Of a stretch of DNA of 64,000 nucleotides, positions 1 to 64,000 are shown one piece after another. The DNA lies in assembly GCA_036679645.1 (NCBI GenBank), contig JAZDCY010000056.1, positions 75,911 through 139,910 of the forward strand. Direction: 5' to 3'. Made by a program: the position numbers and the translations under genes. The notes beneath the pieces were generated by a model. It saw only the letters and a list, made by a program, of their open reading frames with translations. It did not search any database and was not told where the DNA came from. The first letter of the stretch is position 1, and the number at the start of each line of letters is the position of its first letter. The stretch is from Gemmatimonadota bacterium. Lineage in GTDB: Bacteria > Gemmatimonadota > Gemmatimonadetes > Gemmatimonadales > GWC2-71-9.

Positions 1-166
1 GCGCCACGGCCACGGCCTTCTCCTGTGCCAACCGAAGGGCGTGGGCCCTGGGCGCTTCACCCTGTGCCGGTGTTTCGTCCAGTTGGGCGGGATCGACCTC
101 GTGGGCAATCCCCAGTTTCGTCAACAACTCGGTCCGTCGTGGAGACCTCGATGCCAGAACGATCAT
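1..166 (-). CDS. maf: Maf-like nucleoside triphosphate pyrophosphatase, 5' part only (gene runs off the left edge)
   Basis: Manual minus-strand translation from ATG at 166..164 gives [55 protein letters not shown]. This carries the ASxSPRRxELL N-terminal signature of Maf. There is an ATGA start/stop overlap with dtd. It is absent from the ORF track because the window edge truncates it. Confidence 0.6.
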
Positions 167-600
167 CGTTCCAGCAGCAAGGTGACGGGCCCGTCGTTCA
201 CCAGTGCGACATCCATCATCGCTCCAAAGGTACCCGTTGCCACCTCCACACCCAGCAGTCGCAGGCGCTGCGCGAAACGCTCGCAGAGCGGCCGCGCCAC
301 GTCGGGAGGAGCGGCATGCACGAATGACGGCCGCCGGCCCTTTCGTGCATCGCCATAGAGTGTGAACTGCGAGACCACGAGCACCCCACCGCCTACATCG
401 ACCAGCGATCGGTTCAGCTTGCCTTCGTCATCGGGGAAGAGGCGAAGCGTGAGGATCTTCTCCGCCATCCAGTCGGTCTCGCCCGGACCGTCGCTGTGGG
501 TGATGCCGACCAGCGCCAGGTAGCCCCGCCCAACAGCGCCGACAACGTGACCGTCCACGGTGACGGAGGCTAGGGCGACGCGTTGGAGGACCACCCTCAC
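163..600 (-). CDS. dtd: D-aminoacyl-tRNA deacylase
   Basis: 145-aa ORF beginning MRVVLQRV, with [17 protein letters not shown]. Size and motifs match the Dtd family end to end. Confidence 0.9.
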
Positions 601-657
601 CTCACCGCCCCGACCCCGCCCCCCAGCCCGGTGGAAAGGCGGAAAGCCTTCCCGGCA

Positions 658-2484
658 TCACTCGACCGTTACCGACTTCGCGAGATTCCTCGGTTTGTCG
701 ACGTCACAGCCGCGCAGGACCGCAATGTGATACGCCAGCAGTTGCAACGGGAGCACCGTCAGAATGGGTGTCAACGAATCGATCGTGTGGGGAATGGCAA
801 TGTAGTGATCGGCCAGTTCCGCGATCTCGTCGTCGCCTTCGGTAATGACGGCAATGATCTGGCCGCGCCGGGCGCGGACCTCCTGCACGTTGGAGACGAT
901 CTTCTGATGGACGCTATCGCGCGGAGCTACCACCACTACCGGCATCTGCTCGTCGATCAGCGCAATGGGACCGTGTTTCATTTCCGCTGCGGGATACCCT
1001 TCCGCGTGGATATACGAGATCTCCTTGAGTTTCAACGCGCCCTCGAGCGCCACCGGGAAGTTGTACCCGCGCCCCAGGTAGAGAGCGTTGGGGACGTCGG
1101 CGAGCCCGCGGGCCAGCTCTTGGATGGCACCGCCCTGCCGCAAGACACGCTCGATCTGGTCGGGAAGCTGCTGGAGCGCAGAGACAATCTCGCGACCCTG
1201 GAGAACCGAGAGTGACCGAAGGCGCCCAATCCGCAGCGTCAGCAAGGCAAGCGCCGTTACCTGACACGTAAAGGCCTTGGTACTCGCCACGCCGATCTCC
1301 GGACCGGCGTGCAGGTAGATCCCGCAATCGGTTTCGCGAGCGATGGTACTGCCAACCACGTTCACGATCCCGGCCGTGCGCGCCCCACGTTGTTTGGCTT
1401 CCCGAATCGCGGCGAGCGTGTCCGCCGTCTCTCCGCTTTGGGAGATCCCGATGACGAGCGTTTTCTCGTCGAGGATGGGATTGCGGTACCGAAACTCCGA
1501 GGCGTACTCGACTTCCACGGGAATCCGCGCCAGCTCCTCCAACAGGTACTCGCCGATCAACGCTGAATGCCAGGACGTGCCGCAAGCCGTGAGCACAATA
1601 CGGTCGATCGCCAGGAGTTCGTCGTCGGACATGGTGATGCCGCCAAGGCGGGCGGTGCCCTCGCCCTCGAGCAGGCGTCCCCGCATCGTGTCGCGCACGC
1701 TGGCGGCCTGCTCCATGATTTCCTTCATCATGAAGTGGTCGTAGCCGCCGCGCTCGACCGTTTCCTGATCCCACTCGATGATGTTCACCGCCTTGTCGAC
1801 CTTCGCGGTGTCGAGATCCAGAATCTGGTAGCCATCGGGCTGCAAAACGGCCACCTCGCCATCGTCCAGGTAAACCACGGACCGAGTGTGCTCGAGCAGC
1901 GCAGCGGCGTCGGACGCGACAAAGTTCTCGCCATCACCCAGCCCTACCAGGATTGGCGAGCCCTTTCGCGCAGCGACGAGCGTGTCGGGATTGCGCGCTG
2001 AGATGACAGCCAGACCGTATGCACCCTCGACCAGGCGGAGCGCGGCTACAACCGCATCTTCCAGAAACTCGCAGTGGTACTCCTCAATCAGGTGCGCAAG
2101 CACCTCGGTGTCGGTTTGCGAGCGGAAGGTGTGGCCACGTTGGGCCAGCATCAGCCGCAGTTCGCTGGCGTTCTCGATGATGCCGTTATGCACGAGCGCG
2201 ATGGTCCCGCCACAGTCGGTGTGCGGGTGCGCGTTCGCCTCGGAGGGGACGCCATGCGTGGCCCATCGCGTGTGAGCGATCACCGTGTGCCCGTCAGGAA
2301 ACGACCCGTTGAGATGCCGCTCGAGCGCGGCAATCCGCCCTTCCGCCCTTTCGACCACGAGCGTCTTGTCCGCCACTGCCGCCAGACCGGCGGAGTCGTA
2401 ACCCCGGTACTCGAGAGTCTTCAGAGCCTCGATCGCAAGGTGTGCGCCGTTCCTGCGACCAACATATCCAACAATTCCACACAT
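658..2484 (-). CDS. glmS: glutamine--fructose-6-phosphate aminotransferase
   Basis: 608 aa. It has the N-terminal MCGIVGY nucleophile Cys, a tandem SIS region and the C-terminal KPRNLAKSVTVE typical of GlmS. Confidence 0.95.
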   Translation of the reverse strand: MCGIVGYVGRRNGAHLAIEALKTLEYRGYDSAGLAAVADKTLVVERAEGRIAALERHLNGSFPDGHTVIAHTRWATHGVPSEANAHPHTDCGGTIALVHNGIIENASELRLMLAQRGHTFRSQTDTEVLAHLIEEYHCEFLEDAVVAALRLVEGAYGLAVISARNPDTLVAARKGSPILVGLGDGENFVASDAAALLEHTRSVVYLDDGEVAVLQPDGYQILDLDTAKVDKAVNIIEWDQETVERGGYDHFMMKEIMEQAASVRDTMRGRLLEGEGTARLGGITMSDDELLAIDRIVLTACGTSWHSALIGEYLLEELARIPVEVEYASEFRYRNPILDEKTLVIGISQSGETADTLAAIREAKQRGARTAGIVNVVGSTIARETDCGIYLHAGPEIGVASTKAFTCQVTALALLTLRIGRLRSLSVLQGREIVSALQQLPDQIERVLRQGGAIQELARGLADVPNALYLGRGYNFPVALEGALKLKEISYIHAEGYPAAEMKHGPIALIDEQMPVVVVAPRDSVHQKIVSNVQEVRARRGQIIAVITEGDDEIAELADHYIAIPHTIDSLTPILTVLPLQLLAYHIAVLRGCDVDKPRNLAKSVTVE

Positions 2485-2498
2485 AGGATTCCCTTGGC

Positions 2499-3860
2499 TT
2501 AGGTGCCGGCGATCGCTTCACGGGCCGCGGCGACGAGATCGTCTGCAGCCTCACGCGTGGGCGCCTCGGCAATGAGCCGAACGATGGGCTCGGTACCCGA
2601 CGGGCGGATGTGCACCCACCGGTCCGGCCACGCGAGGCGTAGCCCATCCTGTCGGTCGCGCTCGGCATCCGGATACTGCTGCTCGAGGTGCTTGTACACC
2701 GGCTGCAGGTCTCCGCCCCGCGGCGCCTTGGCCTTCACGATCGCGTACCGAGGTCGGCTCTCGACCCGTCCCGCTATGGTACTGCCGTCGGCGGCCAGGA
2801 GATCGAGCACCAGGGCAGCCGCCAGTGGGGCGTCGCGCCCGAGATGGAGGACCGGAAGCATCACGCCTCCGTTCCCCTCACCACCGATGACTGCCCCAGC
2901 TGCCTGCATAGCGCGGGCCACGTTCGCCTCGCCCACCGGTGCCCGGGCCACAGACGCCCCGTAGGCGTTCGCCGCATCGTCCACGACCAGCGAGGTCGAG
3001 AGATTCACGACGACCGGGCCGGGCCCCCGCCGGAGCACGTTCTCTACCGCGAACGCGAGTGTGTAGTCCTCTCCGATCGGCGTGCCCATGCCATCGACCA
3101 GGGCAAGCCGGTCCACGTCTGGATCCACCGCCATCCCAAGATTGGCTCCGACCCGACGTACCTCGTCGCCCAATCGCCCTAGGTGCTCCGGGACCGGCTC
3201 AGGGGACCTCGGGAAAAGACCATCGGTTTCGAGGTCGATTCCGACCACCGTGCATCCCAAAGCATCGAGCAGCCTGGGCATTGTGGTGCCACCGGCTCCG
3301 CGCACACAATCGAGAGCGACTGTAAAGTGTTGTGACCTAATGGCTTCCGTGTCGACATACGAGAGGTCGAGGATCTGACTTAGGTGCCGCTCGATCGCAT
3401 CACCATCGGGCACTATTTCGCCAATCCCGTCCCACCCCACCCGCGGAATCGTTCCGTCCGCCCCATCGACCACCTTGCGACCAGTCTCGGCGTCGAGGAA
3501 AAGACCGTCCGCCCCGACGAACTTCAGGGCATTCCACTCGATGGGGTTGTGGCTTGCCGTGATGATTATCGCGCCACCAGCACCATGGTGCTCGACGGCC
3601 AACTGCGCTGTGGGCGTGGGAATCATGCCGCAATCGATTACGCGGCATCCGACAGACTGGAGGCCGGTCCGTGCGGCGGCCGCGAACATGGGCCCGGAGG
3701 TCCGCGAATCGCGCGCGAGCACCACGGCCGGCCGGCCCGCATCCTGGGCTAGCACGCCGAATGCCGCCGCGTAGCGCGCGACGATATCGGGGGTGAGATC
3801 GGTGCCGACGATACCGCGTACGCCGGACACGGAGATGATCAGAGTCGAATTGCCGGGCAT
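2499..3860 (-). CDS. glmM: phosphoglucosamine mutase (phosphohexomutase family)
   Basis: 453 aa with the active-site ITASHNPIEWNALKF (phosphoserine loop) and an SVSGVRGIVG N-terminus. It lies 14 nt upstream of glmS on the same strand. Confidence 0.8.
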   Translation of the reverse strand: MPGNSTLIISVSGVRGIVGTDLTPDIVARYAAAFGVLAQDAGRPAVVLARDSRTSGPMFAAAARTGLQSVGCRVIDCGMIPTPTAQLAVEHHGAGGAIIITASHNPIEWNALKFVGADGLFLDAETGRKVVDGADGTIPRVGWDGIGEIVPDGDAIERHLSQILDLSYVDTEAIRSQHFTVALDCVRGAGGTTMPRLLDALGCTVVGIDLETDGLFPRSPEPVPEHLGRLGDEVRRVGANLGMAVDPDVDRLALVDGMGTPIGEDYTLAFAVENVLRRGPGPVVVNLSTSLVVDDAANAYGASVARAPVGEANVARAMQAAGAVIGGEGNGGVMLPVLHLGRDAPLAAALVLDLLAADGSTIAGRVESRPRYAIVKAKAPRGGDLQPVYKHLEQQYPDAERDRQDGLRLAWPDRWVHIRPSGTEPIVRLIAEAPTREAADDLVAAAREAIAGT

Positions 3861-3877
3861 TCCTGCCCTTGAAGGAA

Positions 3878-5059
3878 TTAGCCGGTGGCAGGAACCGCAA
3901 TACCCGCGCCAGCCAGGCGGCGCGGCAGACGGCGCCAGGCCCGCCGTGGCGTCGCGATGGGCAGGATACCTATCTCCGGATAAGCGGCGACGAACGTAGC
4001 CACGATCGTCTGGTCGAACTGGGCCCCGCTGTTGGCGCTGAGTTCTCTCAGTGCGGTATCTGGGCTCATGCTCGGACGGTACGACCGAACGGTCGTCATC
4101 GCATCAAAGGCATCGACAACCGACACCAGCCTCGCGTTGAGGGGAATCTCCTCACCCTTCAGCCCGTCGGGCAGGCCGCGGCCGTCCATCCGCTCGTGGT
4201 GAGACCTGACCGTGCCGAGGACAGCCGGCACGTCCCGCAGAAGCGGAGCCATGATACGCGCCCCGATCACCGTGTGTTGCATGATGTAGCGGTATTCCTC
4301 CTCGCTGAGGGCGCCCTGTTTGTTCAGGATGGCCTCCGACACGCCGATCTTGCCCACGTCGTGCAGTTCCGCGCCCAGCTCCACGAGCTGCACCTCGTCT
4401 TCCTCGAAACCAAGCCGGCGGGCCACGGCCCCGGCGTATGCGGCGACCCGCGTCGAGTGGCCCTGCGTGTACTGGTCCTTGGCCTCGAGCGCGTGTACGA
4501 TGCTCTGAATGCCCTCGAGGAATAGCTCCTCAATGCGCAACCCCTGCTGCTGCACGAGTTCTGTGAGGCGGCGCTGATAACGCTGGTTTTCTAGCACCAG
4601 CCGCCGTTTCTCGGCCGCCTGAAGGACGCGGGCGTGAACCTCCTCGAGCTGAAACGGTTTGGCGATATAGTCATAGGCCCCTCGCCGCAGGCACCCGACA
4701 GCTGTCTCGACGTCGGACACGCCGGTTATCATGATCACGGCTACGTCCGGGTAGACTCGCCGCACCCGCTCGAGTAGCTCGATGCCGTTCATTTCCGGCA
4801 TCCGGACATCCGAGAGCACGACGTCGATGTCGGTGGAATCGAGGATCCCCAACGCCTGCCTCCCGGAAGAGGCTGCGATGCAGTCGTGCCCGAGTGCGCG
4901 GAGCGAGCCGAGAAGCGCGGATCGCAGCGTGGGATGGTCGTCGACGACCAGGCACTTGATCCCGGTCGCCGCCGCGCACGGGTGGGTCGGAGGTCGCGCC
5001 TTCTCAGACGCTCGCTTGCCGGTGGAAGAGCGCTCGATGTAGCTTCTCCCGTCACTCAC
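3878..5059 (-). CDS. response regulator with HD-GYP domain (c-di-GMP phosphodiesterase type)
   Basis: Receiver domain: KCLVVDDHP...DVVLSDVRMPEMNG. HD-GYP domain: HSTRVA, ELHDVGKIG, HHERMDGRGLPDGL. The ORF track extends to 5305, but that extension overlaps the divergent PLP gene. I chose the in-frame GTG at 5059, which follows GGAGG (5074..5070). The start remains uncertain. Confidence 0.8.
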   Translation of the reverse strand: MSDGRSYIERSSTGKRASEKARPPTHPCAAATGIKCLVVDDHPTLRSALLGSLRALGHDCIAASSGRQALGILDSTDIDVVLSDVRMPEMNGIELLERVRRVYPDVAVIMITGVSDVETAVGCLRRGAYDYIAKPFQLEEVHARVLQAAEKRRLVLENQRYQRRLTELVQQQGLRIEELFLEGIQSIVHALEAKDQYTQGHSTRVAAYAGAVARRLGFEEDEVQLVELGAELHDVGKIGVSEAILNKQGALSEEEYRYIMQHTVIGARIMAPLLRDVPAVLGTVRSHHERMDGRGLPDGLKGEEIPLNARLVSVVDAFDAMTTVRSYRPSMSPDTALRELSANSGAQFDQTIVATFVAAYPEIGILPIATPRRAWRRLPRRLAGAGIAVPATG

Positions 5060-5077
5060 GCTTCGGCGACCTCCTAG

Positions 5078-6253
5078 ATGGCACGCGTATACGACGAGGA
5101 TCTCCAGTTCGGCTTCAGCACGCGCAGCGTGCATGCCGGTCAGCGACCCGATGCGGTCTCGGGGGCAATCATGCCGCCCATCTATCAGACCTCGACCTAC
5201 GTCCAGGATGGTCTGGGGCGACACAAGGGATTCGAGTACGCGCGTACCCGAAACCCGACCCGGGATGTGCTGGAACGCAACATCGCGGCGTTGGAAGGTG
5301 GGCAATACGGTCTCGCCTGGTCTTCCGGTCTCGCCGCGACCGACGCGGTCCTGAAGCTATTATCGGCCGGGGACCACACTATCTGTGGCGAGAACGTCTA
5401 CGGTGGCACGCACCGGCTCATGGAGCAGGTTTTTCGGCCGCTCGGACTCACCTTCTCATTTGTAGACACGAGGGACGTCGAGCACGTTGAGGCCGCCATC
5501 GGGTCCACCACCCGGATGGTATTCATAGAGACCCCGACCAACCCGATGATGCGGCTCGCCGACCTGTCGGCCATCGGCGAGTTGACCCGCGCGAAGGGTC
5601 TCATGTTCGTGGTGGACAACACGTTTGCCACCCCGTACCTGCAGCGCCCGCTCGAGTTTGGGGCCGACCTGGTGCTGCACTCCACGACCAAGTATCTGAA
5701 CGGTCACAGCGACATGGTCGGTGGAGTGATAGTCACGTCGGACGCCGACCTGGCCGACCGGCTCGCCTTTCTCCAGAACGCGGCCGGGGCGATCCCGGGC
5801 CCGATGGACTGCTGGCTGGCACTGCGCGGCACCAAGACGCTGGCGCTGCGGATGCGCCAGCACGACAGCTCGGGGCGCCAGATCGCGGCCTGGCTGGACG
5901 CGCACCCGAAGGTGGAAACGGTCTACTACCCAGGACTCGAGAGCCATCCCCAGTACGAGCTCGCCTGCCGTCAGATGCGGGGGTTCGGCGGGATGGTATC
6001 GCTGGAACTCGGTTCGCTGGAACGGGCACGTGCCTTTGCCGAAGGCACGAAGATCTTCTCCCTGGCCGAGTCCCTGGGGGGAGTGGAGAGCCTCATTGGC
6101 CATCCTGCCAGCATGACACATGCGTCCGTGCCGAAAGAGATGCGGGAGGCCATGGGACTCACTGACGGGCTCGTCCGACTCTCGGTGGGCATCGAAGAGC
6201 TGGACGATCTGCTGGCCGATCTGGAACAGACGATCAGTGGGATGGATGGTTGA
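5078..6253 (+). CDS. Cys/Met-metabolism PLP enzyme (cystathionine gamma-synthase/lyase family)
   Basis: 391 aa. Family-typical N-terminus FSTRSVHAGQ...PIYQTSTY and PLP-lysine motif STTKYLNGHSD. Confidence 0.85.
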   Translation: MARVYDEDLQFGFSTRSVHAGQRPDAVSGAIMPPIYQTSTYVQDGLGRHKGFEYARTRNPTRDVLERNIAALEGGQYGLAWSSGLAATDAVLKLLSAGDHTICGENVYGGTHRLMEQVFRPLGLTFSFVDTRDVEHVEAAIGSTTRMVFIETPTNPMMRLADLSAIGELTRAKGLMFVVDNTFATPYLQRPLEFGADLVLHSTTKYLNGHSDMVGGVIVTSDADLADRLAFLQNAAGAIPGPMDCWLALRGTKTLALRMRQHDSSGRQIAAWLDAHPKVETVYYPGLESHPQYELACRQMRGFGGMVSLELGSLERARAFAEGTKIFSLAESLGGVESLIGHPASMTHASVPKEMREAMGLTDGLVRLSVGIEELDDLLADLEQTISGMDG

Positions 6254-6360
6254 CCGATGAACCCTGCCAAATTCCGTCTCGCTGAAACCGGCCTTTCAGC
6301 TTTGCGTATGGTTTTGCAGGAAGCAGCAGAACCTCAACACCACGGTTTCCGGAGGCACTC

Positions 6361-7371
6361 ATGAGCGAAGCCACAGGTACTCCCACGGCCCGGCCGCGGG
6401 TAGTCCTGAAGGAGATCGCGCCAGACGCTTGGGAGCACTCGGCGGACCGCGCTGCGCTGAATGCGCTGCGCAAGGTTCCCGGGTTCGACGAGGCGGTCAA
6501 GCGCGTCTTTGGCTTTTTTGGCGAGCGCGGCATCCGCCTCATGTTCCAGGCGAACGCCGTCCGCGTTGGTCCCAAGCAGTTCCTCAAACTGCACCAGCTT
6601 CTGACCGAGGCGTGCGTGACCATGGACTGGGACGACCCGCCAGAGCTGTACGTCACCCAGACCCCCATGGTGAACGCCGGTGCGGTCGGGTTCGAGCATC
6701 CCTTCATTGTGATCAACTCGGGCGCGGTGAGCTTGCTCAACGACGACGAGATGCGCGTGCTGATCGGGCACGAGCTCGGGCACGTGATGAGCGGTCACGC
6801 GTTGTATCGGACGATCACGATCCTGATCCTGATGCTCGGGTTCCAGAACTTGCCCTTCCTGGCCGGTATCGCACTGATGCCCATCAAGCTGGCCCTGCTC
6901 GAGTGGTATCGGAAAAGCGAGCTATCGGCCGATCGCGCCGGCTTGCTCGCGAGCCAGGACCCTGACTCCTCGAAACGGCTGTTCCTCAAGTTCGCCGGTG
7001 GCGGTGACATGGAGCAGATGAACCTCGAGGCCTTCATGGAGCAGGCCCAGGAGTACGAAGAGAGTGGTGGCCCCCTCGATGCCATCTACAAGATCCTCAA
7101 CACCATGGGGATGACCCATCCGTTCAGCACGCTGCGCGCTGCTGAGGTGCAGCGGTGGATCGAGTCGGGAACGTACGAGGAGATCCTGGGCGGGACCTAC
7201 GAGCGTCGCGGGGCTGAGCAACAACAGGCGCACTCGTACGCGGGCGACCTGAAGGATGCCGCCACCCACTACGGGCAGGAAGTGAAGGACGTGGCGTCAT
7301 CAGTCACCGACGCCGCCAAGCGGGCGGCCGAAGCATTCACCTCGGCCTTCAAGGACTCCCGCAAGGAGTGA
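6361..7371 (+). CDS. M48-family zinc metallopeptidase
   Basis: 336 aa. HExxH in LIGHELGHVMSGHALY, followed by a hydrophobic segment and ELSADRAG, as in M48/HtpX-like peptidases. Confidence 0.8.
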   Translation: MSEATGTPTARPRVVLKEIAPDAWEHSADRAALNALRKVPGFDEAVKRVFGFFGERGIRLMFQANAVRVGPKQFLKLHQLLTEACVTMDWDDPPELYVTQTPMVNAGAVGFEHPFIVINSGAVSLLNDDEMRVLIGHELGHVMSGHALYRTITILILMLGFQNLPFLAGIALMPIKLALLEWYRKSELSADRAGLLASQDPDSSKRLFLKFAGGGDMEQMNLEAFMEQAQEYEESGGPLDAIYKILNTMGMTHPFSTLRAAEVQRWIESGTYEEILGGTYERRGAEQQQAHSYAGDLKDAATHYGQEVKDVASSVTDAAKRAAEAFTSAFKDSRKE

Positions 7372-8639
7372 GGGTCCTAGTTGTCGGCGGGGGCGGCCGC
7401 GAGCACGCTCTCTGCTGGGCGCTGCGGTCCGGCGCTGAGATCTTCTGCGCTCCCGGCAACGCCGGTACCGACAACCACGCCACGAATCTGGCCGTAGACG
7501 TCTCCGATCACGATGCGGTGATCGAGACGATCGTTTCCCACCACATAGATCTCACTGTAGTGGGCCCCGAGGCGCCGCTGGCGGCGGGGCTCGCCGACCG
7601 TCTGGCGGCCGCCGGCCGGGCGGTGTTCGGGCCCTCGGCAGGAGCTGCGCAGATCGAGGCATCAAAAGCATTCGCCAAGAGGGTCATGACGGACGCCGGC
7701 GTTCCAACGGCGGCCGCGGCGGTCTTTACGAACGCAGATAAGGCCATCGGATACATCAGAGGACATGATGAGCCCTTGGTCGTGAAGGCGTCCGGGCTCG
7801 CAGGTGGCAAGGGTGCCGTCGTCTGCCAGACGCGGGCGGAAGCCATCGCCGCCGCCACCGCCATGTTCGGTGGCCGCTTCGGGGACGCCGGAGCGGAGGT
7901 CGTCGTGGAAGATCTTCTCGTGGGCGAGGAACTGTCGGTCTTCGCGCTGACCGACGGCGAGCAGTGCTGTCTCCTCCCCGCGTCGCAGGATCACAAGCGG
8001 ATCGGCGAAGGTGACACGGGACCCAACACCGGCGGGATGGGGGCCTACGCGCCCGTGTCGATCGCGACCCCGGATCTCATGGCGCGGGTTGAGCGAGAGG
8101 TCATCCTCCCTACCTTACGGCAACTGAGCGAGCTGGGCACCCCGTATCGCGGCGTGCTGTACGCCGGCCTCATGATCTCGCCGGCCGGCGACCTGTCCGT
8201 GATCGAGTTCAATTGCCGATTCGGCGATCCCGAGACGCAGGTAGTCCTGCCGGTCATCGAGGGCGACCTGCTGGATCAACTCTGGCGTATCGGCGCAGGC
8301 GAGGACTGGACCCCGCCGAAGCTTCCCGCGGCACGAGCGGCAGTCACGACGGTCGTGGCCGCGGCCGGGTATCCGGACACACCTGAGAAGGGCGCCGTCA
8401 TCAACATCCCGCGAATCACCCCGGACGACACTGTGCTCTTTCACGCTGGCACCGGTAAGGACGCGGACGGAACGCTGCGCGTCTCCGGCGGGCGGGTACT
8501 GTGTGCCACCGGGTTCGGACCGACCGTGGCGCAGGCGGCTGAAGCGAGTCGCACGCTCGCAGACGCGATCGAATTCGAGGGCGCGCAATACCGGCGCGAC
8601 ATCGCCTGGCGAGAGGTCGCCCGTGCCGGAGTTGCCTGA
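7368..8639 (+). CDS. purD: phosphoribosylamine--glycine ligase
   Basis: 423 aa with an MRVLVVGGGGREHAL N-terminus and PurD ATP-grasp core. GTGA overlap with the upstream stop. Confidence 0.95.
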   Translation: MRVLVVGGGGREHALCWALRSGAEIFCAPGNAGTDNHATNLAVDVSDHDAVIETIVSHHIDLTVVGPEAPLAAGLADRLAAAGRAVFGPSAGAAQIEASKAFAKRVMTDAGVPTAAAAVFTNADKAIGYIRGHDEPLVVKASGLAGGKGAVVCQTRAEAIAAATAMFGGRFGDAGAEVVVEDLLVGEELSVFALTDGEQCCLLPASQDHKRIGEGDTGPNTGGMGAYAPVSIATPDLMARVEREVILPTLRQLSELGTPYRGVLYAGLMISPAGDLSVIEFNCRFGDPETQVVLPVIEGDLLDQLWRIGAGEDWTPPKLPAARAAVTTVVAAAGYPDTPEKGAVINIPRITPDDTVLFHAGTGKDADGTLRVSGGRVLCATGFGPTVAQAAEASRTLADAIEFEGAQYRRDIAWREVARAGVA

Positions 8640-9474
8640 AGTCGAGACCATCGTTCGCGACCTCGCCCCACGCATCACCGGCCGTACGCTCACCAACCCC
8701 AGGCTCCATCACACCAACGTGCTCCGCCGCGTGTCGCGCGCCCGCTTACTGCGTACGCTGCGACGAAATGTGATCGCCGGCATCTCACGCCGGGCGAAGC
8801 ACATGGTGATACTGCTCGAGAGCGGGCACCGCGTGGTCATTCAGCCACGGATGACCGGCTCGCTGGTGGTCTACGAGCGGCGTCTGCGAGCGGCCGAGCG
8901 CCGTTACGCGGTGCTGCAGGCCGGCCTGGGGGCGGGCCGGTCTCTGGTCTTTAGCGACATACGCCGTCTCGGCACGATAGAACTCTTGGATGAGAAGGGG
9001 TGGCAGTCCTATACTGCTGGCATTGGGCCCGAACCACTCGACGACGATTTCGACGTCGCTGCCTTTCGAGCGCGGATTCACGGGAGCCGTCAGGCGATCA
9101 AGAAAGTGCTCATGGACCAGCGAAAAATCGCCGGGGTGGGAAACATCTACGCCAACGAGGCGCTCTTCCGCGCCGGCATCGATCCTTCGCGACGCGCCGA
9201 CCGTGTGGACCGCGCTGCGGCTACGCGCCTCCATGGGGCCGTGCGCGAGGTGCTGTCCGAAGCCCTCGCCGCCCGCGGAACCACGCTCCGCGACTACAGG
9301 ACCGGCACCGGCGGCAAGGGGTCTTTCCAATTCGCCCTCCAGGTGTACGGCCGCGCCGGGGAGCCGTGCGTGCGTTGCGGCACCGCGCTGGCGGTTACGC
9401 ACGAGATCGACGGTCGGCAGACGACCTTCTGCTGGCGCTGTCAGGGTGGTCGGAGTCCGACGGAGCGCACGTGA
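8623..9474 (+). CDS. mutM: formamidopyrimidine-DNA glycosylase
   Basis: The in-frame GTG at 8623 gives VPELPEVETIVRDL, the Fpg catalytic N-terminus. There is a C-terminal zinc finger CVRCG...FCWRCQ. The ORF-track start at 8503 is an extension overlapping purD. Confidence 0.9.
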   Translation: MPELPEVETIVRDLAPRITGRTLTNPRLHHTNVLRRVSRARLLRTLRRNVIAGISRRAKHMVILLESGHRVVIQPRMTGSLVVYERRLRAAERRYAVLQAGLGAGRSLVFSDIRRLGTIELLDEKGWQSYTAGIGPEPLDDDFDVAAFRARIHGSRQAIKKVLMDQRKIAGVGNIYANEALFRAGIDPSRRADRVDRAAATRLHGAVREVLSEALAARGTTLRDYRTGTGGKGSFQFALQVYGRAGEPCVRCGTALAVTHEIDGRQTTFCWRCQGGRSPTERT

Positions 9475-10490
9475 AGGTAGCCGTCGTGTTCGATACTCCC
9501 AGCGCGGGGTGGACGCACGACGATTTCATCAAGGAGGTAGTCGCCCAAGTCGAGGAACCCGAGTATGAGATCGCCGAAGCGTTGCTCGCTTACGAGTACG
9601 ACGTCCGGCTGATCGGTGTTCACGACGATCTCCATGCGCTCGCGGAGCAACTCGCCGAGTACGATCCCGATCTCGTGTTCAACTGCGCGGAGGGATTCCA
9701 CGAGCAACCCAACCTAGACTACGTTTTTCCCGCCATCTTCGAAGCCGAGGGATACCGGTACACCGGCGCCCCCCCGGCTGGGCTGTTGTTGACGCGGAAC
9801 AAGGCGATGCACAAGAAGGTGCTCGCGTACCACGGCATCAGCGTGCCGGCGTTCAGGACATGGCGACTGACAGAGAACATCGATGGCCCACCAGACGATC
9901 TGCGGTTCCCGTTGATCGTCAAGCCGCTCGGGGAAGACGCGTCCGCCGGTATCTCTCAGGCGTCGGTCGTGTCCACGCCTGACGCGCTGGCAGAGCGCGT
10001 CGCGTTCGTTCACGAGAAATTCTCGCAGCCCGCGATTGCCGAAGAGTTCGTCGAGGGACGTGAGTTGTACGTGAGCATGGTTGGCAACGGTGACGGGGTC
10101 CAGATCCTCCCCATCATCGAGATGGTCTTCGACAAGGAGTTGACGAAACCCGAGGAACGGATCGCCACGAGGAGCGCTAAGTGGAATGTGCCGTACCGTA
10201 CGCGGAAGGGCATAAAGAACGTGTTTGCACGACCGCTCGCGCAGGTTACACAGCGGCGCATCGACGAAGTCTGTCGCACGGCGTTTCGTGCGCTGTGGCT
10301 CCACGACTACGCGCGATTCGACGTCCGCGTGAGTCCCGACAACGAGGTCTGGGTCATCGAGGCAAATGCGAATCCGTTCATCAGCTTCGGACATGACATG
10401 GCCAACTCCGCGGAGAAAGCGGGTATGGACTACTACGCCTTCATCGACCGGATCGTCCGGGAAGCGATGAGCCGGTATGAAGCGGCGTAG
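9471..10490 (+). CDS. ATP-grasp ligase, D-alanine--D-alanine ligase-like family
   Basis: GTG at 9471 (GTGA overlap with the mutM stop) gives VKVAVVFDTPS. ATP-grasp motifs: FPLIVKPLGEDASAGIS, EEFVEGRELYVSMVGN, ARFDVRV...VWVIEANANP. Confidence 0.75.
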   Translation: MKVAVVFDTPSAGWTHDDFIKEVVAQVEEPEYEIAEALLAYEYDVRLIGVHDDLHALAEQLAEYDPDLVFNCAEGFHEQPNLDYVFPAIFEAEGYRYTGAPPAGLLLTRNKAMHKKVLAYHGISVPAFRTWRLTENIDGPPDDLRFPLIVKPLGEDASAGISQASVVSTPDALAERVAFVHEKFSQPAIAEEFVEGRELYVSMVGNGDGVQILPIIEMVFDKELTKPEERIATRSAKWNVPYRTRKGIKNVFARPLAQVTQRRIDEVCRTAFRALWLHDYARFDVRVSPDNEVWVIEANANPFISFGHDMANSAEKAGMDYYAFIDRIVREAMSRYEAA

Positions 10491-11484
10491 GCGGCGGCGT
10501 GCGCCGTTCCCGCATCCCGAGCTGCGCTGCGAGTGCGGCGAGGAGCTGAAGCGCTACTGGCCCCACTGCCCCCGCTGTGCACGACGGCAACTCTGGCGGG
10601 ACGCGGGCGGCGTGACCGGCGCAGAGTGCTACAAGTGCGGCTGGGTCGTGTCCGACGCCGCATGGTTCTGCCCCTGGTGCGGCACAGACATCTTCGAGGA
10701 AGGAGTGTCGGTCGAGCATCCGTTGAAGGCCCCGAAGGGCTTTCGCTTCTCGGCCCAGTGCGACTGGCGCTGCGGGGGCGGGGTCGAGCACCCCATGTCG
10801 TACTGTCCCTGGTGTGGACGCGAACAGGAATGGAGTGATGAGGAATTCGATGGGGAGTGCCCGCACTGCGATCGCGGAGTCAACGACTGGATGGACCACT
10901 GTCCCTGGTGCGGCCAGGACGCCACCGGACAAGTACTCATTCCCCGCGCCTTACGGAACGTGCGCCAGTTGCTGCGCGTGTCTGGCATCAAGAATTGGGG
11001 ATATCGCGTGCTGCTGCGGCCGGGTATGTCCGGTGTCGACCCCAAGGCGCCCAAGATCATCGAGATCGAGCGTGCGTACGTTACCGGACACCAACGACGC
11101 GATGAAATCGAGTGGTCCATGCTCGTCGGGCTCATCTGTCACGAGCTGGGCCACAGTTTTCTCTTCCACCACTGGCGCTGGGCGCGGTCACCGGATTTCG
11201 TCAAGGCGTTCGGTGAGGTGGACAAGCGCTATCGTGTTCGCGACGAAGCGTGGGTAGACTTCCAGCGGCGGCGCGTCACGACCACGCGACCCAACTTCGT
11301 CACGTCCTACGCCGCCAATCACCCGGAAGAAGACTTCGCCGAGACGTTCCGGTTCTACGTTACCCGACGCGGGAAGATGCGCGAGTTGCTCGCCGAGATG
11401 GGACAGAAACGGAAGGCTGTCGTAGTGTACGAGAAATTCCTCGCGCTCCATCACTACATCCGGTGGCTACGGGGCTGGCGATGA
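10477..11484 (+). CDS. four tandem zinc ribbons fused to a predicted HExxH zinc metallopeptidase domain
   Basis: 335 aa with four CxxC(or CxC)-x10-11-CxxC units: CECG..CPRC, CYKCG..CPWCG, CDWRCG..CPWCG, CPHCD..CPWCG. These are followed by ICHELGHSF and HPEEDFAETF. The start overlaps the ATP-grasp stop by 14 nt. Confidence 0.7.
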   Translation: MKRRRRRRAPFPHPELRCECGEELKRYWPHCPRCARRQLWRDAGGVTGAECYKCGWVVSDAAWFCPWCGTDIFEEGVSVEHPLKAPKGFRFSAQCDWRCGGGVEHPMSYCPWCGREQEWSDEEFDGECPHCDRGVNDWMDHCPWCGQDATGQVLIPRALRNVRQLLRVSGIKNWGYRVLLRPGMSGVDPKAPKIIEIERAYVTGHQRRDEIEWSMLVGLICHELGHSFLFHHWRWARSPDFVKAFGEVDKRYRVRDEAWVDFQRRRVTTTRPNFVTSYAANHPEEDFAETFRFYVTRRGKMRELLAEMGQKRKAVVVYEKFLALHHYIRWLRGWR

Positions 11485-12578
11485 GCGCACCGGTGCTCCC
11501 GCTCGTTGATACCGGCCGCCTGAAGCGGCGGGTCGCGGCACTCGCAGAGAACCGGCCCGGCATCTACCGGATGCTCGATCCGACTGGACAGGTGATCTAC
11601 GTCGGCAAGGCCAAGCGCGTTCGTGCGCGCCTGCTGTCGTATTTCAACGCAAGCTATCCCGAGGACAAGGCCGCCCGTATCCTGTTCGCCACAGATGACA
11701 TCCAGTGGAACTACACCGCGTCGGAGTTCGCGGCCCTCCTTGGCGAGTTGCGGCAGATCCAACGCCATCGTCCTCGTTTCAACGTGCGCATGAACCGCCC
11801 GCGCCGGGTTGCATTTGTCAAGATTTCGGGCACCCCGGCGCCGAAACTGTTCGTTGGGAACGCGCCCACATCACCGGACGTGCGCCACTACGGGCCGTTC
11901 ATGTCGGCGAGCCGTCTCAAAGACGCTATTCGCGAGCTGAACCTGCAACTCGGACTGCGAGACTGCGCCCTGAACATGCCGATCACGTATTCCGAGCAGG
12001 GAGACCTCTTCACGTCGGACCACCCGGCAGGCTGCCTGCGGTATGAGCTGGGGAGCTGTACGGGACCATGCGGCGGTTTCGTGAGCGAGCCGGACTACAT
12101 GCAGCGTGTCGAGACCGCGCTCGCGTTTCTCGAGGGCCGCGCGATCTCGCCCATCGACGCGATCGTGCAGCAGATGAACCGAGCGAGCCGAAAGAAGGAC
12201 TACGAGCTGGCAGCGCGTTGGCGTGACCGGTTCGAGGCTTTGGAGTGGCTGTTTGCCGAGGGCAACCGCGTGCGCGCAGCGATCGACGGATTGAGCTTCG
12301 TGTACACCGACACGGGCACGTATGGCGACGATCGGGTCTACGTTATCAAACGAGCGACCGTACGAGCCAGCGCACCGGCACCCCACACGCCGATCGAGAC
12401 CGCAGCCTTTCGCGCGCTAGTGGCAGCGCACACAGGCTCGGAGACCGGTGCTGGACCGCTCCCCCCCAACGCAATCGACGAGGTCGTGCTCTTGTTGAGT
12501 TGGTTCCGGCGCCATCCCTCGGCTCTGCGCCACACGGTACCGCTGGAGGCGTGGCTCGATCAGCACGCCGAGGCGTGA
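11481..12578 (+). CDS. GIY-YIG nuclease, UvrC N-terminal-half homolog (Cho-like)
   Basis: ATG at 11481 (ATGA overlap) gives MSAPVLPL...PGIYRMLDPTGQVIYVGKAKRVRARLLSYF, the GIY-YIG motif. A UVR-like helix (ELAARWRDRFEALEWL) follows. At 366 aa it lacks the C-terminal UvrC endonuclease/HhH half. Confidence 0.75.
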   Translation: MSAPVLPLVDTGRLKRRVAALAENRPGIYRMLDPTGQVIYVGKAKRVRARLLSYFNASYPEDKAARILFATDDIQWNYTASEFAALLGELRQIQRHRPRFNVRMNRPRRVAFVKISGTPAPKLFVGNAPTSPDVRHYGPFMSASRLKDAIRELNLQLGLRDCALNMPITYSEQGDLFTSDHPAGCLRYELGSCTGPCGGFVSEPDYMQRVETALAFLEGRAISPIDAIVQQMNRASRKKDYELAARWRDRFEALEWLFAEGNRVRAAIDGLSFVYTDTGTYGDDRVYVIKRATVRASAPAPHTPIETAAFRALVAAHTGSETGAGPLPPNAIDEVVLLLSWFRRHPSALRHTVPLEAWLDQHAEA

Positions 12579-12588
12579 GACACGTGCC

Positions 12589-13566
12589 ATGCTGATCTCG
12601 TCCCTGCTCGCGATCGCCGGATTGGCGCTGCTCGTGGGTGGAGGACACTATCTCGTCGAGGGAGCAACGCGGCTGTCGCTGCGTGCGCGAATCTCGCCGA
12701 CCGTGATCGGCCTGACGGTCGTGGCACTCGGGACGAGCATGCCCGAATTGGCTGTGAGCCTCGAGGCGGCGATCCGCGGCAATACCGACATCTCGTACGC
12801 CAACGTCGTCGGGTCCAACATCTTCAACGTCGCCGCCGTACTCGGGATCGCCGCACTGATCGCGCCGATACCCGTCCAGGGACGGATGCTCAAGATCGAG
12901 TATCCGTTCATGATCGCGGTCCTGATTCTTTGTCTTGTGATGGCAGGCAACGACACGGTGAGCCACCTCGATGGTGCCATCTTCGTCTTGGTGCTCGGCG
13001 CATCGCTCATCGCCCTGATTCGCTGGTCGCGATCGCAACCCCCCGATGAAGAGACCATCGAACTGGAGCGGGAGTACGCCGCGCACGTCGGCCTGACGGA
13101 TCGGCGCGCGGTCGCCCGAGCATGGCTCGTCAACATAGTCATGATCGCGGCCGGGATCGCTCTGCTGGCCGGCGGTGCTGCGCTCCTGATTCGGGGTGCG
13201 ATCGATATTGCGACACGCTTTCACGTCACACATCGGGTCATCGGGCTCACCCTGGTGGCCGGTGGTACGAGCCTTCCCGAACTCGCCGCCAGCGTCACCG
13301 CGGCGGTTAAGGGACGCCCCGGCCTCGCACTTGGCAACATCGTGGGTTCCAACATCTTCAACGTGCTGTCGATATTGGGCATCACGTCACTGATCCGCGA
13401 GATTCCGGTAAACCCGACCGCCGTATCACTCGACAACTGGGTGATGGTTGGCCTCGCGCTGCTGCTGTTCGTGTTCCTTGCCGTGGGCAAACGACTTACG
13501 CGTATCGAGGGAGGCGTAATGTTGGCGCTGTTCGTGGCGTATATGACCCGGGTCGTTGCGACGTAG
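12589..13566 (+). CDS. Ca2+/cation antiporter (CaCA family, YrbG-like)
   Basis: 325 aa, multi-TM, with duplicated alpha-repeat motifs GTSMPELAVS and GTSLPELAAS. Confidence 0.85.
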   Translation: MLISSLLAIAGLALLVGGGHYLVEGATRLSLRARISPTVIGLTVVALGTSMPELAVSLEAAIRGNTDISYANVVGSNIFNVAAVLGIAALIAPIPVQGRMLKIEYPFMIAVLILCLVMAGNDTVSHLDGAIFVLVLGASLIALIRWSRSQPPDEETIELEREYAAHVGLTDRRAVARAWLVNIVMIAAGIALLAGGAALLIRGAIDIATRFHVTHRVIGLTLVAGGTSLPELAASVTAAVKGRPGLALGNIVGSNIFNVLSILGITSLIREIPVNPTAVSLDNWVMVGLALLLFVFLAVGKRLTRIEGGVMLALFVAYMTRVVAT

Positions 13567-13641
13567 TCGGGTGACGGTTGCCCTAACATTCTCCGCGACC
13601 AATCCGTAGTACTATCATCACGACTCTTCCGAGGGACCTTC

Positions 13642-14076
13642 ATGTTGAGAACCGTCTTGTCTACCGCTGCGGGCCTGGGGCTCGCGCTCACGCTCGCACA
13701 GCCTACAGTGGCACAGGAGGATGAGAGCCAGGGCCACTCGCACCCAGTCATCGGGCAGTGGGAGCTGTCGTTCGAGACCCCGCGCGGATCACAGACCATG
13801 ACCCTCACGTTCGAGCTGGACGGAGAGACGCTCAAGGGAACGGCCGAGACGCGACGTGGCACCGTGGAGTTGCGGGACGTGCGCTATGAAGGCAACGAAC
13901 TCGGATTCTCCGTCCCGTTCGGGGGCAGGGGAGGCAGAGGTGGGGGCCGGGGCGGGGGCCAGGGATTCGCTCTCCAGTTCGTGGGCACGATCGATGGTGA
14001 CATGATGGAAGGGAAGCTCCGCATGCCACGCGGTAACAACGAAGCACCGTGGACCGCCACACGGGTGGCCACCTGA
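13642..14076 (+). CDS. small secreted protein with a Gly/Arg-rich insert, function unknown
   Basis: 144 aa. Signal peptide MLRTVLSTAAGLGLALTLAQPTVAQ. Contains the low-complexity segment FGGRGGRGGGRGGGQGF. Confidence 0.6.
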   Translation: MLRTVLSTAAGLGLALTLAQPTVAQEDESQGHSHPVIGQWELSFETPRGSQTMTLTFELDGETLKGTAETRRGTVELRDVRYEGNELGFSVPFGGRGGRGGGRGGGQGFALQFVGTIDGDMMEGKLRMPRGNNEAPWTATRVAT

Positions 14077-14127
14077 TCATCACGGGCTCACCAACGAGGC
14101 CGTTCTCCCCCGACAACGGATTCCATT

Positions 14128-17100
14128 ATGATCCACCGACGCCTCTCGCCGGTCGTGACCGTGTTCCTCGCGGCAGCGGCGACCTCCGCGCACGCCCAGG
14201 TCAGCCAACCTCTCGATTCCACCACGATGAGCGCATTCCGGTGGCGAGCCATCGGCCCAGCCTCTATGAGCGGCCGCATCACGGACGTCGAGGGCATTCC
14301 GAGCCCTTCGAAGACGTTCTTCATAGCGGCGGCAAGCGGTGGCATCTGGAAGACGACCAATGCCGGCACAACGTTCCGCCCCGTGTTCGATCACGAGCGC
14401 GTGATCTCCATGGGCGACATCGCGATCGCCCCGAGCGACACGATGATCGTCTGGGCCGGGACGGGCGAGGAGGATTCCCGCAACTCGATCTCGCCGGGCG
14501 GCGGGATCTACAAGTCGATCGACGGTGGCCTCACGTGGACCCTGATGGGACTCGAGGCCACCCAGCAGATCGGGCGCATCGTGATTCACCCAACGAATCC
14601 AGACGTCGTCTACGTCGCGGCTCTGGGCCACGTTTGGGGTCCAAATCCTGAACGCGGTTTGTACAAGACGACCGACGGCGGCGAGACCTGGGAGTTGATC
14701 AAGTTCATCAGCGACCGGGCGGGCTTTGTGGATGTTGCGATGCATCCCAACAACCCGGACATCCTGTTCGCCTCGAGCTGGGAACGGGTACGCGGTCCGT
14801 ATTTCCTACGGAGTGGCGGACCTGGGAGCGCCTTGTGGAAGACGACCGACGGTGGGGCCAACTGGACCGAGGTTCGCGGGAACGGTTTCCCCGAGACCAT
14901 GCTCGGACGCATTGGGATCGCCATCGCGCCGAGCAACCCGGACATCGTGTACGCCCTGGTCGAGGCCGATTCCACCGAGGGCGGGGGTGGGTTGCTGTCA
15001 GGACTTTATCGCTCCGAAGACGCTGGGGGCTCATGGGAGCGCATGAGCGAGCGCGATTCGCGGCCGTTCTACTACTCGCAGGTCCGCGTCGACCCGCAGA
15101 ACCCCGATCGCGTCTACTGGTCGTCCGGCCCGGTGAATTTCTCCGATGACGGCGGCAAGACCGTCCGCAACGCGACCGTAGGGATTCACGTCGACCACCA
15201 TGCCATGTGGATCGACCCCACCGACCCGGAACACTTCATCGTCGGGAACGACGGTGGCGTGTCGCAGACATGGGACCGTGGCGGAAACTACCGCACGCTA
15301 AACGTCATGCCGCTCGGCCAGTTCTACGCGGTCAGTTACAACATGGAGGTACCCTACCGCGTCTGCGGCGGCTTGCAGGACAACGGCTCGTGGTGCGGGC
15401 CGAGTCGGCGCTCCCGTGGTGCCATCACAAACGAGCACTGGTCCTACATCAGCGGCGGGGACGCGCCTGAATCTGGCAACCGGCAATCAGTCGCGGCTGC
15501 AGAAGCCCGACTGGCGGCAGCGGTACACCACGTACGAAGATTCCGTCATCATCGAACTGCCGGATACGACGCAGCGGCCCAATCGCCAGCAGCGTCGTCG
15601 TATCGAGAGCTTCCGCCAGCAGCAGCACGCCGATTCGGTCAACATGGCGTTGCGCTGGAACTGGAGCACGCCCTTTTTCATCTCCGAGCACTCGCCCACT
15701 ACGTTCTACGCCGGTGCGAGTCGCGTGCTGAAGTCCACGAACCGCGGTGAGGGGCTCTATCCCATTTCACCCGACCTCACGACACAGGACGCCGAGCGCA
15801 TTCGCATCAGCACCGAGACGACCGGTGGGATCACGCGAGACGTCACGAACGCCGAAACGCATAGCACGATAACCGCGCTGGCGGAATCGCCGATCCGTCC
15901 GGGACTGCTCTATGCCGGCACAGACGACGGGAACGTCTGGCTCACGCGAAATGATGGCGGTGACTGGGACGAATTAACCGGTCGGTTCCCCGGCGTTCCG
16001 GCAAAGACGTGGGTGAGCCGTATCGAGCCGTCGCATCACGACTCGGCGGCATTTTATGTCTCGTTCGACGGTCACCGGGAGAACGATTTTGCGCCGTACG
16101 TGTACGTGACGCACGATTTTGGCGCGACGTTCCGGTCGATCGCCAACGATCTTCCAACTGGCGGCCCCAATTTCATTCACGTCATCCGGGAAGATCCGCA
16201 CAATGCCGATCTCCTGTTTGTCGGCACCGACGTCGGCGTCTATGTATCGACAGATCGCGGCGCGTCGTGGCAGCGTTTCATGGAAGGTCTCCCGACGGTG
16301 CCCGTGCACGATCTCAAGATTCACCCACGGGATCGCGAGCTGATCGCGGGGACGCACGGGCGCTCGATCTGGATCGTCGATATCGCAACTCTCGAGCAGC
16401 TCACCAACGAGGTGCTGGCGGCGGACGCCTACCTGTTTGAGCCGAAGACCGCGTATCAGTACAACTCACCGCCGCGGGGCGGGCAGAACTACGGTCACGA
16501 CGTCTTCGAAGCCCAAAGCCCCCGGTATGGGGCGGAGATCGTGTACCGTCGCACGAGCGGGGAGCGCCGCACGCAGACACCCATCGTCATCACGAACGTG
16601 ATGGGCGATACGGTGCAGACGCTGCAGGGACCCGGCACGCCGGGTATCCATCGGGTGACGTGGAACTTTCGCGGTGCGCCGGCGCCCAGGGACCCGCTCT
16701 CGCCATCCCAGCAGCGCGACTCGGTGTTGTTCCTGCGGCGGCTCGATGTCGTGTTCGACTCCGTCGCAGAGGCCGGGACACCGCGCCAGATGCTGGATCG
16801 GATCCGGAACGGTATCGCCTCCGGCAACACGGACCAGCTGCGCCGCCTTGCGGGCTTTGGTGGCGGGGGTGGCGGCGGTGCCTTTGGCCGTGGGCAGAGG
16901 AATCCAGGTCAGTTCAATGAGCGACCCGGTGAGTCGCGGGCCCGCGGGCAACGTGGACCGGGCGCGCGCGGCGGCGGTCAGGGCGGTGCTCGTGCAGCGG
17001 GAGGTCAGGGTGAACCTTCGGGAGGTGCCGGCGGCGGGTTTGCGGGTGCGGGTCGCGAGATGATGCGGGACATCTTCCGGCTGTTCCGTCGGGATCGAGA

Positions 17101-17308
17101 ACTGCGCCGGTACAGTTCCGCGTTCGGCCTTGGTGGGTTCGGATTCGGGGGCCGCGGGCGCGGGGGCGGCGGCGGCTCGTTGGTCGAGACCGGTGACTAT
17201 CTCGTGAGCGTCACGATCGACGACGAGACGATGCGGCGCGTGCTGCGCGTGGAGCGCGTGTCCGGTGGCCGCAACGGGGGCGTGGCGTTCGAGGAGGAGG
17301 AGCGATAG
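14128..17308 (+). pseudogene. sortilin/VPS10-type BNR (Asp-box) beta-propeller protein, reading frame broken near 15460 (pseudogene or assembly error)
   Basis: ORFs 14128..15750 and 15416..17308 carry consecutive parts of one family. The first has a signal peptide, GGIWKTTNAGTTF and GGLQDNGSWCGP...ISGGD. The second has RLNLATGNQSRLQKPDW...VLKSTNRGE...VHDLKIHPRD. The total length of 3181 nt is not a multiple of 3. Confidence 0.7.
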
Positions 17309-17337
17309 GCCACCCCCAAGAAACGATTCCCATCAAG

Positions 17338-17372
17338 ACGCGGGGGCGCAGGACGGCCCCCGCGTTTGTTGT
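17338..17372 (+). terminator. rho-independent terminator candidate after the BNR gene
   Basis: ACGCGGGGGC (17338-47) pairs with GCCCCCGCGT (17356-65) around an 8-nt loop. It is followed by TTGTTGTGT. Confidence 0.6.
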
Positions 17373-17539
17373 GTGGCAACGCGATACACCACGCACTGAA
17401 CGGCGAGCTTGCAGAAAGCATGTGTGCGTCCCACCTTATTCCAATCCGTCCGAGAGGTTCGGTTCTTGAGCGTGGCTGTGCGATTAAGTCTTCGGTCCCG
17501 ACGTGCCTGCCCGTCGTTGGTGCACGTGCCCCGGTCAGC

Positions 17540-17980
17540 ATGACCACCCAGCACGGGTTTACCCTGATCGAGCTCTTGATCGTAGTCGCGATCATCGGGT
17601 TGCTCGTGCTGATGGCCACACCACGGATCGGCATCGTGCTGGTCGGGCAAAGCGTTCACTCCGCGCGCGATGCGTCGATCGGCATGCACGGCAGGGCCCG
17701 CGCGGCTGCTGTCCAGCGCGGTCAGTCGACCCGGTTGGTGATCAGCGGGAACACCCTGCTCATCCGCAGCGAGCATCCCGTCACCGGAGCGGTCGATACC
17801 GTTGGCCCGGTGCGAGACCTCTTTGACCAGTACAGAGTCACCGTGACCTCGAGTCGAGACTCGCTCGTTTTCGATCCGCGAGGTTTGGGAAACGATGGTG
17901 GACCGACGGTCATCACGGTCACCCGGGGTGTGCACGCGGACACAATCGTCATCAGCACATGGGGCAGGATTCTAAAGTGA
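17540..17980 (+). CDS. type IV minor pilin, GspH/FimT-like
   Basis: ATG at 17540 gives MTTQHGFTLIELLIVVAIIGLL, the prepilin cleavage/methylation motif G|FTLIE. 146 aa. Confidence 0.75.
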   Translation: MTTQHGFTLIELLIVVAIIGLLVLMATPRIGIVLVGQSVHSARDASIGMHGRARAAAVQRGQSTRLVISGNTLLIRSEHPVTGAVDTVGPVRDLFDQYRVTVTSSRDSLVFDPRGLGNDGGPTVITVTRGVHADTIVISTWGRILK

Positions 17981-18324
17981 AGGGCTCCGACGGATTCACA
18001 CTCGTGGAGGTCCTCGTCGCGATGCTGATCCTGACGATCGGGATCATTGCCCTCATCGGATCGTCTGCCCTCGTGACGCGCATGATCACCCAGGGGCAGA
18101 TCTTCAGCGAGGCAAGCGCGTTGGCTGCGCAGCGGATCGAGACTTTGCGGAGCGGCGGCTGCGCTGGCATGGGTAGCGGCACTGCAGTCGATGGCCCGTA
18201 TGCGCTCTCATGGACCGTGGTCCCGATCGCTGACGGGAAGGTGCAACGTGTCGAGCTTACCGTAACGATGCCCACTCGCCGCGGGACGACCGACCGGGTC
18301 TTTGCCACCGCTGTCCTGTGTTGA
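17959..18324 (+). CDS. type IV minor pilin, PilV-like
   Basis: GSDGFTLVEVLVAMLILTIG prepilin motif. The start is either ATG 17959 or GTG 17977 (GTGA overlap with the upstream stop). Confidence 0.7.
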   Translation: MGQDSKVKGSDGFTLVEVLVAMLILTIGIIALIGSSALVTRMITQGQIFSEASALAAQRIETLRSGGCAGMGSGTAVDGPYALSWTVVPIADGKVQRVELTVTMPTRRGTTDRVFATAVLC

Positions 18325-19196
18325 TACACATTGAGAACGAACGCGGGTTCACGCTCATCGAGCTCCTGATATCCCTGGTGCTGGCCTCGCTGATCGGTAC
18401 GGCGATCATCAAGACACTCACTGACAGCCAGCAGCTGTACCGAGCGCAGACGGAACGCTCGAGCATGAACAGCAACACACGGATGGCGACGGCGATCCTT
18501 CCTGCCGAGATGCGCGAGCTGAGCGCGACGGACACCATTGGCGGTGACATCACGGCGATGTCGCTCACCGACATCACCTTCAAAGCCATGCGGGGCCTGT
18601 TTTTCACCTGCACCGCACCGGCGGATGGAGGAGCGACGGGCACCGTCGTGCTCTGGGGTACGCGGTCATTCGGAGTGCGCACCGACATCGACGGTGCACG
18701 GGATTCGGTGGTCATCTTCGTGGAGGGTGACTCCAGTACGGCGACAGACAACTACTGGTTGCACGCGGGTGTGACCGGCACCCCCGCCATTGGAACGGCG
18801 TGTCCCGGAGGGGCGGCCAGCATCACGGTGAGTCTGAGCAGTGTCCGACCCATCGGCGGCCTCGGCGGGGTCACTCCCGGCGGCCCGCTGCGCAGTTTCG
18901 AGATGATCCGGATCGCCGCCTACGCCGATGCCCTCGGTGATCGGTGGCTAGGAGCGCAACTGTACAGTGCAGGCGCCTGGGGCGCGATCGAACCGATACT
19001 CGGGCCGCTCGCCCCATCAGGGCTGCAGCTCACCTACTTCAACGCCGCGGGAGCCCCGACCACCTCCGTGGACTCCGTCGCCCGAATCGGGCTCGTCGTC
19101 ATCGGGCAGACATCGATCCCCGTGCGGGGGACGGGTGGGATGCGGCGAGCCGTGGACACGCTGATCACCGCCGTCGCCCTACGGAACAATCGATGA
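18318..19196 (+). CDS. type IV minor pilin, PilW-like
   Basis: ENERGFTLIELLISLVLASLIG prepilin motif. The 292-aa size and gene order match PilW. Confidence 0.7.
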   Translation: MLIHIENERGFTLIELLISLVLASLIGTAIIKTLTDSQQLYRAQTERSSMNSNTRMATAILPAEMRELSATDTIGGDITAMSLTDITFKAMRGLFFTCTAPADGGATGTVVLWGTRSFGVRTDIDGARDSVVIFVEGDSSTATDNYWLHAGVTGTPAIGTACPGGAASITVSLSSVRPIGGLGGVTPGGPLRSFEMIRIAAYADALGDRWLGAQLYSAGAWGAIEPILGPLAPSGLQLTYFNAAGAPTTSVDSVARIGLVVIGQTSIPVRGTGGMRRAVDTLITAVALRNNR

Positions 19197-19217
19197 GAGA
19201 CGGCTAGGGGTTTTGCC

Positions 19218-20336
19218 ATGAAATCACTCCGGCAAGAACGGGGTGTCGCGCTGGTGATAGCTGTATTCGCCCTCGTGGTCATCGGGACGCTGGTGGCCGC
19301 CGCGTTCTTCATAGGTGTGCAACAGCAACGCGTCGGGCGAAACACGTTGACGTTCCAGCAGGCGCTGTCCGCGGCCGAAGAGGGCTTGACGATGCAGGTC
19401 TCCAATTGGAACAGCACCACGTACAACGCGATGGCGATCGGTGACTCCGTAACGTTCACGGGAACGCTGCCGGGAAACGCGGCCTGGTATCGCGGCACGC
19501 TCACCCGGCTGAACCCGATGCTCTACTTCATCCGATCGGAAGGGTTCAGCGCCGATAGTCTCTCGCGCCAGCACGTGGGGTTGCTGATCCGACTCCGTCC
19601 ACTCGAGCTGCAGATCAACGCCGCGCTCGAGACACAGGGCAGAACGGAACTCAGCGGCAGCGCGTTCCTCGACGGCAGCGACGGGGTGCCTGCCGGTTGG
19701 ACCTGCCCACCGGCCGGACCCGCACGCCCCGGGATCCGCATGACGGACTCGACGGAGCTGATCACCCGGGGCGGCTGCAGGGGCTGGGCCTGCCTGACCG
19801 GTGATCCGAAGGTCGAGGAAGATCCGACCATCGACAGCACGTCCCTCATGACCTTTGGGGACGCCGATTTTTCCGACCTCCGACAGTTCGCCAGCAAGAT
19901 CCTGCCGCCCGCGACCTATACGGGCGTCGCGCCTGTCGTGGCCGGTGGCGAGTGCGTGACGTCGGAGATCAAGAACTGGGGAGAACCGCTGGCGCCCGGT
20001 TCCCCCTGTGCGGACTATTTCCCGTTCCTCTATGCCGACGGCAGTATCTCGGTCAACGGCGTTAGGGGCCAGGGCGTGTTGGTAGTGGCAGGCGACCTCA
20101 ACGTGCAAGGCGGGTTCGAGTTCTTCGGGCCCGTCATAATACTGGGGCGGCTTTCCACGCAGGGAATCGGCGGCCACTTCACGGGGGGAGTCATTGCGGG
20201 AAACGTGTCTCTCGATCGGAACCAGATCGCTGGCGCCGCCAGCGCCGCCTACTCGAGCTGCGCGCTGGCCAGGGCGCTCATCGGATCGGCGGTCGCCCGC
20301 CCTCTCGACGAGCGAAGCTGGGCAAACCTCTACTAG
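19218..20336 (+). CDS. PilX-like pilus assembly protein
   Basis: N-terminal RGVALVIAVFALVVIGTLVAAAFF...QAL.AAEEGL resembles the PilX N-terminal domain. It sits directly after the PilW-like gene. Confidence 0.65.
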   Translation: MKSLRQERGVALVIAVFALVVIGTLVAAAFFIGVQQQRVGRNTLTFQQALSAAEEGLTMQVSNWNSTTYNAMAIGDSVTFTGTLPGNAAWYRGTLTRLNPMLYFIRSEGFSADSLSRQHVGLLIRLRPLELQINAALETQGRTELSGSAFLDGSDGVPAGWTCPPAGPARPGIRMTDSTELITRGGCRGWACLTGDPKVEEDPTIDSTSLMTFGDADFSDLRQFASKILPPATYTGVAPVVAGGECVTSEIKNWGEPLAPGSPCADYFPFLYADGSISVNGVRGQGVLVVAGDLNVQGGFEFFGPVIILGRLSTQGIGGHFTGGVIAGNVSLDRNQIAGAASAAYSSCALARALIGSAVARPLDERSWANLY

Positions 20337-20380
20337 CGTGCTCGACCAAGCGTTTCTGACCCAGATGGACAGTTCGGGAG

Positions 20381-21259
20381 GTGGCGCCTAGCTTCGCCCT
20401 TATGGATGCACCCCACCTCATCATCTCGAACCCGCCGCATGACGCGGGGGATCTGCGACCGGTAGCCCCCTGCTTCGGCCTCAGCGTGGCCGAAGTCAGG
20501 ATGAAAACGAACTACCGGGTGCCGGAGATCTGGTTCGCGGAAAGAGATCCGCACGAGGTCGAGCCGATCAACGCACTGCTCACCGAAGCCGGCCTAAAGA
20601 CCGTCGTCCGGACACAGATGGACCTCGCCCAAGTTCCGCCGCAAACCCAGGTCGAGTCCTTTTCGTTTGCCGAGACGGGTTTGGTTGCTCGTTGGGACGA
20701 TAGCGAAGTGACCATACCATACGACGCCGAAACTATCGCCGTGTTCTGCCAGCCGGGTGGAGATGTCGCGGAATCGGAGTCGAGCGGCCGCGGTCTCTCG
20801 GCACGGTTGTCTCACGGCAGCGCCTACACCGGCACACACGGCCGATCCAGCCTGTCGTCGCTCGCGTCACAACTCTCCGCGACGCATAGCTCGACCTTTC
20901 TGGATCTTTACGTGGCCCTCGACGGTGATTTGCAGCGAATCTCGTTCGTCGAGGCGACGGTCGACTTCGCGGGGTTGCACATGCGGCTCCCGCGAGCGAC
21001 GGACAACATGGTGATGTTCGTTGCCGAATGCGAAGATCGGTTTACCAACGCCCAGTTTGACCGACGCCTCGTTGGCATGCTGCTACGCAAGCGGCGGACG
21101 GCACCCACGCAGCCGCCGCCACAAACGTCTGGGCAACGGCGCCGTCTCTCTTTTGCCACGCCGGCGTTGACCGATCTGCTCGAGAAGGTCTCGGATGATT
21201 TGAAGGACGCGTCTCAGCCGGATTTCTCGTCCCGACTGGTCTATCTGACGAAGCGGTAG
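20381..21259 (+). CDS. hypothetical protein
   Basis: 292-aa ORF on the same strand, 44 nt after the PilX-like gene. I recognise no signal peptide or motif. An alternative start exists at the MDAPHL Met. Confidence 0.5.
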   Translation: MAPSFALMDAPHLIISNPPHDAGDLRPVAPCFGLSVAEVRMKTNYRVPEIWFAERDPHEVEPINALLTEAGLKTVVRTQMDLAQVPPQTQVESFSFAETGLVARWDDSEVTIPYDAETIAVFCQPGGDVAESESSGRGLSARLSHGSAYTGTHGRSSLSSLASQLSATHSSTFLDLYVALDGDLQRISFVEATVDFAGLHMRLPRATDNMVMFVAECEDRFTNAQFDRRLVGMLLRKRRTAPTQPPPQTSGQRRRLSFATPALTDLLEKVSDDLKDASQPDFSSRLVYLTKR

Positions 21260-21269
21260 AGGCATTTGA

Positions 21270-21804
21270 TCGCGGCTAAAGCCGCGGCTCGGCTGGTGTC
21301 ACTAAAGTGACGTTAGGGCGGTGGAATGATGATGGTCGCGCGCGGCCGGGATCGCATCCTACACGTATGCGTGACCGGATCTTCGTGCACATCGCGTGGA
21401 CCACCCGAGATCGAGAGCGGACGATGGATCGGCGTGTGGCGGCGTTCCTCGTCGAGGCACTGCCGATCATCGCGAGACAGGAACGCGCGGTCATCCTCGA
21501 GATCGGGATAGTCCGGACCCACCTCCACCTACTCGTTCGACTACATCCAACAACGACGATACCCCGCTTGATGCAGCGGATGAAGGGCGGTACGTCGATT
21601 GTGGCCAACCGGGACGGGATCGCCACGCGCGAGCTGCGTTGGGCCAAGGGCTACAACATCGACTCGGTCAATCCACGAGGCCTCGAGACGGTCCGTCTCT
21701 ATATCCGCAACCAGGCCCTGCGTCACCCCGACGAGGCAATCCCTGACTGGAGCCCCCCACACGTCGCTTCAGCGACATCAGCCGAGTCGCGGCTTTAGCC
21801 GTGG
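21270..21804 (+). mobile_element. RAYT unit: IS200/IS605-type Y1 transposase gene bracketed by inverted 43-bp REP-like double hairpins
   Basis: The reverse complement of 21270..21312 matches 21762..21804 at 36 of 43 positions (counted by hand). Each arm holds two hairpins: GTCAC-TAAA-GTGAC / GTCGC-TTCA-GCGAC and CGCGGC-TAAA-GCCGCG / GCGGC-TTTA-GCCG. Confidence 0.75.
21307..21798 (+). CDS. REP-associated tyrosine transposase (IS200/IS605 Y1 family)
   Basis: HUH motif in VRTHLHLLV and catalytic-Tyr region RLYIRNQALRHP. The likely true start is ATG 21367 (MRDRIFVHIAWTT). The stop codon TAG (21796-98) sits in the loop of the right terminal hairpin. Confidence 0.8.
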   Translation: MTLGRWNDDGRARPGSHPTRMRDRIFVHIAWTTRDRERTMDRRVAAFLVEALPIIARQERAVILEIGIVRTHLHLLVRLHPTTTIPRLMQRMKGGTSIVANRDGIATRELRWAKGYNIDSVNPRGLETVRLYIRNQALRHPDEAIPDWSPPHVASATSAESRL

Positions 21805-21841
21805 AAACCCGGCGGCGAAAACCCTATCTTCTTCCGGACCC

Positions 21842-24448
21842 GTGACCTCCACCGACCGTCTCAAGACCGCCCTCGCCAACCGCTACAAGATTGAGCGGGA
21901 GATCGGCAGTGGCGGCATGGCGACGGTCTACCTCGCCGAGGACCTGAAGCATCACCGTCAGGTGGCGGTGAAGGTGTTGCGCCCCGATCTCGCCGCCACG
22001 CTCGGCCCCGAGCGGTTCATTCGCGAGATCGAGACGGCCGCGCGACTCGAGCACCCGCACATCCTGACACTCATCGACTCGGGTGAGGCGGACGGATTTC
22101 TCTTCTTCGTCATGCCGTTCGTCCGGGGCGAGTCGCTGCGCGAGAAGTTGAACCACGGTGAACTCCCCATTAGCGAGGCCGTGCGCATTCTCCGGGACGT
22201 GGCCGATGCCCTGGCCTACGCGCACGGCGAGGGCCTCATCCACCGCGATGTGAAACCCGACAACGTGCTGCTTTCCGGTCATCACGCAGTCATCACAGAT
22301 TTCGGCGTAGCCAAGGCCGTGAGCGAGGCAACGGGACGCCAGCATATCACGACCGCGGGCGTGGCACTTGGGACGCCTACGTACATGGCACCGGAACAAG
22401 CGTCTGCCGACCCCAACGTCGACCATCGTGCCGATATCTACGCCCTCGGGTTGCTCGCCTATGAGATGCTGACAGGTAGCCCGCCGTTTACAGGACCGAC
22501 GCAGCAGGCCGTGCTGGCGGCGCACATCACGCAAGCGCCGGCGCCGGTGACCGATATGCGCGAGGCCATTCCTGCTGCGCTGGCCGAGTTGGTGATGAAG
22601 TGCCTCGAGAAGAAGCCCGCCGATCGCTGGCAGCGCGCGGAGGACATTCTCACCCGGCTCGATGTGGCGGCTACGCCCAGCATGGGCGTCACGCCCACGG
22701 ATACGCGACCCATCCAGGCCATGCCCGCTGGGCGCACCCGGAGAAACGCCGCCATTCTGGGGGGCGCGGTCGTCGTCGCGGCCGTGGCGGTCGGGGTGAT
22801 CCTGCTTCCGGACGGCGGCTCCCCGTTGGTGCAGGACCGCGTCGTCGTCGGCCTATTCGAGAACGAAACCGGTGACGCGGCGCTCGACCCGATCGGGAAG
22901 ATGGCGGCCGACTGGATCACGCAGGGACTCCAGCGGACGGGGTCTGTCGATGTGATCGCATCCCCGACGGCGCTCCAGGCATCGAACTACGTGCGCGCCG
23001 AGTTGGAGGCGGGACGCGTGGCCGATCCCGTCGAAGCATTGGCGCGCGAAACGCGGGCAGGAATGGTCGTCTCAGGCACCTACTATCGGGACGGTAACAA
23101 CATCCGTCTCCAAGTGCAGATCACAGACGCCGCGCGCGGGAAGTTGATCGGCACGCTCGACCCCGTGATCCGCCACCAAGACTCCGTAACCAGCGGCATC
23201 GAGGCGGTACGCGAGCGTGTCATGGGACTGCTGGCCGTCACCTTGGACGAACGGATCGCCGGTGGGGCCGTGGCGACGGCTCGCCCCCCAACATTCGAAG
23301 CGTACCGCGCGTTCAACGATGGGCTCGAGCGGTACCTCGCGAACAGCAGTGACTCTAGCGCCGCGGCCGCGTTCCACCTCGCGTTCGAGCGGGACACCTC
23401 GTTCCTCGTACCGCTGATCTACGCGGCGCTAGTAGAGCGCAACGCCGGCAGGTACGACGAAATGGATGCGACGACCCGCATCCTCGAGGCGCGTCGCGCC
23501 GAGTTGTCCGACTACCATCAGGCGTGGGTGGATTACAACCGCGCGCGTGTCGACGGAGACAATGAAGCGGCGTATCGCCATATCCGAAGGGCTGCCCAGC
23601 TCGCGCCGGGGTCGAAATCCGTTTACAACACGGCGTTCATTGCCGTGGAGACCAACAGGCCACGGGCCGCACTAGAACGACTCGCACAGCTGGATCCGGA
23701 GCGCGCCCCAATGCGCGGGTGGAGGGACTACTGGCAGGTATTTACCGGGGCAAACCATTTGGTGGGAGAGTTCTCAGCCGAGCTAGAGGCAGCGCGGCGC
23801 GGCAAAATACAGTATCTCGACGCACCCGTTTTTCTGTACTCGGAACTCGTCGCGCTCGCAGCACTCGGGCAACTCGACACGCTCTTGGCACTCATGCCGG
23901 AGGCGGCGGCGAGCACGTCACCCGCCGAGTGGGCGGAACGGCTGAACGGCGTCGTCAACGAAGTTGCTGCCCACCAGCCTGACCGTGCGGGGCCCATGGT
24001 GGATAGCGCCGTTGCCTGGTTTGAGCGCAGGCCGGAACGCGAGCGCTCGGAGCAGTGGTACCGCAACCAGTACCAATTGGCGCTGGCGCGTGCGGGCCGG
24101 CTCGAAGAGAGCAAGGCGATCCTCCAGGACCTCGCGCGGGAGTACCCCGACCAATGGAGTCTGCGCGCGAATCTGGGCGTCCTCACAGCGCACATGGGCG
24201 GCCGCGCTGCAGCGGAGGACCTGTCCGACTGGCTCGCGCAACTCGACCTGCCGCACCTGCGCGGCGCGCACACCGCATGGCGCGCGAGAATCGCGGCGTA
24301 TCTGGACCAACCGGAGGTCGCAGTTCAACTGCTGCGTCAGTCAATTCGCGAGGGGCAGTCCTATTTGTGGATGCACCGCGATCCCGCCTTCGTGGAAGGA
24401 CTCGCCAATTACACTCCTTTTCAGGAGTTGTTGCGACCAAAGGGGTAG
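21842..24448 (+). CDS. Ser/Thr protein kinase with a TM segment and a large extracytoplasmic/TPR-like C-terminal region
   Basis: GTG at 21842. Kinase motifs: GSGGMATVYLA, VAVKVL, HRDVKPDNVLL, DFGVAK, GTPTYMAPE. TM segment: AAILGGAVVVAAVAVGVILL. The ORF-track start at 21599 overlaps the RAYT gene. Confidence 0.85.
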   Translation: MTSTDRLKTALANRYKIEREIGSGGMATVYLAEDLKHHRQVAVKVLRPDLAATLGPERFIREIETAARLEHPHILTLIDSGEADGFLFFVMPFVRGESLREKLNHGELPISEAVRILRDVADALAYAHGEGLIHRDVKPDNVLLSGHHAVITDFGVAKAVSEATGRQHITTAGVALGTPTYMAPEQASADPNVDHRADIYALGLLAYEMLTGSPPFTGPTQQAVLAAHITQAPAPVTDMREAIPAALAELVMKCLEKKPADRWQRAEDILTRLDVAATPSMGVTPTDTRPIQAMPAGRTRRNAAILGGAVVVAAVAVGVILLPDGGSPLVQDRVVVGLFENETGDAALDPIGKMAADWITQGLQRTGSVDVIASPTALQASNYVRAELEAGRVADPVEALARETRAGMVVSGTYYRDGNNIRLQVQITDAARGKLIGTLDPVIRHQDSVTSGIEAVRERVMGLLAVTLDERIAGGAVATARPPTFEAYRAFNDGLERYLANSSDSSAAAAFHLAFERDTSFLVPLIYAALVERNAGRYDEMDATTRILEARRAELSDYHQAWVDYNRARVDGDNEAAYRHIRRAAQLAPGSKSVYNTAFIAVETNRPRAALERLAQLDPERAPMRGWRDYWQVFTGANHLVGEFSAELEAARRGKIQYLDAPVFLYSELVALAALGQLDTLLALMPEAAASTSPAEWAERLNGVVNEVAAHQPDRAGPMVDSAVAWFERRPERERSEQWYRNQYQLALARAGRLEESKAILQDLAREYPDQWSLRANLGVLTAHMGGRAAAEDLSDWLAQLDLPHLRGAHTAWRARIAAYLDQPEVAVQLLRQSIREGQSYLWMHRDPAFVEGLANYTPFQELLRPKG

Positions 24449-24468
24449 CTGGAAACGCGTCTGTGCTC

Positions 24469-24993
24469 CTACTGAAACCTCCTCACATTCCTCCCCCCCG
24501 AACCCCTACCCAGCTTCTCCTCCAGCGTCACCAACCGCGCCCGCGGCGGGATACCCGGCTCCAGCTCCATGAGGCCGATAGACGGCAACGCCTTGAGTCG
24601 CGACCGGCCCGACGCACCGGGGTTCATGACCGTCACCGTATCGTCCAGGAACTCCAGCACCGGCTCGTGCGTGTGGCCGTAGACCAGGATGTCGGCTTCG
24701 GGAAACTCGCGACGCAACGTATCGGGATCGAGCTGGCCAAACTGATCGCCGTGCGTGACCGTGATGTAGCAACCGTCCAGCTCCAGCTTGGCAATCCGCG
24801 GACAGCGGTCGCGAACGTCGAATCCGTCGGTATTGCCGTAAACAGCCGTGACGGGCGCGATCGTTTCCAATTCCGCGAGCAACTCGGCCGGCCCTATGTC
24901 GCCGGCATGCAGGATATGATCCACTTCCTCGAACATCTCGAAGATGCCGGGACGCAGCACACCGTGCGTGTCGGCGAGGATACCTAAGCGCAT
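24469..24993 (-). CDS. YfcE/MJ0936-type metallophosphoesterase
   Basis: 174 aa with MRLGILADTHG, HAGDIG, GNTDG, THGDQ and VYGHTHEP motifs. Confidence 0.85.
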   Translation of the reverse strand: MRLGILADTHGVLRPGIFEMFEEVDHILHAGDIGPAELLAELETIAPVTAVYGNTDGFDVRDRCPRIAKLELDGCYITVTHGDQFGQLDPDTLRREFPEADILVYGHTHEPVLEFLDDTVTVMNPGASGRSRLKALPSIGLMELEPGIPPRARLVTLEEKLGRGSGGRNVRRFQ

Positions 24994-25175
24994 CCCGTCA
25001 CTGACCTCGGCGGTTGGGTGTTGGTGTTTGGTGCGGATGCGTCGGCGGCTTCTTGGGCGACGGCCGCCGCACCCGCTGAGGGCGGGACTTCTTCACGGGC
25101 CCGGTCTTGGTCGACCCTGCCCTCTCCCCCCCACCCACCACTACGCGTCTAGGCGTCTTCGCGTCCCCCTGTCAA

Positions 25176-25263
25176 CTGAGCATCTGAGCACCTGAGCACC
25201 TGAGCACCTGAGCGTCTGAGCACCTGAGCGTCTGAGCAGCTGAGCGCCTGAGCACCTGAGCGT
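25176..25263. repeat. 8-bp tandem repeat, 11 copies (consensus CTGAGCAC)
   Basis: Read directly: ctgagcat, ctgagcac x3, ctgagcgt, ctgagcac, ctgagcgt, ctgagcag, ctgagcgc, ctgagcac, ctgagcgt. The array ends exactly at the ubiE-like stop codon (25264-66). Confidence 0.95.
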
Positions 25264-26007
25264 CTACACGGCACCCCAGTGCACCGCCACGATCCCCATC
25301 GTCAGCCGCTCGTACCCCACATCCTGAAACCCCGTATCCTCCATCAATCTCGCCAGATCGTCCGGCGCGGGAAAGCGCAACACGGACTGTGGCAGATACG
25401 TATAGGCTTCTCTATGTTTCGACACGATTCGTCCGATCAGCGGAAGCACGCGCCGGAAGTAGAAGAGGTAGACCGGACGGATCGGCCACGCGCTGGGCGT
25501 CGTGAACTCGAGAATGACGGCTCGCGCGCCTGGTTGCAACACCCGCCGCAGCTCTGTGAACCCCGACCGGAGGTCGACGAGATTCCGCACGCCGAATCCG
25601 ACGGTCACTCCGGCGAACGACGCATCCGGAAACGGGAGCTGCAGCGTGTCGGCACCAACCGGCTCCAAGCCCGGTACCTTGCCTCGACCCAGCTGCAGCA
25701 TAGGGACGACAAAGTCGGCGCCCACCACCCGACCGCTGAAGCCATCGCGTCGCGCCAGCTCGGCCGCGAGATCGAGTGTCCCCGCGCACGCGTCGAGATA
25801 GGTGCCGTCCGGCACACGCTCCCAGCCCAGCCGATCGACCGCGCGGCGGCGCCATCTCTTGTCGACGTTGAGGCTCAGGAGATGGTTGAGCAGGTCGTAC
25901 CGCGGAGCGATGGCGGTGAACATGTTCCGCACGTACGAACGCCTCTCGGCCGGCGGCAGCGGGGTCTCCACGGCAGGCGTCATGGGGCGGAAAGATACGA
26001 ACCGCAC
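25264..26007 (-). CDS. ubiE: demethylmenaquinone/ubiquinone C-methyltransferase
   Basis: MFTAIAPRYDLLNHLLSLNVDKRWRR plus the SAM-binding YLDACAGTLDL. The start may be the downstream Met (MTPAVE). Confidence 0.9.
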   Translation of the reverse strand: MRFVSFRPMTPAVETPLPPAERRSYVRNMFTAIAPRYDLLNHLLSLNVDKRWRRRAVDRLGWERVPDGTYLDACAGTLDLAAELARRDGFSGRVVGADFVVPMLQLGRGKVPGLEPVGADTLQLPFPDASFAGVTVGFGVRNLVDLRSGFTELRRVLQPGARAVILEFTTPSAWPIRPVYLFYFRRVLPLIGRIVSKHREAYTYLPQSVLRFPAPDDLARLMEDTGFQDVGYERLTMGIVAVHWGAV

Positions 26008-26024
26008 CGCGCACGTATCAACCG

Positions 26025-26630
26025 GTGACCACGCCGCTCCCGGAGCTCATCGAAGCCAGCGACCGCGACATCGTCATCGCGGCCCAGGAAGGCCGCGAGT
26101 CGGCATTCCGCGAGCTGATCCGGCGCTACCAGCGGCCCGTATTCTCGCTCATCTATCGCATGGTCCGGGACCGGGAGCTGGCCGAAGATCTGGCGCAGGA
26201 GACGTTCATCAAGGTCCTAAACGCGGTCGATTCCTACCGGCCGGAACACAAATTCTCATCGTGGATATTCAAGATCGCGAACAACGCGGCTATCGATCAG
26301 CTGCGGCGCCGCCAGCTCGATACGCTCTCGCTCGAGGGCGCTCCCGATGCAATCACGCAGGAACGGCAGGCGGCGACCGCCCTTCAGCTCAGCTCGGGTG
26401 GTGAATCCCCGCTGGACGAGCTGGAAGCGCGGGAGCTGGGATCGCAGATCGAAGCGGCGATAGCCCGGCTGAGACCGGAATACCGGGCATGTATCATCCT
26501 GCGACATGTCGAAGGGCGCCCTTACGATGAGATCGCCGAGACGCTAGGACTTCCTCTCGGCACGGTGAAGACCTACATCCACCGAGCCCGGGGAGAGCTG
26601 CGCGAATACCTCGACCCGCTGCGCGAGTGA
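26025..26630 (+). CDS. ECF-type RNA polymerase sigma factor
   Basis: 201 aa. Region 2: FRELIRRYQRPVFSLIYRMVRDRELAEDLAQETFIKV. Region 4: ILRHVEGRPYDEIAETLGLPLGTVKTYIHRAR. Confidence 0.9.
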   Translation: MTTPLPELIEASDRDIVIAAQEGRESAFRELIRRYQRPVFSLIYRMVRDRELAEDLAQETFIKVLNAVDSYRPEHKFSSWIFKIANNAAIDQLRRRQLDTLSLEGAPDAITQERQAATALQLSSGGESPLDELEARELGSQIEAAIARLRPEYRACIILRHVEGRPYDEIAETLGLPLGTVKTYIHRARGELREYLDPLRE

Positions 26631-26764
26631 CGGCCGCCGATGCCATCATCGAACCCGGATTTGTTGCAGAGAGGGACAAAGCATACAGAGGGGAATGTGA
26701 CAGAAATCACCCGCGGGAAACCTGTTGAAACCTCACGATCGGGACACCGTAATGGGGGGCAGAT

Positions 26765-27283
26765 ATGAACGACGATACTCGACATCCGACACCGCCCGGC
26801 GATACGCCGGCGCTGGACAGACTGCTGGCCGGCCTGGGGCGGCTGAGCCCCGGACGCGGCTTCGAGCAGAAGGTGCTGGCGCTCGTCCGCATCCCGCTGC
26901 CCAAATGGGCCTGGCGAATCCGTGAGACGTTTCGCGGGCTCACCTCAGGTCCTCGGGGCTGGGTCATTCTGGGAACGCTGTCGCTGGCAACCGCGACGGC
27001 GTGGTTCGGCACTGCGGCTTTTGCCTTCCGGTTTCGCCATGACGCGGAGCCGTACGTAAGCAGAGGCAGTGACATCCTCACAAGAATCGTCGAGCCGGTC
27101 TGGGGCGAGATGCTCGCCCTTGGTGCGGCTCAGCGTGATGCCTTTGGCAACTCCGTCACGAACGCGTTCGGGGGATTGGGAGTCTCCTGGCCGGTGCTCG
27201 CAATCGGCTACGGCGTGCTCGTCGTGGTCAGCGCGATCGGCCTCAGGCTCCTCATGAACCGGCACGCCAAGGTGGATGGTTAA
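26765..27283 (+). CDS. membrane protein downstream of the ECF sigma (possible anti-sigma, unproven)
   Basis: 172 aa with two hydrophobic segments (WVILGTLSLATATAWFGTAAFAF and VSWPVLAIGYGVLVVSAIGL). No zf-HC2 motif seen. Confidence 0.55.
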   Translation: MNDDTRHPTPPGDTPALDRLLAGLGRLSPGRGFEQKVLALVRIPLPKWAWRIRETFRGLTSGPRGWVILGTLSLATATAWFGTAAFAFRFRHDAEPYVSRGSDILTRIVEPVWGEMLALGAAQRDAFGNSVTNAFGGLGVSWPVLAIGYGVLVVVSAIGLRLLMNRHAKVDG

Positions 27284-28605
27284 CACTATGTGGCATAACA
27301 CTTTTCGTGGGTTCGTCGGCCTCGCGGCGGTTGCCGTTGTGGCTCCATCTGCGGCTGCGCAACGCGCCGAGGTCGTGGGATACTCCCTCTCGACATCGTC
27401 CCGGGAAGCGCTCCTCACCTTCCATCTGACCGATGGAGCGACGCTGCCGGTCGGCCTTGTCGGCGGTACGGTGCGGATCGGCGAGGCCGCCGTGGGCGGC
27501 TACTCCCCTGGCGGGCAGCTCGAGTCTCAGTGGCGTGCCTTCCTGAATCAGTCCGCGGTCCTGTCGACCGCCGAGCTAATCGCGGCGGTCCACGAATGGG
27601 CGCCGGATGGTCTGGGCGATGGCGACCGGGAATCTGCCGGGATGCTGCGCGAGCTGTTCGTCCAGCTCCAGGCGGCCGCGATTACCACCCGGTTTCCGGC
27701 GGTCCCGCCCGTCCCGCAGATAGCCGGTGTTGGCAAAGTCAACCCGGCGATGGCGGGGGAAATCGCTGACGATGTGGTTGTCGCGACCGAGCTGGCAACT
27801 CGCATTGCAGAGGCGGTCGCTGGGGCGAGCGAAGCCCGCGAGCGCGCGTCGGGGGCCAGGGCGCTGCGCGACCGGATTCGCAACACGGTGCGGACGCGCG
27901 TGCGCGGCAATACGCGGGATCGGGTTCAGCTTACATTCGGCGACCACGAGTCCCGGTCGGTCGGGGCCGTCGGACCCGTCGAAGCCGCCTGGCATGGGCT
28001 GCTTGGCGTCCTGGGAACGTTCGTGGCCCTGATGGGTGTGGGCTTTGGCGTGAGCTTCTTTGCCGACCGGCAGCTAGACGTCATGGCGGACACGGTGCAG
28101 AACTCGTTTGGCCGGTCGTTCTATGCTGGTGGGACTCACGCTCACCGTGATCGGCGTCCTGGTCATACCGATGGCGATAATAGCGTTCGTCGCCGCTCTG
28201 GCCGCTGCCGTCGCCGGCGGGTATCTGGCCGTCGCCCGGGTCGCCGGGGCCAAGTTCCTGTCCCGGAAACAACAGGACTACGGGGTCGAGGGTGCTGGCA
28301 TGTTGCGGTCCCTCGCCTACGGCGTCGGCATCCTCCTGGCCATCTGGCTCCCAGCCGTGCTCCTGGGGTCGGCACCGGTTGCCGGATCGATCCTGACATG
28401 GACTGCCGTTGCAGCCACGTGGGGACTGGCCACGACGGGCTTTGGCGCCGCCATTCTGACGCGCGGTGGTCTGCGCGGCACCTTTGGACAGCGGTTCGCG
28501 CCGCATGCAATCGCCCCCGATCACGTCTTCGCCGAACCTCTCGAAGACCCGCTGGCGACCAAGGTCGACACGGCCGAGTGGCTGGCAGAGGGAAGCCGGA
28601 AGTGA
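27276..28605 (+). pseudogene. secreted/multi-TM membrane protein with an apparent frame change near 28078..28125 (pseudogene or sequencing error)
   Basis: Frame 0 (27276 onward) reads as a signal peptide plus a sensible domain up to ...VSFFADRQLDVMADTVQNSFGRSF, then becomes Arg-rich nonsense. The next frame (ORF 28108..28605) continues with plausible TM helices MLVGLTLTVIGVLVIPMAIIAFVAALAAAV. That frame has a TAG at 28075-77. Confidence 0.5.
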
Positions 28606-29456
28606 GACGCCGCATCACGTTGCTGGCCAGCCTGGCCGTGCTTGCGACGGCTGGCTTGGCAAGCGCGCAGTCCTACCGCACGGTCGTGGAGTCACGACAG
28701 ATGAGTGGTGAGCGAGACCTGAGTGTGAGCATCGGGTTCGCGGTTGGGCACATCCTGGTCGCACCCGCGCAGGGCCGCGAGCTTTACCGGCTCTCGATGG
28801 TCTACGACGAGGATTTCTTCCGACCCGATGTCCGGTACCGTGAGTCTCGCAACCGGCTCCGGGCCGAGCTCGAGTCGCTCGGTCGGCACGGTCGCCAGGA
28901 CGCAGATCTGGACCAGCAGATCGACCTCGTCATCTCGCCATCGGTAGCGCTGGATCTGCATCTCAAGTTCGGCGCAGCGGAAGCGGATCTCGAGCTGGGC
29001 GGTCTGTCGCTCACGGAGGGACATATCGAGACCGGTGCGAGCGAAACAACCGTTCGCTTCTCCGCACCCAACCGCGCCGTCTGCGAGTCACTGCGATTTG
29101 AGGTCGGTGCCGCAGAGTTTGAAGCGCTGAATCTCGCAAACGCCCGCTGTCGCCTTATCAAGCTCTCCGCAGGCCTGGCTGAGATACTGCTCGACTTCAC
29201 CGGTGAGTGGAGTGACGCGATCGAGACCAAGGTGGACATCGAGATGGGGTTGGGTGAGGTCCGACTGCGCTTCCCCGAAGACCTCGGCGTCCGGATCCGG
29301 GTCGATCGGTTTCTCGTCAGCGTCGATCGCAACGGCTTCGACAAGCGCGGCTCGACCTACACGTCGCGCAACTGGGACGACGTGACTACACACATCGAGA
29401 TCGATATCGAGGCCGCACTCGGTAGCGTCGAAGTGGAGTGGGTGCCCAACCGGTAG
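28602..29456 (+). CDS. secreted repetitive beta-strand protein, function unknown (possible LiaF-C/toast-rack-like fold)
   Basis: GTG at 28602 (GTGA overlap) gives VRRRITLLASLAVLATAGLASAQ, a signal peptide. It is followed by repeated D/E-alternating strands (ALDLHLKFGAAEADLELG, VDIEMGLGEVRLRF, IEIDIEAALGSVEVEW). This is the last third of the 726-aa track ORF. Confidence 0.55.
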   Translation: MRRRITLLASLAVLATAGLASAQSYRTVVESRQMSGERDLSVSIGFAVGHILVAPAQGRELYRLSMVYDEDFFRPDVRYRESRNRLRAELESLGRHGRQDADLDQQIDLVISPSVALDLHLKFGAAEADLELGGLSLTEGHIETGASETTVRFSAPNRAVCESLRFEVGAAEFEALNLANARCRLIKLSAGLAEILLDFTGEWSDAIETKVDIEMGLGEVRLRFPEDLGVRIRVDRFLVSVDRNGFDKRGSTYTSRNWDDVTTHIEIDIEAALGSVEVEWVPNR

Positions 29457-29482
29457 GCACACCGCAGATCTGTGGACGAGTG

Positions 29483-29517
29483 AAGGCGCTCCGCGATCAC
29501 CGCGGGGCGCTTCTTGC
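29483..29517 (+). terminator. rho-independent terminator candidate
   Basis: GCGCTCCGCG (29486-95) pairs with CGCGGGGCGC (29501-10) with one G-U pair and the loop ATCAC. It is followed by TTCTTG. Confidence 0.5.
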
Positions 29518-29542
29518 ATCACCCTAGTATCTTCTTCCTCCC

Positions 29543-30526
29543 ATGTCGGTCACGATTCGACGCGCGGGCCCCGCCGATGCGGCAGCCCTGACGGCGATCG
29601 CCCTTGCGGCGAAATCACACTGGGGATACCCCGACGCCTGGCTCGCAGAGTGGCGACCGCAACTCACGCTCGCTCCCGACTACGTAACCCGTAATCCGGT
29701 GTTCGTCCTCGAAGAGTCACGGGAACCGGTCGGATTCTGCGCCCTCGCGCGTGAACCGGAACATTGGCTACTCGATCACCTGTGGGTGTCTCCCGCCGCG
29801 CACGGTCGTGGGTACGGACGCGCGCTGTTTCGACATGCCGTTTCGTACGCCGCCGCTGAAGCACCTGCGCTCGCGGTCCGCATCGAGTCCGATCCAAACG
29901 CCGAAGCGTTCTACGCCCACATGGGCGCACGGCGCACTAGCACCCACCCAGGGCCAGTGTGCGGACTGCCGCGCGAACTCCCCGTCCTCATCTATGAGAC
30001 CCAAATGATCATTTCACGACCCGCTCCCGACGAGTACGCCCCCTACTACGGCGGCTACATCGACCAGGTACCGGACGGTGACGTCTTGGACCTGTTGCAA
30101 CACCAGATCGGGCAGACGACCGACCTCATCTCGGGCGTAGCACCTGAGCGCGGCACATATCGTTATGCGCCGGAGAAATGGTGCCTCAACGACGTCCTCG
30201 GGCACCTTTGCGACACCGAGCGCGTTTTCACCTATCGGGCACTCCGCTTCAGCCGCGGCGATGCACAGGCACTGCCCGGCATGGAGCAAGACGACTACGT
30301 GACCGGAGCGAACTTCGCGGACCGCTCGACGGCGGACCTGCTGGAAGAACTCCAAACGGTTCGTGCCGCGACCATCACACTTTTGCGTTCGCTGACGCCC
30401 GAGATGCTCGCGCGGCGGGGCACGGCAAGCGATTGCCAGTTCACGGCCCGCGCCATTGCCTATGTCATTGCGGGACACGAGCGACATCATGTGCAGGTGC
30501 TCCGCGAACGCTACCTCGAACGCTGA
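29543..30526 (+). CDS. GNAT acetyltransferase fused to a DinB-family (DinB_2-like) domain
   Basis: The N-terminal ~155 aa are GNAT (HLWVSPAAHGRGYGRALFRHAV). The C-terminal ~170 aa are DinB-like (WCLNDVLGHLCDTERVF...IAGHERHHVQVL). It is a single ORF with no internal stop. Confidence 0.75.
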   Translation: MSVTIRRAGPADAAALTAIALAAKSHWGYPDAWLAEWRPQLTLAPDYVTRNPVFVLEESREPVGFCALAREPEHWLLDHLWVSPAAHGRGYGRALFRHAVSYAAAEAPALAVRIESDPNAEAFYAHMGARRTSTHPGPVCGLPRELPVLIYETQMIISRPAPDEYAPYYGGYIDQVPDGDVLDLLQHQIGQTTDLISGVAPERGTYRYAPEKWCLNDVLGHLCDTERVFTYRALRFSRGDAQALPGMEQDDYVTGANFADRSTADLLEELQTVRAATITLLRSLTPEMLARRGTASDCQFTARAIAYVIAGHERHHVQVLRERYLER

Positions 30527-30551
30527 ACGCCGAACCAAGGGAAGCCAACCC

Positions 30552-31733
30552 ATGGCGCAACTCCATCCGGGATCAAAGGATCGGCGTGCTCATGTCCGGC
30601 GTTGGGGCTGGACGCTCGCTGCGGGAGCGTTCGCCTGCGGGCCTTCGCTGGTTCCGACAGTGCCGGCCCCGGTGGTTCTTGCTGGAGCAATCGAGCACTC
30701 GGTCTTCTTCATCGGCGATGCCGGCGCTCCGGCCGTGCCCACCGATCCGGTCCTGATCGCCCTCCGCGCCGCGGCATCCGAGCACCCGGAGCGGAACAGC
30801 ATCGTATTTCTCGGAGACAACGTGTACCCCATGGGGATGCCGGTGCGGGACGATCCGTCCCGGCAGGAATCGGAGCGGCGGCTCCAGGCACAGATCGATG
30901 CCGTGCCGCAGGGCGCCCGGGGCATCTTCGTCATGGGGAACCACGACTGGATTCGCGGCCGCGAGGGCGGGTTGGCAGCCGTTCGGCGCCAACTGGCCTA
31001 CATCGCCGATGCCGGCCGACCACTCGTCGTTGCGGCACCGACCGGTGGCTGCCCCGGGCCCGCGGTGATCGACGTCAGCGCGCGACTGCGCCTGGTGATG
31101 CTCGGCACCCAATGGTGGCTCCACGGGAGCGAGCGGCCCTCCGACCCGGCCTCCGCGTGCATCGCCGACTCGGAAGCGGAGGTCACCGACTCGCTCCGCA
31201 CCGTCGTGCAAGCAGGTCCCGATCGCATCGTCTTGGTCGCCGGACACCACCCTTTGCGCTCAGGCGGGGTGCACGGCGGCAAGTTCGACTGGAAGGACCA
31301 CATCTTCCCGCTGCGAGTCTGGAAGTCGTGGCTCTGGTTACCGCTTCCGATTATCGGGTCGCTGTATCCGCTGGTGCGGGGATCTGGCTTCTCGGCGCAG
31401 GACCTGGGCTCGGGACGCTACCAGACGATGCGGGACTCGATCGTCGCCGCCTTTGGCAGCCATCCGCCGCTTGCGTATGCAGCGGGGCACGAGCACAATC
31501 TGCAGGTTCTGGACGGCATGGGAGCTCGCTATCTCCTCGTATCGGGAGCCGGCATCTACGATCACCTCAGCCAGGCATTCCGACTCGAGGGTTCACTGTA
31601 CGCGCGGGCCGCGAGCGGTTTCATCCGCATCGATCTCCTCCGAGATGGACGCGTTCGCCTCGCGGTGCTCTTGGCGGATGGAGACGGCCGGTTGACCGAG
31701 GATTTCTCGATGTGGCTGGAGGAGAACCGATGA
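30552..31733 (+). CDS. secreted calcineurin-like metallophosphoesterase
   Basis: ATG at 30552 with a hydrophobic N-terminus WTLAAGAFACGPS. Motifs: FFIGDAG, VFLGDNVYPMG, VMGNHDW, VAGHHPL, AAGHEHNLQV. Confidence 0.8.
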   Translation: MAQLHPGSKDRRAHVRRWGWTLAAGAFACGPSLVPTVPAPVVLAGAIEHSVFFIGDAGAPAVPTDPVLIALRAAASEHPERNSIVFLGDNVYPMGMPVRDDPSRQESERRLQAQIDAVPQGARGIFVMGNHDWIRGREGGLAAVRRQLAYIADAGRPLVVAAPTGGCPGPAVIDVSARLRLVMLGTQWWLHGSERPSDPASACIADSEAEVTDSLRTVVQAGPDRIVLVAGHHPLRSGGVHGGKFDWKDHIFPLRVWKSWLWLPLPIIGSLYPLVRGSGFSAQDLGSGRYQTMRDSIVAAFGSHPPLAYAAGHEHNLQVLDGMGARYLLVSGAGIYDHLSQAFRLEGSLYARAASGFIRIDLLRDGRVRLAVLLADGDGRLTEDFSMWLEENR

Positions 31734-34282
31734 GACGCAAGGTACCCGGCACGGCGCTCCTGTTGGCAGCCGTCTCAGTCGCGGGTCCCTCATCGACGCA
31801 TGCACAACAGCGCGATAGCGTCCGGATCGCGGCCGGCTCCCAATACGATGCAGGTGGGTTCCACCGCCTCCTGTTCGGCGGTGATTATCGCGACCTGTGG
31901 CGTACCCCGATCTCTGTGCTCATGCTCGACCTGGATACGGCGAGCGGCGGCCTCACACCGACGACCGCAGGTGGAGGATTCCAGACGAAGTCCCTGCGCT
32001 TCCGCGACGCGAACGGGTTCCTCTATGGATTTCGGTCGGTGGACAAGGACCCCGCCGTCCTGCCGGACGAGTTGGCCGGAACCTTCGTCGAGGACCTCGT
32101 ACGGGACCAGACAAGCTCGGCCCATCCTGCCGGCTCCGGAATCGTTCCACCGTTATTGGAGGCGGTGGGCATTCTCCACACGGAGCCCCGGCTCGTCGTC
32201 CTCCCCGACGACCCCAGGCTCGGTGTGTTCCGGGAACGCTTTGCCGGGACGTTGGGCTATTTCGAGCTGCGTGGAATTGTGGAACCCGGCGCGCAACGGT
32301 TCGCCAACGCGCTAGAGATTCTCGACAGCGACGACGTATACCCAATGGTGCGGCAGAGCCCGGCACATCGTATTGACACCCGCCAGTTTCTCACAGCACG
32401 GCTCATCGATCTCTTGATCGGCGATTGGGATCGTCACCGGGGCCAGTGGGGCTGGGCGCGCTTCGATGACGCAACCGTCACCTATTGGACTCCCATACCC
32501 GAGGACCGCGATCAGGCCTTTGCGCGCTTCGACGGCCTGTTCCTGTCGCTGGGACGGGCAGCGGCCCCGCAGCTCGTGAACTTCGGCGATGACTATCCCA
32601 ACATGGTGGGCCTCACGTGGAACGGGCGGGAGAGCGACCGGTGGTTTCTCGTCCAGCTGGAAAAATCCGTGTGGGATTCGGTGGCTGCCGCGGTGCAGGC
32701 GCGAATCACGGACGCGGTCATCGACGCCGCGGTCGCGGGCATGCCCGTCGAGTATCAGGCAATCGACGGCGACCGCATGCGCCGGGCGTTGCGCGCGCGC
32801 CGCGACAAACTGCTCGAGGCAACCGACCGGTTCTACCGCGTGATCGTGGGAGAGGTTGACCTCCACGCAACGGAGGCGGCGGAGTTCGTAACGATCGACC
32901 GACATGCCGACGGCAATGTGACCGTCGAGATCACCGAGCGTCGTCCCGGCGCAACTCCCTGGCTCCGCCGCACGTTCGACGCGAGCGAGACCAGCGAAAT
33001 ACGGCTCTATCTCTATGGCGGCAACGATCGCGTCGTCGTGCGCGGGGACGGGCGAGGCATTGGCTTGCGGATCATCGGAGGTGGGAGCGACGAGGTGGTG
33101 GATTCCTCGCGTGCCGGCGGCGTCAGGTTCTATGCGACGGGGGTCGATCGCACGAGTGGGCCCACCGGGGTGCAGGTGGACCGCCGCGTGTACACGCCAC
33201 CAGCCAAACGGTTCGAGAGGGAACTGCCGCCACGCGATTGGGGCCACCGCTGGATGCCGGTGCTCTGGGCCGGTGGCGGGCCCGACATCGGTGCATTCGC
33301 GGGATTCGGCGCGTTTGTAACTCGGTGGGGATTCCGCAAGCTGCCGTACACATATCGGATTCGCGTACGCGGTGGCTACGCCACGGCAGCAAGGGCATTC
33401 CGGACCGACCTGCTCGCGACGTTCTATCGCATGAATTCCCGGATCCACGGTGACGTGTACGTCCGTGCGTCCGGAATCGAGGTGCTACGCTTCCACGGTC
33501 TAGGAAACGAGACGCAGCTCGACCGCCCGGATGATTTTTACCGTGTCACCCAGGACCAATACACTATCCAGCCGACGGTCACCGTTCCGCTGGGAACCCC
33601 CGCGACAATCACGTTCGGGCCTCTCGCGACCATCAGCGATACCGAGGCGCAACCGAACCGGATCATCGATTCACTCCAATCACTCCAACCGTTATACGGG
33701 GCCGGACACTTCAGTCAGGTCGGATGGCAGACTAGCGTGAGGTTCGATACCCGGGACGTCGCGGCCGCGGCTTCGCGGGGGGTAGCCATCGACGTTGGCG
33801 GCTCGGTCTACCCCGAGCTGCTCGACGTGGTAACGACCTTTGGTGAGGCCCACGCCACGGCATCGACATATCTCTCCGTCGGTGGCCCGGGCGCGCCCGC
33901 AGCAACGCTTGCCCTCCGCGCCGGTGGAAAGAAAGTCTGGGGAACTTTCCCCTTCCACGAGGCCGCTTTCATAGGAGATGACGCGACGGTGCGCCTGGGC
34001 CGCCAAAATCGTTTCGGCGGTGACGCCGCCGCGTGGGGCAACGCGGAACTCCGGCTGCGGGTGGCAAAGATCTCCTTTCCCTTGCCGGGCCATTTCGGCC
34101 TGCTAGGCCTCGCGGACGCCGGACGCGTGTTCCTCGAGGGCGAATCGTCGGACGACTGGCATACGGCGTTCGGAGGCGGCATCTGGTTTTCCTTCCTCCA
34201 ACCGTCGAATACCATAAGCGCGGCGGTTGCGCACAATAGTGAAGACGTGCGGTTGTATGTACGGGCCGGGTTTGCTTACTGA
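31730..34282 (+). CDS. signal peptide + kinase-like (PI3/4K-like motif) region + Omp85/surface-antigen-type C-terminal beta-barrel
   Basis: ATG at 31730 (ATGA overlap with the phosphoesterase stop). Signal peptide: MRRKVPGTALLLAAVSVAGPSSTHAQ. Kinase-like motifs: LIDLLIGDWDRHRGQW and IPEDRDQAF. The C-terminus (FGGDAAAWGNAELRLRV...LADAGRVF...GGGIWFSF...RLYVRAGFAY) resembles an Omp85 barrel. The ORF-track start at 30602 is an out-of-frame overlap with the upstream gene. Confidence 0.7.
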   Translation: MRRKVPGTALLLAAVSVAGPSSTHAQQRDSVRIAAGSQYDAGGFHRLLFGGDYRDLWRTPISVLMLDLDTASGGLTPTTAGGGFQTKSLRFRDANGFLYGFRSVDKDPAVLPDELAGTFVEDLVRDQTSSAHPAGSGIVPPLLEAVGILHTEPRLVVLPDDPRLGVFRERFAGTLGYFELRGIVEPGAQRFANALEILDSDDVYPMVRQSPAHRIDTRQFLTARLIDLLIGDWDRHRGQWGWARFDDATVTYWTPIPEDRDQAFARFDGLFLSLGRAAAPQLVNFGDDYPNMVGLTWNGRESDRWFLVQLEKSVWDSVAAAVQARITDAVIDAAVAGMPVEYQAIDGDRMRRALRARRDKLLEATDRFYRVIVGEVDLHATEAAEFVTIDRHADGNVTVEITERRPGATPWLRRTFDASETSEIRLYLYGGNDRVVVRGDGRGIGLRIIGGGSDEVVDSSRAGGVRFYATGVDRTSGPTGVQVDRRVYTPPAKRFERELPPRDWGHRWMPVLWAGGGPDIGAFAGFGAFVTRWGFRKLPYTYRIRVRGGYATAARAFRTDLLATFYRMNSRIHGDVYVRASGIEVLRFHGLGNETQLDRPDDFYRVTQDQYTIQPTVTVPLGTPATITFGPLATISDTEAQPNRIIDSLQSLQPLYGAGHFSQVGWQTSVRFDTRDVAAAASRGVAIDVGGSVYPELLDVVTTFGEAHATASTYLSVGGPGAPAATLALRAGGKKVWGTFPFHEAAFIGDDATVRLGRQNRFGGDAAAWGNAELRLRVAKISFPLPGHFGLLGLADAGRVFLEGESSDDWHTAFGGGIWFSFLQPSNTISAAVAHNSEDVRLYVRAGFAY

Positions 34283-34354
34283 CACCCCGCCATCGCTGCT
34301 AGGAGGCCCGATGACGAGCCACATGGATTCGATCGAGACGCTGGGACCTAGGCC

Positions 34355-35987
34355 GTGGAGGTAGTGAGCGACCGGGTCCGACCACTCACCACGACATCCA
34401 CCAGCCAGCGCAGTTCCAGCGCGTGGACGTGGAGTCTGGCGTCGCTGCCACCGGATCTTCTCGAGCAATCGTGCAAGCGGATTGCCATCGTCGCGATGGT
34501 CTTTGCGGGGCTCTGGATGCTCCCTCTGGTTCTCAACCCGGTTGCGCTCCGATTCGCACCCGATGACCCGTTCGTGGCAGGCGCCGCGTGGCCCATGCCC
34601 GGCAGGTTAATCGCGGGACTCGGGCTCCTGCTGTCGCTGGGAATGGTCTTCGTGGCGGCCAAGCTGCACCCCGCACCCTCCGTGCTGTTGAACACTGGGC
34701 TCGGATTCGAGGTCGCAACGGCCCTGCTGATCGGGATTCTCAATCAGTGGCAGCCCGTCCTCGTTCCCGGCCGTGCCTCCTGGATATGCATCATCATTCT
34801 GATCTATCCCGCGATCGTACCCAATACACCCACCAAGACGTTCATCGCCGCGTTTGCTGCCGCGTCGATGGACCCGCTCGGGTTCGGGATTGCCATGGCG
34901 CGCGGCGCCGTCCCCGCGGGTGAATTCACCGCCTTCACCGCCCTGTGGTATTTCCTCCCGGCGTACCTGTGTGCGGCCCTTGCAGTAGTTCCGGTACACA
35001 TCATCCGGAAGCTCGGGCGACAGGTCAGCAAGGCCCGGGAGCTGGGCAGCTACCGCCTCGGCGAATCGATTGGGACAGGCGGGATGGGAGACGTCTACCG
35101 GGCGGAACATCGGCTGCTGGCACGACCAGCCGCGATCAAGCTGATTCGCCCCGCGCTCCTTTCCACAAGCCGCCGGGAGGCGACGGTGATCCTCGAGCGA
35201 TTCCGCCGCGAGGCCGAGGCGGCGGCGCTGTTGCGCTCCCCGCATACCATCGAACTCTACGATTTCGGCGTGGCCGAGGAAGGGACGTTCTACCTGGTAA
35301 TGGAGCTACTCGATGGACTCAGTTTCGAGGTGCTAGTCGAGCGATTCGGCCCGGTTCCGCCAGAACGCGCGGTGTATCTCATGCTCCAGGCCTGTGCCTC
35401 CCTGGCCGAAGCACATTCCACTGGTCTGATGCATCGTGACATCAAGCCATCCAATATCTTTACCAACCGTCTCGGGCTCGAGGTCGATTTCGTCAAAGTG
35501 CTCGATTTTGGCCTGGTCAAGGCAGACCCCGGAAACGGGGTCGAGCAATCGGACCGGCACGCCGGCGTTCATGGCGCCGGAGGTCGCGCTCGGCGAGGAG
35601 ACCGCCGACCACCGCCTCGACGTATACTCGCTTGGGGCGGTACTCTATTGGATGCTCACCGGTCAGCTTATCTTCGAGGCATCCAATCCGATCAAGATGA
35701 TGCACCGACACATTAGAGACCAGCCGACGCCACCGTCGCAACGTACGGAACTCGACATACCACCCGAGCTCGACGACCTCGTCATGGCGTGTCTCGCGAA
35801 AGACCCTGAAGCGCGACCCGCGAACGCCGCGGCACTCGCCCATGCACTCGCCGAGATCGAGTTCCAAGAGCCGTGGACCACTGAGCGGGCGGAGCGTTGG
35901 TGGGATATGCACGTTCCAGACTGCATGACCGCCGGCGGCCCGTGCGACCAGGGAACGCTGGTACCTGCGTTGTCAGTCGCCGGGTAG
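34355..35987 (+). pseudogene. membrane-anchored Ser/Thr protein kinase, frameshifted inside the activation segment (pseudogene or homopolymer error)
   Basis: ORF 34355..35716 carries about 6 TM helices, GTGGMGDVYRAEH, AAIKLI, HRDIKPSNIF and DFGLVKADP. ORF 35436..35987 continues ...TGTPAFMAPE...DVYSLGAVLYWMLTG...ACLAKDPEARP. The frames meet at a C4 run (35527-30) and a G4 run (35537-40). Confidence 0.75.
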
Positions 35988-35998
35988 TCTCCACGCAC

Positions 35999-37423
35999 AT
36001 GCGCCGCGCCCTCCGAACCACCGTCGGCCTTACGGCGCTCCTTCTCGCGGGTCGTATTCCGATCATCGCGGCACAAGAGGCCGACACGGCCCGGCTTCGG
36101 AACATTCTCGATCTCAGTACGTCCCTGGAGACGCTCTCCACTCGGATAGCCCCGGCCGTCGTGCAGATCTTCACGACCGCCCTGGGACCCGTCGCGCCGG
36201 GATCCGGCGCCCAGCGAGTGGGTCTCCAACGGCGAGGTGGTTCCGGTTTCGTCCTGACATCGGACGGGTATATCCTGACGAACGCCCATGTGGTAGCGGG
36301 AGCACGCTCAGTACAGGTCCTGCTCGCACAGGCTGCCGCGCCCGATGCGCCCGGTCGGTCCGTCATACGGCCGGGGGGAAAGCGAGTGACCGGTACGGTT
36401 GTGGGGGCCGATTCAGAAACGGACTTGGCGCTCATCAAGATAGATGAGACCAATCTGCCGTTTCTCCAGTTTGGCGATTCGGACGAACTGGGCCCCGGGA
36501 ACCTCGTACTCGCCTTCGGAAGCCCCCTTGGTTTGGAGACCTCGATCAGTCTAGGCATCGTGAGCGCCGTGGGGCGGCAGCTGCGGCCGGAAAGCCCTAT
36601 GGTCTATATCCAGACAGATGCACCAATCAATCCTGGAAACAGCGGCGGTCCCCTCGTGGACACACGGGGACGTGTCATTGGCATCAACACGCTGATCCTC
36701 TCGCAGTCGGGCGGCAGCGAAGGCGTGGGCTTCGCGGTACCAAGCAACATCGCACGGAGCGTCTACGGGCAGCTCCGCAGTGCCGGGCATGTACGCCGCG
36801 GTATCGTCGGAGCCAACGTGCAGACGATCGACGTGGTCATGGCGGACGCACTTCGCCTTACGCAGGATTGGGGCGCGATCGTGACCGATGTGTTTCCGCG
36901 TTCCCCCGCCCAACAGGCGGGGCTGCAGGTGGGTGACATCATCGTCTCCCTCGATGGAAAGCCCATGGAGAACGGGCGCCAGTTCGACGTCAACGTCTAT
37001 CAACGCGCCGCGGGCGACATCATCCGTCTCGACGTGCGGCGCAACCTCCAGCGGCTCTCCCTGCAGGTGCGCGTGGTTGAGCGCGACCGCGACCCGAATC
37101 GCTTCGCGGATATGGCTCGCTCCGAAGAAAATCTGGTGCGTCGGCTCGGCATACTGGCCCTCGACGTGACGCCGGCCATTGCACGGCAGATGCCCTGGCT
37201 GCGCATGCAGACCGGCGTCGTCGTGGCCGCGCTTGCCGCCGACGTTCCGCGCATCGAGACCGGTCTCCGGGCAGGTGATGTGATTCATGCCGCGAACGGC
37301 GCCGCGGTCACGTCGCTCGCGATGCTGGCGGCGTTCCTCAACCAGTTGGACGTGGGCGATGCGGTGGTGCTGCACGTCGGCCGGTTCGGACGTCTTCGGT
37401 TCGTTGCATTCCGCATCGAGTAG
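35999..37423 (+). CDS. DegP/HtrA-family periplasmic serine protease with two PDZ domains
   Basis: ATG at 35999 gives the signal peptide MRRALRTTVGLTALLLAG. Catalytic triad context: TNAHVV, DLALIK, GNSGGPLVD. Two PDZ-like regions follow. Confidence 0.9.
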   Translation: MRRALRTTVGLTALLLAGRIPIIAAQEADTARLRNILDLSTSLETLSTRIAPAVVQIFTTALGPVAPGSGAQRVGLQRRGGSGFVLTSDGYILTNAHVVAGARSVQVLLAQAAAPDAPGRSVIRPGGKRVTGTVVGADSETDLALIKIDETNLPFLQFGDSDELGPGNLVLAFGSPLGLETSISLGIVSAVGRQLRPESPMVYIQTDAPINPGNSGGPLVDTRGRVIGINTLILSQSGGSEGVGFAVPSNIARSVYGQLRSAGHVRRGIVGANVQTIDVVMADALRLTQDWGAIVTDVFPRSPAQQAGLQVGDIIVSLDGKPMENGRQFDVNVYQRAAGDIIRLDVRRNLQRLSLQVRVVERDRDPNRFADMARSEENLVRRLGILALDVTPAIARQMPWLRMQTGVVVAALAADVPRIETGLRAGDVIHAANGAAVTSLAMLAAFLNQLDVGDAVVLHVGRFGRLRFVAFRIE

Positions 37424-38819
37424 ACGCGCCCTGCGGTGCGCGTTCTCGACACTCCTGCTGTGTACGACATCAGGCGCGGCAACAGCCCAAACTCACGACG
37501 GTTCCGGCAACAGCTATTGGGGAACCATACCACCACCGCACGATTCGGTAAGCGCGGTATTCGCCAGCGGGCCACGCCCCGTCTGGGAAACCGTCTTGCT
37601 CGTCCCATACTGGATCATGGGACTCCCGCTACGACTCCTCGCGGTCGGCGTCGGGGAAGGTGTCGAGTCCCTCGACGAGTCGGGCATTGCCAGTACGGTG
37701 GGTGGCTGGCTGGGTCCACGCACCGGACCGTTCGGGGTCGTCGTCAGCGCGCGGGCCGGCGGATTGAGTGGCGTCGGAGGCGGAGTGGCCGTTGAGCACA
37801 CGGAGCTGTTCAATCGACCGGGTACCGCATTTCGCGGGCGGGTAGCCGGTACGTTCATCGGTGACTTTCGCGCGAGCGGCGCGGTGCGAGTCCCCTTCTC
37901 GGAACGCAGCCTGCTCGACGTGGGCACTGGGTATCGATTTCGCAACAGGGTTCGCTACTTCGGTATCGGGCCCGAGCGCGGCGCTGAGGACGAATCGATA
38001 TTCCGCCAACGTACATGGTGGCTGGGAGGCGAGGTCACCGGCGGCTGGGGAGATCAGATCACCGCGACCGCCAGCCTCGTGTTTACGAGTGTCAAGCCAC
38101 TCGACGCGCGTGAACAGGACCAGAACAGCGACGACCCGCCTATCACCGTACGCTACGCAGACTCCCTGCCACCTGGCTTTGGCGAGACCTCTAACGGCAT
38201 GGCTCTGGGGGCGGAGATCATGCACCAGGACGCGACGGATACTGGTAGGCCGATGAGTGGCGGTATCCGTCGTGCCATAGTCGGCTACTTTCGTGGGACC
38301 GGCGGCGAGACGACCGAGTTCTGGAACGTACGGGGAGAGCTGCAGCAGTTCGTGCCGCTGTGGTATCGACATCACGTACTCGCCCTTCGGCTGGCGACCT
38401 CGTGGATGCAGCAGATTGGCGACGCGCCCATTCCGTTCACTCGCCTCATCTCGAACGACGATCCGGACCTCCTGCGCGGCTTCGACGACTTTCGCTGGCG
38501 CGACCGTGGGCTCGCGGTGCTGTCAGCGGAGTACCGCTGGCCGTTGTGGGCGTATGAGCGTGCGCAAGGTGCGGGCCTCGACTTCTACCTGCTCACAGAT
38601 GTGGGACAGGTCTTCAGCGACTTCGACGACATCCGCGGAGAGAACCTGACATTCTCGTATGGCGCCGGCCTGCGACTCGTCACTGCAGCGGGCTTCGCGC
38701 TGCGCATCGAGTATGCGCTCAGCAACGAGGACGTGGCGTTCCGCCTGCGTGGCGATCAGATCTTCCAGACCTTCCGAGGGGCGCTCTACCATGGACGCGA
38801 ACCGAACCCCGCGCGCTAG
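37404..38819 (+). CDS. Omp85/surface-antigen-like outer-membrane beta-barrel protein
   Basis: Proposed TTG start at 37404 gives (M)HSASSRRALRCAFSTLLLCTTSGAATAQ, a signal peptide. The C-terminus LRGFDDFRWRDRGLAVLSAEYRWPL...LLTDVGQVF...FSYGAGLRLV...ALRIEYA is typical of Omp85-type barrels. The start codon is uncertain. Confidence 0.6.
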   Translation: MHSASSRRALRCAFSTLLLCTTSGAATAQTHDGSGNSYWGTIPPPHDSVSAVFASGPRPVWETVLLVPYWIMGLPLRLLAVGVGEGVESLDESGIASTVGGWLGPRTGPFGVVVSARAGGLSGVGGGVAVEHTELFNRPGTAFRGRVAGTFIGDFRASGAVRVPFSERSLLDVGTGYRFRNRVRYFGIGPERGAEDESIFRQRTWWLGGEVTGGWGDQITATASLVFTSVKPLDAREQDQNSDDPPITVRYADSLPPGFGETSNGMALGAEIMHQDATDTGRPMSGGIRRAIVGYFRGTGGETTEFWNVRGELQQFVPLWYRHHVLALRLATSWMQQIGDAPIPFTRLISNDDPDLLRGFDDFRWRDRGLAVLSAEYRWPLWAYERAQGAGLDFYLLTDVGQVFSDFDDIRGENLTFSYGAGLRLVTAAGFALRIEYALSNEDVAFRLRGDQIFQTFRGALYHGREPNPAR

Positions 38820-40473
38820 GCTCGTCTCGCTGGCTGCGGGCGCGCTCCTGGTTTCCGCTTCGGGAGCGCTGCTCACGCCGTTGCGCGACGCTCCCGTCGC
38901 GTGGTACGCGGATGATATGCGCAACATAGCGGAACCCGCGGAACGCGAGCCGCACATCGTCCGCGCGGCGATCGACGCCACGCTATTCAGGCCGTTCGGT
39001 CGCTTCTTCCATCCCGGGCGGCTTGTCCGTCGGGTCGGTACTGCATTTGGAGGAGATCATGTTCCGGCCGCGGCGAACCTCAATGCGCTGGACGAGGTCC
39101 CGAATTCGAGTTGGTTCACGAATCGCCTCGGGCTCTTCCCGAGCGCTCCCGCCGTCGCCGCGCGGGGCCCAGCGGTGGGTGAAGGTCCATCAGCCCCGTG
39201 GACGGTGATTCGCCCGAAGACGCAAGGTGTGACACCAGGGTTCGATATTCGGGACGCCAACGGACAGGTCTGGGTCATCAAGTTCGACGTTGCAGGATTC
39301 CCCTCGATGTCCACAGCCGCAGGGGTCATCGCGGGGCGGATCTTCCATGCGGCGGGGTACAACGTGCCTGACGATCGGGTCGTAACGTTCACGCGCGACC
39401 AGCTCCAGGTCTCGCCCGATGCCGAGATGCGCGAGGGTGACGACCGCCGTCAAATGACCCATGCCGATCTGGACGAGCTACTGGCGCGCGTGGAGCGCAA
39501 TCCGGACGGGAGCTGGCGCGCTCTCGCGAGCAGGTTCCTTTCCGGTACGCCGGTTGGGCGCTTCGACTGGCGAGGACGGAGGCGAGACGATCCCAACGAT
39601 CGGGTCAACCATGAGAACCGACGTGAGATTCGCGGTCTAGCGGTCTTCGCCGCGTGGCTCTGCCACTACGACACCAAGCAGGGGAACACGCTCGACATGT
39701 ACGTCGAGGAAGATGGGCGTCGCTTCGTCCGTCACTACCTCATCGACTTTGCCTCCACCCTTGGGGCGGGCGGGACCGGTCCCTTCCCCGCCGCCTGCTA
39801 CGAGTACTCATTCGATTTCGGTGCTTCGTTCCTCCGTGTCCTGTCACTGGGCGTCTACCAGGACCCCTGGCGGCGGCTCGAGCGTCCCGAGGGGCTCGAT
39901 GAGATTGGATACTACGAGAGCGAGGTCTTCTCCCCTCGCGGGTTCAAGCCACTCGAGCCGAACGCCGCCTTCGCCAATCTGACGGATCGGGATGGCTATT
40001 GGGCAGCGAAAATCATATCAGCGTTCACGGACGCGCACCTGGAAGCGATGGTTGCGGGGGGACGCTACCGCACGCCGGAGGCGGCGCGTTGGATGCGGCG
40101 CGTGCTGGCAGAGCGGCGCGACGAGATCGTGCGGTACTGGTTCAGCCGGGTACCACCGCTGGATTTCTTCACGTACCATGACGGGACAGTGCGATTTCAC
40201 GATCTCGGGACGAGAAGCGGGATCTTTTCGGGGTCCGAGACGCGTTACCGTCTGAGGGTGGCCTACGCGACGCCGACGCGCGACCTTGGTCCCACGACCG
40301 ACTGGCTCGAACTCGAGCGGACGGAGACGGCGCTCTCGCAGATCGCAATCCCGGGCACCCCGGAGCCGTTCATAGCGATCGAGACCCAGCTCACACGGGG
40401 GGCGCGCTGGAGCCATTCGGTGACCGTGTTCATCGCGGCCGCGAGCGGGCGCGTTGTTGCGCTCGAACGATAG
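38791..40473 (+). CDS. signal/anchor-bearing protein with protein-kinase-like motif set, function unknown
   Basis: ATG at 38791 gives MDANRTPRARLVSLAAGALLVSASGALL. It carries RDANGQVWVIKF (beta3-Lys-like), CHYDTKQGNTL (DxKxxN-like) and HYLIDFASTLG (DFG-like) in canonical order. It overlaps the barrel gene end by 29 nt. Confidence 0.55.
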   Translation: MDANRTPRARLVSLAAGALLVSASGALLTPLRDAPVAWYADDMRNIAEPAEREPHIVRAAIDATLFRPFGRFFHPGRLVRRVGTAFGGDHVPAAANLNALDEVPNSSWFTNRLGLFPSAPAVAARGPAVGEGPSAPWTVIRPKTQGVTPGFDIRDANGQVWVIKFDVAGFPSMSTAAGVIAGRIFHAAGYNVPDDRVVTFTRDQLQVSPDAEMREGDDRRQMTHADLDELLARVERNPDGSWRALASRFLSGTPVGRFDWRGRRRDDPNDRVNHENRREIRGLAVFAAWLCHYDTKQGNTLDMYVEEDGRRFVRHYLIDFASTLGAGGTGPFPAACYEYSFDFGASFLRVLSLGVYQDPWRRLERPEGLDEIGYYESEVFSPRGFKPLEPNAAFANLTDRDGYWAAKIISAFTDAHLEAMVAGGRYRTPEAARWMRRVLAERRDEIVRYWFSRVPPLDFFTYHDGTVRFHDLGTRSGIFSGSETRYRLRVAYATPTRDLGPTTDWLELERTETALSQIAIPGTPEPFIAIETQLTRGARWSHSVTVFIAAASGRVVALER

Positions 40474-40483
40474 GGAGAATCAG

Positions 40484-41980
40484 ATGGCTACGAACGCTTC
40501 GCGGGATGGCCAAGCAAGCGCCGTAGATCGTTTTCTGCGCCTGTTCACAGAGGTGCGGGGCGGCGAGAGCACGACGGCGCTGCTGCTCGCGCTCAATGTT
40601 TTCTTGTTCCTGATGGCCTACTCTGTCATAAAAGTGCTCCGAGAACCCCTCATCCTGGCCGGTGGGGGAGACACGCTGAGCGGCGCCCAGCTCAAGGCGT
40701 ACACGGCCGCCGGCTCGGTGTTGCTGTTGGCGGTCATCGTCCCCCTGTACGGGGAACTCGCCGGCCGCGTTCCCCGGCGCCGTTTGATCAATATCGTAAG
40801 TGCGATATTCGTGCTGGCGCTCGGCGGATTCTTCCTGCTGGCCCAAACCGGTCTTAGCGTCGGGATTCCCTTCTTCATCTTCGTCGCGATCTTCAGCGTG
40901 ATGATCATCGCCCAGTTCTGGGCGTTCGCGAACGACGTCTATACGGAAGAGGAAGGAAAACGCCTCTTCCCCATCGTGGGCTTTGGTATGTCGGCTGGAG
41001 CGATCGCCGGGGTGTCGGTTACAATAGCGCTCGAACCGCTGGGGCTCAACGTGCTCTTTCTCCTCTCGGCCGGGGTGCTCGTCCTGGCTACCGCGATGAC
41101 CAACCTGATCGACCACCGCGAGCGACGCCGCACCGAAGCAACCGTACCGGATGCCATGACGAGTGGATTCCTGCCGGCGGCGACGGGGCAGTTCCGTGCG
41201 GCGACGGGAGAACTCAAGGCCACCGCCGAGAGTGAGGAGTACCAACGTGAGACCGGCACCTTCCGGACGGTCAAGCCCGGACAATCCATCGAGGAGACCG
41301 AGAAGGAACAGATCGAAAGCACCGCGGGCGCCTTCGCCCTGGTCTTCCGCAACCGGTACCTGCTCCTCATAGCACTCCTGGTCATGCTACTGAACTGGGT
41401 CAACACGAACGGGGGGTTCTTCCTGGATGACTTCATCACGCGGAGCGCGGAAGCGACCGTGGCCGACAATCCCCAAAGCGACCTCAGCACGGGTGAAATC
41501 ATAGGTTCGTTCTACGCACGATTCTATTTGGTCGTGAACATCGCCACGCTCTTGATCCAGGGCTTTGCGGTATCGCGCATCATCAAGTACTTCGGTGCAC
41601 GAGGAGCGATCCTCTTTCTGCCGATCATCGCGCTTGGCGCGTACACGCTCGTGGCCTTCATCCCAGTGCTGGCCGTCGCACGGTGGGCCAAGACCGCGGA
41701 GAACAGTATCGATTACTCACTCAACAACACGGTGCGCAACGTGCTGTTCCTGCCGACGACGCGGGAGGAGAAGTACAAGGGCAAGCAGGTCACGGACGCC
41801 TTCTCCCAGCGCGCCGGCGATGTCCTGAGCTCCGCGACGGTGTTCGTGCTGACGGGCCTGCTGGGCTTTGGAGGAATCGCCCTCGTGTACCTCAACATCC
41901 CGCTGGTGATCATCTGGCTGATCATCGCGGTGGCACTCGGGCGCCGGTACGGACGCCTCGCGGCCGCAACGGGGACCTAG
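40484..41980 (+). CDS. TLC-family (ATP/ADP-translocase-like, Npt-type) transporter
   Basis: ATG at 40484 follows AGGGAGA. About 12 TM. The motif QFWAFANDVYTEEEGKRLFPIVGFGMSAG is typical of TLC/NTT proteins. Confidence 0.8.
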   Translation: MATNASRDGQASAVDRFLRLFTEVRGGESTTALLLALNVFLFLMAYSVIKVLREPLILAGGGDTLSGAQLKAYTAAGSVLLLAVIVPLYGELAGRVPRRRLINIVSAIFVLALGGFFLLAQTGLSVGIPFFIFVAIFSVMIIAQFWAFANDVYTEEEGKRLFPIVGFGMSAGAIAGVSVTIALEPLGLNVLFLLSAGVLVLATAMTNLIDHRERRRTEATVPDAMTSGFLPAATGQFRAATGELKATAESEEYQRETGTFRTVKPGQSIEETEKEQIESTAGAFALVFRNRYLLLIALLVMLLNWVNTNGGFFLDDFITRSAEATVADNPQSDLSTGEIIGSFYARFYLVVNIATLLIQGFAVSRIIKYFGARGAILFLPIIALGAYTLVAFIPVLAVARWAKTAENSIDYSLNNTVRNVLFLPTTREEKYKGKQVTDAFSQRAGDVLSSATVFVLTGLLGFGGIALVYLNIPLVIIWLIIAVALGRRYGRLAAATGT

Positions 41981-44262
41981 TCGGCCTCGGACCGCCGTTT
42001 CTTGCGGAGTGCCTCGAGGTCTATCACGATCGAGGCGTTCGACTGCAGCAGGTCATTCAACACCGTATCGGCCGAACGGCGTTCGGTGGTCTGCTTCCGC
42101 GTATCCTCGAGAAACGGCCACAGGGCCTTGCGAATTTCATCCGGCAGCGCACTCTCCAGGTATTCGAGCGCGGTGCCGCGGAGGTGCGCGTCTTCCGTAT
42201 GCAGGCCCCGGAACGCGATCTTGAGCGGCTGACGGGGCAAGACGAGCGCAAGCATCGTAAACACGTGCTCGAGGCTGCGATTCGCTCGCTGTCGCAGCAT
42301 CTCATCCATGACCGGAGACCAGGACTCGTCTTCCATCTGATCCAGGATGCGATGGCTCTTCCACACCCCCTGATCGACGGCAACCTCACTGAGCACCGCC
42401 TCCTCCACCCGTTGCCGGCTGATGACCAGCTTGGGATTCCGATCCAGGAGGCGTGACAGAGCGCGGCCACAGCGGTACCTCACCTCGAAGCGCGAGTCGC
42501 GCAGCGCGCTCAGAAGCCCATCCACGGCGCGCCGATTGGGGCATGACGCGAGGACGAGCGGAAGCCGCCGCCGCACGGCGAAGTCCTCATCGGGATCGAG
42601 CAGCCGATCGCACAATTGCCCGGTCGCGCGTGGTGCGACGTCGCGCAGGGTCGCAATAACGTCCTGAGCCACAGCGTCCCACGCGAGTAGCGGCACCGCA
42701 TATGCGACGAGTGAGAGCGGGAACGGGCGGGTCGCGAGCACTCTGCGAACCGCGGTCGCGTCGCGAGACCGCAACTCGCCGATCTGCGCGAATTCCGGCG
42801 TGAGGGTGACCGCCGACGGCGAGGACCGCGCCGGCACCGCCGGCCGCTGCGCAGATGCGCGGACCTCTTTCAATGCCGGTCCGCTCGTATCGAATAGCGT
42901 CATACCCAACGCCCCGGCCGTCTGCAGCAATGCCGTGCGGGTAGCCGCCTCGCGCGCCTCAGCGAGATCCAACTGCCCTGCGCGCGATAGAAGACTCCGT
43001 TCCAGGGCCTTCACGTAACCGCGCTGCAGACGAATGGCGAGCATGGCACCAACGAGTGACACGGCGATCGTGAGTCCCAACAGGACTCCGGTCACCGCGC
43101 CGACCGCGACCGCGACGATGGTAACCTGAACGATCGCGCCCCCGATCACATCTCCGAGCCGAACCGCGCCGACGTCTACCAATACCTTGGTCGCGCGTTT
43201 CTGGCGCGGGGCGAGCGGAGCGAACAGCATCTCGTAGCCGGCTCGGTATAGCCCGTTCCGCATCACAGACTCGGCGCCCCGGACACCGATGATCATGCCG
43301 AGCCGGGGCGCGACGAGCGCAGCCGCTCCACCGAGCGCTATGGTTGAGGGAAGGAGAGCAACCGTACGCCCGAGTCCCAACCGCTCCAGCGACAGGCGAC
43401 TTCCGACCGCCTGCACGATCACCGTGAGAAGGGCGACGCCGGTATAGAACACCGCAAAGAAACGCAGCAGGGATTCCCCACTGCCGAACGACGCGGTCGC
43501 GCGCGCCTTGAACACGTAGTCGATGAGTCCTTCGCCAATCGTCGTGACGAGTACGAGTGCGACCAGACCACGCAGGTATCCTGTTCGAGCCAGGAGCTTG
43601 ACGCCGGCGAACGTGCTCTTCTCGGTGCGGGCTCCTGCGCGTACCGCGACACCGCCGCCGCGACGCACTCCTAGGACCGTTACCGCACACAGGACGTGCA
43701 GTGCGGCGAGGATTGGAAGCATGGCGGTTATCGAAAGGAGCGCAGCGGATCGTTCGGCGAGAATTCCCCCAAGCAGCCCACCAACGGTACCACCCGCCGC
43801 TATCCGTCCGATCTGACGTTTCGCCGTACGCGGGTCGAAGCGCTCGCTCACGATCGACCAGAAACCGGAGATCAGGACCGCACCGAGACCGGAGAAGTGG
43901 AAGTACACGGCAACCGCGACCGGCCGGCGGAAGGTATCCACGAACATCCACTCCGTGAGGAGCAGCGCACCGCTCACCAGGAACGCCAGCGGGACCACCC
44001 GTGCCGGGCCGAGCGTCATCAGGACGCGCGTCGTGCCAAACGCGAGCAACACCGACACCACCGCCGCGGCCATGACCATCGCCGGCAACGCCGAGATATC
44101 GAAGCTCGACAGGAACAGCGCGTCACGAGTCGCCTTGGCTGCCATCTGGAAGGCGATCATGACGGTGGCCGTCAGCGTCGCAGCAAAAACCGCGGAACGG
44201 AGATCCCGATCAGCGGTGATGGTCAGGCTCCGATGGGGCAGGTGTGAGGGTGACAGGCACAC
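41977..44262 (-). CDS. TLC-like transporter fused to a C-terminal HEAT-repeat domain
   Basis: 761 aa. The N-terminal multi-TM half has GFWSIVSERFDPRTAKRQIGRIAAGGTVGG, paralogous to the neighbouring transporter. The C-terminal ~300 aa have HEAT-like repeats (RRLPLVLASCPNRRAVDGLLSALRDSRFEVRYRCGRALSRL). The exact start is uncertain, because the first 53 nt overlap the upstream remnant ORF. Confidence 0.75.
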   Translation of the reverse strand: MCLSPSHLPHRSLTITADRDLRSAVFAATLTATVMIAFQMAAKATRDALFLSSFDISALPAMVMAAAVVSVLLAFGTTRVLMTLGPARVVPLAFLVSGALLLTEWMFVDTFRRPVAVAVYFHFSGLGAVLISGFWSIVSERFDPRTAKRQIGRIAAGGTVGGLLGGILAERSAALLSITAMLPILAALHVLCAVTVLGVRRGGGVAVRAGARTEKSTFAGVKLLARTGYLRGLVALVLVTTIGEGLIDYVFKARATASFGSGESLLRFFAVFYTGVALLTVIVQAVGSRLSLERLGLGRTVALLPSTIALGGAAALVAPRLGMIIGVRGAESVMRNGLYRAGYEMLFAPLAPRQKRATKVLVDVGAVRLGDVIGGAIVQVTIVAVAVGAVTGVLLGLTIAVSLVGAMLAIRLQRGYVKALERSLLSRAGQLDLAEAREAATRTALLQTAGALGMTLFDTSGPALKEVRASAQRPAVPARSSPSAVTLTPEFAQIGELRSRDATAVRRVLATRPFPLSLVAYAVPLLAWDAVAQDVIATLRDVAPRATGQLCDRLLDPDEDFAVRRRLPLVLASCPNRRAVDGLLSALRDSRFEVRYRCGRALSRLLDRNPKLVISRQRVEEAVLSEVAVDQGVWKSHRILDQMEDESWSPVMDEMLRQRANRSLEHVFTMLALVLPRQPLKIAFRGLHTEDAHLRGTALEYLESALPDEIRKALWPFLEDTRKQTTERRSADTVLNDLLQSNASIVIDLEALRKKRRSEAD

Positions 44263-44566
44263 CGGCGCGCACGTCTAGCGCCAACGCGGCCGATCCATCA
44301 CGCACGGCAATCTCGACGGTGCCGTTAGATCCGACGAAGGCCAGCAATGCCCCGACCACCAGATGAACCGTCCCTTTGGAAAACCGTTGCCAACTGCGCG
44401 CCAAGAGGTACGTAGCCGAAGACACATCACCCAGCGAGAGATCATGCGTAATGTCTACGAAGCGGATCGTGGGATCGATGCCGAGCATGGCGGCCTTCAT
44501 CTCGGCCACGTAGGCATCGGCGGTGCCGAAATAAGTGAGGAGGGTGACGAGCGGCACTCCGCTCAA
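44210..44566 (-). pseudogene. internally deleted remnant of a SAM hydroxide adenosyltransferase (DUF62) family gene
   Basis: 118 aa. The family N-terminus (VTLLTYFGTADAYVAEMKAAMLGIDPTIRFVDITHDL...GTVHLVV) joins directly to the family C-terminus (GALLAFVGSNGTVEIAVRDGSAALALDVRAGVPVTL). Full-length members are more than twice this size (from memory). Confidence 0.6.
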
Positions 44567-44570
44567 CGGA

Positions 44571-45683
44571 TCACCCCGTCACAATGGGGAGGGAGATCGA
44601 GCGGCCCGCCTTCTTCTTCACCGCTCGCGCCATCTCGAGCAATGCCACCGCAGCGGCAGATTCGGGTTCCGCCACGACAATGGGTGTCCCGCTGTCGCCA
44701 AGGTTTGGCAAGCCAGCCTGCAGCGGAATCTGCCCCAGGAGGGGTACACCAACTTCCCGGGCAAGGCGCTCGCCGCCACCCGAGAGAAAGATCTCGGTAC
44801 GTTCTCCACAGTGGGGGCACGCGAAGTAGCTCATGTTCTCCACGATCCCCAACACGGGCACGCCAACGCGATCGAACATCTTCGCGCTGCGCAACGCGTC
44901 ACCGATTGCAACCTCCTGCGGGGTCGTGACGATGACCGCCCCGGTGAGCTGGATCGCCTGCGCCAGTGAGAGCTGCGCATCGCCCGTACCAGGCGGCATG
45001 TCGACGATCAGGTAGTCGAGCACGCCCCATAGCACGTCGCGCAGAAACTGCTGGATCACCTTCGTAATGATGGGACCGCGCCAGATTGCCGGCTGGTCGC
45101 GCTCAATCAGTAGTCCCAACGAAATAAGCTTCAGGCCGTGCGCCTCGAGCGGCACGATCTTGTCGCCCGACACGACGGGACGCTCGGTTACACCAAACAT
45201 GCGTGGGATATTCGGGCCGTAGACGTCTGCGTCCATCAGGCCGACCGTGGAGCCGGCGGCGGCGAGCGCAGTGGCCAGGTTCGCCGCGATGGTCGATTTA
45301 CCGACACCGCCCTTGCCAGACGACACCGCGATGATCTTGCCCAGGTCGCCAGCCTCGGCCGGCTGCGGCCCCGCCGGCTGGGCCGGCCCCGGTCCCGCAA
45401 CGGGCTGAGCGCCGCTAGGTGGCGCCGGTGCCGCCGCCCCCTGCGGCTCAACCACGTCTATCCGAACGGCGGTGACGCCATCGACCTGCTGCACCGCACG
45501 CCTGGCCTCCCGCACGAGCGACGCGGGCTCCTCGCGCCCCAAGGCGAACGTGAACGACACGACCCCATCGTCGGAGACGCTGAGCTGTTGCACCATCCCC
45601 GCCGAGATGACGTCGTTGTTGACGCGCTGGCTGCGAACGTTGGTCAGGGCGCCAGCGACGCGGGCCTCGAGAGTGTTTGGCAT
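44571..45683 (-). CDS. apbC: Mrp/ApbC-family Fe-S cluster carrier ATPase
   Basis: 370 aa. N-terminal DUF59-like region, deviant Walker A IAVSSGKGGVGKST, and a CPHCG motif. Confidence 0.9.
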   Translation of the reverse strand: MPNTLEARVAGALTNVRSQRVNNDVISAGMVQQLSVSDDGVVSFTFALGREEPASLVREARRAVQQVDGVTAVRIDVVEPQGAAAPAPPSGAQPVAGPGPAQPAGPQPAEAGDLGKIIAVSSGKGGVGKSTIAANLATALAAAGSTVGLMDADVYGPNIPRMFGVTERPVVSGDKIVPLEAHGLKLISLGLLIERDQPAIWRGPIITKVIQQFLRDVLWGVLDYLIVDMPPGTGDAQLSLAQAIQLTGAVIVTTPQEVAIGDALRSAKMFDRVGVPVLGIVENMSYFACPHCGERTEIFLSGGGERLAREVGVPLLGQIPLQAGLPNLGDSGTPIVVAEPESAAAVALLEMARAVKKKAGRSISLPIVTG

Positions 45684-45692
45684 GAGGCTAAT

Positions 45693-46736
45693 CTAGACGC
45701 TCAGCGTCTCGCGGGCCGCCTCGAGCACCTTCGCCTGGACATCTCCCATCGACCCTTTCAGGGAGGCCCCGGCAGCCTTGGGATGTCCACCGCCCCCAAA
45801 CCGACCGGCGAGAACGGTGACGTCGACGGCACCGACCGACCGAAACGACACCTTGATGCGCCCGTTGTCGATTGCACGGAACAACATGGCCAGGCGAACA
45901 CCGTCGATGGAACGTGGGAACTCGACGGCCCCCTCGAGCTCTTCTGCCGAGACACCGTGTCGCTCAAACGCGCCGCTCGGCACCGTGATCCACGCCAACC
46001 CCGGAGGCAACTCGACGACGAGCGTTTCCAGGACCTCCGCGAGCAGGCGAAGTCGGCCTTCGGGGGCCGACGCGTACACCCGCGTGTAGATCTCTTCGGC
46101 GCTCAGTCCCTGCGAGAGGAGATCTGCCGCCACGTGAAGCGCGCGCGGCGTCGTATTACTGAAGCGGAACCCACCGGTGTCGGTGAGGATCGCGATGTAC
46201 AGCGCCAGCGCAGCCGGCCGCGGCAGCTCCCAGCCCGCCGTGCGCGCCAGGTCGTAGACAAGCTCACCCGTGGCACTCGCCGCAGAGTCCACGAGCCGCG
46301 GCCCCGATGGCAGCACGCCGTCACTGGTGTGGTGGTCGATGCACGCCACGGGCACGCTGAGCCGTCTGAGACGGTCCGCCAGGTGTCCCAACCGCCCGGC
46401 GTCGGAGATGTCGAGCACGATCACGAGATCCGCTCGATCCAGCTCCTTCACTGCCTTCGCGGACCGGTCCGCGCCGTTCGTCCCGTCGAGCAGAAATGTG
46501 TAGCGCTGCGGAAAGGGGGTCGGATTGGCGATGGTGACGTTCGCGCCCAGACGATCCAGGAGGTGCCACATGGCCACACCGCTCCCGGCGCCGTCACCGT
46601 CGGCGTTGACGTGCGTCGTAAGCACGACGCGCATCCCCGGGCGGATCGCCTCGACGATTGCTGCCGCACCGGCCCGCCGCGACGTGGGCACCTCGAAGGT
46701 CCCGACGGGCAGAGACGAAGATTCATTGCTCGGCAT
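45693..46736 (-). CDS. nrnA: DHH-family phosphoesterase (NrnA-like oligoribonuclease/pAp phosphatase)
   Basis: Motifs HVNADGDGAGS, DHHTS and GGGHPKAAG. I chose the start at the internal Met (MPSNESS, ATG 46736), because the track ORF start at 46847 abuts the divergent symporter gene. Confidence 0.85.
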   Translation of the reverse strand: MPSNESSSLPVGTFEVPTSRRAGAAAIVEAIRPGMRVVLTTHVNADGDGAGSGVAMWHLLDRLGANVTIANPTPFPQRYTFLLDGTNGADRSAKAVKELDRADLVIVLDISDAGRLGHLADRLRRLSVPVACIDHHTSDGVLPSGPRLVDSAASATGELVYDLARTAGWELPRPAALALYIAILTDTGGFRFSNTTPRALHVAADLLSQGLSAEEIYTRVYASAPEGRLRLLAEVLETLVVELPPGLAWITVPSGAFERHGVSAEELEGAVEFPRSIDGVRLAMLFRAIDNGRIKVSFRSVGAVDVTVLAGRFGGGGHPKAAGASLKGSMGDVQAKVLEAARETLSV

Positions 46737-46846
46737 GGGTCCAACAATACCACGCCGCGGCACGAATGCGAAGCGACGCGGTGCCCTTGCACACGGGTGT
46801 CCGCCGCGCCCATCTTGGGACCTCCTCGACCCATCACGGGAGACCA

Positions 46847-48571
46847 ATGGACCAGTTCGAGAGCATTGTCGATTTCCTGAGCGACATCGTCTGGAGCTTG
46901 GGTATACCTGCCGGCGCCGAGGTGATCCCGATCGTCGTGATCGCCCTGATGGGCACGGGTATCTACCTCACGCTCAGACTCGGGTTCATCCAACTGCGTC
47001 ATCTGGGGCATGGCTTTGGCGTCACGTCGGGCAAGTACGATGACCCCAACGAGCCGGGCGACGTATCGCACTTTCAGGCCCTCACCACGGCGCTCTCTGC
47101 AACGGTCGGGATCGGGAACATCGCCGGTGTCGCCATCGCGATTCACTGGGGCGGTCCGGGTGCGCTGTTCTGGATGTGGATGACCGCGTTCCTCGGGATG
47201 GCCACCAAGTACTCCGAGGTCACTCTCGCCCAGCACTTCCGCAAGGTCGAGACCGATGGCGGACGGAGGCAGGGTACGGTATCAGGCGGCCCCATGTACT
47301 ACATCGAGCGCGGCCTGGGCACGCACTGGAAACCGCTCGCGGTGTTCTTCGCGGTGATGCTCGGCTTCACGGCGTTCCTGACCGGCAACGCCGTGCAGGC
47401 CAACACCGTGGCAGATACGATGAACACCGAATTCGGCATCCCGGCGTGGGTCACCGGGCTGATCACCGCGGGTGTCGTGTCCATGGTCATCATTGGTGGG
47501 ATCAGCCGTATTGGGAAAGTGACCGCTGTCGTCGCTCCGCTGATGGCGGCCGTCTACGTTACCGGCGCGCTCGCGATCATCGCGCTGCACGCAGATCAGG
47601 TCATTCCGACGCTTGGCCTGATCTTCCGCGAAGCGTTCAACCCCACGGCAGGCGTTGCGGGCACCGGTGTCGGCGCGGTCCTGGTCACCCTCATGTGGGG
47701 AGTACGACGAGGCCTGTTCTCCAACGAAGCGGGCCAGGGGTCCGCGCCCATTGCGCACGCGGCCGCCAAGACCGATGAGCCCGTGTCCGAGGGCGTCGTG
47801 GCGCTGCTCGAGCCGTTCATCGACACGATCGTGATCTGTTCGATGACCGGCCTCGTGATCATCATGACCGGCGTGTGGAACGAAGCGGTGCCGACCGAAC
47901 TGGTGCTCGACGGCGGCGATGAGTCGTTTGTCGAGGCCAGCGCGAACGGCCGGCACCTCGAGGTGGACGTAGCGACACCCATTCAGGTCGCCGATGGTCG
48001 CCAGTCGGGTGATGTGCGGTTCGCGTGGCACGAGGTCGAGGTGGAGCGCCTCTACATCGACTCGTCCATGACCCAGACGTTCACGGGTGTGATCCAACCG
48101 GAAACCGGCATCGCCGTCGACGCGGGGGGTCAGGAATACATGGCACTCTGGGGTGGCGCGGTGGAGAGCGGCGCGCCGCTCACGATGCTCGGATTCCAGC
48201 GCGGGCTGGGGACCGCAGGTCGCTTCATCGTGCTCATCAGCGTGCTGCTGTTCGCCATCTCGACCGCCATCTCGTGGAGCTACTACGGAGACCGGTGCGC
48301 CAACTATCTCTTTGGCGCGGGCGCGATTCTGCCTTACAAGATGGTCTTCGTCGGCATGCACTTCTTTGGTGCGGTGATCTCGCTCAACGTGATCTGGACG
48401 CTGGGGGATGTAGCACTGGGCATCGTGATCTTGCCAAACCTGCTGGCGCTCGTGCTCCTCTTCCCGAAAATCAAGGAGCTCACCAACAGCTACTTCCAGC
48501 GGAAACCGTGGTTGGAAAACCTCGAAGTGCACAAGAAGATCGTCGCAGCAAGAAAGAAAGGCGGCTCCTAA
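46847..48571 (+). CDS. alanine/glycine:cation symporter (AGCS family)
   Basis: ATG at 46847 follows GGGAGA. FQALTTALSATVGIGNIAGVAIAIHWGGPGALFWMW is a typical AGCS signature. Confidence 0.9.
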   Translation: MDQFESIVDFLSDIVWSLGIPAGAEVIPIVVIALMGTGIYLTLRLGFIQLRHLGHGFGVTSGKYDDPNEPGDVSHFQALTTALSATVGIGNIAGVAIAIHWGGPGALFWMWMTAFLGMATKYSEVTLAQHFRKVETDGGRRQGTVSGGPMYYIERGLGTHWKPLAVFFAVMLGFTAFLTGNAVQANTVADTMNTEFGIPAWVTGLITAGVVSMVIIGGISRIGKVTAVVAPLMAAVYVTGALAIIALHADQVIPTLGLIFREAFNPTAGVAGTGVGAVLVTLMWGVRRGLFSNEAGQGSAPIAHAAAKTDEPVSEGVVALLEPFIDTIVICSMTGLVIIMTGVWNEAVPTELVLDGGDESFVEASANGRHLEVDVATPIQVADGRQSGDVRFAWHEVEVERLYIDSSMTQTFTGVIQPETGIAVDAGGQEYMALWGGAVESGAPLTMLGFQRGLGTAGRFIVLISVLLFAISTAISWSYYGDRCANYLFGAGAILPYKMVFVGMHFFGAVISLNVIWTLGDVALGIVILPNLLALVLLFPKIKELTNSYFQRKPWLENLEVHKKIVAARKKGGS

Positions 48572-48635
48572 CCCCCTTCCTTCCGCAATCGGGCTCCGCG
48601 TCACATCTTAGGCTGTCCCCGCCAGGGAGTCTTCG

Positions 48636-49754
48636 ATGGAGCGTCGCGATTTCTTTCGTGCCGGGTTGGCGGCTAGCTTCGCCAGCCTCGGCGGCCCCGC
48701 CTCGGCCCTCGCGCTCGACCCGGTCGCAGCGCGCCGCCTCGGCCCGCTGCGTCTGAATTTCAACGAGAACGCGCTCGGCCTCTCAATGGCCGCTCGACGG
48801 GCCGTGATCGACGGTATCATGGAGGGCAATCGGTACCCCCACTCGGCCACGACCCCTCTCCTCGCGGCGCTTGCGCTGAAACACGACGTCCCGCCAGAGA
48901 GCATCGTGTTCGGAAACGGGTCCACTGAGATCCTGCGAATCGCGGTGAGCGCCCTTGGCGGTGCGGACGCAACCATCGTCCTCGCCGATCCCACGTTCGA
49001 GGACGTCCCTGGCTACTCCACGCCCTTTGGGCCTCGTCTGGAACGCATTCCGCTCGCGGGCGACTTCGCCCACGACATTCCCGCGATGCGCACACGAGCG
49101 GAAGCGGCCGACGGACCGGTATTGGTGTACATATGCAATCCGAACAATCCAACAGCTACGCTGACCGACTGCGACTCCATCGACGAGTGGATAGCACACG
49201 CACAGGACAACGTATACTTCCTCATTGACGAGGCGTACTTCGAGTACGTTAACAGCAGTCACTATCGCACGTCGGTGAAGTGGGTGGCGGACAAGCGCAA
49301 CGTACTGGTCGTGCGCACCTTCTCGAAGATCTACGCGATGGCCGGTATGCGCGTGGGGTACGGCATGGCACACCCGGAGACGGCTGCGAAACTCCGGGCC
49401 TACGTGACGCGGAACACACCGAATCACCTTGCCGGTGCCGCCGCTCTGGCCTCACTACAAGACGAGCACATGGTCCCACGCAGCCTCGAGAACAACCGGC
49501 GCTGTATGGAAATCGTCTTGGGTACGTTCGACGAACTCGGTATCGAGTACATACCGAGCCAGGCGAACTTCATGATGCACCGCGTGAGCGGTGATCTCGC
49601 GACGTACATCGAGCGCATGCTGGAACACGGCGTTCGCGTGGGCCGTCAGTTCCCGCCGATGCTCGGCTACAACCGACTCTCGATGGGATTGCCGGAAGAG
49701 ATGGAAACGTTTGTGGACGTCTTGCGGACGTTCAGGGAGAGAGGATGGGCGTGA
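48636..49754 (+). CDS. class-II PLP aminotransferase (HisC-like) with a twin-arginine signal peptide
   Basis: MERRDFFRAGLAASFASLGGPASALA gives an RRxFF Tat motif and an AxA site. PLP lysine context: RTFSKIYAMAGMRVGY. Also NPNNPT. Confidence 0.8.
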   Translation: MERRDFFRAGLAASFASLGGPASALALDPVAARRLGPLRLNFNENALGLSMAARRAVIDGIMEGNRYPHSATTPLLAALALKHDVPPESIVFGNGSTEILRIAVSALGGADATIVLADPTFEDVPGYSTPFGPRLERIPLAGDFAHDIPAMRTRAEAADGPVLVYICNPNNPTATLTDCDSIDEWIAHAQDNVYFLIDEAYFEYVNSSHYRTSVKWVADKRNVLVVRTFSKIYAMAGMRVGYGMAHPETAAKLRAYVTRNTPNHLAGAAALASLQDEHMVPRSLENNRRCMEIVLGTFDELGIEYIPSQANFMMHRVSGDLATYIERMLEHGVRVGRQFPPMLGYNRLSMGLPEEMETFVDVLRTFRERGWA

Positions 49755-49755
49755 G

Positions 49756-49828
49756 GATTACAGATTACAGATTGGAGATTGGAGATTGGAATCGCCAATC
49801 TCTAATCGCCAATCGCTAATCTATAATC
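49756..49828. repeat. AT-rich heptad-repeat palindrome: 5 GATTNNA units facing 5 inverted units
   Basis: GATTACA x2 and GATTGGA x3 (49756-49790) face CCAATCT, CTAATCG, CCAATCG, CTAATCT, ATAATC. Hand pairing of 49756-89 with 49795-828 gives 29 Watson-Crick pairs plus 1 G-T in 34 positions, with the loop AATCG. Confidence 0.85.
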
Positions 49829-49831
49829 GAT

Positions 49832-52576
49832 ATGAGTGACATCACTGAGCGACTCACGGTCGCCATTGCCGACCGCTACAAGATCGAGTCCCACCTCGGC
49901 CAGGGTGGGATGGCGACCGTCTACCTGGCGCACGACGTCAAGCACGACCGCAAGGTCGCGCTCAAAGTATTGCGCCCCGAGTTGGCCGCCGTGATCGGCG
50001 CCGAGCGGTTCCTGCAGGAGATCAAGGTCACCGCCAACCTGCAGCACCCCAACATCCTGGCGCTCTACGATTCCGGCGAGGCGGACACGTTCCTCTACTA
50101 CGTCATGCCCTATATCGAGGGCGAGTCGTTACGCGACAAACTCGAGCGTGAGAAGCAGCTCGCCATCGAAGATGCCATCGAGATCACCCGTGGTGTCGCC
50201 GCAGCGTTGGACTACGCCCATCGGCAGGGCGTGATCCATCGGGACATCAAGCCAGAGAACATCCTGCTGCATGATGGCCGACCCGTGGTCGCGGATTTTG
50301 GCATAGCGTTGGCGGTGAGCGCGGCGGCGGGCGGCCGGATGACGGAAACGGGGCTCTCGCTCGGCACGCCGCATTACATGAGTCCCGAGCAGGCCACGGC
50401 GGAGAAGGACATCACGAACCGGTCGGATGTCTACTCGTTGGGGTGTGTGCTGTACGAGATGCTGGCAGGCGATCCGCCCTACACGGGAAGCACCGCGCAG
50501 GCGATCGTGGCGAAGGTGATCACGGAAAAGGCGGCGCCCGTGACCGCCATCCGCGATACGGTGCCGCCGCACGTCGCCGCCGTGGTGCAGAAAGCGCTCA
50601 GCAAGCTCCCAGCGGATCGTTTCTCGACCGCGGCGACGCTCGCCGAGGCGCTCGTACGTCCCTCTCTGCTGGATGCCGACCGCCTATCGGTGACCGTGAG
50701 CGCGGGCGAGCCGTCGCGGCAGCGAATGCCTCGCGCGGTCTGGCTGCTCGCAGCCGCGCTCGTCGTCATGACGGCCGTGACCGGATGGGCGTTGTTGCGA
50801 TCGCCTGAGTTACCGGTGGTGCGCCTCACGATTGGGATCCCGCAAGAACAGCAGCGCATTCTATATGGCGGCATCAACCTCACCCCCCCGCGGGTCGCAC
50901 TGACACCGGATGGATCGAGTCTCATCTACGTGGGCGTGGAAGAGAACTACACGGGTGTGGCCGTGTCCGGCTCCAGGACCCTGAGTGTGCGGTCGCAGCT
51001 CTGGTTCCGGCCGCTCGATGAATTGGAGGCGCGACCCATGCCGGGCACGCAAAACGGGTGGGCACCGGAGGTGTCACCGGACGGGGAGGAGTTCGTCTTC
51101 ACCGTGTTCGGCGAGGGCCAGGCGCAGGTCAAGATCGCGGCGTTCTCCGGCGGTCCTCCATTGACGGTGGCGGCATCCGGTGTCGGTTCGTCAGCGTCCT
51201 GGGGGACTGATGGCCACGTCTACTTCGTGGATGAGTCTGGAGTCGGCGTGCGGCGCGTGCCTCTCGGCGGAGGACCGGTCGAAGTCGTAACCACACTTGC
51301 TCCATTCCCCGATGGTGCCCGGCTCATGTGGCCCCACGTCCTCCCGGGGGCCCGAGGAGCCATCGCGACCGTCGGAACTCAGGCCCAATCTCGCCTGGCG
51401 AGTCACGAGCTTCATGCCATCGACTTCGCCTCCGGCACGTCGACTCCGCTCGTGGTTGGCGTGTACGGGATATACAGCCCTTCCGGGCACATTGTCTACG
51501 TAACGGCCGACGGGGTGTTGATGGCTGTGCCGTTTGACGTCGACGGGTTGCGCACGACAGGTCGGCCCACGGCGCTTGTGCAAGGAGTGGACTACCGCAA
51601 CAACGGGGCGAGTGACATCACAATCTCGAGCACGGGGACGCTGATCTACGCCACGGAAGGACTCAATGCTCCGGAGATCGCCGTCTGGGTCGATCGGACC
51701 GGGCGCGTCGAGCCCGTCGATCCTGGGTGGGCTGGTGAGCTCGAGTTCGAGGGCCTGGCGCTTTCCCCCGATGGATCCCGCTTGGCGGTCGAACTCGTCG
51801 CGGGCGGGCGCGGCGACATCTGGATCAAGCAACTCGACCGCGGGCCCCTATCGCGCCTCAGCTTCGAAGGCACGGACAATCGCACGCCGGCGTGGAGCCC
51901 CGATGGGCTGTCGGTATTGTACCTGTCTCTCGTCGAAGAGGGCGGGTGGGAGCTGCTCATGAGACGGTCCGACGGCAGTGGCGAGGCCGAGCGGCTGCCC
52001 TCACCCCAGGGCAGGGTTCGCGAGGCAGTGTGGACGCCCGACGGGACTTCCCTGGTTGCGGCCGTATCGGGCCCGACCGGCGACGATGTGCTTCTCCTCC
52101 GTCTCGACACAGAGAGCTCCTGGACCGCAATTCTCGACGGAGCCGACGACGAATACCAGCCAGCCGTCTCACCGGACGGCCGTTGGCTCGCCTACGTCTC
52201 GGAGGAATCAGGACAACCTGAGGTTTATGTCCGCCCCTTCCCCAACACGGCCGGTGGGAAGTGGCAGATTTCTACGAGTGGCGGACTCGAGCCGTTGTGG
52301 AGCGCGGACGGCCGCGAGCTCTACTACCGCACCTTCGGCGGTAGCACGGTCTGGGCCGCGTCGATGACCGGCGGGCCGGCGGGCGCGGTACGCCGCGAAT
52401 TGTTCAGCATCCCAGATGGGGTTTACGAAAACAATCCGCGGAACAAGCTCCACGCGCTCACGCCGGACGGCCGCCGCTTCATCATGATCAATCAGACGGG
52501 CGAGGGCGACCTTTCCGGAGATCTCGTGTTCGTACAGAATTTCTTTGCTGAGCTGAAGGAGAAGACCGCAAGGTGA
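49832..52576 (+). CDS. Ser/Thr protein kinase + TM + TolB-like (PD40/WD40-like) beta-propeller
   Basis: 914 aa. Kinase motifs: GQGGMATVYLAHD, VALKVL, HRDIKPENILL, DFGIA, GTPHYMSPE. TM segment: AVWLLAAALVVMTAVTGWALL. Repeated SPDG propeller motifs. Confidence 0.85.
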   Translation: MSDITERLTVAIADRYKIESHLGQGGMATVYLAHDVKHDRKVALKVLRPELAAVIGAERFLQEIKVTANLQHPNILALYDSGEADTFLYYVMPYIEGESLRDKLEREKQLAIEDAIEITRGVAAALDYAHRQGVIHRDIKPENILLHDGRPVVADFGIALAVSAAAGGRMTETGLSLGTPHYMSPEQATAEKDITNRSDVYSLGCVLYEMLAGDPPYTGSTAQAIVAKVITEKAAPVTAIRDTVPPHVAAVVQKALSKLPADRFSTAATLAEALVRPSLLDADRLSVTVSAGEPSRQRMPRAVWLLAAALVVMTAVTGWALLRSPELPVVRLTIGIPQEQQRILYGGINLTPPRVALTPDGSSLIYVGVEENYTGVAVSGSRTLSVRSQLWFRPLDELEARPMPGTQNGWAPEVSPDGEEFVFTVFGEGQAQVKIAAFSGGPPLTVAASGVGSSASWGTDGHVYFVDESGVGVRRVPLGGGPVEVVTTLAPFPDGARLMWPHVLPGARGAIATVGTQAQSRLASHELHAIDFASGTSTPLVVGVYGIYSPSGHIVYVTADGVLMAVPFDVDGLRTTGRPTALVQGVDYRNNGASDITISSTGTLIYATEGLNAPEIAVWVDRTGRVEPVDPGWAGELEFEGLALSPDGSRLAVELVAGGRGDIWIKQLDRGPLSRLSFEGTDNRTPAWSPDGLSVLYLSLVEEGGWELLMRRSDGSGEAERLPSPQGRVREAVWTPDGTSLVAAVSGPTGDDVLLLRLDTESSWTAILDGADDEYQPAVSPDGRWLAYVSEESGQPEVYVRPFPNTAGGKWQISTSGGLEPLWSADGRELYYRTFGGSTVWAASMTGGPAGAVRRELFSIPDGVYENNPRNKLHALTPDGRRFIMINQTGEGDLSGDLVFVQNFFAELKEKTAR

Positions 52577-55221
52577 GCGACATTACGGAGCGCCTTTCCA
52601 CCGCGATCGCCGATCGCTACAAGATCGAGTCCCACCTCGGCCAGGGTGGGATGGCGACCGTGTATCTGGCGCACGACGTCAAGCACGACCGCAAGGTCGC
52701 GCTCAAAGTATTGCGCCCCGAGTTGGCCGCCGTGATAGGCGCCGAGCGCTTCTTGCAGGAGATCAAGGTCACCGCCAACCTGCAGCATCCGCACATCCTG
52801 CCGCTGCACGACTCCGGCGAAGCCGACACGTTCCTCTATTACGTGATGCCCTACATCGAGGGCGAGTCGTTGCGCGACAAGCTCGACCGTGAGAAGCAAC
52901 TCGGCATCGAGGACGCCATCGACATCACCAAGAACGTGGCCGCAGCGTTGGACTACGCGCACCGTCAGGGTGTGATCCATCGTGACATTAAGCCCGAAAA
53001 CATCCTGCTGCATGACGGGCAGGCGCAGGTGGCGGACTTCGGGATCGCGCTGGCGGTAAGCGAGGCGAGCGGGAATCGTCTGACGGAGACGGGCCTCAGC
53101 ATCGGGACGCCGCACTACATGAGCCCCGAGCAGGCAATGGGCGACCGCGAGCTCGACTCGCGTAGCGACGTCTACTCGTTGGGCGCCATGCTGTACGAGA
53201 TGCTGACCGGCGATCCGCCGTACACCGGGAGCACCGCGCAGGCGATCGTGGCAAAGGTGATCACGGAGAAGGCGCCACCGGTGACGGCCATTCGGGATAC
53301 GGTCCCGAGCCACGTTGCGGCGGCAGTTGAGAAATCGCTCAGCAAGCTGCCGGCGGATCGGTTCACGACGGCGGCCGATTTCGCGGTCGCCCTGTCCCAA
53401 CAGGCCGTAGCACCTGTTGCGGCCGCAGGCACCGGGACTGCCGGCGTGACGGGCGACGCCCAAACGTGGACCCTCACGCTGCCGAAGATCGACGTGCGGC
53501 GCGCAGTTCCGTGGGTACTGGTAGCCGCCATGGCTGTAGCGACCTGGTGGTTTGCAAGCCGACCGGCACCAGTCCAGCGCATCGTACGCCTACACGTCGC
53601 GCTCCCGGAGGACGCCGCACTCGGCGACGCCCTCAACGGCCGCTCGATTGCGCTGTCACCGGACGGGTCGCAGATCGTGTACGTCGGCGACGGTGGCCAA
53701 CTCTACCTGCGGCGCCTCGACCAGCTAGAAGCACGTCCGCTGCCCGGAACCTCGAACGCGCACACCCCCTTCTTCTCACCGGACGGTGCGTGGGTGGGCT
53801 ACAGCCAACCGCCCGACCTGAAGAAGGTCGCACTGGCGTGGGGTCCCCCGCTCACAATCGGCGCGGCGCCCAACTTGCGCGGAGCGAGTTGGACGCCTGA
53901 AGGGACAATCGTGTTCGCGCCGACGAATGCCAGTGGGCTCCTGCGCGTGTCAGACGGAGGGGGAACACCCGATACGCTGACGCGAGCCGATTCCGCGGGC
54001 GGCTCGGACCGGTTGCCGCAGGTACTGCCTGGCGGGCGGGCAATACTTTTCACGCATTGGGTGAGTTCGGTAGACGATTCGTACACCGCCGTCCTCGATA
54101 CGAGGACTGGCGAAACCACACGACTCCTCGCGGGCGTTGACGCACGCTATGTCGCAACCGGTCACCTGGTGTACGCGACCGCGGACGGTTCTCTGCTGGC
54201 GGTGCCGTTCGATGTGAATCGGCTCGAGGTCACTGGTAACCCGGTCGCGCTTCTCGAAGGAGTAACGGTCAAGGCAAGTGCCGTTGCAGAAGTCGCGATC
54301 GCAGGTGATGGAACGCTGCTCTATGTCTCGGGCCTCGCGACCGAGCGGAACCTCATTGCCGCGGATCGCCGGGGCGTGCAGCGTATCTTGGTCGAGGAAC
54401 TCAACGCCGCCGGGAGCCCACGTGTTTCGCCGGACGGTCGCCACATCGCGTTGAGGCTCGTAGTCGACGGCAACACGGACATTTGGATCTTCGATGTGAG
54501 CCAAGGGACCCTTTCTCGTCTCACTTTCGAAGGAAACAACGACTACCCGGTGTGGTCGCTCGATGGCCGTTACGTGTATTTCGGTTCCGCCCGCCAAGAA
54601 CGCGATCGTGATATTTACCGACGTGCCGCCGACGGCAGCGGCGCGATCGAGGAGGTGCTGATCCGGGATGGGTCCCAGTGGGAGTTCCTCCCCGTGCGCG
54701 GAGACAGCCTCTTCGTGTTCCGGGAAGGGTCGCCGACTGGCGGTCGCGATATCTGGGTTGGCCGAACCGACGGGTCCGATTTCACACCATATGTGGCAAC
54801 CGAGTTCAACGAGCGCGCTCCCGCGATCTCACCGGACGGCCGATGGCTGGCGTACACCTCGAATGAATCCGGGGTCGACGAGATCTACGTCAGGGAGTTC
54901 CCCGAGCCCAGCGGTCGCTGGCAAGTGTCCACGGACGGCGGGGTCGACGCCGTATGGGCCGTGTCCGGTAGCGAGATTTATTATCGCGACGGTCAACGGC
55001 TCATCGCAGTTCCCATGTCGGCCAACCCAACGCCGACCTTCGGGCAACGTGAGACTCTCTTCGAATGGCGTGCCACCGGCAACAGCCAGCATGCCCAGTA
55101 CGACATCAACTCCGCGACCGACGAGTTCGTGGCGCTCGTTCCCAGGGGCGATTCGAACGCGGAGATGATCGTGGTGCTGAACTGGTTCGAGGAGCTTCGG
55201 GCACGAACCGGCAGCAACTGA
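52573..55221 (+). CDS. Ser/Thr protein kinase + TM + TolB-like beta-propeller (tandem paralog)
   Basis: 882 aa. GTG start in a GTGA overlap with the upstream stop. The N-terminal ~120 aa are nearly identical to the upstream kinase. Confidence 0.85.
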   Translation: MSDITERLSTAIADRYKIESHLGQGGMATVYLAHDVKHDRKVALKVLRPELAAVIGAERFLQEIKVTANLQHPHILPLHDSGEADTFLYYVMPYIEGESLRDKLDREKQLGIEDAIDITKNVAAALDYAHRQGVIHRDIKPENILLHDGQAQVADFGIALAVSEASGNRLTETGLSIGTPHYMSPEQAMGDRELDSRSDVYSLGAMLYEMLTGDPPYTGSTAQAIVAKVITEKAPPVTAIRDTVPSHVAAAVEKSLSKLPADRFTTAADFAVALSQQAVAPVAAAGTGTAGVTGDAQTWTLTLPKIDVRRAVPWVLVAAMAVATWWFASRPAPVQRIVRLHVALPEDAALGDALNGRSIALSPDGSQIVYVGDGGQLYLRRLDQLEARPLPGTSNAHTPFFSPDGAWVGYSQPPDLKKVALAWGPPLTIGAAPNLRGASWTPEGTIVFAPTNASGLLRVSDGGGTPDTLTRADSAGGSDRLPQVLPGGRAILFTHWVSSVDDSYTAVLDTRTGETTRLLAGVDARYVATGHLVYATADGSLLAVPFDVNRLEVTGNPVALLEGVTVKASAVAEVAIAGDGTLLYVSGLATERNLIAADRRGVQRILVEELNAAGSPRVSPDGRHIALRLVVDGNTDIWIFDVSQGTLSRLTFEGNNDYPVWSLDGRYVYFGSARQERDRDIYRRAADGSGAIEEVLIRDGSQWEFLPVRGDSLFVFREGSPTGGRDIWVGRTDGSDFTPYVATEFNERAPAISPDGRWLAYTSNESGVDEIYVREFPEPSGRWQVSTDGGVDAVWAVSGSEIYYRDGQRLIAVPMSANPTPTFGQRETLFEWRATGNSQHAQYDINSATDEFVALVPRGDSNAEMIVVLNWFEELRARTGSN

Positions 55222-55237
55222 GTTGTGACGGGACCAT

Positions 55238-56797
<1,560 letters not shown>

Positions 56798-56817
56798 TCA
56801 CAGAATCAAGCGGAGCG

Positions 56818-57240
56818 CTACTCCCCGGATTCGTCCACCTTTGCGGGCGTGTCGATGTCGGGCGGTGTCTCGGTAGCTGCCGCACTCGGCGCCGCATCCG
56901 GGACCGGCGCGGCTTCGGAGGCATCTGCGGCCGTCTTCCCCAACTCTTCCACCGCCGCACGTCCCGCGCCTGCCAGCTTGTCCAACGCCTTGGTCGCCGA
57001 GTCCATTGCGGACACGGTCCCGCGAATCGCCGCCGCGGGGAGTCGGCCCGCGCGCATGGTGTCTTCGACGCCTTCCGCGATCCGGTCGATGACAGACGCC
57101 TTGTGTTCGCCGGTGCCGTACTTGGTCTCGAGGAACTCCGCGTAATCGAGGACCTGGTATCCTTGCTCGTCCTTCAGGTTGGCTAGTCGCCGCTGAATGC
57201 GCTTCATCAGAAGTTCGTTCATTGCATCGTCACCTTCCAT
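56818..57240 (-). CDS. hypothetical protein, disordered Ala/Pro-rich C-terminus
   Basis: 140-aa ORF. Its ATG overlaps the stop of the upstream SH3-repeat gene by 1 nt (TGATG). No firm family assignment. Confidence 0.5.
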   Translation of the reverse strand: MEGDDAMNELLMKRIQRRLANLKDEQGYQVLDYAEFLETKYGTGEHKASVIDRIAEGVEDTMRAGRLPAAAIRGTVSAMDSATKALDKLAGAGRAAVEELGKTAADASEAAPVPDAAPSAAATETPPDIDTPAKVDESGE

Positions 57241-58262
57241 CAGTGTTGGTTGGCCATGAGATCGACCAACTCCAAGACGGGGTTGCCAAGGTAATGCGAC
57301 CGCCCGGTACGGACGCGGCCGATGATTGTGATCTCCACCAGCGGCTCGAGCGCCTCCACTTCCGCAACCCGGTCATCGGGCAGGATGACATACACAAAAC
57401 CGCGTTCCGGAACCGGTCCCCGTGCCAGCAGGTAGCGACTGCCCGCCGGAATCTCTCGGCGTAACTCGTCCGACGCCGGAACCGCGATGTATTGGAGCGT
57501 CCACTGTAGCAGTTGCCCCTCGAAATCCTGCGGGCGGCTGCGCACCTCCGTTCCCGTGACGCCCGCGAGCACGTCACCGCCCCCGGTATCGAGTTCGGTC
57601 GCGCGCACCCACCCATCTACCTGTACGCGCACCCACTCGCCCGACCGCGATACAACGCGAACCGAGGCTCCGGGACGGATGTGCCCCACCGAGTCCCCGT
57701 CCGCCGTGCGCAGCAGACCCGTCTCGCCCGCCACGCGAGCGCGGTCGAGCGTTGCGCCAGACGGGCGTGGAGCCGCCGTTCCGCCTCTAGGAGATGCGGC
57801 GGCCGTCGCGACCGGCTCGAGTGATCGCTTCCACATCCAACCCAAGCGGCGCACTCTGATCCAGTCACCCTGCCGCGCCAACTCCTCCATGAGGAACCCG
57901 TTCAGGAGCTGCGCCAACACCGGTCCGTTGGGCCGGGCGCGCAGGTTCTCACCGTTGGCCGCACTCACGCGCAGATCGAAGCCGCCGCGGGTGTCGGGCC
58001 GGACCGATTGGGACCAAATCCACCCCTCGAGGGTTACCTGCATCCAGTTACTGCGCTCGTCACGGACGATGAGTTGGGTCCCACGACTGACGCGCGCCAG
58101 GAGCCGCCCGGTCGCTTGCGGATCGAGCCGGAAGTTCTCCGCCCGGGCCGCACGATATCGCTCTTGCGCCGGAGCGGGCCGAGAGCCGGCAACCGAGAGC
58201 ACAGCAACCAGTGCCAGTGAGGCTGGAAGCGCTCGGGGGAGGTAGCTACATTCTTTCATCAC
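57240..58262 (-). CDS. secreted protein with bacterial SH3-like repeats
   Basis: Signal peptide LPASLALVAVLSVAGSRPAPAQ. Three repeats of the pattern ...NLRA.P...V...L..G....V......WV.V...GW.W. Confidence 0.6.
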   Translation of the reverse strand: MMKECSYLPRALPASLALVAVLSVAGSRPAPAQERYRAARAENFRLDPQATGRLLARVSRGTQLIVRDERSNWMQVTLEGWIWSQSVRPDTRGGFDLRVSAANGENLRARPNGPVLAQLLNGFLMEELARQGDWIRVRRLGWMWKRSLEPVATAAASPRGGTAAPRPSGATLDRARVAGETGLLRTADGDSVGHIRPGASVRVVSRSGEWVRVQVDGWVRATELDTGGGDVLAGVTGTEVRSRPQDFEGQLLQWTLQYIAVPASDELRREIPAGSRYLLARGPVPERGFVYVILPDDRVAEVEALEPLVEITIIGRVRTGRSHYLGNPVLELVDLMANQH

Positions 58263-58297
58263 CGATAGTTAGCTCATTCTAGGAGAACCCTCTCGCG

Positions 58298-59002
58298 ATG
58301 TCAAAGTGGCTCTCCCCGCTGCTCCTCACGTTGTTGGTTCCCACCGGCGCCTCAGCGCAGGTGGGGCACGATCCGGCCCATTCCCCGTACCGGGATATCC
58401 GCAACCGCACCAGTTTCATCGCGACGGCGTGGCGCGTGACCGGTGGGGGCGGCAGCCTCGATATCGGTCCGCGGTCCGGCGAGGGTCTGGGTCTCCGGTA
58501 CGAGATGCGTCTGACCGGCCCGAGCGACACGTTCTTCGAGGTCGCGTGGACCCGCCTCGAACGGAAGGTCATCGATCCCGACGGAGCGGAAGCGGACCGG
58601 GTTTCAGGTCCGGTGGACCAGTCCGTCGTCTTTGTGGGCTCGGGACTCAGCGTGTTGTTGGGCGGCGACAAGACGTGGAACGGTCTCGCACCCTATGTCG
58701 GCGGTTCGCTGGGTCTTGCCTTCGGAAGCGACGTCGCGTCCGACTCGAGTGGGTTCACCTTCAACGCGAAGTTGGTGAGCGGCCCGCACGCCGGCTTACG
58801 ATGGTACGCCACGCGTGCGCTCTCGTTCCGCCTCGAGGGACGCCTGCTCTTTTGGCAGCTGAAGTACCCCAGCCGTTTCTTCGCCGATCCTCTCCGGGCT
58901 CCCGGCGATTCTCCGGTGCTCAACCTGGCAACGGACCCCGACTCGGAGTGGACGTCGCATCCGACGCTCACCATCGCCGTGGGGTACGCCCTGCGGCTCT
59001 AA
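58298..59002 (+). CDS. putative small outer-membrane beta-barrel protein
   Basis: Signal peptide MSKWLSPLLLTLLVPTGASAQ. Alternating-hydrophobicity strands end in TLTIAVGYALRL. It lies 3 nt upstream of the ABC permease gene. Confidence 0.5.
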   Translation: MSKWLSPLLLTLLVPTGASAQVGHDPAHSPYRDIRNRTSFIATAWRVTGGGGSLDIGPRSGEGLGLRYEMRLTGPSDTFFEVAWTRLERKVIDPDGAEADRVSGPVDQSVVFVGSGLSVLLGGDKTWNGLAPYVGGSLGLAFGSDVASDSSGFTFNAKLVSGPHAGLRWYATRALSFRLEGRLLFWQLKYPSRFFADPLRAPGDSPVLNLATDPDSEWTSHPTLTIAVGYALRL

Positions 59003-59005
59003 CGC

Positions 59006-59710
59006 GTGGACTTCATCGCCGACGGATTCCGGCGTGGTGCACAACTTGTCGCGACCGGAGACGCCGAGGTCTTCGGCATTGCGTTGCTGTCGTTTCGGGT
59101 CGCCGTCGTCGCCACCATTCTCTCGTGTTTCATCGGCATTCCAGTCGGATTCGTCGTGGGAACGACCCGTTTTTGGGGACGCCGCGCGGCGATTACCGCG
59201 CTCAACACGATGCTGGCGTTTCCGACGGTCGTCGTAGGACTCCTCGTGTGGGGCCTGTTGGCGCGCGGCGGGCCGCTGGGCGGGATGGGCCTTCTCTACA
59301 CGTGGTGGGCCATCGTGATCGCGGAGGTCGTGCTCGCCGTACCGATCGCGGCGGCGCTCACCGCTGCAGCCGTTCAGGGTATCGACCCGCGCGTACGGCG
59401 CACGGCCATGACACTCGGGGCTGGGCCGTGGCGGGTTCACTGGACGGTGGCCCGTGAGGCACGTTATGCCCTGGGTGCCGCCGTGGTCGTCGCCTTCGGC
59501 CGGGTGCTGGCCGAGGTCGGGGCGGCGATGATCGTGGGCGGCAACATCCGTCACCACACCCGTACGCTCACGACTGCCGTGGCGCTCGCGACCTCACAGG
59601 GAGACTTCGCGTTGGCGATGGCGGTGGGTCTCGTGCTGATCTCCATTGCGCTCACCGTGAACGTCCTTCTCCAGATGCTGCAGGCGCGTGGTGATGCTGC
59701 AGGCGCGTAA
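59006..59710 (+). CDS. ABC transporter permease, tungstate/molybdate (TupB/ModB-like) type
   Basis: 234 aa with about 5-6 TM. AITALNTMLAFPTVVVGL and MTLGAGPW...GRVLAEVGAAMIVGGNI resemble oxoanion-type permeases. Substrate is inferred from the neighbouring Moco genes. Confidence 0.7.
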   Translation: MDFIADGFRRGAQLVATGDAEVFGIALLSFRVAVVATILSCFIGIPVGFVVGTTRFWGRRAAITALNTMLAFPTVVVGLLVWGLLARGGPLGGMGLLYTWWAIVIAEVVLAVPIAAALTAAAVQGIDPRVRRTAMTLGAGPWRVHWTVAREARYALGAAVVVAFGRVLAEVGAAMIVGGNIRHHTRTLTTAVALATSQGDFALAMAVGLVLISIALTVNVLLQMLQARGDAAGA

Positions 59711-60689
59711 CCTCACCCAACGGCGTGCCGGTCGTTCGGTCATCGATATTGCGGAGCTCGATCTTCCGCCCGGCACCGGAACTGCCATCGTGGGCCCCAA
59801 CGGGTCGGGGAAGAGCACGTTGCTCCGCCTGCTTGCGTTCGTCGACACACCAACTGGAGGGTCACTGACCTTCGAGGGGCGGCCGATTCGAACGCGCGCC
59901 GACCGGAAGACGGCGCGCCGTGCCGTAACGCTGGTCGAGCAACACCCGCTGCTGTTCGACGTGACGGTGCAAGCGAACCTGCGCTACCCACTCGCCCTGC
60001 GCCGGCTCGACCCCTCGGAGATCGACCGTCGCATTGCCGCGAGCCTCGAGGCGCTCGGCGCCGCGCATCTGCGCCATCGGCCCGCCCGCGCCCTCTCGGG
60101 CGGCGAGACGCAGCGCGTCGCCCTCGCGCGGGCCCTGGCCCTGCAACCGCGCCTCCTGCTGCTGGACGAGCCGCTCAGCGCCGCCGACCGGTCGGCCACT
60201 GCCCTGCTGGCCGCTGCCCTCGGGCAGCTCCTGGCCGAGGGCACCACCGTCTGTTTCACCTCGCACCAGCTGGAGGACGCCTACCGTTGGGCGGACCGGG
60301 TCGTTGCGCTCACCGACGGCCGCATCACCGGCGTCACGCCAGAAAACCTGTTTCGGACGGACCTTCCCGCCGGGTACGGATCGAAGACGGTGCGCGCCGG
60401 TCCGCTCGAGCTGATCGTGGTGACGGATCTCACTGGCCCGGCAACCGTACTCATTCCACCGGACGACATCGTCGTGAGCACGCAGCGTTTCGAGTCGAGC
60501 GCCCGCAATCAGTTCGCCGGTAAGATCATCCGTCTGGCTGACGACGGGCACGGGCGCGTGTCGCTCACCGTAGATGTCGGAACGGATCTGATCGTGCGGA
60601 TCACCCCCGCCGCCCTCGCCGATCTGGGGCTCGGGCTCGGATCTGAGGTCATGCTCTCGGTCAAGGCGATGGCCGTGCAGGTGATCTGA
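59688..60689 (+). CDS. ABC transporter ATPase with a C-terminal TOBE/Mop-like domain
   Basis: Walker A GPNGSGKST, signature LSGGETQRV, Walker B LLLLDEP. The C-terminal ARNQFAGKIIRL...VDVG..L.VRIT...LGL..G..V.LSVKA is TOBE-like. Confidence 0.85.
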   Translation: MVMLQARNLTQRRAGRSVIDIAELDLPPGTGTAIVGPNGSGKSTLLRLLAFVDTPTGGSLTFEGRPIRTRADRKTARRAVTLVEQHPLLFDVTVQANLRYPLALRRLDPSEIDRRIAASLEALGAAHLRHRPARALSGGETQRVALARALALQPRLLLLDEPLSAADRSATALLAAALGQLLAEGTTVCFTSHQLEDAYRWADRVVALTDGRITGVTPENLFRTDLPAGYGSKTVRAGPLELIVVTDLTGPATVLIPPDDIVVSTQRFESSARNQFAGKIIRLADDGHGRVSLTVDVGTDLIVRITPAALADLGLGLGSEVMLSVKAMAVQVI

Positions 60690-60709
60690 CCGGCGAGTAG
60701 ATTGCTAGC

Positions 60710-61135
60710 GTGCCGACCGCCCGTCTGACCCGCATCGTGCCTTTCAGCGCGGCGCACCGCTACTATCGGCCCGAGTGGTCAGACGAGCGCAACGACGAGG
60801 TGTTCGGTCTATGCGCGCGCGAGCACGGACACGGGCACAATTACCGCTGTCACGTAACGGTGAGCGGTCCCGTGTCGGAGGAGACGGGCATGCTCGTGGA
60901 CCTGGCGACGCTCGATGGTCTCCTGGACGAGGAGATCCGCCAGCCATTCGATCATCGGCATCTGAACCACGATGTTGCCGAGTTCGCGTTTGGGAAACGG
61001 ATTCCCACCGCGGAGGCGCTGGCAATCTACGTCTGGGACCGACTGACGCCGCGCTTGCCTACCACCATCAGCCTGGAAACCGTCCGGATCGAGGAGGATC
61101 ACGATCTCTACGCCGAGTACCATGGCGAGCCCTGA
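60710..61135 (+). CDS. queD: 6-carboxytetrahydropterin synthase / 6-pyruvoyl-tetrahydropterin synthase family
   Basis: 141 aa with FSAAHRY and LCAREHGHGHNY (the Cx3HGH QueD-type motif). Confidence 0.85.
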   Translation: MPTARLTRIVPFSAAHRYYRPEWSDERNDEVFGLCAREHGHGHNYRCHVTVSGPVSEETGMLVDLATLDGLLDEEIRQPFDHRHLNHDVAEFAFGKRIPTAEALAIYVWDRLTPRLPTTISLETVRIEEDHDLYAEYHGEP

Positions 61136-61883
61136 CCCGGTACCGACGCGCAAGCGCGGCGGCCGCTTGGCGCATCACGCGCTAGTGGACGAGGTTCCCG
61201 TGTGGCTCGAGATCAATGGCACCCCGACCGTGACCTGGATGTGCACACCGGAGCTGCTCGAGGAGTTGGCAATCGGTTGGCTCCACGGTGAGGGATACAT
61301 CCGATCCACTGATGACGTCGTGAGTTTGCGACCGTGCGCGACCGACCTCGGCTTCTGGGCGGACGTGAGTAGTGATCTGGTAGACGCAGTGCGCGCGGAA
61401 GACCGGACACCCGTACTGGCTTCGGGCTGTGGGTCGGTTTCGATCATGTTGGCCGATCCGTCCACGCAGTCGCGCCAGGATGTACGCGGCCCCGCGCCCG
61501 ACACGGCGTCATTGCGCGGATTGTTCAAGCAAGTTTTTGCGCGGGGCGAACGGTATCAGACGACCGGCGGGATTCATGCGGCCGCTCTGACCGACGGCGA
61601 GGCGCTCTTCCACCACGCGGAGGACATCGGCCGGCACAACGCCGTAGACAAGGTAATCGGCGCCGCCCTGTTGGACCGTCGCAACGTCGTGGGGCTCGGG
61701 CTTCTCGTGACTGGGAGGATCTCCGCGGAGCTGGCGTTCAAGGCCGCACGGGCGGGGTTGGACTGGGTCGCCACCCCATCGGTCCCGTCAACGCTCGCGG
61801 CGCGGGTCGCCGCGCGCGCCGGTATGTACCTCGTGGGCCGGGCAGTGAGCGGGACTCCCCACGTGCACCATCCGCACGCGTGA
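61122..61883 (+). CDS. fdhD: formate dehydrogenase accessory sulfurtransferase
   Basis: 253 aa with CTPELLEELAIGWLHGEGYI, the SGCGS loop, GGIHAAAL and GRHNAVDKVIG. Confidence 0.85.
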   Translation: MASPDPVPTRKRGGRLAHHALVDEVPVWLEINGTPTVTWMCTPELLEELAIGWLHGEGYIRSTDDVVSLRPCATDLGFWADVSSDLVDAVRAEDRTPVLASGCGSVSIMLADPSTQSRQDVRGPAPDTASLRGLFKQVFARGERYQTTGGIHAAALTDGEALFHHAEDIGRHNAVDKVIGAALLDRRNVVGLGLLVTGRISAELAFKAARAGLDWVATPSVPSTLAARVAARAGMYLVGRAVSGTPHVHHPHA

Positions 61884-62485
61884 CCGTACGTGGCGCGGTG
61901 CTCGCCGGCGGGAAGGCCAGTCGCTACGACGGGCGGCCCAAGGGACTCGAGCGTGTCGGTGGCGAGCGTATCCTCGACCGTGTCATCGCGGCCATGAAGA
62001 TCGCGGTCGGGACACCGCCTCTCCTGATCGCGAACGCCGAGGACGCGAAAACCTGGAGATCCGATCTGACAATCATGGCCGATCTCCGACCCGATTGCGG
62101 CAGCCTGGGTGGTCTCTACACGGCCGTAGGCGCGGGAAGCGAACCCGTGCTCACAGTGGCCTGGGATATGCCGTTCGTGCCGCCGGAGTTGCTCAAGGCG
62201 CTCATCGACGGGGCCGAGGGATACGACGTCTTCCTCCCCGAAAGCGGCGGACGCCGAGGGGTGGAACCATTATGCGGTGTCTACGGTCCCAACTGCGGGG
62301 ATGCAATACAGCTATCGCTCGACGACGAAGATTTTCGGGCAATCGGGTTCCACCGCGCGGTGCGCGTGGGAACCCTCCCGCTCGAGACGGTGTCGTCCTT
62401 TGGCGATCCGGAGACGCTGTTTTTCAACGTGAACTCGACTGAAGACCTCAAAACTGCAGAGGAGCTGTGGCGCCAACTCGCATGA
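61880..62485 (+). CDS. mobA: molybdenum cofactor guanylyltransferase
   Basis: GAVLAGGKASRYDGRPKGL N-terminal motif. GTGA overlap with the fdhD stop. Confidence 0.85.
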   Translation: MTVRGAVLAGGKASRYDGRPKGLERVGGERILDRVIAAMKIAVGTPPLLIANAEDAKTWRSDLTIMADLRPDCGSLGGLYTAVGAGSEPVLTVAWDMPFVPPELLKALIDGAEGYDVFLPESGGRRGVEPLCGVYGPNCGDAIQLSLDDEDFRAIGFHRAVRVGTLPLETVSSFGDPETLFFNVNSTEDLKTAEELWRQLA

Positions 62486-63003
62486 TGTCCGTCATCGGAC
62501 GGAAGAACGCCGGGAAGACCACGCTCGTGGTTGCGCTCGCGCAGGAGTACGCACGTCGCGGCCGCAAGGTGGCAACGATCAAGCACGGACACCACCCGAC
62601 CGTGCTTGACCAGGAGGGAAAAGACACCTGGCGTCACTACCATGAAGGGAAAGCCTTCCAGACGCTAATCGAGTCACCCGGCGAGAGAGCACTCTTCGAG
62701 CGTACCGACGAGGAGGCAAGCCCGCTCGTTCTGGCCAGGCGGTACATGAGCAACGCGGACGTCGTCATTGTCGAGGGCTTCAGTCAGCACGAGATCCCGA
62801 AGATCGAGGTGTATCGCAAGAGCGAGCACCCCACGCCGATCTTCGACGAGGCGAAACACGATCCGTCACAGTGGATCGCGATACTGGTCGACGACCGAAC
62901 CCTCCGGTTCCCTTTCCCGGTGTTTTCCTTCGGCGATACGAGTTGGTTCAACAACCTCGCCCACGTCGCCTGGAGCCGTGCCATGGTGCTCGACGCCGAG
63001 TAG
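62482..63003 (+). CDS. mobB: molybdopterin-guanine dinucleotide biosynthesis adaptor protein
   Basis: ATG at 62482 (ATGA overlap). MMSVIGRKNAGKTTLVVAL P-loop and VATIKHGHH. Confidence 0.85.
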   Translation: MMSVIGRKNAGKTTLVVALAQEYARRGRKVATIKHGHHPTVLDQEGKDTWRHYHEGKAFQTLIESPGERALFERTDEEASPLVLARRYMSNADVVIVEGFSQHEIPKIEVYRKSEHPTPIFDEAKHDPSQWIAILVDDRTLRFPFPVFSFGDTSWFNNLAHVAWSRAMVLDAE

Positions 63004-63004
63004 C

Positions 63005-64000
63005 ATGCGTTCTCCCGGCCAGGCGGCCCGTGACATCCTCGAACACATCAACGCGCTCGCCGTCGAGCGACTCCCGATTCCGGAAGCGCTCGGGCGGGTT
63101 GCGGCGGCGGATGTCTCCAGTCCCATAGATCTCCCGCCGTGGGACAACTCGGCTATGGATGGTTACGCCGCCCGGAGCACGGACCTCACGGGCGCCGCCA
63201 CGGGAGCGCCCGCACCGGAACTCCGCGTTGTCGAGGTGATACCAGCCGGCGCGTTCCCGTCACGGGCGCTCCGGCCAGGTGAGTGCAGCCGCATCTTCAC
63301 GGGCGCACCGCTACCGGACGGATCGGATACGGTGATCCGTCAGGAGGATGTCACTGACCTCGATGCGGGACGTGTTCGCATCAACGATCTCCGTGACGTC
63401 GGACGTAACGTGCGGCGCCACGGGGAGGACATCGAGCGAGATCACATCGTCATCGAGCAGGGCACGCCAATCGACCCGGCGCACGTGGGCTTGCTCGCTT
63501 CGATCGCGCAGCTGGACGTGCCGGTCTACCGGAAGCCGAAAGTCGCGATTCTGGGTTCCGGCGACGAGATCGTCGACCTCGACGAGCGCGATGCGATCTT
63601 GCGGGGACGCAAGATTGCGTCGTCGAACACGTACACGCTCGTCGCCATGATCGCGCAGGCGGGTGCTACGGCCACCAACCTCGGGATCGCGCGAGACGAT
63701 CCCGCGGACCTGCGGGCTCGCCTTGCCGGTGCGGCCGACGCCGATCTACTCGTGACGTCTGCCGGTATCAGCGTCGGCGAGCACGACCACATGCGGACCG
63801 TACTCGAGGACATGGGCGCCGATCTCAAGTTCTGGCGATTGGGCATGCGACCGGGAGCGCCGGTGGGGTTCGGCATCGTCGATGCCACCCCCTGGATTGG
63901 TTTGCCGGGAAACCCGGTCAGCACCATGGTCACATTCGAGCTGTTTGCGCGGCCGGCGATCCGCAAAATGCTGGGCCACCGCGCATTGTTCCGCCGGACA
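63005..64000 (+). CDS. moeA: molybdopterin molybdenumtransferase, 5' part (runs off the right edge)
   Basis: Manual translation from ATG 63005 gives MRSPGQAARDILEHINALAVERLPIPEALGRVAAADVSSPIDLPPWDNSAMDGYA...IFTGAPLPDGSDTVIRQED. The frame stays open to the window end, so it is absent from the ORF track. Confidence 0.85.
   Translation, partial: MRSPGQAARDILEHINALAVERLPIPEALGRVAAADVSSPIDLPPWDNSAMDGYAARSTDLTGAATGAPAPELRVVEVIPAGAFPSRALRPGECSRIFTGAPLPDGSDTVIRQEDVTDLDAGRVRINDLRDVGRNVRRHGEDIERDHIVIEQGTPIDPAHVGLLASIAQLDVPVYRKPKVAILGSGDEIVDLDERDAILRGRKIASSNTYTLVAMIAQAGATATNLGIARDDPADLRARLAGAADADLLVTSAGISVGEHDHMRTVLEDMGADLKFWRLGMRPGAPVGFGIVDATPWIGLPGNPVSTMVTFELFARPAIRKMLGHRALFRRT

Follow-up and report, generated by a model that had tools for sequence, protein, structure and literature searches.

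A conserved, putatively coupled gene pair for a Ddl-fold ATP-grasp enzyme and a four-zinc-ribbon peptidase within an overlapping gene chain of Gemmatimonadales

The genes of an ATP-grasp ligase and a zinc-ribbon peptidase form a conserved pair that is, judged by its gene overlaps, translationally coupled, and theirs is the sole general adjacency among 163 related loci, which with few exceptions carry a Gemmatimonadales or Gemmatimonadota label. We lean towards reading the two genes as a self-contained cassette, a functional unit that lies within the housekeeping operon of one lineage and has fpg and a nuclease gene as ordinary flanking repair genes. The sequence-only reading had joined ligase and peptidase to the two repair nucleases in a possible damage-responsive protein-modification module. 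Its coupled pair stands, but its link to the repair genes is not supported. The features are listed in Table 1, where the window is the whole 64-kb stretch of DNA analysed.

Table 1. Features of the gene chain and its neighbours in the window
Feature	Position	Strand	Evidence
Cys/Met-metabolism PLP enzyme (metC/metB-like), upstream neighbour (context)	5078..6253	+	Pfam Cys_Met_Meta_PP, E 2.2e-154
M48-family zinc peptidase, first chain gene (context)	6361..7371	+	Pfam Peptidase_M48, E 7.7e-22
purD (phosphoribosylamine-glycine ligase), housekeeping gene within chain	7368..8639	+	Pfam GARS_N/A/C
fpg/mutM, formamidopyrimidine-DNA glycosylase/AP lyase	8623..9474	+	NCBIfam NF002211, TIGR00577
Ddl-fold ATP-grasp, predicted amide ligase, not D-Ala-D-Ala ligase	9471..10490	+	Pfam Dala_Dala_lig_C, E 2.7e-19
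Four-zinc-ribbon + Peptidase_Mx gluzincin, ATP-grasp partner	10477..11484	+	Pfam DZR, Peptidase_Mx
Peptidase N-terminal four-zinc-ribbon module, residues 18-145	10528..10911	+	Pfam DZR matches 4 stretches
Peptidase HELGH zinc-binding and catalytic motif, residues 222-226	11140..11154	+	Invariant positions, 38 orthologues
Peptidase HPxEDFAE helix, residues 282-289, probable third zinc ligand (gluzincin type)	11320..11343	+	Conservation in 38 orthologues
UvrC N-terminal-half (Cho-like) GIY-YIG nuclease with UVR motif	11481..12578	+	PDB 1yd6; Pfam UVR
Na+/Ca2+ exchanger family transporter, 10-nt gap after nuclease (context)	12589..13566	+	Pfam Na_Ca_ex, E 2.6e-63

The six chain genes follow each other on the forward strand in the order M48 peptidase, purD, fpg, ATP-grasp, zinc-ribbon peptidase and UvrC-N-half nuclease. 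Consecutive genes overlap by GTGA at 7368-7371 (M48/purD), by 17 nt between purD and fpg (fpg GTG at 8623, purD stop TGA at 8637-8639), by GTGA at 9471-9474 (fpg/ATP-grasp), by 14 nt between ATP-grasp and peptidase (peptidase ATG at 10477, ATP-grasp TAG at 10488-10490) and by ATGA at 11481-11484 (peptidase/nuclease). All the overlaps described in the sequence-only reading, among the four genes and upstream through purD and the M48 gene, are thus present, and the identities it gave the four proteins hold by profile and structure matches. The overlaps are not due to chance because they recur in relatives: -4 nt for M48/purD in 27 of 30, -17 nt for purD/fpg in 27 of 29, -4 nt for fpg/ATP-grasp in 14 of 21, and an overlap of peptidase and nuclease genes in 27 of 29. 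Five overlapping junctions in succession are unusual, though short overlaps are common in the genome; window-wide, about 4 of the 28 co-directional junctions listed overlap, in a crude gene call that missed fpg and the peptidase gene and so left most chain junctions unscored. No terminator-like site is found between chain genes, and two lie within coding sequence, a number not above that in shuffled sequence. The chain is probably a co-transcribed, compact housekeeping operon of one Gemmatimonadales lineage. In that lineage metC lies upstream with a gap of ~80-110 nt, this metC/metB-like gene being syntenic in every full-chain locus that reaches so far, and the Na+/Ca2+ exchanger gene lies 3' of the nuclease gene in most loci. 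Since purD and the M48 gene belong to the same conserved chain, overlap is no sign of a common pathway; in the window's lineage it marks a compact housekeeping operon.

Comparison of gene order separates the pair from its neighbours. Of 141 informative loci, 129 have ATP-grasp directly upstream of the peptidase gene, and the junction is an overlapping one in 123 of 125, in a set fetched nearly entirely via the peptidase, so that ligase-only loci are under-sampled; from the ligase side, five of five sampled orthologues adjoin a peptidase gene. Flanks of up to 10 kb were fetched and were adequate on both sides at 107 loci. The full order fpg, ATP-grasp, peptidase, nuclease occurs at 21 of these, while at 79 the pair has variable neighbours, with neither fpg nor the nuclease gene in the flanks retrieved; the four genes are scattered in most related loci. 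The four-gene order and the fpg/nuclease linkage are limited to one side of the peptidase tree, which is midpoint-rooted and built of loci that are non-independent samples. Given this restriction to one lineage, fpg and the nuclease gene appear to be inherited neighbours of the pair, not its partners. No third biosynthetic gene is conserved beside the pair among the loci compared, and no ATP-grasp gene adjoins either of the two distant full-length homologues of the peptidase. It may be that the pairing is peculiar to Gemmatimonadales.

These data bear most directly on the idea that Fpg, ligase, peptidase and nuclease cooperate in DNA damage, for example with the zincin digesting DNA-protein crosslinks of trapped Fpg before a Cho-type incision. 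The order and overlaps of fpg, (ligase), peptidase and nuclease genes are kept throughout one lineage, and where fpg is kept and ATP-grasp is absent (7 of 107 loci) the nuclease gene is also kept in 6 of the 7. Neutral synteny explains this persistence, some repair link being formally possible. A basic peptidase domain (pI 10.5) and Trp-rich ribbons would also be compatible with nucleic-acid binding. However, the many loci with neither repair gene, the confinement of the linkage to a single part of the tree and the presence of purD and the M48 gene in the same chain all speak against such cooperation. Furthermore, the peptidase matches neither SprT nor WLM at E-values of up to 10, its fold matches being zincins of the LF/PPEP-1 type, and the nuclease gene is truncated in one relative (L167). 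We consider this module improbable.

The ATP-grasp enzyme is predicted, from its AF2 model (pLDDT 93), to have the fold of the D-alanine--D-alanine ligase/VanA family with a complete set of ATP-, Mg- and acyl-phosphate-handling residues and a rebuilt substrate site. Ddl structures are its best Foldseek matches (E 1e-24, TM ~0.75, ~22% identity), and it shares their three domains. The DdlB residues K97, K144, E180, E187, R255, D257, E270 and N272 are retained. Unlike Ddl and VanA, the enzyme carries the substitutions E68L, S150A, G276F, S281H and L282D, lacks the N-terminal glycine-rich loop and GEDG motif, has an insertion of ~12 residues near the omega loop and a nearly invariant GHD motif of its own family, and is paired with a zinc-ribbon zincin. 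On sequence grounds it should be an amide-bond-forming ligase with substrates different from a pair of D-alanines. The HMM classification proposed earlier assigns it neither to Ddl (98.8 bits, with a cut-off of 243 for the best model) nor to RimK (19.7 vs 143.4 bits).

Could it nevertheless be the housekeeping D-Ala-D-Ala ligase of the organism, with a trivial adjacency? Its best matches are all Ddl, and no second ddl is present in the window or in any fetched locus. The failed Ddl models and the altered D-Ala-binding residues, S150, G276, S281, L282 and the GEDG loop among them, argue that it is not, as the reading in the earlier note required, and a Pfam search did not detect Dala_Dala_lig_N. 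In addition, the gene is cleanly absent from 17 related loci, and an essential cell-wall enzyme is unlikely to vanish so often. This identification is thus very improbable.

At the same 17 loci the peptidase gene is intact. Tree position and neighbours indicate about six independent losses of ATP-grasp, absence being read at the locus only. These repeated losses, where relocation elsewhere in the genome is possible, show that the two genes do not strictly depend on each other.

By its sequence, the peptidase is a putative cytoplasmic zincin of the HExxH…E type whose N-terminal half is made up of four zinc ribbons. Pfam Peptidase_Mx matches it at 42.1 (cut-off 27), double zinc ribbons are also matched, and identity is 60-75% across Gemmatimonadales. 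The ribbon module has 16 cysteines in eight CxxC-type pairs, with CPWCG knuckles and a KGF linker; 15 of the 16 are invariant and C18 nearly so in 38 orthologues, and 14 are invariant in ten proteins with differing C-terminal domains. H222, E223, G225 and H226 are invariant in the 38 orthologues, as are six of the eight positions of the HPxEDFAE helix, with A288 in at least 90%. Among the 163 full-length copies, HExxH is found in all and EDF[AS]E in 161; the distant homologues P0287 and P0297 likewise retain EDFAETF. An HExxH motif with a downstream Glu-bearing helix is shared with Peptidase_Mx/Mx1 (PF15887, PF15890) and with M34-type gluzincins (anthrax lethal factor, PPEP-1), whereas the N-terminal four-ribbon module is unique to the peptidase's group. 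Fold matches to anthrax LF, PPEP-1 and minigluzincins are weak (E-values 0.03 or worse), as is a profile match to ATLF. Unlike the SusCD-associated lipoproteins of TIGR04549 (30.4 bits, cut-off 75), the protein has no signal peptide or lipobox apparent by eye.

Elsewhere the four-ribbon module is fused to Prok-JAB (JAMM), Peptidase_C39-like and other heads, and the JAMM and C39-like fusions suggest that it serves to target a fused enzyme to proteins or peptides as substrates. From sequence, predicted fold and gene context we infer a mechanism for the cassette in which the ribbons most likely bring the hydrolase to its target, a protein or a peptide. As an accessory partner, the ligase would add an amino acid or peptide to this target or to the peptidase itself, and this addition would tune the peptidase step. 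Dependence would be asymmetric: the peptidase would be able to work alone, whereas all 5 ligase orthologues sampled occur together with it.

The ATP-grasp enzyme might instead synthesize a metabolite that is a dipeptide or another small peptide, such as a storage peptide, an osmolyte or a modified precursor of the cell wall, and the zincin would hydrolyse it, as in VanA/VanX, cyanophycin synthetase/cyanophycinase and NAGGN ligase/peptidase clusters. Its nearest relatives in sequence and fold (Ddl, VanA, VanG) are all ligases of small amino-acid substrates. The enzyme also retains the transition-state Arg (R255) and the residue that aligns with E15, the Glu that binds D-Ala1, and at 26 loci, in one sublineage, a co-directional MFS transporter gene is found upstream at a distance of 26 nt. 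Housekeeping-like conservation would fit as well. But four conserved ribbons are odd on a dipeptidase, all Van and Ddl models stay far under cut-off, no conserved biosynthetic third gene accompanies the pair, and a dedicated product degrader is not expected to persist where the ligase is gone. We regard a small-molecule role as a tentative possibility.

Antagonistic pairs of ATP-grasp ligase and peptidase are known from RimK with its partner proteases and from tubulin TTL/TTLL with carboxypeptidases (background in part from PMC4431377). The present pair resembles them in that a peptide-bond-forming-type ATP-grasp gene is beside, and apparently translationally coupled to, a metallopeptidase gene. 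It differs in a ligase of the Ddl rather than the RimK/TTL clade, in a Peptidase_Mx gluzincin rather than an M14 enzyme, and in a peptidase that outlives ligase loss. A writer that extends a protein by an amino acid or a peptide, with the zincin as eraser of this tail and with no link to DNA damage, would suit the tight coupling, the ribbons on JAMM isopeptidase-type and C39-like heads, the fusion of a Peptidase_Mx head to an AstE/AspA-type deacylase (P0331) and the pairing of a basic peptidase domain with an acidic ligase (pI 4.9). However, a pure eraser should decay after loss of its writer, and at the 17 loci the conservation of the peptidase is unchanged. With the unmatched RimK model, this weakens the tailing analogy drawn earlier, and we judge such tagging rather unlikely. 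The LysX/LysW/LysK amino-group carrier system likewise combines an ATP-grasp ligase, a zinc-ribbon protein and a product-releasing metallopeptidase. Here, four ribbons and the peptidase are one polypeptide, which ends in ...LRGWR and not in an acidic acceptor tail; the adjacent genes include none for lysine or arginine biosynthesis, and the ligase does not resemble RimK or LysX.

The cassette has the look of housekeeping genes rather than of a conflict system: its two genes have median conservation of 68% and 69% (purD 64%, fpg 68%), PADLOC gave no matches and no plasmid copies were found.

The flanking repair genes are recognizable in their own right. Fpg passes two NCBIfam equivalog cut-offs (NF002211, 258.9 vs 212; TIGR00577, 249.7 vs 203.3), with an N-terminal PELPEVE and a C-terminal CxxC...CxxC zinc finger. 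The nuclease (365 aa) matches the UvrC GIY-YIG domain (PDB 1yd6, E 1.5e-14) and Pfam UVR (E 1.4e-7), and its orthologues carry PF27096 UvrC_M. Its GIY-YIG domain is of the UvrC type and, as in Cho, the endonuclease and HhH regions that make up the C-terminal half of UvrC are missing, TIGR00194 matching only at positions 8-228 of 574. It scores 57.6 bits against the Cho model (cut-off 367) and retains the UVR (UvrB-interaction) motif, a UvrC region that E. coli Cho is not known to contain. The profiles it matches best are those of DEDD-exonuclease fusions from actinobacteria, in their GIY-YIG part (157 vs 454 bits).

The gene order of relatives gives good support to the view that the Ddl-fold ATP-grasp gene and the zinc-ribbon peptidase gene behind it are the unit, and that their linkage to repair genes is synteny by descent. 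A scan of species-representative genomes with an alignment of peptidase homologues yields 80 loci, almost all of which carry the label Gemmatimonadales or Gemmatimonadota, and a metagenome scan adds 80 further loci, returning only Gemmatimonadales-type loci. Gemmatimonadales are abundant soil bacteria in which few genes have been studied. When the eight proteins of the window are mapped onto these loci with tblastn, three arrangements emerge: the full string as in the window (A), the ATP-grasp and peptidase genes alone (B), and the string without the ATP-grasp gene (C). Among the 107 loci with both flanks adequate, 21 show arrangement A with ATP-grasp, fpg and nuclease genes, 79 show B, in which flanks fetched out to at most 10 kb contain neither fpg nor the nuclease gene, and 6 show C with fpg and nuclease and no ATP-grasp; one has fpg only. 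The ATP-grasp gene is found directly upstream of the peptidase gene in 129 of the 141 loci with enough upstream sequence. In a neighbour-joining tree of the peptidase, the A and C loci fall on one side and the B loci form a separate clade. Thus, the linkage to repair genes traces to a single lineage.

In the window, the pair lies in a chain of plus-strand genes, listed in the table, whose starts match the N-termini of their homologues. A base-by-base reading of the junctions finds every overlap claimed in the sequence-only reading: GTGA at 7368, 17 nt at 8623-8639, GTGA at 9471, 14 nt at 10477-10490 and ATGA at 11481. The same junctions are observed in relatives, with -4 nt between the M48 peptidase gene and purD in 27 of 30, -17 nt between purD and fpg in 27 of 29, and -4 nt between fpg and the ATP-grasp gene in 14 of 21. 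All 21 of the last score as overlapping, and the larger values are probably an effect of start assignment. The ATP-grasp and peptidase genes overlap in 123 of 125 relatives, and the peptidase and nuclease genes in 27 of 29. The base rate of overlap, taken from a crude GC3-based gene call, is a rough guide only. The chain is a real and stable trait of the window's lineage. A terminator scan finds no terminator-like sites between the chain genes; two lie inside its coding sequence, a count not above that in shuffled sequence. The conserved overlaps and the lack of intergenic terminator-like sites provide an indirect basis for co-transcription, and the chain probably forms one transcription unit. 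Scans of the window for Rfam families and tRNAs gave no matches.

Overlap links genes for purine synthesis, DNA repair and a membrane-type protease as tightly as it links the ligase and peptidase genes, so it cannot be read as shared function. The ATP-grasp/peptidase overlap is the sole one of the chain kept in every lineage. The adjacency and overlap with repair genes might speak for a damage-responsive module, as was proposed from the sequence; they reflect operon compaction and shared ancestry instead. Such a module is left unsupported by the 79 of 107 loci that keep the pair without fpg or nuclease and by the single-lineage origin of the linkage, and we regard it as very improbable.

Features of the window and their coordinates
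Feature	Position	Strand	Remark
Response-regulator receiver with HD-GYP-type HD domain	3878-5305	-	longest ORF overlaps metC start by ~230 nt
metC-like PLP enzyme	5078-6253	+	
M48 peptidase	6361-7371	+	
purD	7368-8639	+	
fpg	8623-9474	+	
Ddl-like ATP-grasp	9471-10490	+	
Zinc-ribbon and Peptidase_Mx protein	10477-11484	+	
GIY-YIG/UVR protein	11481-12578	+	
Na/Ca exchanger	12589-13566	+	
Two Sortilin-Vps10/BNR ORFs	14128-17308	+	540 and 630 aa, overlapping by ~335 nt in different frames

The Fpg is a true MutM, which passes two equivalog cut-offs (NF002211, 258.9 bits vs 212) and carries the Pfam domains Fapy_DNA_glyco, H2TH and zf-FPG_IleRS; its sequence begins (M)PELPEVE, with the Pro-Glu catalytic start. 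The nuclease, of 365 aa, has a UvrC GIY-YIG domain (PDB 1yd6, E 1.5e-14) and a UVR motif. Its match to TIGR00194 is limited to positions 8-228 of 574 (148.6 vs 285.45 bits), and it is not a full-length UvrC, as the C-terminal endonuclease and HhH half is lacking. With 57.6 bits against a cut-off of 367 it also falls outside the E. coli Cho equivalog (NF007833). Coverage of only the first 228 of 574 UvrC positions, together with the failed Cho equivalog, therefore indicates a Cho-like architecture and not a Cho orthologue; having the N-terminal half of UvrC alone, the protein would work in the manner of a Cho. In locus L167 (8192-8938) the Cho-like gene is cut to 248 aa with UvrC_M alone and no GIY-YIG domain called, which suggests that the nuclease is dispensable there; this locus also lacks the Na/Ca exchanger.

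The neighbours of B loci vary and include glycosyltransferases, a mechanosensitive channel, ornithine carbamoyltransferase, kinases, MoxR, an FAD oxidoreductase and an MFS transporter; no general neighbour gene is found for these loci. A conserved third partner gene was sought by clustering flanking ORFs of 115 stand-alone loci and was rejected, as only sublineage-specific neighbours emerge (FAD oxidoreductase, AlaX-like protein, MFS transporter and MoxR). In loci of the L136 type (e.g. L127, 4464-7146), the pair is immediately preceded by co-directional genes for a deoxyhypusine-synthase-like protein and an MFS transporter, with a 26-nt gap before the ATP-grasp gene in 26 loci of this sublineage; these genes may extend the operon in this sublineage. 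Some loci and proteins that carry the pair, or one gene of it, bear the labels Kofleriaceae, Haliangiales, Myxococcales, Methylomirabilota or Armatimonadota (loci L057, L071, L073, L082 and L055; protein P0146). L057, L071 and L073 nest within the Gemmatimonadales clade of the peptidase tree, and their labels are likely due to mis-binning or mislabelling.

The ATP-grasp protein is acidic (pI 4.9) and matches Pfam Dala_Dala_lig_C. Foldseek places only Ddl and Van ligases among the best matches of its confident AF2 model (pLDDT 93), with E 1e-24, TM ~0.75 and ~22% identity. Comparison with E. coli DdlB shows that the residues for ATP, Mg and acyl-phosphate are kept (K97, K144, E180, E187, R255, D257, E270 and N272). 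Fold and ATP/Mg residues place the protein in the Ddl clade of the ATP-grasp superfamily. Among the DdlB residues for D-Ala (E15, E68, S150, Y216, G276, S281 and L282), only the equivalent of E15 is kept. The changes E68L, S150A, G276F, S281H and L282D occur in all or nearly all of 12 aligned orthologues, and Y216 aligns to Ile in a region where the alignment is uncertain. The protein has no GEDG loop and carries an extra stretch of about 12 residues close to the omega loop. Judged from these residues, the protein should be an active amide ligase with substrates other than those of Ddl. The HMM classification called for earlier assigns it neither to Ddl, with 98.8 bits against 243 for NF002378 and 83 against 245.65 for TIGR01205, nor to the RimK family alpha-L-glutamate ligases (TIGR00768, 19.7 bits against 143.4).

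The ligase gene is also repeatedly lost from its locus. It is cleanly absent from 16 arrangement-C loci (L015, L017, L021, L026, L043, L044, L065, L067, L079, L095, L105, L111, L117, L120, L130 and L162) and from the B-type locus L127. The gap lies between fpg and an intact peptidase gene, or in L127 between the MFS transporter and the peptidase. Tree position and neighbouring genes imply about six independent losses, which is not how an essential Ddl behaves. A housekeeping Ddl would agree with the fold, and no second ddl is found in the window or in the fetched loci; the model scores, the active-site residues and the repeated gene loss reject this explanation, which we consider hardly credible. 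All five orthologues of the ligase looked up independently have the peptidase adjoining. In two proteins, P0252 and P0255, the C-terminal part of the ATP-grasp is joined to peptidase sequence through garbled stretches; they are apparently gene calls with a frameshift at the overlap of the two genes, not real fusions.

The partner consists of double zinc ribbons and a Peptidase_Mx domain (PF15887, 42.1 bits vs a gathering score of 27). Its family is narrow yet strongly conserved: at 50% identity, a set of 1.8 billion representative proteins contains essentially a single full-length cluster of it, and the listed orthologues are 60-75% identical. Sixteen cysteines forming four zinc ribbons, the HELGH motif and the HPxEDFAE helix are found family-wide, and HELGH and EDFAE mark the domain as a Peptidase_Mx zincin. 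The structure model is good for the catalytic half, which is basic (pI 10.5). The fold matches of the model, to anthrax lethal factor, PPEP-1 and minigluzincins, are weak (E no better than 0.03) and fit an HExxH...E gluzincin. A crosslink protease of the SprT/WLM type was rejected, since no such Pfam match appears at E up to 10 and Spartan/Wss1 are absent among the best 50 PDB fold matches. The peptidase genes of all 17 ligase-less loci are free of stop codons and encode intact motifs and cysteines; those of the 16 arrangement-C loci show undiminished identity with the window copy (64-74%). The distant full-length homologues P0287 and P0297 are singletons with no ATP-grasp neighbour. P0287, from an AT-rich organism, is preceded on its own strand by three genes for dynamin-like GTPases and by several small ORFs (L163, 2129-10987).

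Distant matches to the ribbon module of the window peptidase (10528-10911) have all four ribbons, in which 14 of the 16 cysteines are invariant and the KGF linker is retained, and bear C-terminal domains other than Peptidase_Mx. The ribbons are joined to Prok-JAB/JAMM in P0354 and P0356 (HxHP motif intact) and in P0344 (HNHP motif), to a Peptidase_C39-like domain in P0323, to a weak nucleoside deoxyribosyltransferase-like region in P0295, and to a hydrophobic, possibly membrane-spanning tail in P0311; P0370 looks similar to the last. In P0331, moreover, a Peptidase_Mx head is joined to an AstE/AspA deacylase. That one ribbon module accompanies three unrelated peptidase folds speaks for recognition of a protein or peptide by the ribbons, and is a testable clue to a shared target. 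We found no description of this domain-swapping ribbon module.

The pairing of an ATP-grasp ligase with a peptidase is known from other systems, among them RimK, TTL and VanA/VanX (PMC4431377). In VanA/VanX the partner is a VanX-type D,D-dipeptidase, whereas here it is a zinc-ribbon protein of the HExxH zincin type that has no VanX-type family among its Pfam matches. The ligase itself reaches 20-53 bits with Van models against cut-offs of 495-775, and the two genes do not qualify as a VanA/VanX-type resistance pair. A graspetide (RiPP) system was also rejected: in the window's lineage large overlapping genes flank the pair and leave no room for a precursor gene, and no small ORF is found conserved beside the pair at other loci, where the clustering of ORFs had a 120-aa minimum. 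PADLOC gives no match to known anti-phage defence for the ATP-grasp, the peptidase, the nuclease or the M48 peptidase. No plasmid copies are found, and no viral contig carries the ribbon-module relatives with JAMM, C39 and other heads that served as query. With no such matches and with conservation like that of housekeeping genes, a defence or conflict system was rejected.

The best-supported reading is that of a two-gene cassette which, in one lineage, lies within a compact housekeeping operon. In this cassette the peptidase would form the core, and the ligase would assist it as an accessory that acts on the peptidase's target or on the peptidase itself. Unlike the unit and its synteny by descent, the chemistry of the pair is something we infer. 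A strict writer/eraser system, in which the peptidase would undo the ligase's mark, is doubtful, because the losses are asymmetric, with the ligase gone and the peptidase intact. A small-molecule ligase/hydrolase pair would agree with the chemistry of the Ddl clade and less with ribbons that recognise a protein or peptide; it is possible, at rather low probability. Only tentatively do we suggest that Ddl-fold ligase and four-ribbon zincin may be a new protein- or peptide-directed modification system, in which the ligase would write an amino-acid or peptide mark on the target or the peptidase, and the ribbon module would bring zincin, JAMM or C39-type hydrolases to that target class in diverse bacteria. 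If the ligase does modify a protein or peptide, the Ddl clade would extend beyond small-molecule chemistry, and the pair would be a bacterial addition to the RimK- and tubulin-type ligase/peptidase systems. Literature searches on Peptidase_Mx/PF15887 and on the domain combination, at the level of titles and abstracts and outside the main amidoligase review, brought up no apparent paper on a Ddl-clade ligase with a four-zinc-ribbon Peptidase_Mx partner. The cassette is conserved across the sampled Gemmatimonadales at the level of core enzymes (~50-75% identity).

Two further features of the window are observed beside the chain. The receiver/HD-GYP gene lies on the strand opposite metC; relatives have glmS/glmM at its position, which puts the left edge of the synteny block at metC. 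Downstream of the chain, the first Sortilin-Vps10/BNR ORF seems to be out of frame at its tail and the second at its head. The two are probably one sortilin-like protein of ~1040 aa with a frameshift between ~15.42 and 15.75 kb, which is either a sequencing error or the mark of a pseudogene.

Follow-up and report, generated by a model that had tools for sequence, protein, structure and literature searches.

Introduction

The REP/RAYT systems are the classic example of a host-kept transposase accompanied by a population of miniature repeats; work on them has, to our knowledge, been confined almost entirely to Proteobacteria and to enzymes of class 2. According to the scheme of Quentin et al. 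(2018), the motif Y---NP is characteristic of the RAYT class, Y---Q of class 1, Y---Q--HH of subclass 1.2 and Y----Q of class 3 (PMC6006769). The TnpA-Y1 genes of class 3 lie between hairpins that have a CnGA foot and reach about 600 copies in Solibacter (PMC6006769), and the repeats given for this class in Legionella, Solibacter and Planctomyces read CCGAG-CCGCGACC-GTAA-GGGAGCGG (Table S1, PMC6006769). The subclass 1.2, known from Cyanobacteria and Bacteroidetes, is reported to have neither REP nor terminal hairpins (PMC6006769), and an IS200 group exhibiting RAYT-like behaviour has been described by Bertels et al. 2017 (PMC5581495). Concerning the phylum of interest here, none of the papers listed in literature searches combined Gemmatimonadetes with RAYT, REPIN or IS200, no report of class 3 from Gemmatimonadota was found, Gemmatimonas was not found in the supplement of Quentin et al. 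2018 (PMC6006769), and neither that paper nor Bertels et al. 2017 brings up Gemmatimonadetes in this connection.

The present locus is situated in a 64-kb stretch of a Gemmatimonadales genome, the whole of which is referred to as the window, and consists of a short Y1 transposase gene, tnpA, placed between two inverted double-hairpin arms. With a probability of roughly 0.7, it is the REPtron-like unit of a repeat system specific to Gemmatimonadales, the window apparently holding the minimal form of that system with one arm per side. Since related genomes carry the arm module between genes by the dozen, the system looks like an undescribed, phylum-specific version of REP/RAYT.

The locus and its inverted double-hairpin arms

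The features of the locus are as follows (positions are those of the window):

20381-21259, + strand: ORF of 292 aa without a Pfam match, with the stop codon 10 nt upstream of the left arm
21270-21312, + strand: left arm, one double-hairpin module; covariance model 66.1 bits (21265-21318, + strand)
21271-21286: left arm, hairpin 1, CGCGGC-TAAA-GCCGCG
21287-21293: left arm, invariant linker GCTCGGC, with the spacer TGGT next to it
21298-21311: left arm, hairpin 2, GTCAC-TAAA-GTGAC
21313-21366, + strand: spacer of 54-55 nt from left arm to start codon, presumed promoter/leader
21367-21798, + strand: tnpA, encoding a 143-aa Y1 HUH transposase
21762-21804, - strand: right arm, the same module inverted; covariance model 65.6 bits (21756-21809, - strand)
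21763-21776: right arm, hairpin 2', in + strand reading GTCGC-TTCA-GCGAC, then ATCA
21781-21787: right arm, linker, in + strand reading GCCGAGT (CCGAG foot)
21788-21803: right arm, hairpin 1', CGCGGC-TTTA-GCCGTG, with one G-T wobble
21842-24448, + strand: Ser/Thr protein kinase with TPR repeats (Pfam Pkinase, E 2.7e-51)

The initial annotation, made from the sequence of the window, had described 43-nt arms that, with one of them inverted, agree in 36 of 43 positions, and this description was confirmed both by direct comparison of 21270-21312 with 21762-21804 and by shuffling. A repeat finder extends the inverted repeat to 49 nt at 84% (21273-21321 / 21753-21801), and the best 43-nt inverted repeat within 20900-22200 has 37 matches, the 200 composition-preserving shuffles giving a mean of 25 and a maximum of 29; a chance inverted repeat is thus ruled out. 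It should be pointed out that the inversion is genuine, since the two hairpins follow each other in opposite order on the left and on the right. Equally well founded was the compensatory change seen in hairpin 2, the stem of which is GTCAC/GTGAC on the left vs GTCGC/GCGAC on the right, i.e. A-T exchanged for G-C; in the locus of an 87%-identical relative (L002), the two sides differ in the same way. In the minimum-free-energy fold of the DNA, the left arm forms both hairpins and the right arm hairpin 2 only, the right-arm hairpin 1 being missing because it is weaker and displaced by an alternative pairing.

The right arm covers the last 12 codons of tnpA and its stop codon TAG (21796-21798), two bases of which lie inside the TTTA loop, and the kinase gene starts 37 nt past the arm with GTG 21842, the L002 orthologue having an ATG there. 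The stop codon in a hairpin loop and the right arm overlapping the gene end upstream of a kinase had both been reported before, as had the absence of further copies from the window, which was reproduced by pattern searches and by the covariance model applied to the 64 kb with filters off: the model returned two matches of 66 bits, the next best one scoring 10.6 bits. No sigma-70-like site was found in the spacer between the left arm and the start codon (21313-21366).

The enzyme and its place among the Y1 transposases

The product of tnpA is matched by Pfam Y1_Tnp (E 2.3e-18), in accordance with its first description as an IS200-like Y1 transposase. The start codon is ATG 21367, where the N-termini of 29/29 aligned homologues begin; GTG 21307 as a start was ruled out by the same alignment. 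The HUH motif is T51-H52-L53-H54, a RWAKGY motif is present, and the catalytic motif Y112-x3-Q116-x2-R119-H120 exhibits an IS608-like spacing from Y112 to Q116. Within the 29 homologues, H52, H54, W92, G95, Q116 and H120 are invariant, with Y96 and Y112 near-invariant, and position 119 is either H or R across the family, giving the pattern Y-[IV]-R-x-Q-x-x-[HR]-H; the motif reads YIRNQALRHP in the window protein and YVRxQxxHHP in the family consensus.

The predicted structure is a confident HUH fold (pLDDT 90.8), except for the C-terminal ~8-12 residues (VASATSAESRL), which are encoded by the right arm and are of low confidence or disordered in the model. The right arm often overlaps the gene end, hence the conserved tail VASAT..AEPRL. 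A fold comparison of the predicted structure matched IS608/ISDra2 and RAYT structures alike. The rmsd of the AlphaFold monomer was 2.8 Å to RAYT and 6-9 Å to IS608 and ISDra2, a difference that may reflect monomer modelling only.

The homologues comprise 270 matches sharing 52-87% identity, and all the named ones belong to Gemmatimonadales. Relatives were found neither on plasmids nor on viral contigs, which speaks against a phage or plasmid origin, and a near-identical second copy of tnpA occurred neither among the 270 homologues nor within the fetched loci.

As far as the assignment to a class is concerned, the NCBIfam IS200 model was passed marginally (58.6 bits vs a cut-off of 55) and the model REP_Tyr_transpos was failed (28.3 bits vs 80), all 29 of 29 family members behaving alike on both. 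The family profile run against the PDB found ISDra2 TnpA (3.8e-15) and IS608 TnpA (1.4e-13), the E. coli TnpA-REP (4ER8) being unmatched in the PDB sequence search at E up to 10. In an exhaustive profile search, the clusters numbered 70 at the stricter limit (E up to 1e-30) and 2126 at the looser one (E up to 1e-10); among these, the top 150 grade from THxH/WA.GY to DH[VI]H/WQ.GY/YIxNQxEHH, which is the published signature of subclass 1.2, and the nearest outside relatives with the latter motifs score 95-150 bits vs 59 bits for ISDra2. None of the top 150 clusters has Y---NP aligned at the catalytic motif. One of them, P0228, contains a stray YDRINP string outside the alignment of that motif. 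As judged from these profiles and motifs, the enzyme belongs to the IS200 side (class 1), is nearest to subclass 1.2 and does not qualify as a RAYT proper. The label RAYT given to the protein in the initial annotation therefore has to be abandoned, in view of Y---Q--HH, of the 28 vs 80 bits mentioned above and of a repeat lacking the GT[AG]G foot.

With an enzyme of this kind, the locus might be taken for an ordinary autonomous IS200-type insertion sequence, its arms being subterminal hairpins and the whole 535-bp unit transposing by peel-and-paste. The passed IS200 model, the Y---Q motif and the fact that ISDra2 and IS608 TnpA are the closest solved structures by sequence would all agree with such an explanation, which nevertheless appears unlikely. 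The ends of IS200/IS605 elements are direct (PMC6006769), whereas those found here are inverted with the hairpin order swapped and therefore present the same form on opposite strands. Moreover, homologues at 52-87% identity are unlike IS clones, a near-identical second copy was seen in 0 loci, and relatives on plasmids or viral contigs are missing from the matches.

The module family around homologous genes

For a view of the arms across the family, 80 homologue loci with their flanks (321 kb in total) were taken from metagenomes, having been picked by protein similarity alone. Modules are present on both sides in nearly all of the 80 loci, and the covariance model detected 289 of them in the 321 kb, its E-values being rough owing to a short calibration. 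The module of ~44 nt consists of hairpin 1 (stem of 6-8 bp, TNAA loop), the linker (G/A)CTCGGC, a spacer of 2-6 nt and hairpin 2 (stem of 5-7 bp, 4-nt loop). The unpaired linker is invariant, and the loops are conserved and asymmetric. The stem sequences vary among the loci with complementarity kept, the variants being CGCGGC, CGTGGC, CGTCGC, CGTCAC, CGCGAG, CGCGGG, GGCGGC, CGCCGC and CGCGAC for hairpin 1, and GTCGC, GTCAC, GCCGC, CCCGC, ATCGC and GTCAG for hairpin 2.

In a set of 66 distinct modules, hairpin 1 is paired at 99.5% with 5/6 pairs changed on both sides, hairpin 2 at 100% with 4/5 pairs so changed, and CTCGGC (the CCGAG foot on the other strand) is invariant. The covariation score is 0.376 vs 0.160 for shuffles (0/500 reaching 0.376) and <=0.116 for slid-partner controls. 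Because these 66 modules had been pre-selected for stems of >=5 bp, an unselected count of linker occurrences was made as well, mitigating the bias without removing it: both perfect hairpins accompany the 7-nt linker in 64% of 222 distinct occurrences located <=300 nt from a tnpA end and in 1% of 275 occurrences located >=1 kb from tnpA. The stems are thus, as far as the covariation reveals, under selection for pairing; the earlier argument for a selected structure, drawn from a single hairpin, gains from the 9/11 stem pairs that changed on both sides in the 66 modules.

Two further features were considered. An additional pairing that would lengthen the stem, GAGC against the linker's GCTC, was not upheld: only 44% of the gene-flanking modules have it paired, and solo copies conserve it only weakly. 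As a clue to the active strand, G-T wobbles were set against A-C mismatches; their ratio was balanced in hairpin 1 and confounded by register shifts in hairpin 2.

The commonest layout is the one seen in the window, i.e. '+' upstream and '-' downstream (25/61 loci with both flanks), and many loci possess additional modules or doublets to one side or to both, the maximum being 10-13 according to how they were detected. Between left arm and start codon, two spacings are the commonest in the family, with modes at 55 nt (that of the window) and ~75 nt.

Modules dispersed without the gene

Species-representative genomes were scanned with the 23-nt core pattern GCCGCGRCTCGGCTGRTGTCRCT, giving at least 119 tiles of 8 kb. 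At least 130 exact cores were found in at least 46 assemblies of Gemmatimonadales MAGs, the highest numbers per genome being at least 12, 12, 10, 8 and 7. Among the 119 tiles listed, all but two records are Gemmatimonadota MAGs; of these two, one is a weak in-gene match and the other a probably misbinned contig. It should be kept in mind that MAG bins may mix strains.

Most of the copies lie away from the transposase gene: only 14 of the at least 130 cores listed adjoin (<400 bp) a tnpA homologue, and a tnpA-like sequence was detected in 12-13 of the 119 listed tiles, the number being 13 even when 15 diverse queries were used with E up to 0.01. The module is hence, among the matches listed, ~10 times commoner without the gene than with it, which again speaks against an IS200-type element moving as a whole. 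Away from tnpA, the matches listed comprise 158 singles and 24 doublets, and the gene-less doublets are without exception of the '+-' type (24/24, with 0 '-+'), '+-' being the orientation of the arms around the gene. The solo copies listed have sharp unit boundaries and unrelated flanks, and ~90% of them (90/101) are extragenic, i.e. outside coding-like ORFs; the number of clean cases (24) was too small for their orientation relative to the neighbouring genes to be assessed. In the MAG JANYLJ, the solo copies match the resident tnpA's left arm and share further flanking bases with it on either side. As one contig of 724 kb contains four exact copies, the absence of further copies from 64 kb says little about the source genome of the window.

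Hairpins of this kind could also be elements of the host—stabilisers of transcript ends, protein-binding palindromes or recombination sites—with the transposase gene as a passenger or relic. The extragenic position of the solo modules, some of them just a few bases past tRNA genes, and that of the right arm 37 nt upstream of the kinase start are compatible with such functions, and secondary roles of this type are ascribed to classical REPs (PMC2817692). On the whole, however, this is a rather improbable explanation: the 289 modules in 321 kb near tnpA stand against 0 in the remaining ~63 kb of the window, the module variants are genome-specific and match the arms of the resident tnpA, and the catalytic residues of the protein are invariant. 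In addition, no T-run terminator or sigma-70 promoter signal was found in the arms, and they match no Rfam family at E up to 1.

The REP-like reading, coming from related genomes, is accordingly supported for the family on comparative grounds. The initial annotation had recognised in the locus the RAYT/REP arrangement; the REPtron-like layout and the modules dispersed in relatives sustain that part of it, the RAYT label for the protein being the part that fails. It had also conceded that the locus would be a plain IS200-like insertion if the protein grouped with ordinary IS200 TnpA and no other copies existed in the genome: the protein indeed falls with the IS200 enzymes, but further hairpin copies are present, at least in related genomes.

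Neighbouring genes and possible rearrangements of the locus

Kinase genes are recurrent neighbours of the tnpA family. To the left of the unit, three related genomes have three different junctions. In the window, the arm directly adjoins a pseudopilin block with the 292-aa ORF. In L002, the stop codon of a BNR gene is located 10 nt from the arm and 3.9 kb are missing, namely the block 17309-21251 within which the 292-aa ORF lies. In L004, the homology ends at window position 13922, with 7.3 kb missing. To the right, L002 contains a partial 3' copy of tnpA with a second right arm, starting directly after the first one; beyond this copy come a toxin-antitoxin pair and then a kinase paralogue. 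Five loci share one truncated 5' fragment of a kinase gene directly next to the right arm. These observations suggest that the arms are recurrent breakpoints of deletions and gene-fragment junctions, and that the enzyme may still be remodelling its neighbourhood.

The three left junctions and the partial second copy with its own right arm adjoining the unit in L002 would also be expected from an IS200-type insertion sequence; against it stands the same orthologous kinase neighbour, kept in 13 loci. In these 13 loci, the kinase gene is divergent to tnpA and its products are 70-98% identical, tnpA diverging far more than its neighbour. The pair L003 and L020 may serve as an example: their kinases share 98% of the protein and ~90% of the DNA sequence, vs 68% and ~70%, respectively, for tnpA, the drop in identity beginning at the kinase start codon.

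The two positions of the kinase could point to an invertible cassette, in which the arms would be crossover sites and flipping of tnpA would change the region upstream of the kinase. A divergent kinase gene adjoins the left arm in the 13 loci and a co-oriented one adjoins the right arm in the window and L002, the orientation of the module relative to the kinase being identical in both layouts. The idea is nonetheless very improbable. The kinase of the window is 56-58% identical to those of the 13 loci and therefore represents a paralogue at a different locus; the spacer between arm and kinase is unconserved, and no close strains with opposite orientations were found.

Comparison with the described systems

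Taken as a REPtron-like unit, the locus shares several features with the REP/RAYT systems (REPtrons; TnpA-REP class 2; the REPINs of Bertels and Rainey). A Y1 HUH gene is likewise located between inverted hairpin repeats, the extragenic repeats likewise occur, here in related MAGs, as singles and inverted doublets, the Y and Z REPs are paralleled by differentiated left and right arm types, and plasmid relatives were likewise not found. The differences concern both partners. The RAYT enzymes have Y---NP, those studied here Y---Q--HH, with the NCBIfam RAYT model failed; the RAYT repeats start with a GT[AG]G 5' foot, in place of which the CCGAG foot is present; and a REP is one long imperfect palindrome, whereas the module consists of two short perfect hairpins joined by an invariant linker. 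Classical REPs typically reach hundreds of copies, compared with tens per genome in the relatives of the window, the latter numbers being lower bounds. With regard to the loops, REPs of subclasses 2.7 and 2.8 regularly have TTTA and TTCA as well (PMC6006769).

The class 3 systems come nearer on the side of the DNA. Read on the other strand, the module is composed of hairpin 2', ATCAG, CCGAG and (C/T)CGCGGC-TTTA-GCCGCG, so that the CCGAG foot and the first stem bases of the class 3 repeats are identical to it. A REPtron-like layout and an IS200-like Q in the Y motif are common to both, and the WA found here fits the class 3 motif W[TA]. The class 3 enzymes, however, have Y----Q and NHVH instead of Y---Q--HH and THLH, and are longer (178 aa, with a 155-aa core, vs 143 aa); their repeat is a single hairpin with an internal loop, not a double hairpin.

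With subclass 1.2, it is the enzyme that agrees, in the Y---Q--HH signature and the short length of ~145 aa, and the fetched loci likewise contain no IS-like near-identical second copy. The subclass differs in DH[IV]H and WQ, as opposed to THLH and WA, and in its C-terminal domain. Finally, the IS200/IS605 elements represented by IS608 and ISDra2 have the same fold, HUH and Y---Q motifs, provide the best sequence matches among solved structures and possess short subterminal hairpins, recognised as single-stranded DNA, to which the arms can be likened; unlike in these elements, there is no tnpB, no identical elements in multiple copies were seen, and the hairpins have spread without the gene. 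The system is therefore best described, as far as sequence comparison allows, as a DNA repeat closest to class 3 combined with an enzyme closest to subclass 1.2.

Whether this combination deserves a place of its own—as a so far undescribed REP-type system of Gemmatimonadales, defined by a bipartite double hairpin, a CCGAG/CTCGGC linker and a Y---Q--HH enzyme similar to subclass 1.2—is a proposal put forward here only tentatively.

Proposed mechanism and significance

By analogy with the paradigms of IS608/ISDra2 and TnpA-REP (PMC3479197, PMC3333891), recognition of hairpins and cleavage through Y112 may be assumed for the present enzyme. It would bind the folded hairpins in single-stranded DNA, reading the invariant unpaired linker or foot, and would cleave and rejoin the strand through Y112 with the metal bound by the HUH motif. 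Such cutting and rejoining would copy or move the modules and doublets, and the gene-bearing unit itself would stay put, because its arms present the recognised form on opposite strands.

From a practical point of view, the covariance model is usable for annotating the repeats in Gemmatimonadota MAGs, where they are probably a cause of broken assemblies and of wrongly called gene ends. The module further offers a concrete candidate DNA substrate for a branch of the Y1 transposases without a known partner. If the system really is an undescribed one of the REP type, the module would be the first candidate substrate for the orphan branch resembling subclass 1.2, and the system would provide an independent link between the IS200, class 3 and RAYT systems. 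An enzyme from the IS200 side, bearing the subclass 1.2 signature and tied to dispersed hairpins in another phylum, suggests that the partnerships between hairpins and transposases arose more than once.

Divergence of tnpA beside its kinase neighbour

The transposase gene tnpA adjoins an orthologous, divergent kinase gene in the loci L003, L005, L015, L020, L036, L041, L043, L051 and L052, and in all of them it is far more diverged than this kinase gene. The comparison of L003 with L020 illustrates the difference, the kinase proteins sharing 98% identity versus 68% for the tnpA products; at the start codon of the kinase gene, the DNA identity drops from about 90% to some 70%. On the basis of these sequence comparisons, the pattern suggests either the replacement of a cassette or a very fast evolution.

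Junctions of the unit

Concerning the right side, the segment 2803–6165 of L002—the 87%-identical relative—carries, immediately past the right arm, a partial 3′ copy of tnpA together with a second right arm; past the partial copy, there follow a PhdYefM/PIN toxin–antitoxin pair, a kinase paralogue and then, from 6170, the orthologue of the window kinase. The right arm has also been found to adjoin a 5′ fragment of a Ser/Thr kinase gene, truncated to about 28 codons (L020 3782–3856 and 4481–4555), the junction being common to five loci (L020, L036, L054, L057 and L060). In L020, this fragment exhibits 84% identity with the start of the intact kinase gene located across the unit.

An independent assembly of the same strain, the Logan contig SRR32233994_10946 (L001), ends at window position 21940, i.e. 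~135 nt past the right arm and within the start of the kinase gene. Since two more kinase paralogues are present in the window, near 49.8 and 52.6 kb, this break was probably caused by a repeat.

The left junctions are different in each of the three genomes compared—those of the window, L002 and L004—all of them ending at the left arm. A 3.9-kb block (window 17309–21251), in which two ORFs without a family match accompany pseudopilin-like genes that carry N_methyl motifs, is missing from L002, where only 10 nt separate the stop codon of the BNR gene from the left arm; L004 lacks 7.3 kb, corresponding to window 13922–21265.

With regard to the BNR/sortilin-like gene itself, 71 bp are missing at window position 15463 in comparison with L001 (3970–4040), which is a 100%-identical assembly of the same strain, and the 71 bp are present also in L002. 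As 71 is not divisible by three, the gene is frameshifted in the window, which reflects either a genuine pseudogene or a fault in the assembly.

Additional hairpins around solo modules and doublets

In 13 solo modules, i.e. those found away from tnpA, a third hairpin, CCCCGGCGAAAGCCGGGG, is positioned at a fixed distance of 8–10 nt past hairpin 2 (16 within 60 nt), thus making up a three-hairpin mosaic. It occurs in the genome tiles L106, L117, L128, L145, L154, L184 and others, originating from the MFD-series MAGs, and is absent from the 64-kb window. In L089 (3713–3740 and 3903–3930), a gene-less doublet of modules lies between two copies of a 25-nt direct repeat, the second of which is followed by a T-run; the repeat also forms a hairpin of its own (GGGGCCGCGAGCGATCGCGGCCTCG).

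The tnpA protein and its tandem relatives

Judged from the homologues, tnpA starts in the window at ATG 21367. The database version of its product (P0002) begins at an internal methionine and comprises 124 residues, so that the first β-strand (IFVHIAWTT) is cut off. Many relatives of 270–299 residues (P0137, P0143, P0145, P0149, P0151, P0156, P0169–P0171 and others) contain two tandem Y1 domains with two HUH motifs, the motif Y---Q--HH being often present only once. This domain arrangement gives them the appearance of single-chain dimers of a normally dimeric enzyme.

Follow-up and report, generated by a model that had tools for sequence, protein, structure and literature searches.

In the eukaryotic secretory pathway, a lumenal ATP/ADP exchanger of the SLC35 type supplies Fam20-type kinases. 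As far as we know, the bacterial periplasm is generally regarded as free of ATP. Besides phosphorylation, proteins with kinase-like folds catalyze reactions such as AMPylation and glutamylation, and the bacterial kinase-fold protein HipA is cytoplasmic. The activity of CtkA depends on a type IV secretion system (PMC5536186). The route of ATP into the periplasm has been stated to be unknown (PMC7432876). All characterised NTT transporters import nucleotides; the role of the NTT genes of free-living bacteria is unknown, as is the function of the NTT-HEAT fusions that are widespread in these organisms (PMC5381601).

Here we describe a locus of a Gemmatimonadota bacterium with two sequence-distinct families of putative exported enzymes, each of which is always paired with an Omp85-family outer-membrane barrel. 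The barrel is encoded by a separate overlapping upstream gene (G5–G6) or is covalently fused to the enzyme (G2), and split forms of G2 exist. Both modules recur beside NTT/TLC-type transporters, a polytopic Ser/Thr kinase and DegP. Our favored reading, which we hold as a serious possibility somewhat short of probable, is an extracytoplasmic phosphotransfer system in which two parallel enzyme-on-a-barrel modules share support genes and receive ATP via NTT antiporters.

Organization of the locus

Six plus-strand genes, G1–G6, span positions 30552–40473 of the window (the whole 64,000-nucleotide stretch analyzed). All five junctions and all six domain calls of the original prediction were reproduced, with the qualification that the Ser/Thr kinase gene G3 is split by a frameshift near 35525–35540. 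The stop of G1 and the start of G2 share ATGA at 31730, and 72 nt lie between the G2 stop (34282) and the GTG of G3 (34355). The 11-nt gap between the end of G3 (35987) and the ATG of DegP (35999) is valid only if G3 is read across the frameshift. DegP overlaps G5 by 20 nt (stop at 37423, TTG at 37404), and G5 overlaps G6 by 29 nt (stop at 38819, ATG at 38791). The tight same-strand packing runs past 40473, where the block had been taken to end: the NTT-like gene D1, with a Shine-Dalgarno-like GGGAGA ahead of its start, begins at 40484, separated from the G6 stop by 10 nt. The earlier boundary thus left out D1 (NTT/TLC-type) and D2 (NTT-HEAT), the most informative neighbors. The features of the locus are as follows.

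27276–30526, plus strand: upstream context, U1 and U2 (Pfam)
27276–29456, plus strand: U1, 726-aa protein with a weak LiaF-like C-terminal match (Pfam LiaF-like_C, 23 bits, below the cut-off of 29)
29543–30526, plus strand: U2, GNAT–DinB_2 fusion (Pfam)
30552–31733, plus strand: G1, exported-looking calcineurin-like metallophosphoesterase, 393 aa, partner of G2 (Pfam Metallophos)
31730–34282, plus strand: G2, 850-aa fusion of predicted signal peptide, predicted kinase-like N-domain, linker and barrel (AlphaFold, Omp85 profiles)
31811–32848, plus strand: putative kinase-like N-domain of G2, aa 28–373 (AlphaFold model, motifs)
32852–33181, plus strand: all-beta, helix-free linker of G2, aa 375–484 (AlphaFold model)
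33245–34273, plus strand: 16-strand Omp85 barrel of G2, aa 506–848 (AlphaFold model)
34355–35987, plus strand: G3, polytopic-membrane N-domain and C-terminal Hanks-type Ser/Thr kinase, frameshifted (Pkinase profile)
35999–37423, plus strand: G4, DegP/HtrA periplasmic serine protease with two PDZ domains (Pfam)
37404–38819, plus strand: G5, POTRA-less Omp85 barrel, 471 aa (Pfam Omp85)
38791–40473, plus strand: G6, predicted exported or N-terminally anchored protein-kinase-like enzyme, 560 aa (AlphaFold, motifs)
39193–40155, plus strand: kinase-like core of G6, about aa 135–455 (AlphaFold model)
40159–40470, plus strand: C-terminal fn3-like beta-sandwich of G6, aa 457–560 (AlphaFold model)
40484–41980, plus strand: D1, NTT/TLC-family transporter with MFS fold, seventh gene of the run (Pfam TLC)
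41977–44262, minus strand: D2, NTT-HEAT fusion transporter, convergent with D1 (4-nt overlap; Pfam TLC, HEAT_2)

Synteny counts show that the gene arrangement is not due to chance. They do not bear out the 10-kb block as a single conserved unit: among 44 well-flanked G6 loci, a G2-type match is found in 3 and G1 in 1. Two modules that are mostly apart in other genomes make up the block, module A consisting of G1 and G2 and module B of G5 and G6. Among the loci compared, the whole order of the window genes recurs only in L009. Only in L009 and L089 are U1 and U2 conserved upstream of G1/G2, and it is doubtful whether they belong to the system. A promoter and terminator scan of the locus was uninformative.

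Signal peptides of the window proteins were called by visual inspection for an n-h-c pattern; a crude hydrophobicity rule also let a cytoplasmic control through and is hence non-discriminating.

Both enzyme families are paired with an Omp85 barrel

G5 matches Pfam Omp85 with 48.9 bits (cut-off 24; E 8.9e-13) and NCBIfam Omp85_fam at about 1e-16 to 1e-17, below the family cut-off. In 10 diverse G5 homologues searched at E<=1, no POTRA or ShlB-type N-domain is found at the Pfam cut-off, and the Omp85 profile starts at about aa 130–160. G5 carries a conserved non-POTRA N-terminal segment of ~100 aa with the motif SYWGxIP...WE...VPY. It lies directly 5' of G6 on the same strand in all 70 loci with enough upstream sequence, often with an overlap of about 26–29 nt, in Gemmatimonadota, Eisenbacteria, Krumholzibacteriota, Latescibacterota, Zixibacteria, Acidobacteriota and Ignavibacteria. 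G5 is an obligate upstream partner of G6.

The AlphaFold model of G2 (pLDDT 79.9, pTM 0.80) has the 16 barrel strands that had been expected, and the predicted barrel matches BamA structurally with E 1e-9. In profile searches, the C-terminus reaches 23.2 bits against Pfam Omp85, just below the cut-off of 24, and G2 scores 3.8e-17 against NCBIfam Omp85_fam, yet below the family cut-off. The N-domain of G2 precedes a 16-strand outer-membrane barrel in the same polypeptide and must therefore be extracytoplasmic. A barrel is fused to or adjoins the G2-type domain in 58/58 copies, and three loci (L087, L143, L167) carry a split G2N–Metallophos–Omp85 trio. The neighborhood survey therefore upholds the predicted tie between kinase-like proteins and barrels, at 70/70 for G5–G6 and 58/58 for G2.

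The same pairing could reflect type V-like secretion or surface display, in which the Omp85 barrels are translocators rather than anchors and the enzymes act on the surface or the environment. G5 would then export G6 as in TpsB–TpsA pairs, and G2 would display its own N-terminal enzyme as does PlpD (type Vd). This reading, to which we give a minor yet appreciable chance, overlaps the best explanation, the main difference being the final place of the enzyme. It would account for the overlap of the barrel gene with the gene for the exported protein at all 70 loci and for enzyme–barrel pairs that are both fused and split, as in type Vb and Vd; moreover, the helix-free linker of G2 recalls autotransporter stalks, and some barrels give weak ShlB-type matches. 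The domain content argues the other way. POTRA has no Pfam match in G5 or G2, the pre-barrel region of G2 being all-beta and helix-free, unlike POTRA; G2 and 30 homologues match neither patatin nor POTRA in Pfam; and a search for a TPS domain in the N-terminus of G6 and 30 homologues gave no Pfam match of any kind. Furthermore, Omp85 proteins by default have their N-terminal domains in the periplasm, and a kinase at the surface or outside the cell would need a source of ATP even more than a periplasmic one.

The kinase-like enzymes

The model of G6 (pLDDT 74.9, pTM 0.78) finds as its best Foldseek match in the PDB the Golgi casein kinase Fam20C (4kqa/4kqb; E 7e-4, probability 0.99–1.0), followed by aminopropanol kinase, PIK3C3, AAK1, amicoumacin kinase, alpha-kinase, SidJ and HipA. 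G6 has a complete set of kinase motifs, and the family keeps the Lys, HxDxKxxN and DFG. In 154 relatives, K164 is conserved in 147, D294 in 148, N299 in 145, D319 in 149 and the Gly of DFG in 99. The predicted fold and this conservation support a protein-kinase-like enzyme with catalytic residues retained family-wide, as the original prediction had it for G6; its option of a pseudokinase binding domain is unlikely because the catalytic residues are near-invariant. Position 178 of alphaC is Glu or Asp in 118/153 relatives and Gly in the window G6 and its close relatives. Cys291 and Cys336 co-occur perfectly (both in 10 sequences, neither in 144), a pattern that fits a disulfide and so would place G6 in an oxidizing compartment.

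G6 has more than 3,200 homologues (2,792 clusters at 50% identity, 302 GTDB species). It has no Pfam, NCBIfam or PADLOC family match, and a Pfam search of G6 and 30 homologues at E<=10 gave nothing beyond chance, the Fam20C model included. The G2 N-domain likewise matches none of the three collections, so that both kinase-like families appear to be unannotated.

In 144 homologues of the G2 N-domain, K106, D126, D232, D234, R235, H236, Q239, D259, R260 and D261 vary scarcely or not at all. D234, R235 and H236, in the catalytic-type loop GDWDRHRGQW, and the subsequent D259-R-D261 are invariant, and Q239 stands in 141/144 sequences where kinases carry the metal-binding Asn. The loop aligns with GNFDRHNGNW of CtkA, a local and weak match (E 0.2), and its DRHxxQ and DRD motifs give the domain a resemblance to the HipA/CtkA/PI3-4-kinase-type catalytic loop. 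In the model, motifs and secondary-structure elements follow one another as they would in a kinase-like fold. Pfam at E<=10 gave no family match for 31 members, HipA and PI3_PI4_kinase included; the Foldseek lists are dominated by barrels, with weak viral-kinase matches (E 0.17–0.6); and hhalign of G6 against the G2 N-domain scores 37.4, only modestly above the reversed control (29.0). The PI3/4-kinase-like N-terminus proposed for G2 thus stands as far as its invariant motifs go, but the fold search did not confirm it, and a kinase fold of this domain is plausible with moderate support.

G2 and G6 might not be ATP-dependent kinases at all. They might use another donor, perform AMPylation or glutamylation, transfer phosphate to lipid or LPS from a lipid-linked donor, or act as non-catalytic, POTRA-replacing subunits of a specialised Omp85 insertase; the NTT-like transporters would then carry something besides ATP. 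Kinase-like folds serve several chemistries, and SidJ and HipA are among the structural matches of G6. The missing alphaC Glu in the window G6 and the Gln of G2 in place of the metal-binding Asn point the same way, a docking partner could take the POTRA role in the POTRA-less G5 and G2, and the nearby DegP and LiaF-like genes suggest a theme of envelope biogenesis or envelope stress. We nevertheless judge this reading unlikely: the near-invariant Lys, Asp, Asn/Gln and Asp of both families favor catalysis with nucleotide and metal, in most G6 relatives the DFG is literal and alphaC has Glu or Asp, and almost all of D1 can be aligned with a solved ADP,ATP carrier.

Transporters and other recurrent neighbors

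D1 scores 45.6 bits against Pfam TLC (PF03219; cut-off 21), and a profile of 15 D1 homologues matches PDB 9j3n, 'ADP,ATP carrier protein 1', with E 3.5e-15 over positions 12–452. By these matches, D1 is a genuine member of the NTT superfamily. D2 has the NTT-HEAT architecture, with 27.8 bits for TLC (cut-off 21) and 26.0 bits for HEAT_2, just below 27.7. A D1-type gene adjoins G6 in 31/71 loci, 39/54 loci have an NTT-like gene no more than 5.5 kb from G6, and a D2-type NTT-HEAT gene is present in 23/44 well-flanked G6 loci; 13 of these 44, among them the closest relative, L006, are without a nearby NTT-like gene. Around G2, D1-type genes flank the enzyme in L105, L109, L111, L132, L146, L092 and others, and D2-type genes lie downstream in L105, L109, L132, L146 and L153. 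The same D1, D2 and Ser/Thr kinase set occurs at 12 independent G2 loci (for example L105). An NTT-like gene is near only 12/80 G2 loci.

In G3, a Pkinase domain comes after about six hydrophobic segments, in line with the polytopic Ser/Thr kinase that had been predicted, but the gene is not a single intact ORF. Positions 1–147 of the Pkinase profile fall in ORF 34355–35716 and positions 152–261 in ORF 35436–35987; relative to the intact homologues of L009 and L001, about 7 activation-loop residues are absent and the frame changes. The domain is intact in homologues elsewhere. A G3-type gene, N-domain included, is near G6 in 17/44 well-flanked loci (24/44 for any kinase match) and is also near some G2 loci. 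G4 has the domains of HtrA/DegP (Trypsin_2, E 1.5e-36; PDZ_2, E 4e-23 in two stretches) and an N-terminus that reads as a predicted signal peptide (MRRALRTTVGLTALLLAG...IAAQE). DegP lies upstream of G5 in 11/44 well-flanked loci, mostly of Gemmatimonadota. As members of the block, DegP and the Ser/Thr kinase are frequent partners, mainly in Gemmatimonadota, but not universal ones.

G1 contains a Metallophos domain (25.8 bits; Pfam cut-off 21.5), and its closest solved relatives are purple acid phosphatases / TRAP type 5 (E 2e-3 over the GHEHN region). Its N-terminus is basic and then hydrophobic (RRWGWTLAAGAFAC), a signal predicted by eye. A G1 homologue is directly 5' of the G2-type gene in L004, L005, L086 and L009 and in 22/60 metagenome copies, so the pairing of an exported-looking phosphoesterase with G2 recurs in other genomes.

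The transporters and G1 could instead serve the salvage of nucleotides or phosphate, with NTT-like import from the periplasm as in intracellular parasites, G1 and the kinase-like enzymes processing extracellular nucleotides or organophosphates, and the barrels admitting them. Exported Metallophos enzymes include nucleotidases and phosphodiesterases, and G1 resembles secreted purple acid phosphatases. We know of no Omp85 barrel that acts as a solute channel, and salvage would leave both the conserved kinase-type active site and the obligate tie to Omp85 unexplained; G1, moreover, goes with G2 and not with the G6–NTT core (1/44 G6 loci). The importing direction of all characterised NTTs would suit salvage (PMC5381601), which we regard on balance as improbable. 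A coincidental grouping, in a single genome, of envelope genes that have nothing to do with each other would agree with the separation of G1–G2 from G3–G6 in most genomes and with a complete order found only in L009, but it is most improbable and for the sub-modules already largely refuted, the enzyme–barrel pairs being kept across phyla at 100% and D1, D2, the polytopic Ser/Thr kinase and DegP recurring independently, as one accessory set, around both modules.

A putative extracytoplasmic phosphotransfer system

Under the phosphotransfer reading, the NTT antiporters would run outward, releasing ATP from the cytoplasm in exchange for ADP, or perhaps ADP plus Pi, from the periplasm. The exported ATP would be the phosphate donor for the barrel-docked kinases, which may phosphorylate an envelope or surface substrate, a protein, glycan or lipid handled at or through the barrel. 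G1 would take the phosphate off again, and DegP and the membrane Ser/Thr kinase would supply quality control and regulation. We infer the ATP supply by NTT from genomic context, and both the substrate and the direction of D1 and D2 are put forward as proposals. The interpretation of the original prediction is partly supported.

The loci lacking NTT-like genes (13/44 for G6; present at 12/80 for G2), the alphaC Gly of the window G6 and the import-only record of characterised NTTs count against the phosphotransfer reading, as do the weak fold matches of the G2 N-domain and the range of chemistries known for kinase-like folds. If it is true, these bacteria may send ATP into the envelope for phosphorylation there, a capacity not normally credited to bacteria.

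Comparison with known systems

As had been proposed, the arrangement matches no characterised system. With type Vb and Vd secretion (PlpD) it shares an Omp85-family 16-strand barrel beside (G5–G6) or C-terminally fused to (G2) an exported enzyme, in both fused and split versions. It differs in its kinase-like cargo and in that no POTRA, TPS or patatin domain was detected, and only the enzyme-then-barrel layout is common to G2 and PlpD. The likeness of G2 to HipA, CtkA and PI3-4-kinases is local and weak, lying in GDWDRHRGQW and DRD as against GNFDRHNGNW of CtkA (E 0.2). G2 has Gln for the metal-binding Asn and no Pfam HipA or PI3_PI4_kinase match, and neither HipA nor CtkA is fused to a barrel.

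D1 and D2 belong to the NTT/TLC superfamily surveyed by Major et al. 2017 (PMC5381601), D2 with the NTT-HEAT architecture; that study proposed no link to exported kinases or Omp85. G5 resembles the 'noNterm' Omp85 proteins of Heinz and Lithgow 2014 (PMC4104836), a paper in which the word 'kinase' is absent, in being an Omp85 barrel without POTRA. It differs from them by its conserved N-terminal segment of ~100 aa and its obligate kinase-like partner.

The closest functional analogy is the eukaryotic secretory pathway, with its lumenal ATP/ADP exchanger feeding Fam20-type kinases. In structure, the G6 model comes closest to Fam20C (4kqa/4kqb, probability about 1.0), even though G6 is not in the Fam20 sequence family (Pfam, 31 members, E<=10), the identity in the structural alignment is ~10% and the TM-scores are low (0.26–0.35). 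In both settings, kinase-fold enzymes outside the cytosol have an ATP/ADP-exchanger-type transporter in their genomic or cellular context, and the analogy would extend to a purple-acid-phosphatase-type eraser, G1. Here, by contrast, the kinase-like protein belongs to a bacterium and is paired with an Omp85 barrel, and the neighboring transporter is of the NTT type rather than SLC35.

Organization of the locus

The locus was originally described as a block of six plus-strand genes at 30552–40473. All of the junctions in that prediction are reproduced by ORF listing and sequence inspection, and its domain assignments for G1 to G5 are confirmed by Pfam and NCBIfam; its functional interpretation is borne out in part. 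The proposed end at 40473 is abandoned, as the tight same-strand run extends to a seventh gene, D1; the locus is here taken to 44262.

Genes of the locus (window coordinates, strand, and identity)
G1, 30552–31733, plus: metallophosphoesterase (Metallophos by Pfam)
G2, 31730–34282, plus: N-domain (G2N) followed by Omp85 in the C-terminal half (Pfam, NCBIfam)
G3, 34355 (GTG) to 35987, plus: Pkinase domain after about six hydrophobic segments
G4, 35999–37423, plus: DegP, with Trypsin_2 and two PDZ domains
G5, 37404 (TTG) to 38819, plus: Omp85
G6, 38791 (ATG) to 40473, plus: no Pfam or NCBIfam match
D1, 40484–41980, plus: NTT/TLC-family transporter
D2, 41977–44262, minus: NTT-HEAT fusion

The stop codon of G1 lies within the ATGA that provides the G2 start at 31730. 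G2 and G3 are spaced by 72 nt, and 11 nt lie between position 35987 and the start of DegP (35999). DegP and G5 overlap by 20 nt, and G5 and G6 by 29 nt. D1 starts 10 nt past the G6 stop, with a GGGAGA motif ahead of it, and is convergent with D2, the two stop codons overlapping by 4 nt; this pair lies just beyond the interval first reported. A promoter and terminator scan gave no signal exceeding shuffled expectation.

The prediction of a polytopic Ser/Thr kinase for G3 holds for the Pkinase domain behind hydrophobic segments, but the gene is frameshifted and the domain split over two ORFs. Positions 1–147 of the Pfam kinase profile are found in ORF 34355–35716 and positions 152–261 in ORF 35436–35987. 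The frame changes near 35525–35540, within the activation loop, where about seven residues are absent relative to the intact homologs of loci L009 and L001: window 35490–35580 reads DFGLVKADPGNGVEQS, followed by ...TGTPAFMAPE in a different frame. The gene may be a genuine pseudogene, or the assembly may be wrong here. The PADLOC matches of G3 reflect generic Ser/Thr-kinase similarity and do not point to a defense system.

Two genes precede the block. One ORF at 29543–30526 combines a GNAT acetyltransferase domain (aa 31–128) with a DinB_2 domain (aa 187–319), and 27276–29456 encodes a 726-residue protein of which only the C terminus is recognizable, by a weak LiaF-like match (23 bits against a Pfam cut-off of 29), the greater part being without assignment. 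The LiaF-like family is tied to the cell-wall-active antibiotic response. Both genes are kept upstream of G1/G2 in L009 and L089.

Fold and family comparisons place the proteins of the locus in the PKL superfamily (G6) and in the Omp85, NTT/TLC, HtrA, and Metallophos families. Among proteins of solved structure, G1 is closest to purple acid phosphatases. In G5 and ten diverse homologs, a search for POTRA domains gave no match and only the Omp85 barrel was found, preceded by a conserved non-POTRA N-terminal segment of ~100 residues. D1 scores 45.6 bits on Pfam TLC (cut-off 21), and 'ADP,ATP carrier protein 1', a protein of known structure, gives a near full-length match to a 15-sequence D1 profile (E 3.5e-15); by family, D1 is a genuine NTT/TLC-superfamily transporter. 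D2 is an NTT-HEAT fusion by Pfam. A home-made signal-peptide heuristic was dropped because a cytoplasmic control also passed.

G6 defines a kinase-like family

G6 comprises 560 residues and has more than 3,200 homologs, every named one a 'hypothetical protein'. The family forms 2,792 clusters at 50% identity (E ≤ 1e-3), with relatives in 302 GTDB species genomes. The AlphaFold model, built from 31 sequences (pLDDT 74.9, pTM 0.78), has Fam20C, a casein kinase of the Golgi, as its top PDB match (entries 4kqa/4kqb; E 7e-4, probability 0.99–1.0), with other kinase-like folds next, while the C-terminal 100 residues resemble fn3-type sandwiches. The alignment contains a Gly-rich loop, the β3 lysine (IKFD), an HxDxKxxN catalytic loop, and a DF[G/A] motif. 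Structure matches and motif set together bear out the kinase-like fold originally proposed. Since no Pfam family matched in 31 members at E ≤ 10 (NCBIfam and PADLOC were likewise blank), the modeled protein is Fam20-like in fold only.

Among 154 relatives, down to ~35% identity, K164 is kept in 147, D294 in 148, N299 in 145, and D319 in 149; 99 relatives carry Gly as the third residue of DFG. This near-invariance disfavors the pseudokinase option of the original prediction, and the conservation pattern is that expected of an active nucleotide-dependent enzyme. The αC position carries Glu or Asp in 118 relatives and Gly in the window protein; this absence of the acidic residue counts against a kinase mechanism.

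The only two cysteines of G6, Cys291 (39661–39663) and Cys336 (39796–39798), occur together in 10 relatives, and neither is found in the other 144. This suggests a clade-specific disulfide beside the catalytic loop, as would fit an oxidizing compartment, the count being confounded by shared ancestry. A further near-invariant segment, PNSSWFTNR (aa 104–112, window 39100–39126; R112 in 153/154, W108 in 145/154), sits N-terminal to the kinase core in a low-confidence part of the model and may serve as the candidate site at which G6 docks to its Omp85 partner.

G2 joins a putative kinase-like domain to an outer-membrane barrel

The model of the 850-residue G2 (pLDDT 79.9, pTM 0.80) shows an N-domain (aa 30–373), an all-β linker (aa 375–484), and a barrel (aa 506–848). 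The latter has the 16 strands anticipated for an Omp85 barrel and matches BamA with E 1e-9 in structure searches. Being fused upstream of an outer-membrane barrel, the N-domain must leave the cytoplasm, and its location outside this compartment is not in doubt.

For the N-domain family, over 2,500 homologs were found, with K106, D126, D232, D234-R-H236, Q239, and D259-R-D261 as invariant residues; 31 members gave no Pfam match at E ≤ 10, nor was any found in NCBIfam or PADLOC. In the model, an N-lobe sheet ending at the Lys is followed by a helix with an invariant Asp and by a helix-loop-strand-strand-Asp arrangement, an order that fits a kinase-like fold. Foldseek with full-length G2 returned barrels only among the top 50 PDB matches; against a viral library it again found barrel-like proteins, together with several weak matches to giant-virus protein kinases (E 0.17–0.6). 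The sole match of the G2N profile to PDB sequences is the catalytic loop of H. pylori CtkA (GNFDRHNGNW vs GDWDRHRGQW, E 0.2). The PI3/4-kinase-like motifs first noted here are sustained by the invariant K/D/DRH/DRD set, but direct fold evidence is weak; the N-domain is probably kinase-like, with a HipA/CtkA/PI3-4K-type loop.

BLASTP and a first hhalign comparison of G6 with G2 gave only one common helix (TDxxIxAxV...RRD). With more diverse G6 and G2N alignments, hhalign aligned 393 columns, placing HxDxKxxN over DxDxHxxQ with a very similar helix downstream. As the score of 37.4 only modestly exceeds that of the reversed-profile control (29.0; shuffles 15.6–21.0), homology of the two families is suggestive only.

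Two enzyme–barrel modules share their neighbors

The surroundings of G6 were surveyed in 80 loci, one genome per GTDB species, by mapping the window proteins with tblastn.

Genes near G6 in the surveyed loci
G5-type Omp85 directly upstream, same strand: 70/70 loci with ≥1.3 kb upstream
D1-type gene adjoining G6: 31/71 loci with ≥1.3 kb downstream
D1-type gene ≤5.5 kb from G6: 39/54 loci with ≥5 kb downstream
D2-type gene: 23/44 well-flanked loci
Ser/Thr kinase match: 24/44 well-flanked loci (17/44 including the polytopic N-domain)
DegP: 11/44 well-flanked loci
G2N-type match: 3/44 well-flanked loci
G1: 1/44 well-flanked loci

The G5–G6 pair (module B), whose genes commonly overlap by ~26–29 nt, spans Gemmatimonadota, Eisenbacteria, Krumholzibacteriota, Latescibacterota, Zixibacteria, Acidobacteriota, and Ignavibacteria. 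After the Omp85 gene, the convergent D1/D2 pair is the commonest neighbor of G6. Thirteen of the 44 well-flanked loci, the closest relative included, are without an NTT-like gene nearby, and no consistent substitute gene was found downstream of G6 in these. The complete gene order of the window recurs in L009 only, and G1–G2 therefore constitutes a separate module (module A); in CP070716 it lies elsewhere in the same genome as the G6 module.

Several variations were observed. In L001, a second, paralogous polytopic Ser/Thr kinase (11705–13300, minus) directly follows G6 on the opposite strand, as in most Gemmatimonadota loci (same position in L011–L015, L020, L022, L024, and L026–L033). An unidentified stretch of ~1.6 kb often lies between this kinase and the NTT-like gene; the window has neither. 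L045 and L080 each contain two Omp85–G6 pairs, inverted in the former (1715–4623, minus; 8551–11626, plus) and in tandem in the latter (129–2541 and 3205–5815), indicating that the pair duplicates as a unit. In L002 (Eisenbacteria), a different Metallophos gene (7495–8649, minus), with no G1 homology detected by tblastn at 1e-6, lies on the opposite strand between a Ser/Thr kinase and the Omp85–G6 pair, so that a phosphoesterase may accompany module B too in some lineages.

A G2N-anchored survey covered a further 80 loci on metagenome contigs. A barrel is fused to or adjoins G2N in 58/58 informative copies, and a G1-type Metallophos gene lies directly upstream of G2 in 22/60. Split forms of G2 occur as G2N–Metallophos–Omp85 (L087) and G2N–Omp85–Metallophos (L143, L167), and tandem same-strand paralogs of the fusion are seen in L094, L128, L133, and L144. 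The accessory set of G6 recurs around G2 in 12 loci, among them the following.

Gene sets around G2 in four loci
L105: Ser/Thr kinase, D1, G1, G2, D2, with every gene on the same strand
L109: D1, G1, G2, D2
L132: Ser/Thr kinase, D1, G2, D2
L146: DegP, D1, G2, D2

Conservation of neighbors thus extends to the enzyme–barrel pairs, but not to the full block. The strongest argument that all of these function together is that the genes for the NTT and NTT-HEAT transporters, DegP, and the polytopic Ser/Thr kinase are recruited by two distinct enzyme–barrel modules alike.

Discussion

Each module pairs a predicted exported enzyme of kinase-type active site obligately with a POTRA-less Omp85 barrel, and each is often linked to NTT-family transporters. 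The cluster ties together an NTT transporter, two large unannotated families of predicted exported enzymes, and these barrels. Literature searches covering Omp85–kinase links, kinases of the periplasm, and novel kinase-like families in bacteria turned up neither the G6 nor the G2N family, nor any account of an Omp85–kinase–NTT association. Metallophos–Omp85 fusions, contrary to expectation, are not mentioned by Heinz and Lithgow (2014). We regard the system as new at the level of assembly.

In the textbook view the periplasm is without ATP, so that envelope processes must be powered indirectly; a review lists the route by which ATP reaches the periplasm as unknown (PMC7432876). Here, the NTT proteins would exchange cytoplasmic ATP for periplasmic ADP, and the barrel-docked or fused enzymes would spend this ATP on phosphorylating an envelope or surface substrate. 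The purple-acid-phosphatase-like G1 would act as eraser by dephosphorylating the substrate, with DegP and the membrane Ser/Thr kinase serving quality control and regulation. Kinase-type active sites, barrel pairing, and NTT linkage speak for the envelope phosphotransfer first suggested for this locus, but its mechanism is read from gene context; it is a well-motivated hypothesis, to which we give somewhat less than an even chance. Kinase-like folds can also carry other chemistries, which counts against a kinase reading. Moreover, characterized NTTs are importers, arguing against outward ATP exchange (PMC5381601), and the 13 well-flanked G6 loci with no NTT-like gene close by likewise speak against the mechanism. 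That a dedicated NTT supply of periplasmic ATP powers kinases bound or fused to POTRA-less Omp85 barrels in Gemmatimonadota and several other, mostly FCB-group, diderm phyla is proposed with reserve, as a rather doubtful possibility.

The main rival takes the barrels as type V-like translocators that place the enzymes on the surface, a different topology with a similar logic. The POTRA, TPS, and patatin features that define type V systems are absent, and we consider this unlikely; membership in two-partner secretion or type Vd (PlpD) is rejected on the same absence.

If phosphotransfer is correct, ATP-dependent phosphorylation would be established in the bacterial envelope, and bacteria would possess an equivalent of the (Fam20-type) kinase system that eukaryotes have in their secretory pathway. 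Orphan 'noNterm' Omp85 proteins and NTT-HEAT proteins would gain a function. NTT and NTT-HEAT genes of free-living bacteria are without an assigned role (PMC5381601), and the NTT genes would acquire a physiological one. Even with the mechanism wrong, the locus offers two new enzyme families, G6 and G2N, with strict barrel partnerships and clear active-site residues.

As originally proposed, no characterized system fits the arrangement: literature searches gave no match, and tests for Fam20, two-partner secretion, and PlpD were negative. In architecture, type Vb and Vd secretion come closest despite the negative membership tests for two-partner secretion and PlpD, and HipA/CtkA are closest to the catalytic loop of G2. 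Although G6 falls outside the Fam20 sequence family, the nearest to the locus in both fold and logic are the secretory kinases of the Fam20 type, which are supplied with ATP in the lumen.
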